Positions 1 through 32,000 of a stretch of DNA of 32,000 bases are shown piece by piece (within the stretch, counting starts at the first letter, position 1; each line of letters opens with the position of its first letter). Position numbers and translations under genes: made by a program. Below the pieces are notes generated by a model. The model was not told the DNA's origin. It made no database searches and saw only the letters and a list, made by a program, of their open reading frames with translations. Source of the DNA: Methylophaga frappieri (lineage in GTDB: Bacteria > Pseudomonadota > Gammaproteobacteria > Nitrosococcales > Methylophagaceae); NCBI RefSeq assembly GCF_000260965.1, contig NC_017856.1, positions 570,001-602,000 on the forward strand. The letters run 5' to 3'.

Positions 1-1465
1 AGAACTCTCCGTCATAAACTTCACACAGCTTTTCATAAGAGCGGCCAACATCAATCACCCAGCATTGCCCGCCTTCTGATAAGTAGGAGGAGATGATTTC
101 GTTCACCAGGAAAGACTTGCCCGACCCCGATTGCGCCGCGATGCAACAGTTGTAATTACTGCCCGAGTCATAAAGGGACACACTCATGATCTGACCATTA
201 CGGGAAACAAAGTTAATCACCGGCGTGCCAGTGCCTTTCCAATCCGCAAACAAAGGCAACAGAGGGATGACATGCCGTGTCGCCATGGTCTTGAATCGAA
301 ACAAGTCGTTCATCGCCTGGCGGTCAGCACCAAATGGCAAGGCATTCAGGAAAATGGGCAAACAGAAGTACTTGTCTTCCATCAGCTCAAATCCGAGCTC
401 TTTGAAATAGGTTCGAGCATTTGAAACAGAGCTGATGGACGCCTCTTCCGTCGGGGAAAACAGCGTTAAGGTCATATTTGCCCGAATAGGACGATCACCT
501 TCTTGCAAGGCTTCAAAAAGAACATCGAACCCCTTTTTCTTGGCTGCAAGCACCGGCACAAACTTGAGCATCGGGCCATAGGCCTGATTGACCGCCCATT
601 GACGCTTCGTCTCTAAACGAGATCGCATCGCCTCAGCTGAGGGAAAGTGAATGGTGACATTTAGCAAAAAGCTGCCGCGTAAACCGCGACTGCCCGTCAT
701 CATATCGCCCGCAAAACTTGCGGCATGACCAAACCAGATCCGCTCAGGCAAGCGCTTAAACGATAAGGTTTTAACTCGGTAATCACCCAGCATCAGACCT
801 TGGCTATCCACCTTGATAGATCGGTCATAATCCAACACTTGCTCTCGAAGTGGTTTATCTGCCTCACTGCGGATTGGAGATGGATTACGCCAAGAAGCAT
901 CTTTTCCCCAGTTAAGTTGCGCACTTAATGCCGCGAGCCAATTTCGGTCAGTCATCTCAGTGACGCGAAAACCAACCGTTGCCAACGCCTGCGAGAAAGA
1001 AGCCCGAAGCGCGGATGCTCGACTCAACTCACGCTCCGTCGGTATAGGACTTTCCAAAGGCAATTTGCAGGTGACGATCAGTTGAAAGTTGCGTACCTGA
1101 GTCTGGGTCGATTCTTCTATCGGTTGAACCGTGCCCCCATCGAGGAAATCCGCACGTTTGCGTATCGACGCCCTAAGCAATGGATCGGATTGACGATGCC
1201 GTAAGCCCATCATGCGCTGAAGGTCGGTTTGAATATCAGGCGAGGCGTACAGGCCAAATTGCAGCAAAGTGTCTTTTGGCCAGTCGTTGTTGAGTAGAAC
1301 ATTAACCCTGTCTGCAACAGACTCATCACCACCCGGCAATGGGTCACATAGAAAACCAAAGCCAACACTCTGGTCTTCCATGAAAAACAGTTGCTCATCG
1401 TCGGAATAGGCCAATACTGGCAACAGCTCTGAAGCGCGTTGCCCTGAATACAGAGAGGCTTTCAT
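1..1465 (-). CDS. traC: TraC, F-type T4SS VirB4-like ATPase (N-terminal ~488 codons; the 3' end runs off the window)
   Basis: It is not in the ORF track because it is truncated by the window edge. My translation from the ATG at 1465-1463 stays open to position 1 (MKASLYSGQRASELLPVLAYSDDEQLFFMEDQ...). A Walker A motif, AAQSGSGKSF, lies near the window start. A TAATG one-nt overlap couples it to the stop of the upstream s054-like gene, and the position matches SXT traC. Confidence 0.85.
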   Translation of the reverse strand, partial: MKASLYSGQRASELLPVLAYSDDEQLFFMEDQSVGFGFLCDPLPGGDESVADRVNVLLNNDWPKDTLLQFGLYASPDIQTDLQRMMGLRHRQSDPLLRASIRKRADFLDGGTVQPIEESTQTQVRNFQLIVTCKLPLESPIPTERELSRASALRASFSQALATVGFRVTEMTDRNWLAALSAQLNWGKDASWRNPSPIRSEADKPLREQVLDYDRSIKVDSQGLMLGDYRVKTLSFKRLPERIWFGHAASFAGDMMTGSRGLRGSFLLNVTIHFPSAEAMRSRLETKRQWAVNQAYGPMLKFVPVLAAKKKGFDVLFEALQEGDRPIRANMTLTLFSPTEEASISSVSNARTYFKELGFELMEDKYFCLPIFLNALPFGADRQAMNDLFRFKTMATRHVIPLLPLFADWKGTGTPVINFVSRNGQIMSVSLYDSGSNYNCCIAAQSGSGKSFLVNEIISSYLSEGGQCWVIDVGRSYEKLCEVYDGEF

Positions 1466-2157
1466 TACCGCCCCTCCAACCAAGCAGAAAGGTCATAAGG
1501 ACGGCCTCGGCTGATGCGACCATCATTGGCGACGATGAAAGGCACACCTTGAATGCCCAGGATTTGAGCTGTAACCAAGGTACGCTGCATTGGTTCTAGG
1601 TCGCAGGCATCATCCTGTTCTAGGTTACCAATCCGGCCATTCAGCAATGCATCGGTGGCCGCTTTCTTGTCACGCGCACAGCCAAGCTGGCGAACCTGAC
1701 GCTCTGAATCAGGACCAAGCACTGGCACAGGGAGAATTTGGAAGGTGTATTCTTTGGTTAACGGTAAGGCTTGTTTCAAAAGCTCATGGCAATGCGGGCA
1801 TCGTGGGTCAACAAAGACCACCACTTTCTTTTTGCCTTCACCCAGCGTCAGTGGATTCAAATCATCCATTTTTAAGCCAAGACGACTTAAGTCCAGCGTG
1901 TTTCCCGCTTCTCGAATTTCTTCAAGGCTAGTAAGCGGCTTTTTCGACCAGGCATCATAGAGCGTGCCATCAATGACGAACCGGCCACTGTCTGACATGA
2001 AAACAATACGGCCATTGCTTTCGACCGCTTTCATACCCGTGACCGGCAAAGAAACCATGCCGTCAATTTTGCCAACGGGCGACACTTCAGACACAGGTTC
2101 AGCTTGAACCAAAGGAGAAAGCGCAAGCGCTAGAATGATTGGAGATAGTTTTCGCAT
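1465..2157 (-). CDS. s054: Periplasmic thiol:disulfide interchange protein, DsbC-like (SXT s054 position)
   Basis: 230 aa with an N-terminal signal peptide (MRKLSPIILALALSPLVQA) and a thioredoxin CPHC active site. GAGGA lies 7-8 nt upstream of the ATG. It sits between hotspot 2 and traC, as in SXT/R391. Confidence 0.8.
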   Translation of the reverse strand: MRKLSPIILALALSPLVQAEPVSEVSPVGKIDGMVSLPVTGMKAVESNGRIVFMSDSGRFVIDGTLYDAWSKKPLTSLEEIREAGNTLDLSRLGLKMDDLNPLTLGEGKKKVVVFVDPRCPHCHELLKQALPLTKEYTFQILPVPVLGPDSERQVRQLGCARDKKAATDALLNGRIGNLEQDDACDLEPMQRTLVTAQILGIQGVPFIVANDGRISRGRPYDLSAWLEGR

Positions 2158-2159
2158 GA

Positions 2160-2189
2160 GGAGTCCTCGTTAATGTAAATCGAGGCTCC
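2160..2189 (-). promoter_or_regulatory. Hairpin sequestering the s054 Shine-Dalgarno sequence
   Basis: In the minus-sense RNA, GGAGCCUCG (2189-2181) pairs with CGAGGACUCC (2169-2160). That gives 9 bp with one bulged nt and an 11-nt loop. The 3' arm contains the GAGGA SD, and the AUG is at 2157. Confidence 0.45.
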
Positions 2190-2288
2190 AGTCTATGCAG
2201 TTGTCCTATGTGGACTCGGTTAGATAGATTGAAGAAATCGCAATCTAACTAGGGGGCTTATAGCTCGTTGAGGATTGTTATAAACGAA

Positions 2289-3239
2289 TTACTCGGCGTT
2301 TGCGTTAACAAGCCAATCATCAAGCACTTGCTTTAATTTATCTAATTGCTCTTGATGTTTTGTTTGATTCTTTGCCAATTTGTTAATGTTCTGCAACTTC
2401 CAACGAATCGCTGGCAAGTCTGCTGCATTAGGATAGTCAAACAAAGCCCAGTCAGGTTGCCCTCTTTTGAATGACATAAGGAAAGCATGATCCCTTTCTG
2501 TGAAATGTTTTTGCAGTTCAATTAACATCATGGGCCTAACAGAGGCTAAGTCTTCGCATTCAACTTTTTCAAAAGTCATTCCGTCAAATTCTGTCTGAAA
2601 TTTCTCATTCAGAGGCTGCCAGTTTGGCGACATGACTTCATTAATAGGCCGAGGGTGACTTAATGTATAGGTTAAAAAACCCACCAAAATCTCTCTCGAA
2701 ATCCCTTCACTGCCAAGTAACATACGCACATCAAATAAGTCGCGAGGATGTTGGCGATCCATTGCAGCACACAATTTCCCACCATACAGATCGGGAAGAC
2801 TGACTACCTGAATCTCAGCATAACCAAACTCGTCTTCAACAGACTCTTGAACTGGCATTATTTCTGCACTATGCAATGTACCTCTGGCGACGGGCGACAC
2901 TTCAATTTTGATCGTCGCAACCGGACTTGATACAACTATTCTCAGTTCATCAGCTTTATTATCCTGAAATGCCGCTCTGATATCTGGTTGAGTATTGATT
3001 CTGTCTGTAATGCGCTGCAATGCAGCCCTGACATTAATCAAAGCCTCATCTCTTGGTTCAAGTGGAAGATAAGCAAGATCAATATCTACAGATAACCGAG
3101 GAAAATCTCTCACAAATAAATTAATGGCGGTGCCACCTTTAAGTGCAAAAACCGTCTCTGTTGCTACCACAGGAAGCATTCTTATGAGCAAGGAAACCTG
3201 TTTGTAATATGGGCTATCTTTATCCATTATGTTGTTCAC
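2289..3239 (-). CDS. mosT: AbiEii/AbiGii-family nucleotidyltransferase toxin (MosT-like, type IV TA / abortive infection)
   Basis: 316 aa with the NTase signature LKGGTAINLF...RLSVDIDLAY (GGTA...RxSxDxD). It lies directly downstream of, and overlaps, an AbiEi-like gene at the hotspot 2 position where SXT carries mosAT. The start may instead be the internal Met at 3227. Confidence 0.75.
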   Translation of the reverse strand: MNNIMDKDSPYYKQVSLLIRMLPVVATETVFALKGGTAINLFVRDFPRLSVDIDLAYLPLEPRDEALINVRAALQRITDRINTQPDIRAAFQDNKADELRIVVSSPVATIKIEVSPVARGTLHSAEIMPVQESVEDEFGYAEIQVVSLPDLYGGKLCAAMDRQHPRDLFDVRMLLGSEGISREILVGFLTYTLSHPRPINEVMSPNWQPLNEKFQTEFDGMTFEKVECEDLASVRPMMLIELQKHFTERDHAFLMSFKRGQPDWALFDYPNAADLPAIRWKLQNINKLAKNQTKHQEQLDKLKQVLDDWLVNANAE

Positions 3240-4053
3240 CTTTTTTGACGCTTAATATCTCTGGCACTGTGATTTGATATCGCTCATCAAAACGTCCTTT
3301 TTCGACAACCTGCCGCTTTCCTGCACCCAACTCAATTCTTGTTTCATCTATGCGATTGACCCACTGGTGATCGTAGTATCGACCCAGAAATAGAAATATT
3401 CGGTTTGCCTGAACAGAGCTGCTTCGCTCAAGAATATCTTGTACTTTTCTAGGGCTAAGATTGACTAAACCCTGAAATAATTCTGCGACATGCTCAAATG
3501 AAATCAGCTTCCCAATCCCGTCTACCACTTCATAGGCAGCAAGTTCTGCACAGCTGACAGTGAGTTCTTTCTCTTTAACCGTGATCCTTTTCAAATCTTT
3601 CTCGGGATTCACTTCAAGCTTATGATTTCCACAGTAAAACCAATTCTGATAAGGGAATTCACGAAACCATTTTGGTAAGGACGACTTATTTTTAACGCAA
3701 ATCCAAACTTGCTCTTTGTTCAGCTGTAAATAGTGACTCAGTCCTTGGTGAGTTAAGCTGCTCAATCCAGCCAAATGAACTGGAACGCCCAATTGCACAT
3801 CCAATGCTTGAATGGCATCAACCCAAGTTGGCTTTATATCGCCCTGCGCATCTGGACGATAATACACGCCAGAACATAGCTTCTTTAGCCAACCGTTCTG
3901 CGCGTACTTTTGAGCCAAGGAATAGCTCACACCGTTTTCAGTCAGCCATTGCTGAAGTACTAGCGCACCAGGAGAAGTATGAGCAACAAGCCAGTTTATC
4001 TTAGATGACATTTTAACACCCAAAGTATGAATATCACGAACAGTATAAACCAT
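3220..4053 (-). CDS. mosA: AbiEi-family antitoxin/transcriptional regulator (MosA-like)
   Basis: 277 aa, upstream of and overlapping the AbiEii-like toxin gene. Size and organisation are typical of AbiEi. The start is uncertain; an alternative Met (MSSKINWL...) lies at 4011. Confidence 0.65.
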   Translation of the reverse strand: MVYTVRDIHTLGVKMSSKINWLVAHTSPGALVLQQWLTENGVSYSLAQKYAQNGWLKKLCSGVYYRPDAQGDIKPTWVDAIQALDVQLGVPVHLAGLSSLTHQGLSHYLQLNKEQVWICVKNKSSLPKWFREFPYQNWFYCGNHKLEVNPEKDLKRITVKEKELTVSCAELAAYEVVDGIGKLISFEHVAELFQGLVNLSPRKVQDILERSSSVQANRIFLFLGRYYDHQWVNRIDETRIELGAGKRQVVEKGRFDERYQITVPEILSVKKGEQHNG

Positions 4054-4146
4054 ATAGTTTATTGTGACAGTGATTTTAACACTTTAGGTATTAATATACC
4101 AAATACTGTAAACCAAGCCCGCTAATGCGGCGTTGTTGAAATGAAA

Positions 4147-4189
4147 AGGTCTACACAACATCACCAATAACCCGATGTTGTGTAGACCT
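4147..4189 (-). terminator. Rho-independent terminator after traA (end of the traL-traA operon)
   Basis: A perfect 16-bp stem, AGGTCTACACAACATC (4147-4162) / GATGTTGTGTAGACCT (4174-4189), encloses an 11-nt loop. On the minus strand it is followed by UUUUCAUUUC. It lies 42 nt downstream of the traA stop. Confidence 0.75.
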
Positions 4190-4230
4190 AGTTTGATTAC
4201 CTTAAGTGAACTGCCGACTATGGCTCACAT

Positions 4231-4617
4231 TCAGGTGCCCAGTAAAACGGCGCTGATTGCTGGAACAGTTGTGCCAATAACTTCTTGAGTGCTGGCAACA
4301 ACAGGTAAGGTTGCAGACATAACACTTTCAACGACGGTTGGCGTATTGTAGAGACCCATACCGCCACCAATGCCCAAGGCAAAAGCCATCAAGCTTTGGC
4401 GAGCGATACCGCCCACAATACCCACCAGAACCATGGCTCCCGCTACGATCCGTCCCAAAGTACCTTGGGTCCAATCTTTTAGGGTATCCCACACATCAGT
4501 GAAAGCATCACCACCGGTGCCCGCAAATGAGGGCTCCGAAATCATTAACGCCATTAAACCAAGCGCACCAATGGTCATTAGGCGCTGAGTTTGAATGGTG
4601 CGAACTGCATTTGTCAT
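4231..4617 (-). CDS. traA: TraA-like conjugative pilin precursor
   Basis: 128 aa, very hydrophobic and Gly/Ala-rich, with a long leader. An ATGA overlap couples it to the traV stop. It is the last gene of the traLEKBVA block, as in SXT. Confidence 0.7.
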   Translation of the reverse strand: MTNAVRTIQTQRLMTIGALGLMALMISEPSFAGTGGDAFTDVWDTLKDWTQGTLGRIVAGAMVLVGIVGGIARQSLMAFALGIGGGMGLYNTPTVVESVMSATLPVVASTQEVIGTTVPAISAVLLGT

Positions 4618-5264
4618 TCGTTAGTTTCTCCGTAGATACTCAAGTTATCGCGCTTACCATCAGCTCCCGCTGAGGCTGAATCGCTTTGAGTCTGAAGTGG
4701 ACGTAGCACTGGCGAAACCGTTCGAGGTGCTGACACCCCAATATCCCACCGGCGCGGTTCAATTTCGGTAAACACGTAGCTGGATAAATTCAGATCTCCA
4801 CGGTCATCCTCCCAAGGCGCAATCCAAATCCGCATCACCCTTGAAGGAATGCGAATAGGTGCAGATTGCTGCGTCTCAGGTAATGCTGGATGGCTCAGCA
4901 GCCCTGTCTCTAAATCAGATTGTGAATACCCAGAGGGAGAACCAATTCGAGTCGCCACAGCATCAATCGTCTTGGGTGCAGCCCCATTACTGGTAAGCTC
5001 ATAGACTTCACGAGCGGATAAACAGCGCACACCGTCAGGCATACCTGGGCATCCATATTCACTACTCCCAAGACCCAATGAACTACAGCCAGACAATAAG
5101 GTTGAGCCGACTGCCAATAAAAGTAATCCAGCTTTAGACCACTGTTTTGACTGGTGCTTTGGGTTGTTCTGCATTGATGTCGTCATGGTTAACTCTCCTC
5201 TGGATACACATCTTATTGTCTGAAACGGACTTCGATCGGTTAGCAACATGCAGGATTTTTTCAT
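4614..5264 (-). CDS. traV: TraV, T4SS outer-membrane lipoprotein
   Basis: 216 aa with the lipobox LLSGC|SS after a hydrophobic segment. An ATGA overlap couples it to the traB stop. Position is syntenic with SXT traV. Confidence 0.75.
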   Translation of the reverse strand: MKKSCMLLTDRSPFQTIRCVSRGELTMTTSMQNNPKHQSKQWSKAGLLLLAVGSTLLSGCSSLGLGSSEYGCPGMPDGVRCLSAREVYELTSNGAAPKTIDAVATRIGSPSGYSQSDLETGLLSHPALPETQQSAPIRIPSRVMRIWIAPWEDDRGDLNLSSYVFTEIEPRRWDIGVSAPRTVSPVLRPLQTQSDSASAGADGKRDNLSIYGETNE

Positions 5265-6550
5265 CTTCTTGCACCTCCCCCTTGCGAAGTGGCCAACGAC
5301 AACGAGGCCCCACGAGTGACTATGACTTCAATTTTCCTTGCAGCGTCTACCTCTATGACTGGGAACATATTTTCAGCCATGTCCAAATAGAACTTGGCCA
5401 CGCGATCCAATGCTTTACCGGTGCCTTTAATCGCAGCACCTTGTAATGCTTCTTGGCTCATGACTTGCTGGTACAGCTGAGTATCACCAGCATTACCCGT
5501 CTGAATCGTCGGAACAGGATTTACATCAAATGCGCCTGCCAAGCCCTGAAGGAATCCGGCCATCATTGATTTGGCCACCAGTTGGCCTTGTTTCGACACT
5601 AATCGGCCACGAATACCGGCTTTGCCGTCTTCACCCACGGCATAAGAATCCAGTCGCGTTTCAATGACGCCACCATCTTCTCTCACACATGAAATGGTCT
5701 CGCCTCGCAAATAGGCACGCTCAGAGCTCAAATCACCGTAACCTGCGGCGATCAAGAAACACTCTTTGATATCCGCTCTAAATCGGTTAGGTAAAATGGC
5801 TTCCTTTTGAATCCTCAGCAATGCAGGAAAAGGTTCTCGTCTTGCGGACTCGTGAGTAGGAGCATCCAAACCCGTGATCAAAGTACCCGAGATGATGCTG
5901 CCCGCCGGTAGATACAAAGGAGGCGCTTCTTGCACAACAACCTCTGGTTCAGCAACCACTTCAGGCTCAATCATACGAATCGTGATTGGCGGCAATGGAA
6001 CATCTCGTGCTCGTGTACCTTGACCATTGACTGGCTGCTGATAGAGCGGATCAGGCAGCGGCGCATTGGCAAAATAGTCGTCTGGGTTAGACGGCAGTGG
6101 CTTTTCGTCTTTAGGCAATTCCATGGCAGATAAAGGCACTTCGAAACGGCTATTTGTGCCTTCAACTGCTGCATCACCTCCAGCGCGAACATCATCAAGT
6201 TCCGCTCGAAGGCGAGCCAACTCCGCGTTGACCTCACTTGGTATAGAAGGCGAACCTGGGCTTAGCCGTCCTGAATCGACGTCACGACGCAAGCGCTCAA
6301 CTTCACGACGTAACTGTTCATTGCGCTCACTGAGTAGTTTTACGTTCGCAGCCAAACTATCGACCCCAACATCACGAGTATTGGTATCCGTAAGAATGTG
6401 CCGGATCGTTTCCTGTCGGTTCCGACTACTTGAGCCATCGTCAGGATTAGGTGAAAACACCATCACCATAAGGATGAGACCACCAGCAATACCAGCAACC
6501 GATAGACCCCGCTTCATGTTCGGGCTCATTTGTTCCCATTGTGCTTTCAT
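5261..6550 (-). CDS. traB: TraB, T4SS VirB10-like core protein
   Basis: The track ORF begins at a TTG (6553). The next codon is an ATG at 6550, overlapping the traK TGA as TGATG, so I place the start there. It has an N-terminal TM segment, a coiled-coil region (ERNEQLRREVERLRRDV) and a conserved C-terminal domain. Gene order also fits. Confidence 0.8.
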   Translation of the reverse strand: MKAQWEQMSPNMKRGLSVAGIAGGLILMVMVFSPNPDDGSSSRNRQETIRHILTDTNTRDVGVDSLAANVKLLSERNEQLRREVERLRRDVDSGRLSPGSPSIPSEVNAELARLRAELDDVRAGGDAAVEGTNSRFEVPLSAMELPKDEKPLPSNPDDYFANAPLPDPLYQQPVNGQGTRARDVPLPPITIRMIEPEVVAEPEVVVQEAPPLYLPAGSIISGTLITGLDAPTHESARREPFPALLRIQKEAILPNRFRADIKECFLIAAGYGDLSSERAYLRGETISCVREDGGVIETRLDSYAVGEDGKAGIRGRLVSKQGQLVAKSMMAGFLQGLAGAFDVNPVPTIQTGNAGDTQLYQQVMSQEALQGAAIKGTGKALDRVAKFYLDMAENMFPVIEVDAARKIEVIVTRGASLSLATSQGGGARR

Positions 6551-7452
6551 CAAAGCTCACCTCCCACAAGAAGCGAAGGTCGCTGACTTTCCACCGCTTC
6601 TTCACGATGATTGCGAACAACCACATACAACTCAGTCTTTTCACCCGGTAACAAGATATTGCGAGGCCAGTAGGCGCTTGCCACTATATCTGGTGTATGA
6701 CAGGCTATTTCACTGGCTTCTATCGGCTCATCGGCAAAGCTTTCAACCAGTCCTACATAGACGGTGAAGTAATGTCCCGTCACAATTTGCCCCTGCTTAA
6801 AACCAAACTTTAAACCTGGCTGAAAACATTTCGGGCTTGTGTCAGTTTGGCCAGCTAAACGGATGTCATAGCCTTGTGGTAACTCATTTAGTGCAAGGCG
6901 TCTGAGTAAATCACGTAAGCTATCGACGTATGGCTGAGCCGTTTCCCAAGTGGCGGCTTTTCGGTTCACGACGCCCTTAATAGGCCACTGCTGACCATCA
7001 ATAGCTAAGGTGATTTCACGCGGTGGAATACGACGAGGTACTAATGTGACAGATAACGCGGGCGCTTCCTGACCAGGCGGAGTGATGTAAAGTGAAACCG
7101 GTGATTCTTTGTCCGTGGCCACATATACAACATTCCCCTTGATTTGCGTCTGAGCATCACTGGTTGTTCTCACCTGAGGCGATTCAAACGGCGTCACAAT
7201 TCGATTCAGATGACCAAGTGCTACAGGGATCAGTTCATTAACCCCCGGTGTCATCAGTAGCGTTGTTGGCGTATCCGCTGCAACCGAATTGCTTTGAACC
7301 GGTGGATTTGCAGTAGCAGACTGCTTCATCACACTGGCTGGCACAATCGGCAATTCCACGTCTGCATACGACGCTTGTGATAACAGAATGCCACTCAAGC
7401 TAATTGCGATTAAGCTTGGTGTCATCCATCGACTAATTTTGGTTCGCATCAT
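6550..7452 (-). CDS. traK: TraK, T4SS secretin-like/VirB9-like periplasmic protein
   Basis: 300 aa with a signal peptide (…LLSQASYA|D). A strong RBS, GGAGGGTGA, precedes the ATG. It sits between traE and traB. Confidence 0.75.
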   Translation of the reverse strand: MMRTKISRWMTPSLIAISLSGILLSQASYADVELPIVPASVMKQSATANPPVQSNSVAADTPTTLLMTPGVNELIPVALGHLNRIVTPFESPQVRTTSDAQTQIKGNVVYVATDKESPVSLYITPPGQEAPALSVTLVPRRIPPREITLAIDGQQWPIKGVVNRKAATWETAQPYVDSLRDLLRRLALNELPQGYDIRLAGQTDTSPKCFQPGLKFGFKQGQIVTGHYFTVYVGLVESFADEPIEASEIACHTPDIVASAYWPRNILLPGEKTELYVVVRNHREEAVESQRPSLLVGGEL

Positions 7453-8059
7453 TCACCCTCCGGTTTTGCTCTTGGGTCAACTTTTCACGAACTCGCTTCG
7501 TTCTAGCTTGCCCCTCATACGTATCCATCCAGCTAAGTTTTGGACGGTATTGCTCAATATCGATATCAAACTCATAGGTGCGAGTTTGGCGCTGCTCATC
7601 TCCAGATGGTCCAGAGACCAAGGAATAACCGGTCACAAAGACATGGCCGGTTTCATACTCATACTCCACTTGTCTGGGTTGGAATTTGAGCGTGACTCGG
7701 TCTTCGCGGATTTGTCTTGCCTGAATCTCCAGTGCATCGACCACTTGCTGGTACACCGCTGGAGAAAGTAGCGGCTCAATGGCAACCCGGATGAAAGACA
7801 CATTACCTGGCGTCACGTTACCCATAAGCTCAGCCAGGTAGAGTCCCCAGGATTCAAGGTAAGGTTGAGTGGCTTGGTTTCGTGACACTTCAGCCGTTTC
7901 AGACAAGGTTGGCGGTTGAATGGCTACCACGGTATTGCGAGAAAATGCTGCTACCGCAAGCAGCAAGTTAGATAGCACCAGCACCGCAATCAGAAACCGT
8001 TGCCATCGGTTCTCTAATTGCGTGCCTTGCCATGATTTTAAAAACACGTCGAACTTCAC
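7433..8059 (-). CDS. traE: TraE, T4SS inner-membrane assembly protein
   Basis: 208 aa with a single N-terminal TM segment (FLIAVLVLSNLLLAVAAF). A GTG start overlaps the traL stop (GTGA). Position is syntenic. Confidence 0.75.
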   Translation of the reverse strand: MKFDVFLKSWQGTQLENRWQRFLIAVLVLSNLLLAVAAFSRNTVVAIQPPTLSETAEVSRNQATQPYLESWGLYLAELMGNVTPGNVSFIRVAIEPLLSPAVYQQVVDALEIQARQIREDRVTLKFQPRQVEYEYETGHVFVTGYSLVSGPSGDEQRQTRTYEFDIDIEQYRPKLSWMDTYEGQARTKRVREKLTQEQNRRVNDANQN

Positions 8060-8337
8060 GGCAGATAGCTCCTGATAAATGGGTTAGGGATCGTCTTGGC
8101 TTTGGTTGGCAACAGCCCAGCCCAGTAGATGGCGTGAAGAATAAAACCATCAGGGCGACCATCACGAAAACGCCGATAGAGCTTGGTTGTTACCAACCCC
8201 AACAGGCATAAAACCAAGGCATTACCGGTAAAAATGCCGATCACTAGCCCCAACAGAATGGGAGCCATCTCATCGGCACTCCAAAGCAGGAAGTGCGGCG
8301 GATCATCGATATAGGACGGAATACTCACAGGTTCCAT
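8056..8337 (-). CDS. traL: TraL, T4SS pilus-assembly membrane protein
   Basis: The track ORF starts at a GTG (8343). An ATG at 8337 has the AGGAG SD at better spacing, so I use it. The sequence MEPVSIPSYIDDPPHFLLWSADE followed by a TM segment is typical of TraL. It is the first gene of the traLEKBVA block. Confidence 0.75.
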   Translation of the reverse strand: MEPVSIPSYIDDPPHFLLWSADEMAPILLGLVIGIFTGNALVLCLLGLVTTKLYRRFRDGRPDGFILHAIYWAGLLPTKAKTIPNPFIRSYLP

Positions 8338-8340
8338 AGT

Positions 8341-8368
8341 CACTCCTCGTTGTTTGAATTGAGAAGTG
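8341..8368 (-). promoter_or_regulatory. Hairpin sequestering the traL Shine-Dalgarno sequence
   Basis: In the minus-sense RNA, CACUUCUC (8368-8361) pairs with GAGGAGUG (8348-8341). That gives 7 Watson-Crick pairs plus one G.U pair around a 12-nt loop. The 3' arm is the SD, and the AUG is at 8337. Confidence 0.4.
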
Positions 8369-8482
8369 AAGGATGCCTCGGGATTGGCAGCTTCAGTGGT
8401 CAGCTAGATGCCGAATTCTTGAAGGTTTTGAGGGTTCTACTCAGACAAGACGGTTAAGTTCTAGACAAACCGCGCAACCAGA

Positions 8483-8500
8483 GTTATCATTTATGATAAC
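8483..8500 (+). promoter_or_regulatory. Perfect palindrome, candidate HigA-type operator of the higBA-like promoter
   Basis: GTTATCAT-TT-ATGATAAC has 8-bp arms and lies 18 nt upstream of the toxin ATG. The RBS AAGGA lies between the palindrome and the ATG. Confidence 0.5.
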
Positions 8501-8517
8501 CTAAGTTAAGGATACCC

Positions 8518-8841
8518 ATGAGCTGGAAGATCGACTTTTACGATGGCGTTGAGGATCAGATCCTCGATATGCCTCCCAAAATACAAGCTCGCATGATTAA
8601 GCTTTTAGAGCTGATGGAAAAGCATGGTGCAAACTTGGGGCCTCCTCATACTGAGTCTATGGGCGATGGGTTATTTGAAATCCGCGCCAAAGCTCAAGAA
8701 GGTATTGGTAGAGGCTTATTTTGCTACTTAAAAGGGAAGCACATTTATGTGTTACACGCTTTTGTAAAAAAATCTCAAAAGACGCCCAAAAATGAGCTCA
8801 ATCTTGCCAGAGATAGACAAAAAGAGGTTCAAAAATCATGA
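8518..8841 (+). CDS. higB: HigB/Gp49-like (RelE superfamily) toxin
   Basis: 107 aa. The toxin-first order and ATGA overlap with a downstream XRE-HTH gene are typical of higBA. The LFEIR...YVLHAF...K core is typical of Gp49/HigB-type toxins. It lies at the hotspot 1 position. Confidence 0.7.
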   Translation: MSWKIDFYDGVEDQILDMPPKIQARMIKLLELMEKHGANLGPPHTESMGDGLFEIRAKAQEGIGRGLFCYLKGKHIYVLHAFVKKSQKTPKNELNLARDRQKEVQKS

Positions 8842-9116
8842 GTCTGCAAAAACTGAAACAACGTGCTTTAGCCAATGCTGAAGTTAAGAATGAGTACGAT
8901 AAGCTTGAGAGTGAGTTCAGCTTTATTGATCAATTGCTTACCATGAGAACAAAGGCAGGACTTACTCAAGAACAAGTTGCTGAAAGAATGCATACCCAAA
9001 AAAGTAATGTCAGTCGTTTAGAAAAAGGTAATGCCAATCCAAGTTGGTCAACTCTTCTAAAATATGCTCACGCATGTGGCTTTGAACTAACACTCAAGCC
9101 ACAAAAAATGAGTTAA
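8838..9116 (+). CDS. higA: HigA-like XRE-family HTH antitoxin
   Basis: 92 aa with an HTH, LTQEQVAERMHTQKSNVSRLEKG. It is translationally coupled to the toxin gene. Confidence 0.7.
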   Translation: MSLQKLKQRALANAEVKNEYDKLESEFSFIDQLLTMRTKAGLTQEQVAERMHTQKSNVSRLEKGNANPSWSTLLKYAHACGFELTLKPQKMS

Positions 9117-9124
9117 CGTCATTC

Positions 9125-9145
9125 ATGAGGCCTAACTGGCCTCAT
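9125..9145. terminator. Hairpin between the convergent higA-like and traJ-like genes
   Basis: ATGAGGCC (9125-9132) and GGCCTCAT (9138-9145) form a GC-rich 8-bp stem with a 5-nt loop. It overlaps the traJ-like stop codon. T-rich sequence follows on the + strand. Confidence 0.5.
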
Positions 9146-9786
9146 ATCTTCTTCTGCAAGTGACTTAACGCCAACCCCGCCATCAATGCCAAGCCGATGA
9201 TCATCGACGGTAGTACCACCGGTGGAATAGCCAGCGGGGCGAACAATCCCATAAACAGCAAAATGACGCCTGAGCCCAGGATAATCATGCTGTAGCGGTG
9301 AATGATAGGGCTCGAAAAATCAAAGGTTGTTTTCTTAATCTTCCAGGTCATCAAGCCGTCCCACAACGCCGGTAACATGAGAATAAGCGCAAAGGGCAAC
9401 CAGACCATCAGCAAAGCAAATCGAGTGAACACTTGGTACAACACATCAAAAAATGCCTGAATACGGTCTTCTACCCAGACAAACCAAAAGCCTCCCATGT
9501 TCTCCATCCCTTTAGAACGAAGTCGCTGTTCTTCAGTGGGGATTAGAAAATCACGCACAGATTGCTCCATCTGCGTATCCACAATCCATGACTGATACCA
9601 GCCATGGCTAGTTTGACCAATCCAATAGCTTGTTTGAGCTCCCAATTGATTTTGGATCATCTGCTTCTCTTTACTAATGACCCGGCCAGTCCAATCACCG
9701 GGCACTAACACGCCAATGGCAATAATCTCTAGCATCAGTGCCAGACACAGTAGCCAAACCGACTTATGCTTGCTCATGCCAAACAT
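9142..9786 (-). CDS. traJ: Polytopic ICE conjugation membrane protein at the traJ (s043) position
   Basis: 214 aa with about 4 predicted TM helices. It is the last gene of the traI-traD block before hotspot 1. The name is assigned by synteny only. Confidence 0.55.
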   Translation of the reverse strand: MFGMSKHKSVWLLCLALMLEIIAIGVLVPGDWTGRVISKEKQMIQNQLGAQTSYWIGQTSHGWYQSWIVDTQMEQSVRDFLIPTEEQRLRSKGMENMGGFWFVWVEDRIQAFFDVLYQVFTRFALLMVWLPFALILMLPALWDGLMTWKIKKTTFDFSSPIIHRYSMIILGSGVILLFMGLFAPLAIPPVVLPSMIIGLALMAGLALSHLQKKI

Positions 9787-10324
9787 CCTCTTCTACTCGG
9801 GCCAGCATGGCAGCAACGGTTGGCGTCATAATCCGGGTTTTAATCACTTGTTGAAGCCGCTTTGTCGTCGTATGGCCACTGACATAACGCACGTCGATGC
9901 GTCCTTCAGTCAAATACGCCATCCGATTTGGACGATTACGAATCCAGGAGTAGAAATACACACCATCTACGGCGGCCCACTCGAAATGGTCAGGATCACG
10001 TAGGCGAATCCCTGTTAAAGCACTGGCGGCAGTCCAGGTCAGTGCCTCAATGAAATGCCAAAGGCGTACACTATCATCATCACAACTGACTTCTTCATAA
10101 CTACCCAGGCCATTGCACAGACACAAATCAAAGATGGAATGGCCATCTAAAGTGAACGCATCCGTTAAGTAGTCCGCCAAGCAATACACCGAGGCCAAAG
10201 CATGAGGCCAGTCGGTTTCAAGCAGTCTTAAGGTTTCCTTGAACTGGGGGTTATGTTGCTGCCACTGAGCGAGCATTTCTTTACTGGTAAGTGTTGTCAT
10301 TTTCAGACAGACAGAATGATGCAT
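9764..10324 (-). CDS. Conserved hypothetical protein of the traI-traD-traJ operon
   Basis: 186 aa with no TM segment. An AAGGAG RBS lies 5-6 nt upstream of the ATG at 10324, immediately after the traD stop. It overlaps the downstream gene by 23 nt. I recognise no domain. Confidence 0.6.
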   Translation of the reverse strand: MHHSVCLKMTTLTSKEMLAQWQQHNPQFKETLRLLETDWPHALASVYCLADYLTDAFTLDGHSIFDLCLCNGLGSYEEVSCDDDSVRLWHFIEALTWTAASALTGIRLRDPDHFEWAAVDGVYFYSWIRNRPNRMAYLTEGRIDVRYVSGHTTTKRLQQVIKTRIMTPTVAAMLARVEEDVWHEQA

Positions 10325-10333
10325 ACAGACTCC

Positions 10334-12154
10334 TTATGCTGCCTGTGTAGAGCTGGTTAAAATAGGAATTCGACCTTTGATCACGCGGCCGCCTGAAAGC
10401 TTGGCGATGTACTCCAGGTTGGGGAGCTGGCCTAATAACTGCGGTGGAAACATATCACCTTCTTCCTCCATCAAGCGCTCGCCATGATTGCCGGTAAATA
10501 ACGCGGGGCTGTCCGAGTTGGACGACATACCTTGAGTTTGCATGATGTACTGCAACCGAGTCTTAGGCAGATTGTCGGTAATGTATTGCTGCGTTTCGGC
10601 ATCCATCACCCGAAGGGCTATCAAGTTGTTGATGTTACCTAACACCTGGCGCGCCTTAGCTTCACTGCCTGTTCGAGCTGCAAAGTCAGCAAATGTCTGA
10701 GTAGCAATCACACAACGCATTTTTGCGCCACGACCTTTGTTGAGCAGTTGAATGAAGGGATCGTTGACGACTTCAGCCGCCTCATCGATGAAGATATTTA
10801 CGGGACGATTTTCAACACCATAGTTATAGCGATCACCGGCCACGGCGGTGAGATCGGATAAAAGCAACGAACCAATGGCGCTGCCAACCATGGCGTCGGT
10901 CAATGAATCCAACCCGATATAGGCCACTTGGGCATTGTTGATAATACGGCCAGAATCCGTAATTAACCGGCTGTCATCCACATCGTTTGCAATAGGTGAT
11001 AGCAATGGCCCTAATTCACTTGAAGTGAGCATATTGAGCACCGGCATCAATGAGGCCACCATCTTGGAATAGTGGGTTCTGTCATGCTCAAACATGCTCA
11101 AAAGGCCTTCCAAATCGGTATTGGCGGCAATGGGCTGAATGCGTTCGTAGTAAAAAAGCAGCATCGCCATGGCTTGTTTTGCCAAGGTATTGGCCTTTTC
11201 AGTAAAGCGTTTAATCTCCACACTAAAGTTTGGATACACCTGCTCCCCCCAGGCTGTGACGGCTTTTACTACCAAGCCTTCTGGGCCACCTTCCAAGAAT
11301 CGTCTCAGTGTTTTCAGATCAGGGCGCTGTGAAGTAAGCAACAGACCTTGCACTATGTTATTCAGTGCCATTTGGCCAAAGGCTTTAAATGGATCAGCAC
11401 CGGTTTCGGATGGGATTAATGCCGCAATTCGGCTGGCAATTTCAGTGCCCCGGTTAAAGTTTCTCAGGGGATTAAGACGTACTGAATGCTCTGGAAAACC
11501 CGGATGAAAATACACAAAGCGCTCAGGACTACCGGCGGCAATACAGGCTCGCTGCGCATTATCCTTAAGTTCTTTGTCGCCCTTGGGATCAATAATAATC
11601 ACAGCTTCATTGCGCAAAATGGCCTGAGTGATCATCGCATCAAAGCATCGGGTTTTTCCGGCACCGGTCGTACCGACAATTAAGGTGTGCCCCTCAGTGT
11701 GACCAACTGGCTGGTAAACATCTTCTTCTTTGGGCTCAACACCATGAATCCAGGTCGAACCCATTTGTTTGCCGTGACCTTGGTTAAGCAAGGTTTGCTT
11801 ATCCCGCTTTAAGATTTCATAAGCGCGTTGAGCATGACGTTGATCCCACTCAAAGCCATACCCTAACCACAATTCATCAGGATGTTTTGCCATCACCTTT
11901 TGCAAATGCGACAGCTCCATAAAAGCCAATGGTTTGCCTTTTAGCCCCTTCTGCAATTTATACAGACGGTAAGCCTCAGGCAGGCGGTACAACGCCATGC
12001 CCGAGGAAATCCCTGTCATCCACCAAAATGGCTCAGGTGGTAGCTCAGTCAGCATTTCTGCGGCAATTGCCCCAGTGGCCCCAACCAGCCAACCCGCTGC
12101 TGCCATGGCCTCATAGTTCGTGCGCCAGGGCATTTCGTATGCGTTTTCTTTCAT
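10334..12154 (-). CDS. traD: TraD, type IV coupling protein (VirD4/TraD family)
   Basis: 606 aa with N-terminal TM segments, Walker A GTTGAGKT and Walker B-like VNIFIDEAA. It lies directly downstream of the relaxase gene. Confidence 0.9.
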   Translation of the reverse strand: MKENAYEMPWRTNYEAMAAAGWLVGATGAIAAEMLTELPPEPFWWMTGISSGMALYRLPEAYRLYKLQKGLKGKPLAFMELSHLQKVMAKHPDELWLGYGFEWDQRHAQRAYEILKRDKQTLLNQGHGKQMGSTWIHGVEPKEEDVYQPVGHTEGHTLIVGTTGAGKTRCFDAMITQAILRNEAVIIIDPKGDKELKDNAQRACIAAGSPERFVYFHPGFPEHSVRLNPLRNFNRGTEIASRIAALIPSETGADPFKAFGQMALNNIVQGLLLTSQRPDLKTLRRFLEGGPEGLVVKAVTAWGEQVYPNFSVEIKRFTEKANTLAKQAMAMLLFYYERIQPIAANTDLEGLLSMFEHDRTHYSKMVASLMPVLNMLTSSELGPLLSPIANDVDDSRLITDSGRIINNAQVAYIGLDSLTDAMVGSAIGSLLLSDLTAVAGDRYNYGVENRPVNIFIDEAAEVVNDPFIQLLNKGRGAKMRCVIATQTFADFAARTGSEAKARQVLGNINNLIALRVMDAETQQYITDNLPKTRLQYIMQTQGMSSNSDSPALFTGNHGERLMEEEGDMFPPQLLGQLPNLEYIAKLSGGRVIKGRIPILTSSTQAA

Positions 12155-12202
12155 TCATGCTCCGCAAAATAACCGTTTGCAATCTGCTCAACTTAAAATG
12201 GA

Positions 12203-14353
12203 TTAACGTTCAGCGTGAGCGGTAAACAGAACCGTTTCCCCCTCATCAAACTGGCATTGGTCACTGGCCGAGATCCCCCGAAGCAGCTGTCCGGCTGGAA
12301 TACCATGCTCATTGGCGACTTGGCGTAAGGTTTGAATCGTGACGCGAATACCATCGGCACTATGATCCACGTCTGGGTAATCACCATCGGTCAGTAAGAT
12401 GGGCAAATCTTTCACAAAATTAACCATCTGTTGCCGCTGCACGTGTTTGGGGTCGGTACTTGAGTTCGCATTGGCCGCAATCGGCTTTTGCTTACGCTCA
12501 GCTCTTGTGGCGAGCTCTTTTGCTTGGGCACTGGTTGTCTCAGTTCGACTCGGACGCTGTGAAGCCTCTTTGTTCTGAATTGCTGACACTGATTCTGCGT
12601 CTTGTTTGGGAAGGTCAATCAGTGCAGTAAGCCCTTTAGAAATCGATACTTTCAGCAGCAACCCTTGCTCCTGAACGCCATCTTTCGTAGTCACAGTTCT
12701 GGCCTTACGTGTCGGGTTTGCGGGATCTAGTTCAAGCCAATCTAATTGACTGAGTTCAGCAAGCAGTTTTCGGGGAGCACACCAAGGCCTTACGGCATCG
12801 GGATAGCGGATCAAGATCTGTTCACCAACCATAACCAACGCACTGCTGGCCCCTGGGAGCCACGCTAAAGATTCAGGCAGATTCAATGTTGCTTCGTTTT
12901 GCTGGCTTACGTTATTTCCGATTGCAGCATCGTTTGAATCGTTAGGCTTTTCGCATCCATCACCTGGAGCATTTTCAGTTGCCTGGGGGTTATTAACATC
13001 ACTAGCAAGACGAAGTTCATCATCTTGTTCGGACGGTTTTGTCGATGGCGACTTAGTCGAATTGCTATGTTCGATTGATGATGACGCTTCAGGCAAGTCT
13101 GGATGCTCACTGGAACGACTCTGAGGTTCTGCTTGTGTTTGCTGTGTTGCTTCCCACTCAGATTTGCTAAACAGTCTCACGCTACTTGGTACATTCGAGC
13201 TGAACAATAAATCGGCCTCAGATATATGCAGCATGGGTAACCAGATTGGTTTGTCGTCTTTGATCAGCACTTCAGGGGCAAGGCTTTCATATCGCTCATT
13301 TGAGGCGGATTTCGTGGCCAATCCTCGCTCAATGAGGATGTCCGCAAGGGTATCGGGATCTCTTGGAATGCCAGGTATCTTGTCTTTGGACAACAGCTCA
13401 ATGATGTCCTTAGCCGCGCTTTTCCAAACCAGGTAAAGATGGGTTGATTGATTTGATTTTCGTACCCAGACTCTGGCGTCTCGCTGATTGACCAGCCATT
13501 GCGAACTGGCAAGTAATCGCCTCATGGCATCAAGTAGATAGCGTTCGACTGGGACACCAAGGGCATTGTCGTCAACGGAAATTCGTTGAGCTTTTAGGTC
13601 TCGCTGGACACTGGTTTGGTCAGCTTCAATAACCAATTTGGACAGGACATGATCGGGATCGGTATTGCCAATTGCCTCCAGCATGGCTTGCAAAATCTCA
13701 GGGCCCGGCTGGGTTAACCAGGCGAGCAACTCAGGTGTCATCACCCGGTTTAAAACCAGAATTGAGAATTGCTCGTGCCGCTTGCAACGTCCGTCGCGCC
13801 AGCGAATGAAATAGCGTTCAATGCTGTTATTAGTGGTCCACTGAGATAAGGTTTCTAAAAAAGGGTTCCATTGATAGCGTCCATCTTCATCCGTGATGGA
13901 CAAGTCTGAAACGGGCTTACCAATATCATGGAACAAACCGCCCAATGCCGCCGCAACACGCCACCTTGGCTCTAGCTCTTTTTTCTCAACTGGAGTGCCA
14001 CTGGTAACAAAAATGATCCCTTCAGCTGCTTGTGCCGCCCAGAAAGCAACTTCCAACGAATGACGTAATAAACCACCAGCACCACTGTGATGATGATGCT
14101 CAGAAGCTGGCAGCAAGTGGACATAAGCAGCCAGATGATCAATGCAGGGCTGAATCAGCCTTTGAAACTCACGCTGATTAAAGCCAAGTACCTGGCGCAG
14201 TTTGGCAATTAGCTCGTCTTGTGTGGACTGCAAATCCTCGGGGGACGCAGCTGGCAACCCTTTCAGGAATGGCGGGTAGCGTGGAATTTCCGCATCCGGT
14301 TGCGATGACAGCTCTGGTAGTGCTTTGGTTTGAAAAAATAGGTTTTTGAACAT
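12203..14353 (-). CDS. traI: TraI, MobH-family relaxase with HD domain
   Basis: 716 aa with a His cluster and HD motifs (HHHHSGAGGLLRHSLEV, FHDIGK) typical of SXT/R391/IncA/C MobH relaxases. The C-terminal half contains Ser/Thr/Pro/Gln-rich linkers. GGAGG is the RBS. Confidence 0.9.
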   Translation of the reverse strand: MFKNLFFQTKALPELSSQPDAEIPRYPPFLKGLPAASPEDLQSTQDELIAKLRQVLGFNQREFQRLIQPCIDHLAAYVHLLPASEHHHHSGAGGLLRHSLEVAFWAAQAAEGIIFVTSGTPVEKKELEPRWRVAAALGGLFHDIGKPVSDLSITDEDGRYQWNPFLETLSQWTTNNSIERYFIRWRDGRCKRHEQFSILVLNRVMTPELLAWLTQPGPEILQAMLEAIGNTDPDHVLSKLVIEADQTSVQRDLKAQRISVDDNALGVPVERYLLDAMRRLLASSQWLVNQRDARVWVRKSNQSTHLYLVWKSAAKDIIELLSKDKIPGIPRDPDTLADILIERGLATKSASNERYESLAPEVLIKDDKPIWLPMLHISEADLLFSSNVPSSVRLFSKSEWEATQQTQAEPQSRSSEHPDLPEASSSIEHSNSTKSPSTKPSEQDDELRLASDVNNPQATENAPGDGCEKPNDSNDAAIGNNVSQQNEATLNLPESLAWLPGASSALVMVGEQILIRYPDAVRPWCAPRKLLAELSQLDWLELDPANPTRKARTVTTKDGVQEQGLLLKVSISKGLTALIDLPKQDAESVSAIQNKEASQRPSRTETTSAQAKELATRAERKQKPIAANANSSTDPKHVQRQQMVNFVKDLPILLTDGDYPDVDHSADGIRVTIQTLRQVANEHGIPAGQLLRGISASDQCQFDEGETVLFTAHAER

Positions 14354-14356
14354 AGT

Positions 14357-14385
14357 GAACCTCCGACACGATAGTGTGGAGGTTC
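14357..14385 (-). promoter_or_regulatory. Hairpin sequestering the traI Shine-Dalgarno sequence
   Basis: The minus-sense RNA reads GAACCUCC-ACAC-UAUC-GUGU-C-GGAGGUUC. It forms 8 bp plus 4 bp with one bulge and a tetraloop. The 3' arm is the GGAGG SD, and the AUG (14353) follows 3 nt later. Confidence 0.5.
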
Positions 14386-14433
14386 AAACAGGGTTGTTTA
14401 GTTCGATAGCTTCAAGAATCTTGCATCAAACTG

Positions 14434-15831
14434 TCATACCAATTTCTGGCCACTAAGTACCAAAGGTCCGTACTCTCTGCGCTCCATGTTTGCATCGTAA
14501 TTTCCCAGGTATGACTCAAACTCCTGTTGGATACGATCAATATCTGAGGTCTCCGTCGTGATGAACCCAAATGGAATAGAAGCTGATTCACCCGGTTTTT
14601 GTAGGTAAAAGCAAAGCAAGGAAAAGACACCAGGAATAGAAATGACTTCTACTGACCCGCCCAGAAAACCTTCAGCAACCTTTATAGCTTTGTCCTTCAT
14701 TGGGCCGAGTGCCTTTTTCCATATCTGTTCCTGATGTTTGTCCCTGCTACCTGCCACAGGCAGATAGAGAAGGGTTTGAAGCCCTTTGGTGGCATTGAGC
14801 AATTCTGAAGTTCGACTAAAGGATTGATTGCTCATTAGCCAAAAACGATCTGACGGTGCTAGCCAGGTACATGTGGCACTGGATTTGCCGTCCTTCAAAT
14901 GCTTCTTGATGAGAGTCGTTAATTGGTTCCAGTTGGCGCTATTTGTTGGCGTGCCTAGAAAGTAGGAGCGGCAAGATGATGAGGCGCTTTGTTTAACCGC
15001 TAATATGGCTAGTGCAGTAAGGTCAATGCCATCCGATGTGAAACAATCGAGTAATTGTGGTTCATTTAGCGTAACTAACGCAGAAACAATGTCCTGAATA
15101 TTAGAGGAGTTATATGAGCTGAGTAGTACCTCGTTCAGATTTTTTTGGATTTCATCAACATCAAAAAAACGGCTTTCTGAATGTCGTTCGATTGAATTAC
15201 GTTCAGTGTCGAGTGAAAAAGTAAGCGCAAAACGGGCGGTATAATCTTTATTCTTTCTGACATCCGATAATTTATACAGCTCTACTTTACGAATATCGTT
15301 AACACCATCGAAGCTGATCGACTCTTCCTCAAAAATATCAATATAGTTTCTTAGGAATGCCGATTTAGCATAGTTGATACTATTGCTGAGTTTCTCTGTT
15401 TCTGGAGAAAGGCGTATGGCATTTAGAGGAGAACTAATCTTGTCATCGGATCGAATTAAACCAAATGACAATAGGTCAAATTTGAAGGTACTGGTTCCTT
15501 CAAATAATTTTGTGATTTTCGGACGATTGTCAGAGAGCCCATCAAAATATTTATGCGCCTCAGCGGTCAGTTGAATATTACCCTCGTTGTCCACGGAGAT
15601 TTCATTCAGGCTGACTAATTGCGACACAGCTATGCTGATTTCCTTTTCAGAGAGTCCAAGAAATTTCGCCAATTGGGTAGCCGACATATTACCCACTTTC
15701 AGCAGGCGCAGGATAAACTCGCGAATGAAGGGTAAATCACTTCTGCCTACCAGTGTGTATTCAAACCTAAAGGCCTGAACAGGTACCGCAATATCTATCG
15801 TCATTAGAGGAATCAAAGTGTGATTTTTCAT
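14434..15831 (-). CDS. Unknown-function partner protein with a predicted N-terminal winged-HTH, coupled to the NERD-kinase-helicase gene
   Basis: The track ORF (506 aa) begins inside the upstream gene. The ATG at 15831 (MKNHTLIPL...) shares its A with the upstream TAA (TAATG), giving 465 aa. Residues ~33-100 (FIREFILRLLKVGNMSATQLAKFLGLSEKEISIAVSQLVSLNEISVDNEGNIQL) look like a MarR/TrmB-type wHTH. I recognise no motif in the rest. Confidence 0.75.
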   Translation of the reverse strand: MKNHTLIPLMTIDIAVPVQAFRFEYTLVGRSDLPFIREFILRLLKVGNMSATQLAKFLGLSEKEISIAVSQLVSLNEISVDNEGNIQLTAEAHKYFDGLSDNRPKITKLFEGTSTFKFDLLSFGLIRSDDKISSPLNAIRLSPETEKLSNSINYAKSAFLRNYIDIFEEESISFDGVNDIRKVELYKLSDVRKNKDYTARFALTFSLDTERNSIERHSESRFFDVDEIQKNLNEVLLSSYNSSNIQDIVSALVTLNEPQLLDCFTSDGIDLTALAILAVKQSASSSCRSYFLGTPTNSANWNQLTTLIKKHLKDGKSSATCTWLAPSDRFWLMSNQSFSRTSELLNATKGLQTLLYLPVAGSRDKHQEQIWKKALGPMKDKAIKVAEGFLGGSVEVISIPGVFSLLCFYLQKPGESASIPFGFITTETSDIDRIQQEFESYLGNYDANMERREYGPLVLSGQKLV

Positions 15832-18800
15832 TATCGTTTCCCTCCATTCTTCACCGTCTGTTTCGCTGACACGATGCGATACTCTTCGCTTTGGTGACTT
15901 TGGATATACGAGGCCACTTGGCCAAGTGGCAAAGAAGCGTTTTCTCGGTTCCACATTTGCATGGAGCCAACAATCAATAAACGATCCATAGCACGAGACA
16001 TGGCAACATTGATCCGGTTAGGTTCTTTCAAAAACTTGGGCTTTCGATCTTTACCATTGCGGGTAATTGACACAATGATTACCCGATTCTCCTTACCTTG
16101 ATAGCTATCAACCGTATCGATTTTGATCAGGGTTCTGAACTCAGGACTCCAGGCTAATTCGTTGAACTTTCTTCGTAAGAGTCGTTTTTGAGCACCATAC
16201 ATACAGATAACGCCAATGGCAGGTTCGCCTGAAGAAACTAGAGAGGTAAGCTGTTCAACATAGTCGCCATTGGCTTCAATCTCTTTTAAAACGGCGAGAA
16301 TCTGATTTGCTTCTTCAAGATTAACGAGGCTCGTACCATCTTCACTGTCGAAGCCGAACTTACATTCTGACGTGTCCAGCCAGGTCACAGGTGCTTTCAA
16401 AACATCGATGCCATCATTATAAAAAACAGGGATTTCTCGATCTCCTGTGATCAAAGGTTGTTCATAGAAAGTATCTGAAACCAGTCGACTGATCGGTTCA
16501 GCCATACGGTATTGAGTCAAAAGGCTCCTTCCGACGGCTTTGCCGTATGGAGACAGAAATGCCTTTTCAAAATCGCTCTTGAAGACTTCCTTTTGAAATG
16601 GCTCAACTCTTGGAACACCCAGTTTCCTCAATATGGCGTTTTTATGCTCCTCCTGGAATAGAGGTGGCAATTGCTTGTGATCCCCAACCAGCAAAATACG
16701 ATTGGCAGATTGCATTGCAATAGCAAGCTCTGATGATATAGAACGTGCCGCTTCGTCGATAATCACCCAGTCATATTGAATCTGATTTAGGCCCAGATGC
16801 CCGAGCCCCATACCTACGCAAGTCCCGCATACCAAAGTTCTGGATCTGGCCAGAAACTCCTCATAGCTTCCAGGATTGGATGATAGCCTGTCTCTGTAAT
16901 CATTAACCAAATCTAACAGGGCGCTTATGCGTCTATGCTCATGGGGGCCGATGCCATAAAGCACATTAAGGTGCTTATCGATTTTTTCACCGATACTGCC
17001 TAGCTCCAACTCACTGATCTCAATTGAATATGATTCATTGAGTTCAGATATGATTTGATAACAAAGCGATTCCAGGCTAGACGATAAACTGGCTGACAGT
17101 TGCTCGTCCGAAGAATCACTAATATCAGCCTGCAAGCGAAGTGCGTTTTTGATTTTCTTCTTGATACCAAGTTCCGCGTTGAGAATGGCATCAATATACT
17201 CAGGTTCCAACTTTAGTGATGGCTGAATAAACTGAATTCGCTCCCTGATTTCAGCAATAAAGGACTGTCTTCTTGATTCGATCAAGTTGCGTGAATAAAC
17301 ATCTTTAAGGCCTTGGGAGACCGATGCTTCTGAGTTACTGAATCGAACAATATCAATTGGAGTTTCCAGTCTAGAGCAGTGTTTACGGATACGCTCAACA
17401 GCCGTATTGACGGCCTCGTGTGACTGACTAACAAGCAAAATATGCTGTGCATTACCTTCAGTCATCAAGTAATGTACGAACGCCGAGATAAACTCTGTTT
17501 TACCTGTGCCTGGTGGCCCTTGTAAAAGTGACAGTGGCCCTTTGCTAAACAGGGTTTTGAAGGCATCGCGCTGTGCCTCGTTCAGACTAACTGTCAAATT
17601 GTCCTCATCGTCATATTGATTATATCGATCCAACTGTTCTTCAGTAGGAACAACTTTATAATCCGTAAAAGGTTGATCTATAGAGGGCTCAAAATAGTCT
17701 GTTAGGTCAGATATGACCGCATTCTTATTGAGCACTCTCTCCATCGCCTTTTTACGGCGACTGTAGGATGCCCTGTCTCGTTTTGTGCGAAGGTATAAAA
17801 CGTCGCCGGTTTTTGGGTAATTCTTACCGGAACTCAGCGGGACTCGCATTTCTGAGCTGGTGGACTGGTCAATGTTGACCTTCCCTACGATAAACTCCTT
17901 ATCATCGACCTTCTTGATGGCGATGACATCATCCTCTTTAGAAAAGCGGTCAAGCACTTCGTTATCTGAATCATAAGGAATAACCAATTCATTTTTTCGA
18001 ATATCAGGCTTCGGATCGTCGGCGACTTCAACGCTTGGAAGCGCTTCTGTCTCTGTCTCTAAAATAGCCTTCCATATGTTCTTTGTGGCAATCTTTTCAT
18101 TCTTTATTGAAACAATGGATTCTTCATCATATTCAACATCAGCAAGTAACTTCTTGAGTTGCTCATCAATGTCTTTACTGAGCTTCTCATCGACCTCTTT
18201 GCTTTGAGTGTTTTCCTTAACTGCTGCTTTACTATCAATAAGAAATGTTTCGTGAGCCAATAGGTAGGACTGAAGTGCTGAGGTATCCGTCTGGTAATCA
18301 GAAGGTTCGATGTTGATTTTTATGGGTAGCGTTAACTGGCTTTTATCCCGAATCCAGGGTGGAATATCATCGGTTTTGCGAGGTGTTAGTCCACCTTCGA
18401 TAGCTTCATTTATCGGGTTAAAGAAAATCGTCCAGGAAGAGTCTACACCAGACAGTAACACCTTCACTGAGTCTGTATTTTTCGTGGAGGGTTCATAAAA
18501 CAGAAACAGCTCGCCGTTATCAGGTAAAAGACTGATTGCTTCGTTAAAGTCCTGACGGAATAGCTGGACGTTCAACTCCTCGATGGATTCAGATGAGGTT
18601 TCGTAAAGCTCTTTGAGTGACTGGCTAAATCTTTCCAAAGAAATAAACCCGGCACTGTCCGATTTTTCAGCTTTGATGATTTCAATTAACTGCGGATGCG
18701 TATTTTCTTCTTCTAGGTCATCCCAGTCGAGTCCAAGGAGCTCACAAGCCATACGAATAACAGCATAGTTATCGCGCACAATGGCTGTTGCGTTATGGAT

Positions 18801-20882
18801 CGTTTCAGGACTATATCGATGGTTTTTAACTTCAGTTGTCCCAAGCTTAAAGTCGGGTAAGTCGATGATATAGACGTTAAGTTCTTCACCTTCGGCCAGT
18901 ACAAGTATATTCCCAGGATGTATATCGCCATGAGTAACTTCACTTTCATGCAAGAAGCTAACATGGCTAATTAAGGCGTTGATGGCTTTGAGCTTCTGTT
19001 CTTCAGAAACATTGTAAGTCGCCCATGTGCCCCATGAGGGCGCGTCGATAAAATCCTGGATCAGAAAAAGTTCAGATTTGTGGGTAATACCCGTGTCCCG
19101 AATGCTAGGGATAAACCCAGCTCCAAGCCCCTGGATCTTTTCAGCTTTCTCAATAAAAGCTTTGCAGAAAAAGATATTACTGGAATCTTCATTGTCGAGG
19201 GCGTTGTTCCAGATTTTAACAAGTAGCTGACCCGAGCGATAAACTTCTTTTGCATCGGTAGAGGATATTTCCTCATCTTCGACATAGGTCTTATAGAGTT
19301 TAATCTCGGTTTTGTATTGTTCGATAAGGGAACTATCAAATAGCTCAATGGTTTCTGCTTCAGGCTGTGATGCTGAAAAAGCGGCTAGAAATTCGTGAGC
19401 ATTCCGGTAACGATCCTGTGGCTCAGGACTGATAGCTTTTTGTATGACAGGTGCGTACCAGATACTGGAAGCGGTAATGTTATTTATAGCGTCTTTAATT
19501 GATGCGGGATTGAGGCGTTTCCCCTGCATTATCAGCCAGGTCAGAATGCCCAGTGAATATATGTCACGGTCATACTCGGTGCCATTATGCTCCGAGTTCT
19601 GCTCCTCAGGGATGGGTATAATCCCTGAGCTAATTGCTTTGCGTCTATCACCGACAGTTCCTGCTGGCTTATGGTAGGCCGACATGAAACTGGACATGGC
19701 CATTTTCATACCAGGGGAAAGCCATAAGCTGTGATCGCCAATATCTCGGTGAGCAATTTTTATATCATGCAGAGAGGAAAAATTATTCAGGATAATTTTG
19801 ACGAGTGTCGCCCGCTCTTCTTCGGCGAACTTGATAACAAAAGAAGAAATAAATTCATTTAGGCGTGAATAGTTATGGGGAAGCTCAAAAAGCTCGTAAA
19901 ACTCCTCGGTAATATTGTTTGGATCAATATTGGTCAGAGAGCGTAAACAGGCGTTATATAAATCCCCGTCGTTTGAACGTATGAATGATAAGACTTCTTT
20001 CTCGTGACTGACGATTTTATAGCGTTCGTCTCGCGTTTTACTGCCAGCATCATCTAACTCAGAGAAGTCCCATCTTCTCAGCAGTGCAAAGTCGTCCTTG
20101 TTGTTCTTGTTTTTAGATAAGAACTCGGTGTATATGGACTCAATGTTCTCTGGCGGGAATATCTTCTCAATGGCTTCGTAACCATCGACGATTAGACTCT
20201 TGGGTTTGGTCTCACCTTCGGAGAAGATTTGATCAAAAACCGAGATGTCTTGGTTTAAGCTTTTATTGGCTTGCGGATGTGGTCGAAAGCGTTTGTTGTA
20301 CGCATCTTCGACCGAAAGTTGTAGAAACTCATTTAGCGTTAGGACGTGTTCCTGTTCTCTAGGCGGCAGTTTAGAAGCATCAGCTGTGCCCGTTAACACT
20401 ACTAGAAAGTCTACCTTGGGACGGTCAAACTTGTGCCCCTGAAAGCTAGGAAAAGCCCGCCCACACTTGGCAAGTTTCGATGTGAGCAGATGAGCCTTGT
20501 CTTGTGTTTTGCTGACAGCTGATCGCTCTCTGTACTCTCCATTTTGATACCAATTATCACCAGACGCAGTAAGCTCGCCATTCCAATGCTTTAGCTCAAC
20601 GATGATGACGTTATAGTGGGTCACAATGACAAGATCGAATTCCCCTTCACGGCCAGAACCAGCAAGTCGAAAGCCTGCATATCCTTTCCAGGGGAACATA
20701 GCATTCCCTCCAAGCTTTAAGACCTTTAAGTCACTCAAAGAGCCGAGTTTTGCTGGTTTGGATTCCTGCTTCTGGTTAGCAGCAGCAAAAGTTTGAGCGA
20801 TTTTTTCTATGGCTCTAACTTCGTGAAGCGTTAATCCACCTTCCCAGTATTTAACGTCCATTTTATTTGTATCATGCGACAT
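15831..20882 (-). CDS. 1683-aa multidomain protein: NERD nuclease, degenerate kinase-like domain, kinase-like domain, unassigned ~370-aa region, Upf1/Dna2-like SF1 helicase
   Basis: The ORF is uninterrupted.
- NERD: aa ~15-190, with the PD-(D/E)xK-like core EFDLVIVTHYNVIIVELKHW.
- Kinase-like 1: aa ~230-505, with IAHRDIGDHSLW and DIYSLGILTWLIMQGKR but no DFG.
- Kinase-like 2: aa ~515-725, with LLVKIW, THGDIHPGNILV and YIIDLPDF.
- Helicase: aa ~1096-1645, with GPPGTGKT (nt 17496-17519), VIIDEAARS, LLVGDHKQLPP, VDSYQGKENRVIIVS and RINVAMSRAMDRLLIVG. Confidence 0.85.
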   Translation of the reverse strand: MSHDTNKMDVKYWEGGLTLHEVRAIEKIAQTFAAANQKQESKPAKLGSLSDLKVLKLGGNAMFPWKGYAGFRLAGSGREGEFDLVIVTHYNVIIVELKHWNGELTASGDNWYQNGEYRERSAVSKTQDKAHLLTSKLAKCGRAFPSFQGHKFDRPKVDFLVVLTGTADASKLPPREQEHVLTLNEFLQLSVEDAYNKRFRPHPQANKSLNQDISVFDQIFSEGETKPKSLIVDGYEAIEKIFPPENIESIYTEFLSKNKNNKDDFALLRRWDFSELDDAGSKTRDERYKIVSHEKEVLSFIRSNDGDLYNACLRSLTNIDPNNITEEFYELFELPHNYSRLNEFISSFVIKFAEEERATLVKIILNNFSSLHDIKIAHRDIGDHSLWLSPGMKMAMSSFMSAYHKPAGTVGDRRKAISSGIIPIPEEQNSEHNGTEYDRDIYSLGILTWLIMQGKRLNPASIKDAINNITASSIWYAPVIQKAISPEPQDRYRNAHEFLAAFSASQPEAETIELFDSSLIEQYKTEIKLYKTYVEDEEISSTDAKEVYRSGQLLVKIWNNALDNEDSSNIFFCKAFIEKAEKIQGLGAGFIPSIRDTGITHKSELFLIQDFIDAPSWGTWATYNVSEEQKLKAINALISHVSFLHESEVTHGDIHPGNILVLAEGEELNVYIIDLPDFKLGTTEVKNHRYSPETIHNATAIVRDNYAVIRMACELLGLDWDDLEEENTHPQLIEIIKAEKSDSAGFISLERFSQSLKELYETSSESIEELNVQLFRQDFNEAISLLPDNGELFLFYEPSTKNTDSVKVLLSGVDSSWTIFFNPINEAIEGGLTPRKTDDIPPWIRDKSQLTLPIKINIEPSDYQTDTSALQSYLLAHETFLIDSKAAVKENTQSKEVDEKLSKDIDEQLKKLLADVEYDEESIVSIKNEKIATKNIWKAILETETEALPSVEVADDPKPDIRKNELVIPYDSDNEVLDRFSKEDDVIAIKKVDDKEFIVGKVNIDQSTSSEMRVPLSSGKNYPKTGDVLYLRTKRDRASYSRRKKAMERVLNKNAVISDLTDYFEPSIDQPFTDYKVVPTEEQLDRYNQYDDEDNLTVSLNEAQRDAFKTLFSKGPLSLLQGPPGTGKTEFISAFVHYLMTEGNAQHILLVSQSHEAVNTAVERIRKHCSRLETPIDIVRFSNSEASVSQGLKDVYSRNLIESRRQSFIAEIRERIQFIQPSLKLEPEYIDAILNAELGIKKKIKNALRLQADISDSSDEQLSASLSSSLESLCYQIISELNESYSIEISELELGSIGEKIDKHLNVLYGIGPHEHRRISALLDLVNDYRDRLSSNPGSYEEFLARSRTLVCGTCVGMGLGHLGLNQIQYDWVIIDEAARSISSELAIAMQSANRILLVGDHKQLPPLFQEEHKNAILRKLGVPRVEPFQKEVFKSDFEKAFLSPYGKAVGRSLLTQYRMAEPISRLVSDTFYEQPLITGDREIPVFYNDGIDVLKAPVTWLDTSECKFGFDSEDGTSLVNLEEANQILAVLKEIEANGDYVEQLTSLVSSGEPAIGVICMYGAQKRLLRRKFNELAWSPEFRTLIKIDTVDSYQGKENRVIIVSITRNGKDRKPKFLKEPNRINVAMSRAMDRLLIVGSMQMWNRENASLPLGQVASYIQSHQSEEYRIVSAKQTVKNGGKR

Positions 20883-21127
20883 TGATTAATATTCCAATTC
20901 AATTCCAGTTAACGTCATCCCTTCTCCTGCCATATAACACCTTAGAAGTGATGTATACCTACCATTCGTTGCATACTTGCCTTAAGTAGAGGTGTCATCA
21001 ATTTATCAAATGTGACCACTTATTTTCTCCTTAGTCGTTTATTTGCTAGAAAAAGAGCACTATCCTTTTTATAGACGCCCAATTACCAAATTTGATAATG
21101 GCAAGCTCAACTAAATGAAGTAATAAA

Positions 21128-24100
21128 TTAGTCTTGCTCTCTGAGCATCAGCTCAAAATCATCACAAAGTTTATCAACCAAATCTTCAGTCTCTTTAAAG
21201 AAATAGTCACCGACTTTGGAACGATAGAGCGCACGATACTTACGATAAATTTTTGAAAAATCATCATAGATTTCATTTTCTGAAACATGCGACTTAATCT
21301 TAACGATCAATCGCTCACCTTCAGTAGAGCTGTTTACATAGCTGAAGAAGTCAGAAATTTTTGATTCGAATTCCAGAATGAGTGAGCCGATTTTCTCTTC
21401 CTGATCGTTGCGTGCAGCAATAATTGCTAAAATGTCATATTGCCCACCAGGCCCAGGAGGTGCTCCGGTTGCGACTTCTGTTGGTTTCTTTTTCTTCTTT
21501 TTAGGTTCTTCAGCAATTACTTCAACCATGCCTATTTGGTTGTCAAAATACACTTCAATAGGGTCTTTGACGTCATCGCTTCGATGAAGCATGTTATATA
21601 GGGTGTTGAATTTACGCCAAAAAAACAGAAAGCTTGGTTCGCTATACTTGGCATCCAAGGCTATTACAAATTCAATGCGATTTAATATCGTAAAATATTG
21701 TGCTGCTTTAGCCTTGGTATCTGCTGTGCGCTGAGGGTTCGCTTCAATGTATTTTTTAAGACTGCTTTCAAAATCAAGATAGGATTCAGGCTGATCTCGT
21801 TTGACAGGGTCCCTATAAATTCCCATAAACACATTGAAAAACTTATCGTACGTATCAGACTTGTTGAGCTCAGTAAGGAGAATATCGAGAACCTTTTTAT
21901 CTCCGAAAGGATCAAAGTCGCTGACAACAACATCAGAGAAATGCTCAAACGCATCTTTGATGTTCTGAACGTTTACATTGTTATAAGAGAAATCAACAAT
22001 TTTACAGTCGTTTTTATACTTGGCCGTTCTGTTAACACGTGAAATCGTTTGTATGGCGCTAATACCACGAATTTCTTTATCCAAAAACAGCGTATGCAGT
22101 TTTTTCTCGTCAAACCCTGTCTGAAGCTTGGCGACAACGATGATCAAGCCATTTTTCTTTAAGGCAAAGTTCTCCAATACTTTTTCTTCAGATAGGCCTT
22201 CATTCAAGCCCGTAGCACTTTGCTCGTCCTGATTGCTCGAATAAACAATATGAATTGGAGCCTCTGCATATTTCTCATATTTAGGAAGCTTAACCAACTC
22301 GTTAAAGTATTTAGTGACGGCTTCCTTATAAGCGATAGCCGACTTAATGGAATATACTGCAAGCATGGCTTTACCAGTACCACGTATTTGGCGGTAAACA
22401 TCTTTTACCAGAAGGTCGGCAACATACTTGGATATTGCGTCAATACGTTCTCGGTTCTCATACACCTGCTTTTTCTGAGCATCTTTAAACTCCTTCTCTG
22501 TGAAACCTTCGAGTGGATTTGAAGGTAAATCAAATAGCATTTTAGATGCTACTGGTACAATGTTTTTAAGCGGGTTGAGGATGAAGCCATCTTCTATCGC
22601 TTCTTTCATGGTAAAGCTATCAAATGGCCGCCACAGCTTTTCGCTTTCTGCATAACCGCTAAATTCACCAAAACGTGCCAGCGTGTGATCATCCGGTGTA
22701 GCGGTGAAACCGACAATTAAGTTCTTCTTCGTTGCCTTCCCAGCATAAGCTTCGCCATCAAAAGGACTTTGCAATTCGTCGAAGATACTGACCATTTCTT
22801 CATGTTGATCACCACTATTAGAGCGATGTATCTCATCGATGAGAAAAACAATACGCATTTTGGCAAGCTTTGCTAAAACACTCGCATCCATCATCTCTTT
22901 AACTGCGCCGAACTTCTGTAAGTTAACAATCACAATTCGGCTATCAGAGGCTAAAGCATTTTGAAAGGTCTTCTTGTTCGTAGCTTCAACCACCAAGCGC
23001 TTATCAATATTCATGTTAAGCATTAGTGAGTCTATCTGGCTGCGCAACTGCAATCGGTCAACGACTATCATGACCTTGTCGTACACGTACTGCATATTGC
23101 CATTTTCGTCTGGGCGGCGAAGGTCTTTTAGTTGCAGTGCCGACCAACCGATAATATTTGACTTACCAAAGCCTGCTGCATATTGCATTAATAGAGAATA
23201 AACGTTTTTGTTATTCGAATAGGCTTTACGCTTTTGAAGGAGCTCAGCTTTTTTAGCTTCACTAACGCCAACCAACTGCTTCTCAAGAAGCTTTTCGAAA
23301 TAATCGGGGTCTTGTTCATGGTCTAAAAATTCATCTATCTTAGCCATGATTTTATCTGTACCAAACTTCTGTTTTGGCCTCGGCGAAATTAAGAATCCCG
23401 GCTCATTCTTAACCTCTTTAATGCCTTTTTTGACGTGTACGTCGCGTTCAATAAAGTTGTAGTATAGGATTTCTTTCTCAACCATGAACTTACTATAAAG
23501 AGCATTGAATAACTCTTTTAGCTTGGACTTTTTATCAGCATCAGGTTTAAGTAGAGGATATAGCTTAAATACGCTATGCGCCTTTTTTTCTATCTCTTCT
23601 CGGTCAAACTTGCCTTCTCGACAAGTTGTGAGTATTTCATCGAAATAGTCTGCAATGGTGCGAATAACATAGGTTTCACCAATATCTGTTGTGGTGATAT
23701 GTATAGCCTTTTCGAATATCTTTAAAAAGTCTTTGCGCAGCGCAAGCTTTTCATTTTCACTCAACATATCATTACTATCGATATGTTGGTGATAGGCTTT
23801 CACCGCTTCAAAGTAGTCTTTTATCACCTTGCCGCGCCCGTTTTTACTAGCGTTTTGGCTGGTATAGTTACTTTTCAGTTCGCTATAACCCAGATAGATA
23901 CCATTTACAAAAAGCACGATATCAGGGCGGAATGAGAATATCTGCTCGCCCTGAAACTTAAACTTATAAGGCAGCTCCTGTACAACCGAAAATATATTCT
24001 GCTCAAATAACTTGTTGCCGTGAATGACACTATCACTTGGGTAGAACAGGTGCAGCTTTACGCCTTGCAGGGTAATCGACTTATTTGCATTAATAAACAA

Positions 24101-24358
24101 AGCCATATTACGGCTACTGCCAATACGCTCTTGAATCAGCTCTATAAGCTCTTTAAGTAATAGGTTTTTGTCACCCTTATACTTTTTTAGCAGCGTATCG
24201 TAAGCCTTCTTGTTGAGATCAGTGTCACTGATGAAAGCTTCTAAGTCCTCCTCAATAACTAAAGAGTTGGTCACCGTGTTGGCCTTGACTTCTCTGTAGC
24301 CGAGTTCATTACAGAAGAAAGGAATCAAGAACTTATCTTGTAAGTGTAGTTCGTTCAT
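21128..24358 (-). CDS. hsdR: Type I restriction enzyme R subunit
   Basis: 1076 aa. The N-terminal PD-(D/E)xK nuclease region reads FRPDIVLFVNGIYLGYSELK. SF2 helicase motifs are AAGFGKSN (I), FLIDEIHRSN (II), GFTATP (III) and QTISRVNR (VI). An ATGA overlap couples it to the hsdS stop. Confidence 0.9.
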   Translation of the reverse strand: MNELHLQDKFLIPFFCNELGYREVKANTVTNSLVIEEDLEAFISDTDLNKKAYDTLLKKYKGDKNLLLKELIELIQERIGSSRNMALFINANKSITLQGVKLHLFYPSDSVIHGNKLFEQNIFSVVQELPYKFKFQGEQIFSFRPDIVLFVNGIYLGYSELKSNYTSQNASKNGRGKVIKDYFEAVKAYHQHIDSNDMLSENEKLALRKDFLKIFEKAIHITTTDIGETYVIRTIADYFDEILTTCREGKFDREEIEKKAHSVFKLYPLLKPDADKKSKLKELFNALYSKFMVEKEILYYNFIERDVHVKKGIKEVKNEPGFLISPRPKQKFGTDKIMAKIDEFLDHEQDPDYFEKLLEKQLVGVSEAKKAELLQKRKAYSNNKNVYSLLMQYAAGFGKSNIIGWSALQLKDLRRPDENGNMQYVYDKVMIVVDRLQLRSQIDSLMLNMNIDKRLVVEATNKKTFQNALASDSRIVIVNLQKFGAVKEMMDASVLAKLAKMRIVFLIDEIHRSNSGDQHEEMVSIFDELQSPFDGEAYAGKATKKNLIVGFTATPDDHTLARFGEFSGYAESEKLWRPFDSFTMKEAIEDGFILNPLKNIVPVASKMLFDLPSNPLEGFTEKEFKDAQKKQVYENRERIDAISKYVADLLVKDVYRQIRGTGKAMLAVYSIKSAIAYKEAVTKYFNELVKLPKYEKYAEAPIHIVYSSNQDEQSATGLNEGLSEEKVLENFALKKNGLIIVVAKLQTGFDEKKLHTLFLDKEIRGISAIQTISRVNRTAKYKNDCKIVDFSYNNVNVQNIKDAFEHFSDVVVSDFDPFGDKKVLDILLTELNKSDTYDKFFNVFMGIYRDPVKRDQPESYLDFESSLKKYIEANPQRTADTKAKAAQYFTILNRIEFVIALDAKYSEPSFLFFWRKFNTLYNMLHRSDDVKDPIEVYFDNQIGMVEVIAEEPKKKKKKPTEVATGAPPGPGGQYDILAIIAARNDQEEKIGSLILEFESKISDFFSYVNSSTEGERLIVKIKSHVSENEIYDDFSKIYRKYRALYRSKVGDYFFKETEDLVDKLCDDFELMLREQD

Positions 24359-25650
24359 GCAGCTCCTCCTGCATCATTGCTGGTTTTTGTAATCTTAACG
24401 TGTCCATTTACTGCGTCATTTACTATTGCAACCCTCAACTCCGACAATTTAGTTAACTGAGTTTTGAGATTATTAATAATTCCATCTAGCCTTTCAGTTG
24501 CCGAATCTAGATATGCCGAAATTTTCAATTGCTCATGATATGGTGGGTTAGGAACTAAAGTGTCTCGAATATCTTGGACAGATATAGCAACATACGTAGA
24601 GCCAGTTGCTATACTATTGAAATACCTACATAATGATTTCATTAGATAAAGGTGATATCGATGATCACCTTTGGAGCGGAAGGCACAAAGGCCACGACCA
24701 ATTCCATAGGCTTTATTTGCCACGTTCACAGCACCAACAGGCGCTCTCACGGATACCAATATATCGCCTTCTTTGGCATATTTTTTAACAGCATTGCACC
24801 AAACCTTTTCTTGTGGATGCTCAGCGCCAAATTCTGCATTTCCTTGCAAGAATGCTTCGCCTTTACCTTCATCTACGTAACTTGACGACTCTGGTGATTG
24901 CCCCATAATAGTATCACCAAGCTCTTTAAGTCGTTTTACTTCCCAATGCTTAGGCTTTTTAGCTGCCCAGATATAACCACTTTCTTCAAAAATACATTCA
25001 TTTTCTACGCCATTAACCACTGCATTAAAAATTATGCTTTCTCTAAGCTCTTTATACTTTTTGATCTTCTCTAGCAGTAACTTTTGTTTGGAATCTATTT
25101 GTTTACTTTTTGTGTCCAAGTAGTCTGATATAGTTGCTTGCTCAGCATAGGAAGGATTTGGAACTGTAATTGCTCCAAGCTTGTCAAAGTATAGCCGCAA
25201 ACGCATGTCCATAATGCCGCGTGAATTTTTACGGAATATTTTTTTGGCTGTTTCAGTTCTAAAAAGATAAGCAAAGTACCTTGGGTCAATGTCTTTACTT
25301 ACCTGTCTCAGTACGTCATAGGCAGGACTAGTAACACCATCATATTCAGACAAGCCCACTGAACCCATCCAAGCCAAAAGCTTGTTCACGACAATATCGT
25401 TCTTTCTGACAATCCAATACCCATCGGTCGTGCTGGCTTTGTTACCTCTGGCTTCCAAATCTTTGCGTGGCTTTACCCCAATGCCTGCATATAAAGAGAG
25501 TAACTCGTAATCATTGTCTGCTGGTGCTGCGTCGGTTACTAACCTAAATAGATCTTTTACGCGCTTTTCTTGCCACTCACTAGGTATAGTTTCTGACCAT
25601 TCGCCTTCGGCGTTTTTATACGAATCATAGGTTTCTGAATGCAACTTCAT
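24355..25650 (-). CDS. hsdS: Type I R-M specificity subunit with two target-recognition domains
   Basis: 431 aa. The conserved inter-TRD motif appears twice (VPNPSYAEQATISDYLD and VPNPPYHEQLKISAYLD). ATGA overlaps link it to the genes on both sides. Confidence 0.9.
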   Translation of the reverse strand: MKLHSETYDSYKNAEGEWSETIPSEWQEKRVKDLFRLVTDAAPADNDYELLSLYAGIGVKPRKDLEARGNKASTTDGYWIVRKNDIVVNKLLAWMGSVGLSEYDGVTSPAYDVLRQVSKDIDPRYFAYLFRTETAKKIFRKNSRGIMDMRLRLYFDKLGAITVPNPSYAEQATISDYLDTKSKQIDSKQKLLLEKIKKYKELRESIIFNAVVNGVENECIFEESGYIWAAKKPKHWEVKRLKELGDTIMGQSPESSSYVDEGKGEAFLQGNAEFGAEHPQEKVWCNAVKKYAKEGDILVSVRAPVGAVNVANKAYGIGRGLCAFRSKGDHRYHLYLMKSLCRYFNSIATGSTYVAISVQDIRDTLVPNPPYHEQLKISAYLDSATERLDGIINNLKTQLTKLSELRVAIVNDAVNGHVKITKTSNDAGGAA

Positions 25651-26099
25651 AGTGCGATAGCCTCATCCAGTTGTTTTAACTCTTCCTCTAGTGCTGCGAT
25701 TTCTTTTAAAACATCTTCAACACTGTGTTGCGCTTCAGGCTTGAAGAAAATTTTGTTAAAGTTAATTTCTACACCCACGACATTTTCAAGATATTCAAAC
25801 GGTTTACTGATGTATTTCGCCATAAAGGCTTCAATAGCTTGCTGATTAAGCACAGAATCTTTGTTAAATGGAATAACTTCGTAGTCTTTTTGATAATCCG
25901 GAGTCAACTCAACAGTAATTTCAATTCGTTCCGGTAGTTTTTTTGTGCCTTTCTTGACCGCAGCCTTAATGATAATTTTCCCGCACCCTAATGCTTGAGC
26001 AGCCCCTGTTTTACGATCTTCTTTGATTAAGGTTTCTTGCTCGTCATCGTAATAGTAGGTGCTTGAATTGGTCGTGACCTTAAGTGATTGTTTTTTTAG
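25647..26099 (-). pseudogene. hsdM: Out-of-frame C-terminal segment of hsdM (150 open codons with no ATG or GTG start)
   Basis: My translation of the frame one nt offset from hsdM stays open from just after a TAG (26102-26100) down to the TGA at 25647. It reads LKKQSLKVTTNSSTYYYDDEQETL...VVGVEINFNKIFFKPEAQHSVEDVLKEIAALEEELKQLDEAIAL. The tail resembles the conserved C-terminus of long HsdM proteins (GYEINFNRYFY...LEEI...LE.EI pattern, from memory). It ends in an ATGA overlap with hsdS. The track reports only the part starting at a TTG at 25907. Confidence 0.6.
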
Positions 26100-27724
26100 C
26101 TAAGACCTGAAACAAATGGTTTGATATCTTGTTCAAAATACTCAAACAAAGAACTGTAAAATTCACTACTAAATTCTGTAATAGAAAACTCATTAAGCAC
26201 TCTCTCACCGTCAGTCAAAGACGTAACCGTTAATGGTTTAGAGGCAGCTCTCTTCATTTCGCCAGTTTTTTTGTCTTCTTTCATTGGCAGCTGCGATTCA
26301 AAACTTAACCCGTTTTGATCTACATTGGTTAGCATGATCGCTTGTTTGTTGAAGTAGAAGTGTTCCTTTTCAAAGACCTTGGTAAATTCATTATCTTGAT
26401 ATTCAAGCAGTGCTTGTACTATCTCGGCTCTTTGCTCTTCGGCTACTTCGCGCTTCTTCGAACCTTTACTTTTCTTGAGTTCTGTCCACTTTTCACTGGC
26501 ATTAATCAGCAATACTTTGTCTTCAGATTTTGGATCTCTATTTTTGTTTAGCACCCAAAGGTAGGTGTGAATACCGGTGTTGAAAAACTCATCTGTTGGA
26601 AGCTGAATAACGGCCTCGACTAGTTTGCTCTCCAACATCCACTTTCGGATGTTACTTTCAGCCGAACCAGCATCGCCACTAAATAATGTAGAACCATTAT
26701 GAACAACAACGCCTATACCATTGGCATCCAATTTTGATATTAAGTGCTGCATAAAGAGCAACTGACCATCAGAGATGGATGGCAAGAATTTGAAACGTTC
26801 GGTTTTGTCGTTTTGAATGTCTTTAGCGTAACCGGACCAACTTACACCATAGGGTGGGTTGGCAATAACCACGTCAAACTCTTCGTTGTCGAATTTATCG
26901 TCAACCAAAGTATTACCGTGTTCGATTTTTGAATCAGGGCGAAAACGACTTTCGATCTTTGCTAGCGCATAAAGCGCGTCATTCCAATCTTGCCCATACG
27001 TTTGAGTTAGACGCTTAAACTTTTTGTTTATACGATCTTCAACACCAAATAGCATGTTGCCGCCACCGCAGGTACAGTCATAGATTTTAAGAAGCTTGTC
27101 GGATTCTTCTATTTTCGAAGCGACAATATCACTGATGAGTGCAATTACATCATCAGGGGTGTACTGCTCCCCGGCGGTTTCTGCTGAGATGTCAGCCCAT
27201 TTACGTTTGATATGCTCTTCTAGTGTGGTGATCTCAGAGTTATTAAAAGGCTTGAGGTCAATTTCAGCCCAAAGTTTGGTATAGCCAAGCAATACCTTTT
27301 TTGCTTTGAGTTTGGCTATTACGCCTCGTATATCGAGAAACTTTTCGCCTTCAACGGCATCTACGCCAAGCAGGTCTTTCGTTTCACCATCAAAGCCATG
27401 AAGGTAGGCATCGAAGTCGATATCAAAAGATTTGTCGTTTTTACAAATATCGGATAAAGATTGGTTTTTCTCAAAAATGAAGATGTTGTAGCCTTGGCCT
27501 TTATCTTTGATGAGATCATAGAGATCTTCTTGTTGAATCTCTTTAAATGCTTCTTCGCCTATTTCTGCCTTTAGTTCATCAAACATCCGTATAAGCCGGC
27601 TTTCAATCATCACAAGAGCAAAGAAAGGCATCATGAACGAAGGCCATTCTGATTCTTTAATACCACTACCACGTAGAAGGTCAGCAGTTGCCCAAATTTT
27701 TGATTCGTATTGTAAAATATTCAT
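26096..27724 (-). CDS. hsdM: Type I R-M N6-adenine DNA methyltransferase subunit, apparently truncated at codon 542
   Basis: It has an HsdM_N-like N-terminus (WATADLLRG...PFFALVMIESRL), an AdoMet motif I (YDCTCGGGNMLF) and catalytic motif IV (IANPPYG). The stop TAA (26098-26096) opens an A7 run on the coding strand. Confidence 0.85.
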   Translation of the reverse strand: MNILQYESKIWATADLLRGSGIKESEWPSFMMPFFALVMIESRLIRMFDELKAEIGEEAFKEIQQEDLYDLIKDKGQGYNIFIFEKNQSLSDICKNDKSFDIDFDAYLHGFDGETKDLLGVDAVEGEKFLDIRGVIAKLKAKKVLLGYTKLWAEIDLKPFNNSEITTLEEHIKRKWADISAETAGEQYTPDDVIALISDIVASKIEESDKLLKIYDCTCGGGNMLFGVEDRINKKFKRLTQTYGQDWNDALYALAKIESRFRPDSKIEHGNTLVDDKFDNEEFDVVIANPPYGVSWSGYAKDIQNDKTERFKFLPSISDGQLLFMQHLISKLDANGIGVVVHNGSTLFSGDAGSAESNIRKWMLESKLVEAVIQLPTDEFFNTGIHTYLWVLNKNRDPKSEDKVLLINASEKWTELKKSKGSKKREVAEEQRAEIVQALLEYQDNEFTKVFEKEHFYFNKQAIMLTNVDQNGLSFESQLPMKEDKKTGEMKRAASKPLTVTSLTDGERVLNEFSITEFSSEFYSSLFEYFEQDIKPFVSGLS

Positions 27725-27732
27725 GTTCTTCC

Positions 27733-28665
27733 CTATGCTGTGACGCTATCGAAACCAGGCGCAATCGCAAGGTTACCGACACCGTATAAAGTTTGATAAT
27801 TTTTTAGCCATAAATGGAATTCGGGTGTTTTTAGCAGAGCCTCTTTAGAGCAATCAACATTCCAAAGCCGAAGCAAATACCCAGCGGTTGCCGCTCTAAT
27901 CTCAACCTTTAGAACGCCACCCGTCATACCATAATCCAGCTCAATCGCTTCGCTATGCTCTATGCGTGGGTGCGGCACCAACTCCAGCTCTACAAAGCGA
28001 TTCCATTGCCTGTCCTGAGTTTCGAGCTCCGTTTCAGACAACGTAGAGTCTTCAAGCACAACCGCTGCTTTAATTCTGGTCAGTACAAAGTCACGGAACT
28101 CACCATGCTTGCGGTCAAAACCACGAACATGCCAACGCAGGCCATTGTCCACCAGCGTATGCGGTACAATTTCACGCGTTGTTTCACCGCTCGATAACGA
28201 CACATAGGTGATACTCAAGGCTTTGCCTTTGTGAATGGCCTCGGTGACCTTCGCCACTATAAATAGGCTTGGCTTGTTTAAGTGATAAGGCGCTTCACAA
28301 GCCAGCGGTGGTTTTACCTTTCCAGTAAAGCCATCTCCGTATCCTTGGCTAATCGTCGCCAGCGTTCTCACAACGTCATAGTCGAACAAGGGTTCAAATG
28401 CTTCACCACGTTTATGCAACTTTAGCTTTTGGTCATACTCAATGTTGCTTGGTGCAAGCTCTCGGTACATTGTGAAGTCTTTCGTTGCTTGTGCAGCAGC
28501 TATGCTGAAGCGATCGACTAAATCCGCCCGTACCGCTTCTCCCTTAAACAATAAGGTGAAATCGATGTGGGCAATGCGATCCCTGGTTGCTTGTGGCAAC
28601 TGCGCTATCTGCGAAAGCCTATCTGGCTTCGCCACTACCGTTTGTTTCAGACCATCATTTGTCAT
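27733..28665 (-). CDS. BrxR-like WYL-domain transcriptional regulator
   Basis: 310 aa. The N-terminal wHTH pattern is RIAHIDFTLLFKGEAVRADLVDRFSIAAAQATKDFTMYRE. The WYL-type core is REIVPHTLVDNGLRWHVRGFDRKHGEFRDFVLTRI, followed by a C-terminal extension. It ends 8 nt before the hsdM ATG and is the first gene of the operon. Confidence 0.75.
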   Translation of the reverse strand: MTNDGLKQTVVAKPDRLSQIAQLPQATRDRIAHIDFTLLFKGEAVRADLVDRFSIAAAQATKDFTMYRELAPSNIEYDQKLKLHKRGEAFEPLFDYDVVRTLATISQGYGDGFTGKVKPPLACEAPYHLNKPSLFIVAKVTEAIHKGKALSITYVSLSSGETTREIVPHTLVDNGLRWHVRGFDRKHGEFRDFVLTRIKAAVVLEDSTLSETELETQDRQWNRFVELELVPHPRIEHSEAIELDYGMTGGVLKVEIRAATAGYLLRLWNVDCSKEALLKTPEFHLWLKNYQTLYGVGNLAIAPGFDSVTA

Positions 28666-28986
28666 GCGTCTTATTTATCCAATTCAACCAGATTCTTAAA
28701 ACTCTGTTTATAAAATACGGTCAGACATCGCTTAATCACATTGAACGGCATGGCACAAAGCTGCTCTTTATCCGCAATGACTAATCAATCTCTACTGGTT
28801 GAAGCTGGACAGATGACCATAAGACACTGAATAGGCTTCAACCTAATTAATTTTATTAGGTATCATCCTATCACAAATTATTTTGTAGGGAAGACTAAGC
28901 GGCAACTTTTTGATCTGGATTGCAATTGCCGCTCAGGTATGGGCGTGAAGACCTTGTTTGGTGCCATCGATGATAGTTGCTATCAA

Positions 28987-29286
28987 TCAATGCGCTACCC
29001 GAACCAATGGCACCACGATGTTACCGCGATGCGATACCCCTTTGTCCGACTCTGTAGACATCAGGGCTCGTTGCTCACTCTCCCGAATGCGCCTAGCAAC
29101 TTCTGCCTGGGCTGGTAGCAATGGCAGCATCCCTTCAGCAATCGCGTCTGGGGCTGACTCTTGGCCACAGGACATCAAGTGCTTCCATGGATCTTTAAGA
29201 AAGCGCTCGAACGTGATGCCAAATTCAATGATGCGGGCAGAGACGAAGATTTCGCCCCAGTATTCAATGTAGGTGTCTTGGTACAT
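28987..29286 (-). CDS. Hypothetical protein, probably conserved ICE backbone at the s025/s026 position
   Basis: 99 aa, with an AGAGGAA RBS 8 nt upstream of the ATG. It is co-oriented with and downstream of the exonuclease gene. Its composition matches the backbone. I prefer it over the overlapping + strand ORF 28958-29272. Confidence 0.55.
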   Translation of the reverse strand: MYQDTYIEYWGEIFVSARIIEFGITFERFLKDPWKHLMSCGQESAPDAIAEGMLPLLPAQAEVARRIRESEQRALMSTESDKGVSHRGNIVVPLVRVAH

Positions 29287-29373
29287 GGAAAGATTCCTCT
29301 TGTTGGTTAAACCATGAGTTCACTTTCCATTTTCCAGAGGTTTTAAAATATGCAAGGCTTACCTTGTAGAGAG

Positions 29374-30279
29374 CTACAAAGCTTTAAATCGATTGCGGGC
29401 ATCTTTGTAGTCATAGTGGGCATGTTCTGAGCCACGATGATACAAATCATCCAGGTAAGTTTGTTCCTGCGGCAACTCGTCTTCGCTGATTTCGCGCCAC
29501 CAATGTTTGTTGGCACCTTTAACACCGTCATGCCAGCGGTAACCACGCTCTTTTAAATAGTCCTTTACGTCAAACGGCGCACCAAACGCACGAACTAACA
29601 CAGTTCGCCTGTCTGCTTCAGACAACAAATTTGCAACGGACTCGGGCAACAAATGAAACAACCAGGCCATCGCCAAACAATCGGTTGCAGCTCGGTGTCC
29701 TTCATAGAACCAACCTAAGCGAAGCAGCAAGTACTCAAGTTTCCGACTTTCAAAACCCAGCGCCTTCCAATCTATGCCACTGGCTGAACAGGCCCAAGAT
29801 AGATGGCCTAATGCGGCAAACCGCTTTTCAAAGAAAGGACGATCAAACTGTGCATTGTGTGCAACCACCAACGGATCATCGGATAACCAACTCGCTACAA
29901 GTGAATCATCAATGTGCTGGCCTTGCACCATCTCATCGGTGATGCCGGTTAACTCGGTAATCAGCTCGGGGATTGGCTTGCCGGGATCTTCATACAAGCT
30001 GATCACATCAACAATCGACACAATCCGCTGAGCAGAGGGGCTGTAAAGCACCTTAACCATACCAAGCTCAATAATGGACTCGTCCTCGGCAGACAGTCCG
30101 GTTGTCTCTGTATCGAGCAGCACCATTGGCTGTTCGTCGCCTACCATAGGAGAAAGTTCAAGTGGCCAGGACTGCGGCTCACGCGTTAATGGAATACGCT
30201 CCAGCAATCTAAAATCTTCTGGTCTTTCTGGGATCTCCGCGAGGCGCTCTAGCGGAAATGGCGCAGGGGCTCTTGTCAT
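29374..30279 (-). CDS. DnaQ/epsilon-like DEDDh 3'-5' exonuclease
   Basis: 301 aa with the three Exo motifs: VLLDTETTGL (I), VVAHNAQFDRPFF (II) and HRAATDCLAMA (III, H-x4-D). The RBS is GAGGAA. Confidence 0.8.
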   Translation of the reverse strand: MTRAPAPFPLERLAEIPERPEDFRLLERIPLTREPQSWPLELSPMVGDEQPMVLLDTETTGLSAEDESIIELGMVKVLYSPSAQRIVSIVDVISLYEDPGKPIPELITELTGITDEMVQGQHIDDSLVASWLSDDPLVVAHNAQFDRPFFEKRFAALGHLSWACSASGIDWKALGFESRKLEYLLLRLGWFYEGHRAATDCLAMAWLFHLLPESVANLLSEADRRTVLVRAFGAPFDVKDYLKERGYRWHDGVKGANKHWWREISEDELPQEQTYLDDLYHRGSEHAHYDYKDARNRFKAL

Positions 30280-30404
30280 TGATGGTTCCTCTTCAATTCT
30301 ATTGTTCGCTTTGGGTTATTTCACTGTGCCACAGGTTTTTCAAAATGCACCTTGAATACCTCAGCGTTTTTTTAATCTTTCTACTGGGTGAACCCATGTA
30401 TGAA

Positions 30405-30523
30405 GGCTTTGGCTGAGCCTTTCAGAAAGCCTTAGCTAAACCGTTTAGGTAACCCTTACCGATACCCTTTACGTCTGGCTTAGCCAACCCCTTTTCAAAC
30501 GGTTGAAAAAGGCTTGAACTGAG
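30405..30523. repeat. Array of about 10 degenerate 12-bp-phased repeats (core SSCTTW)
   Basis: The first T of the core falls at 30408, 30420, 30432, 30444, 30456, 30468, 30480 and 30492 (exactly 12 bp apart), then at 30503 and 30514. The units are ggctttggctga, gcctttcagaaa, gccttagctaaa, ccgtttaggtaa, cccttaccgata, ccctttacgtct, ggcttagccaac, cccttttcaaac, ggttgaaaaag and gcttgaactgag. No frame is open. Confidence 0.7.
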
Positions 30524-30608
30524 TTCGACTGAGCATTTTAATGGTGCTCCTGACTTCGCTTTAAGCCAGTAAATTCAATACGAAGCAGAATTTTACTAAC
30601 TGTTTTTA

Positions 30609-30626
30609 AACCCTTTGCAAAGGGTT
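30609..30626. promoter_or_regulatory. Perfect 18-bp palindrome AACCCTTTG|CAAAGGGTT
   Basis: The 9-bp arms have no spacer. It contains the same CCCTTT core as the upstream array, in both orientations. Confidence 0.4.
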
Positions 30627-30873
30627 CAACAAGCCTTGCCTGACGGTTACTTGACCCATGCGTTAACCAGTAGCAGTAACAGGATCAGTAACAGAAACAA
30701 GAGCAGTAGGCAGAAGCAGTATTGTCCAAGCCTTGCAGGCTTTGACGAGGGCGAGCGATCCACCACATCTAGTTTTTCATCACAAAAAAGAAATCACCGA
30801 CAACACAGCGTCTTACTCGAACAACTACAGTTTTACCTACAATTTTACTTGTAGAAATCAGCATAGCATTAGA

Positions 30874-30893
30874 TACTGTATAAACAAACAGTA
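30874..30893 (+). promoter_or_regulatory. LexA (SOS) box upstream of rumAB
   Basis: TACTGTATAAACAAACAGTA matches TACTG-N10-CAGTA exactly. It lies 27 nt upstream of the rumA ATG. Confidence 0.85.
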
Positions 30894-30919
30894 TTAATTA
30901 TGATTTTTCGAGGTTCGTC

Positions 30920-31369
30920 ATGAGTGTCTCGCTGATAGGCCGTAGCGGCGCACTTGCCTTCATCAAAGCCAAGCGCCTTCGTATTCCATTGTTCATGGAA
31001 CGTGTTTCTGCTGGTTTTCCCTCACCAGCGCAGGATTATGTTGAGCAAACGCTCGACCTTAACGAGCTTTGCATCAAGCGACCGGCTGCAACGTTCTTTG
31101 TACGTGTTGAAGGTGATTCAATGATTGATGCCGGGATTCACCCAGATGATATTTTGGTGGTTGATCGCTCTGTCCAAGCAGAACACGGTGACATTGTCAT
31201 CGCTGGTATCCATGGTGAACTCACGGTAAAGGAGCTTCAACTAAGGCCGTGCGTCATGCTGATCCCAAGAAACCCGGCGTATGAGCCCATTCATATTCCT
31301 GAAGGGACAGAGTTAGAGATATTTGGTGTGGTTACCAATGTGGTGCGAAACATGCGCCGCAAGTCGTGA
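30920..31369 (+). CDS. rumA: RumA, UmuD-like self-cleaving SOS mutagenesis protein
   Basis: 149 aa with the S24 peptidase signature: an Ala-Gly cleavage site (VSAGFPSPA), a catalytic Ser (GDSM) and a Lys (TVKEL). The RBS is GAGG and an SOS box lies upstream. Confidence 0.9.
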   Translation: MSVSLIGRSGALAFIKAKRLRIPLFMERVSAGFPSPAQDYVEQTLDLNELCIKRPAATFFVRVEGDSMIDAGIHPDDILVVDRSVQAEHGDIVIAGIHGELTVKELQLRPCVMLIPRNPAYEPIHIPEGTELEIFGVVTNVVRNMRRKS

Positions 31370-31376
31370 CTATCCC

Positions 31377-32000
31377 ATGCCAGTATTTGCCTTGGTGGAC
31401 TGCAACAACTTTTACGCCAGTTGTGAGAAGCTGTTTCGTCCTGATTTAAAAGATACGCCGGTTGTGGTGCTGTCCAATAACGACGGCTGCGTGGTTGCAC
31501 GGTCACGTGAAGCCAAGTCACTCGGTATTAAAATGGGTGTACCCGTCTTTCAGATCAAAGCTGAAATGCAGCGTCATGGCATTTTGGCTTTTTCATCCAA
31601 CTATGCGCTGTATGCGGATTTGAGCAGTCGAGTGATGCGCACTTTGGAAGAGATGGCAGCAAGAGTAGAGGTTTACTCCATTGACGAAGCGTTTTTGGAC
31701 TTAACCGGTATTGAGTCTGCCATATCTCTTGTCGAGTTCGGACAACAAGTGCGAGAGCGCATAGGCCACTGGATTGGGATCACCGTCTGTGTAGGCATTG
31801 CACCGACAAAAACACTCGCCAAGCTGGCTAACCATGCCGCAAAAAAATATCCGGCCACTCAGGGGGTTGTAGACCTGACCAATCCAGATCGGCAACGTCG
31901 ATTGCTCGCATTAGTCCCGGTTGATGATGTTTGGGGCGTTGGTAGACGGCTTTCTAAGCGTTTAAATGCGTTGGGTATCACCACAGCCTTAGACCTCGCC
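31377..32000 (+). CDS. rumB: RumB, UmuC-like Y-family DNA polymerase (N-terminal 208 codons; runs off the window)
   Basis: It is not in the track because it is truncated. My translation from the ATG at 31377 gives MPVFALVDCNNFYASCEKLFRPDLKDTPVVVLSNNDGCVVARS...YSIDEAFLDLTG...GIAPTKTLAKLANHAAKK...VWGVGRR, which stays open to the window end. Confidence 0.9.
   Translation, partial: MPVFALVDCNNFYASCEKLFRPDLKDTPVVVLSNNDGCVVARSREAKSLGIKMGVPVFQIKAEMQRHGILAFSSNYALYADLSSRVMRTLEEMAARVEVYSIDEAFLDLTGIESAISLVEFGQQVRERIGHWIGITVCVGIAPTKTLAKLANHAAKKYPATQGVVDLTNPDRQRRLLALVPVDDVWGVGRRLSKRLNALGITTALDLA

Follow-up and report, generated by a model that had tools for sequence, protein, structure and literature searches.

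[quoted passage not shown] The system is a known one, already named and tested as Mokosh type I, rather than new. An (anti-phage) defence function is predicted for the pair, and I consider it likely. Its features and their surroundings are listed in Table 1.

Table 1. Features of the mkoA-mkoB locus and its neighbourhood (window positions).
Feature	Position	Strand	Basis and remarks
mkoA	15831–20882	(-)	1683-aa ORF; NERD, probable pseudokinase, kinase, Upf1-like helicase; assigned to Mokosh type I MkoA, SEC470 subtype
mkoB	14434–15831	(-)	ATG at 15831, stop at 14434; 465 aa; assigned to Mokosh type I MkoB, SEC470 subtype
TAATG stop/start overlap, mkoA-mkoB	15829–15833	(-)	read from sequence
AT-rich region 5' of mkoA	20883–21127	(-)	245 bp; presumed promoter region
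NERD PD-(D/E)xK nuclease domain	20451–20693	(-)	MkoA aa 64–144; Pfam NERD 4.6e-11
First kinase-like domain	19323–20195	(-)	MkoA aa ~230–520, limits approximate; PADLOC
Second kinase domain	18723–19295	(-)	MkoA aa ~530–720; Pfam Pkinase, Kdo and APH matches
Stretch without profile match	18093–18665	(-)	MkoA aa ~740–930, ~190 aa; includes poorly conserved acidic linker
Helix / beta-barrel / helix module before helicase core	17613–18080	(-)	MkoA aa ~935–1090
Upf1-like SF1B helicase core	15948–17603	(-)	MkoA aa ~1094–1645; Pfam AAA_11 6.7e-41, AAA_12 2.3e-36
N-terminal beta-hairpin and winged-helix domain	15532–15816	(-)	MkoB aa ~6–100
C-terminal PLD-like fold (predicted) without HKD motif	14452–14979	(-)	MkoB aa ~285–460
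traI, MobH-family relaxase	12203–14353	(-)	Pfam TraI_2 2e-83; NCBIfam MobH 1.8e-124
TraD	10334–12154		window context
Neighbouring hotspot 5 cargo, R-M and WYL	21128–28665	(-)	Pfam and PADLOC
hsdR	21128–24358	(-)	type I R-M; Pfam and PADLOC
hsdS	24355–25650	(-)	type I R-M; Pfam and PADLOC
hsdM	26096–27724	(-)	type I R-M; Pfam and PADLOC
WYL regulator	27733–28665	(-)	Pfam and PADLOC

Identification as Mokosh type I

Both proteins match PADLOC models of Mokosh type I along their whole length. MkoA matches PDLC03921 with an E-value of 0 and 1850 bits (residues 8–1676 against positions 1–1603 of 1607), and MkoB matches PDLC03923 at 1.9e-96 (residues 2–457 against positions 4–451 of 454). The proteins of the E. 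coli SEC470 system, marked 'v' (verified) as Mokosh type I in Tables S2 and S8 of Millman et al. (2022), also match these two models, and those of the H10407 type match PDLC03920 and PDLC03922. Aligned to the verified SEC470 proteins, the window MkoA is collinear at 42.4% identity over 1693 columns, and MkoB shows 26% identity over 438 aa (E-value 7e-47).

The SEC470 pair (construct SG199; MkoA 1652 aa, MkoB 478 aa and annotated 'HTH' only in Table S2 of Millman et al., 2022) shares both genes and their order with the window pair, and there too the stop codon of the first gene overlaps the start codon of the second. The Pfam architecture is also the same, with NERD, Pkinase, AAA_11 and AAA_12 in both MkoA proteins, and an HTH but no PLD signature in both MkoB proteins. 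The published Mokosh definition stresses a PLD nuclease; the HKD motif is absent from the window MkoB and equally from the verified SEC470 MkoB. The two pairs differ in that identity is only 42% (MkoA) and 26% (MkoB), and in that the window pair sits in an SXT/R391 ICE hotspot, whereas that of SEC470 lies in an E. coli integrase island. A published table already includes NERD among the domains of Mokosh type I (PMC10952713), and surveys of the V. cholerae O1 defensome already record Mokosh-TypeI. On these comparisons, mkoA-mkoB almost certainly belongs to Mokosh type I.

Gene organization and co-conservation

The two ORFs and their coupling had been called in the first-pass annotation of this DNA, and are borne out by the junction, which reads GGAGGGAAACGATAATGAAA on the minus strand and includes a Shine-Dalgarno sequence; the TAA stop of mkoA and the ATG start of mkoB have one base in common, at 15831. 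At 12 of 15 homologous loci the two genes likewise overlap, by 1 or 4 nt, the mkoB start codon having been set mechanically at the remaining three. The pair has, as had been noted, its own AT-rich upstream region, with 34% GC compared to 44% in mkoA. A scan for consensus sigma-70 sites found none on the minus strand of this region, where the mkoA promoter is presumed to lie, and its V. cholerae counterpart is only 59 nt long.

Co-occurrence had been suggested as a check on the pairing, and mkoA and mkoB are strictly co-conserved outside the ICE of the window. At all other loci found through MkoB with enough upstream DNA (14/14), a full-length mkoA lies directly upstream on the same strand, as it does in E. 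coli, and at the fifteenth, on a short contig, the C-terminus of MkoA is seen.

Genomic setting and alternative readings

The pair sits between the cluster of type I R-M and WYL genes and traI, a conserved ICE backbone gene bounding hotspot 5, with mkoB just 80 nt upstream of traI on the same strand. This layout, already proposed at first reading, is that of the s026-traI hotspot 5 (Wozniak 2009, PMC2791158; LeGault 2020), a region of variable cargo that is dispensable for transfer and in virtually every SXT ICE harbours defence systems (Wozniak 2009, PMC2791158; LeGault 2020). In V. cholerae, the same pair is found at 99% identity adjoining traI, in an arrangement that at locus L018 is as in the window.

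The neighbouring genes suggest a reading in which mkoAB, together with the type I R-M and WYL genes, is part of a composite system similar to BREX type 2/Pgl or MADS, with the NERD-kinase module in the role of PglW or MAD6; I regard this as very unlikely. The N-terminal 440 residues of MkoA match the PglW and MAD6 profiles (1.2e-23 and 1.2e-33), but at 69 and 116 bits against curated cut-offs of 990 and 460, and only the NERD-kinase module is covered. HsdS and HsdM weakly match the mad5 and mad2 models, yet the window holds no PglX, PglZ or BrxC gene, nor any BREX or MADS partner gene. While the SEC470-type locus of E. coli is also near a type I R-M, none of the 15 genome loci retrieved with MkoB has the traI or hsd genes of the window beside mkoAB, and the V. 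cholerae ICE has kept mkoAB but with GmrSD and a different HsdR upstream. Finally, the SEC470 construct of two genes (6737 bp) is enough for defence, without further genes (Millman et al., 2022). The type I R-M and WYL genes are context, outside the Mokosh system.

It is less credible still that mkoAB serves the ICE itself, for instance by providing an accessory helicase-nuclease to process conjugative DNA or to take part in entry exclusion. The pair abuts traI and is co-oriented with the tra genes, and genes in the hotspots have been suggested to help, in addition, to keep the ICE intact while it is transferred (Wozniak 2009, PMC2791158); however, hotspot 5 cargo is variable, not needed for transfer and rich in defence genes in SXT ICEs, Hydrogenovibrio, Marinobacter, Shewanella, Pseudomonas and E. 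coli have the pair with no tra genes, and the homologous E. coli pair by itself protects against phage. I read mkoAB, with high confidence, as autonomous cargo of hotspot 5 in an SXT/R391-family ICE.

The remaining reading, a new two-gene defence system with only generic helicase and kinase domains in common with known ones, is refuted and retains next to no probability: NCBIfam has no equivalog model reaching its cut-off for either protein, public records label both 'hypothetical' or 'AAA domain-containing', and MkoB has no Pfam domain, but the PADLOC matches run end to end, beyond the common domains, the collinear homology to SEC470 comes with identical architecture and gene order, and NERD is listed for Mokosh type I already. 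The first-pass annotation had recognised no named system, and its claim of an undescribed one fails because a profile search, which it had itself put forward as a refuting test, assigns the pair to Mokosh type I; its proposal that the two genes make up a module for defence against phage, sited in SXT/R391 hotspot 5, is supported.

Domain architecture of MkoA

Residue invariance was scored over 16 MkoA homologues, with identity down to 39%. The initial domain calls (NERD, two kinase-like domains, Upf1-like SF1 helicase) are recovered by Pfam, PADLOC and PDB profiles, Pfam placing NERD at residues 64–144, Pkinase in two stretches, the best being 600–680, and the AAA_11/AAA_12 SF1 helicase at 1100–1641. 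All residues singled out at that stage (E96, K98, D653, D674 and K1128) are invariant, as is D83 of NERD.

PADLOC matches to PD-T4-6, Stk2 and PglW span residues 340–540. In the first kinase-like domain, the HRD motif (378–380) is invariant, but the catalytic loop reads HRDxGDHSxW, without Lys or Asn; the DFG position is S-(S/N)-F, and that of the beta3 Lys is an invariant R269. Judging by these motifs, this domain is probably a pseudokinase. In the second kinase domain, K556, H651-G-D653-x-H-P-x-N658 and D674 are all invariant, and the predicted catalytic residues are intact.

Residues ~740–930 had no match in Pfam, PADLOC, NCBIfam or PDB profile searches of their own, and fall inside the region (531–1668) matched by the H10407-type profile PDLC03920 at 2e-137. 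Conservation within MkoA is lowest here (index 0.42–0.56), and the AlphaFold model of this stretch has a pLDDT below 50. In the following module, the fragment model is confident only at residues ~939–1049 (pLDDT 73–87), and the top Foldseek matches are Upf1, Senataxin and IGHMBP2, with E-values of 1e-3 to 2e-2; a Upf1-type stalk and 1B barrel are weakly suggested by the model for residues ~935–1090. For the helicase core, searching the family profile against the PDB gave Upf1/NAM7 as the best match (2e-37), as well as Sen1, Dna2, IGHMBP2 and ZNFX1. The Walker A motif GPPGTGKT (K1128), D1376-E1377, Q1404 and R1630 are invariant among the MkoA homologues.

A predicted PLD-like fold in MkoB

According to sequence and structure model, MkoB has a winged helix at its N-terminus, followed by a middle domain and then a PLD-like fold without HKD motif. 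Only the winged helix had been recognised originally, and this part stands: HTH profiles match weakly by sequence, the secondary structure of the model and MarR/DtxR-type Foldseek matches agree, and no other part of the protein could be aligned with H10407-type MkoB. The C-terminal domain had been missed, and a profile-profile alignment of MkoB with catalytic PLD does not reach it. In the AlphaFold2 model (pLDDT 86.7, pTM 0.77), Foldseek matches this domain in the PDB to the FAM83 pseudo-PLD (4urj), PLD (7e0m), vaccinia F13, NucT (6ehi) and TrmB, with E-values of ~1e-4, and in BFVD to PLD phosphodiesterase and NucT-like nuclease. The domain is predicted to have a PLD-like fold, visible only in the structure model; the call is based on this one model and on Foldseek matches with a TM of ~0.5. 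Across 120 MkoB family representatives, there is neither an HKD motif nor any conserved His or Lys, and E395 is the sole invariant residue; it may point to another site in MkoB that is still active.

Comparison with other systems

The Mokosh type I system of ETEC H10407 (SG202; PDLC03920 and PDLC03922) likewise combines a kinase and Upf1-like helicase MkoA with an HTH-bearing MkoB encoded downstream, and residues 10–261 of the window MkoB match PDLC03922 at 4e-15. However, H10407-type MkoA is shorter (1153–1215 aa), lacking both the first pseudokinase and the NERD domain (absent at 4/4 loci) of the window MkoA, and H10407-type MkoB, of about 600 aa, possesses a PLDc_2 domain with two invariant HKD motifs, unlike the PLD-like domain of the window protein.

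The order of N-terminal NERD REase, pseudokinase and Ser/Thr/Tyr kinase is common to MkoA, PglW (BREX type 2/Pgl), MAD6 (MADS) and NERD-kinase DndF variants, and has been described as a 'grammar' for PglW (PMC12839542). In MkoA, a Upf1-like helicase makes up the C-terminal half, whereas the PglW group has wHTH repeats and an inactive STAND domain. Nhi and Nhi-like proteins, which also have a defence role, resemble MkoA in joining a NERD-type nuclease and an SF1 helicase within a single protein, but Nhi is a one-gene system, about 600 aa in size, that has neither kinases nor a partner; no Nhi model was among the 25 best of 43 PADLOC matches, the best being MkoA and MkoB.

The helicase core is closest to the eukaryotic Upf1/NAM7, Sen1, Dna2 and IGHMBP2, and a parallel has been noted between Mokosh and MOV10L1/PLD6 (Zucchini) of the piRNA pathway, a helicase with a PLD-fold partner. 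Compared to these, MkoA is bacterial and has NERD and kinase modules added, and the catalytic HKD used by Zucchini is absent from the PLD-like partner in the window.

A proposed mechanism

Nuclease-NTPase defence systems generally form complexes, and translational coupling may supply MkoA and MkoB in a fixed ratio, to act as a complex. MkoB, through its winged helix and dead PLD-like domain, would recognise phage-derived nucleic acid together with the helicase, be it RNA, an RNA/DNA hybrid or a replication intermediate. The Upf1-like motor, by ATP-driven 5'-3' translocation, would then hand the substrate to NERD; Mokosh defence is lost on mutation of the helicase ATP site (Millman 2022). The kinase/pseudokinase pair may serve as an activation switch, by phosphorylating itself or a target, a role also proposed for this module in PglW, although I hold this role as tentative, its chances being somewhat below even.

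Because MkoB is predicted to be PLD-like without HKD, while D83, E96 and K98 of NERD are invariant, and the H10407 subtype is reversed, NERD is probably the effector nuclease of the SEC470 subtype, where it would replace the catalytic PLD of H10407-type MkoB; for the full combination of a putative NERD effector with a non-catalytic MkoB, the balance is slightly favourable. Translocation by the helicase, NERD as effector and the kinase as switch form a reasonable hypothesis for SEC470-type Mokosh. A 2025 study reported that Mokosh type I could not be purified. T4 evades an E. coli Mokosh I via DNA glucosylation and Alt, which hints at involvement of DNA or host proteins, and is not predicted by the RNA-sensing idea.

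What is new here is the contrast between the two subtypes: in the SEC470 subtype, MkoB is predicted to carry a PLD-like fold devoid of the HKD motif and MkoA has the invariant NERD residues D83/E96/K98, and in the H10407 subtype this is reversed.

Assignment of the gene pair to Mokosh type I

The proteins encoded by the two genes were compared with the profiles of PADLOC-DB. The larger protein (MkoA) matches PDLC03921, the profile for SEC470-type MkoA, with an E-value of 0 and 1850 bits, residues 8–1676 aligning to model positions 1–1603 of 1607. Its partner (MkoB) matches the corresponding profile PDLC03923 with an E-value of 1.9e-96 (residues 2–457, model positions 4–451 of 454). Both matches are end to end, and extend beyond the shared domains. 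The assignment to Mokosh was made at the level of these profiles. It contradicts the first-pass annotation, where the pair was proposed to be an undescribed system; a profile search had been suggested there as a check, and it came out against novelty.

Mokosh was named by Millman et al. (2022; bioRxiv 10.1101/2022.05.11.491447), who verified three systems in E. coli. Two type I constructs are listed in their Table S2, one from ETEC H10407 (MkoA of 1215 aa, 'Kinase-Helicase'; MkoB of 602 aa, 'HTH-PLD') and one from E. coli SEC470 (MkoA of 1652 aa; MkoB of 478 aa, 'HTH' only), and the SEC470-type pair carries the 'verified' mark in Tables S2 and S8. NERD is tabulated as a Mokosh type I domain in a 2023 review (PMC10952713), and a 2026 survey reports Mokosh-TypeI among the defence modules of V. 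cholerae O1.

I retrieved both E. coli loci through the published 5' construct sequences (Millman et al., 2022, Table S2). A megablast of positions 14354–21127 against 5,426 complete E. coli genomes gave no match, as the E. coli homologues have diverged too far in DNA sequence. At the protein level, SEC470-type MkoA and the window MkoA form one collinear alignment of 1693 columns with 42.4% identity, and the two MkoB proteins are 26% identical over 438 columns (E-value 7e-47). The Pfam content is also alike: both MkoA proteins have NERD, Pkinase, AAA_11 and AAA_12, and neither MkoB has a match. The SEC470-type and window proteins match the same PADLOC models, whereas the H10407-type proteins match PDLC03920 and PDLC03922. 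Since profiles and architecture are shared, and the homology to the verified pair is collinear, the window pair is assigned on sequence grounds to Mokosh type I, SEC470 subtype. The defence role proposed in the first-pass annotation is probably correct; phage protection by the two-gene construct, and the need for the helicase ATP site, were shown for the E. coli homologues only (Millman et al., 2022).

Two features of Mokosh type I are present in the window MkoA, namely a Upf1-like (COG1112) SF1 helicase with an intact ATP-binding site, and a Ser/Thr kinase in the helicase gene, here with a degenerate kinase-like domain upstream of it. A third, a PLD nuclease with an HxK(x)4D site in MkoB, is absent from the window MkoB. 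As the verified SEC470 MkoB is likewise annotated 'HTH' and has no Pfam match, the HKD-containing PLD defines the H10407 subtype and type II, and not every system filed as Mokosh type I.

Strain naming around SEC470 in public records is confusing. TUM1886 is the only strain in which the published 'SEC470' construct sequence was located at 100% identity, and the RefSeq entry 'E. coli SEC470' (NZ_CP007594.1) carries an H10407-type Mokosh, with the same match coordinates and the same length (5,153,435 bp) as ETEC H10407 (NC_017633.1). In TUM1886 (NZ_CP128970), the verified-type locus lies within an integrase island. Next to it (8753–9101 and 17428–18399 of the locus) are a 'TOTE conflict system' primase gene in degraded form, a fragment of IS66, and a type I R-M system together with an M48 peptidase. 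Its 5' region is present in 432 of the 5,426 complete E. coli genomes.

Gene organization

The two open reading frames of the first-pass annotation and the AT-rich region upstream of them are present as it described. The genes are adjacent and co-directional, and overlap by a single nucleotide. A mechanical ORF list begins the small gene at a GTG further upstream, which would give 506 aa. The likely start is the ATG at 15831, because GGAGG precedes it, it overlaps the mkoA TAA (GATAATGAAA), and the homologues start there. No consensus sigma-70 site was found by promoter scan on the coding strand upstream of mkoA, a repeat scan of both intergenic regions returned nothing meaningful, and no RNA family was identified by Rfam across the entire window.

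Coordinates of the mkoAB genes and of neighbouring features
Feature	Position	Strand	Description
mkoA	15831–20882	minus	1683 aa, ATG start
mkoB	ATG 15831 to stop 14434	minus	465 aa
MkoB E395 codon	about 14647–14649	minus	beta-strand of the PLD-like domain
Spacer 5' of mkoA	20883–21127		245 bp, 34% GC (44% in mkoA)
Hairpin 5' of traI	14354–14386	minus	-20 kcal/mol, z = -4.65 vs shuffles
hsdM	25647–27724	minus	appears split; 542-aa ORF ends at 26096
Second hsdM frame	~26090 to 25647	minus	open frame

Domain architecture of MkoA

The NERD, kinase-like and SF1 helicase calls of the first-pass annotation were all recovered by Pfam and structure profiles. The NERD domain spans residues 64–144 (Pfam), with D83, E96 and K98 invariant in 16 sequences. 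Pkinase is matched in two stretches (Pfam; 1e-11). In the first kinase-like domain, the HRD motif is kept, but the Lys and Asn normally found in the catalytic loop are missing (HRDxGDHSxW); the DFG position is S-(S/N)-F and an invariant Arg occupies the position of the beta3 lysine, and from these motifs the domain looks like a pseudokinase. The second kinase retains K556, HGD653xHPxN658 and D674, all invariant. The helicase pair AAA_11 and AAA_12 covers residues 1100–1641 (Pfam), with the Walker A K1128, the DE and Q motifs, and R1630 invariant. Against solved structures, the MkoA family profile matches Upf1/NAM7, Sen1, Dna2, IGHMBP2 and ZNFX1, the best E-value being 2e-37, for Upf1/NAM7.

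Some 370 residues had been left unassigned in the first-pass annotation. This still holds for residues ~740–930, the least conserved part of the protein. After residue ~935, a fragment model, confident only there (pLDDT 73–87), shows a helix/beta-barrel/helix module that matches the Upf1, Senataxin and IGHMBP2 structures, which is weak evidence for a Upf1-type stalk and 1B barrel. The AlphaFold model of residues 700–1110 is poor (pLDDT 52) because the homologue search with this region recovered only 3 fragments.

Structure and conservation of MkoB

MkoB was modelled with AlphaFold2 from 24 sequences (pLDDT 86.7, pTM 0.77). In the model, a beta-hairpin and winged helix are followed by a middle domain and, at the C-terminus, by an alpha/beta domain. 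The N-terminal winged helix had been taken as the only recognisable feature of the protein, and is borne out; the C-terminal domain adds a second, since its best PDB matches belong to the PLD superfamily (the FAM83 pseudo-PLD 4urj, the PLD 7e0m, vaccinia F13, the nuclease NucT, and TrmB; E-values ~1e-4), and an independent search of viral models also leads to the PLD family. Sequence-level searches gave no support, so that the PLD-like call comes only from fold comparison: Pfam reports no PLDc match in the 24 members, profile search of the C-terminus against the PDB returned noise, and hhalign against the H10407 MkoB sequence gave nothing significant with either of two MkoB alignments, including the 120-sequence one. 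When a 44-sequence H10407-type profile was used instead, the alignment was confined to the N-terminal ~114 residues of MkoB, with a probability of 47%.

At 50% identity the MkoB family falls into 406 clusters. Across 120 diverse representatives there is no conserved His or Lys, and HxK(x)4D is found in 2 of 122 sequences. The sole invariant residue in the representatives, whose identity goes down to about 16%, is E395, which suggests that it marks a conserved functional site other than HKD.

Co-occurrence of the two genes

A scan of one genome per species with the MkoB alignment identified 15 loci, in Hydrogenovibrio, Marinobacter, Shewanella, Bowmanella, Stutzerimonas and many Pseudomonas. 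The first-pass annotation had called for a test of co-occurrence, and the pairing is confirmed: a full-length MkoA homologue (39–97% identity) lies directly upstream on the same strand in 14 of the 14 loci with enough upstream DNA, and the fifteenth, on a 2.2-kb contig, includes the MkoA C-terminus. Twelve of the 15 loci retain an overlap of stop and start codons, by 1 or 4 nt. MkoB always diverges faster than MkoA (87 vs 97%, 82 vs 90%, 45 vs 57% and ~27 vs ~42% identity).

Neither the window's traI nor its hsd genes are found near mkoAB in any of these loci (0/15), which argues that mkoAB moves as an autonomous module. The same distribution contradicts the idea that the pair forms a composite with the neighbouring R-M operon, as does the presence of another HsdR in V. 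cholerae, and it likewise contradicts a conjugation-accessory role, or one in ICE transfer.

Comparison with other systems

[quoted passage not shown] The MkoC profile does match the window MkoA (1.9e-31), but only in the helicase part, and the window MkoB has no match to MkoC, which H10407 MkoB does; type II was therefore rejected.

MkoA also resembles BREX type 2 PglW and MADS MAD6. Both matches are confined to the N-terminal module and fall below the curated equivalog cut-offs (69 bits against 990, and 116 bits against 460, respectively), and no BREX (PglX, PglZ, BrxC) or MADS partner genes are present in the window. PglW and certain DndF proteins have been reported to carry the same NERD/pseudokinase/kinase triad (PMC12839542), and the partial PglW and MAD6 matches arise because MkoA shares it. 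Neither identity was retained, and a PglW-like role is contradicted by the distribution as well as by these scores. Identity with Nhi, a single-gene system of about 600 aa that has neither kinases nor a partner, was considered and rejected.

The hotspot 5 setting

Downstream of mkoAB are genes for the MobH/TraI_2 relaxase, TraD and a DUF4400 protein; upstream are those for HsdR, HsdS, HsdM and a WYL-domain protein, followed by a 3'-5' exonuclease and an S24 peptidase. The GC content is 41.8% in the cargo and 48.0% in the backbone. In SXT/R391 elements, hotspot 5 is the s026-traI site (PMC2791158), which according to LeGault et al. always carries defence genes and a WYL regulator. The pair is thus hotspot 5 cargo of an SXT/R391 backbone, in agreement with the surroundings, including the type I R-M operon, reported in the first-pass annotation.

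An identical MkoB is recorded from Methylophaga frappieri, and 99%-identical ones from V. cholerae (70 contigs), V. parahaemolyticus and Proteus. The V. cholerae assembly GCA_026767295.1, where mkoAB lies beside traI, traD, traL, traE, traK, traB and traV and MkoB is 99% identical, was compared with window positions 20883–24358. There mkoAB is kept next to traI, but the upstream cargo comprises a different HsdR (1014 aa, against 1076 aa in the window) and a GmrSD type IV enzyme, and the gap between hsdR and mkoA is 59 nt, against 245 nt. Hotspot 5 is therefore mosaic even among elements with the same Mokosh module.

Two further observations were made next to mkoAB. The hsdM gene appears split, its 542-aa ORF spanning only positions 8–499 of the 661-position PADLOC MTase_I model, while the second frame encodes a typical HsdM tail (…VGVEINFNKIFFKPEAQHSVEDVLKEIAALEEELKQLDEAIAL) and has a 4-nt overlap with the hsdS start. 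A frameshift, a pseudogene or an error in sequencing may lie behind the split, and the neighbouring type I R-M system may therefore be non-functional. In the 80-nt spacer between mkoB and traI, just 5' of the traI start at 14353, a stable predicted hairpin pairs the traI Shine-Dalgarno GGAGG with an upstream GAACCTCC, with no T-run following; it may serve to control translation, or to insulate the tra operon from the cargo.

Possible mechanism and implications

Mokosh type I has resisted purification, and T4 needs both Alt and DNA glucosylation to escape one of the E. coli systems. In the mechanism proposed here, MkoA and MkoB would form a complex. Phage nucleic acid would be engaged by MkoB together with the Upf1-like motor and cut by the NERD domain, with the kinase pair gating the activity. 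I consider the NERD domain a slightly favoured candidate for the effector of the window system; that the kinase acts as its switch is a more tentative proposal, to which I give somewhat less than even chances.

H10407-type MkoB has two invariant HKD motifs, and window-type MkoB has none; H10407-type MkoA lacks NERD in 4 of 4 loci, whereas NERD occurs without HKD in 16 of 16 of the SEC470 branch. The two subtypes therefore have complementary nuclease equipment, and in the SEC470 branch a NERD nuclease appears to have taken the place of a catalytic PLD. There is perhaps an even chance that Mokosh type I comprises two mechanistically different systems. In the SEC470 branch, the MkoB PLD would have lost HKD to become a non-catalytic sensor or adaptor with the invariant E395, and the effector role would have moved to the MkoA NERD, gained with a PglW-like NERD-pseudokinase-kinase module. 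The support for this split is the complementary distribution, which says nothing on which domain cuts. No published statement of it was found in the literature searched.

The first-pass description was accurate, but its claim of novelty is refuted, and it has little weight as a discovery: the naming of the system, its profiles and its experimental verification in E. coli date back to 2022. PADLOC and DefenseFinder should flag it. The complementary distribution of NERD in MkoA and a catalytic PLD in MkoB makes the effector nuclease of each subtype cheaply testable by mutation. The window also provides a record of Mokosh type I among the cargo that SXT/R391 ICEs carry in hotspot 5, and the near-identical MkoB in V. 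cholerae, V. parahaemolyticus, Proteus and Methylophaga implies that antibiotic-resistance ICEs also spread Mokosh type I.
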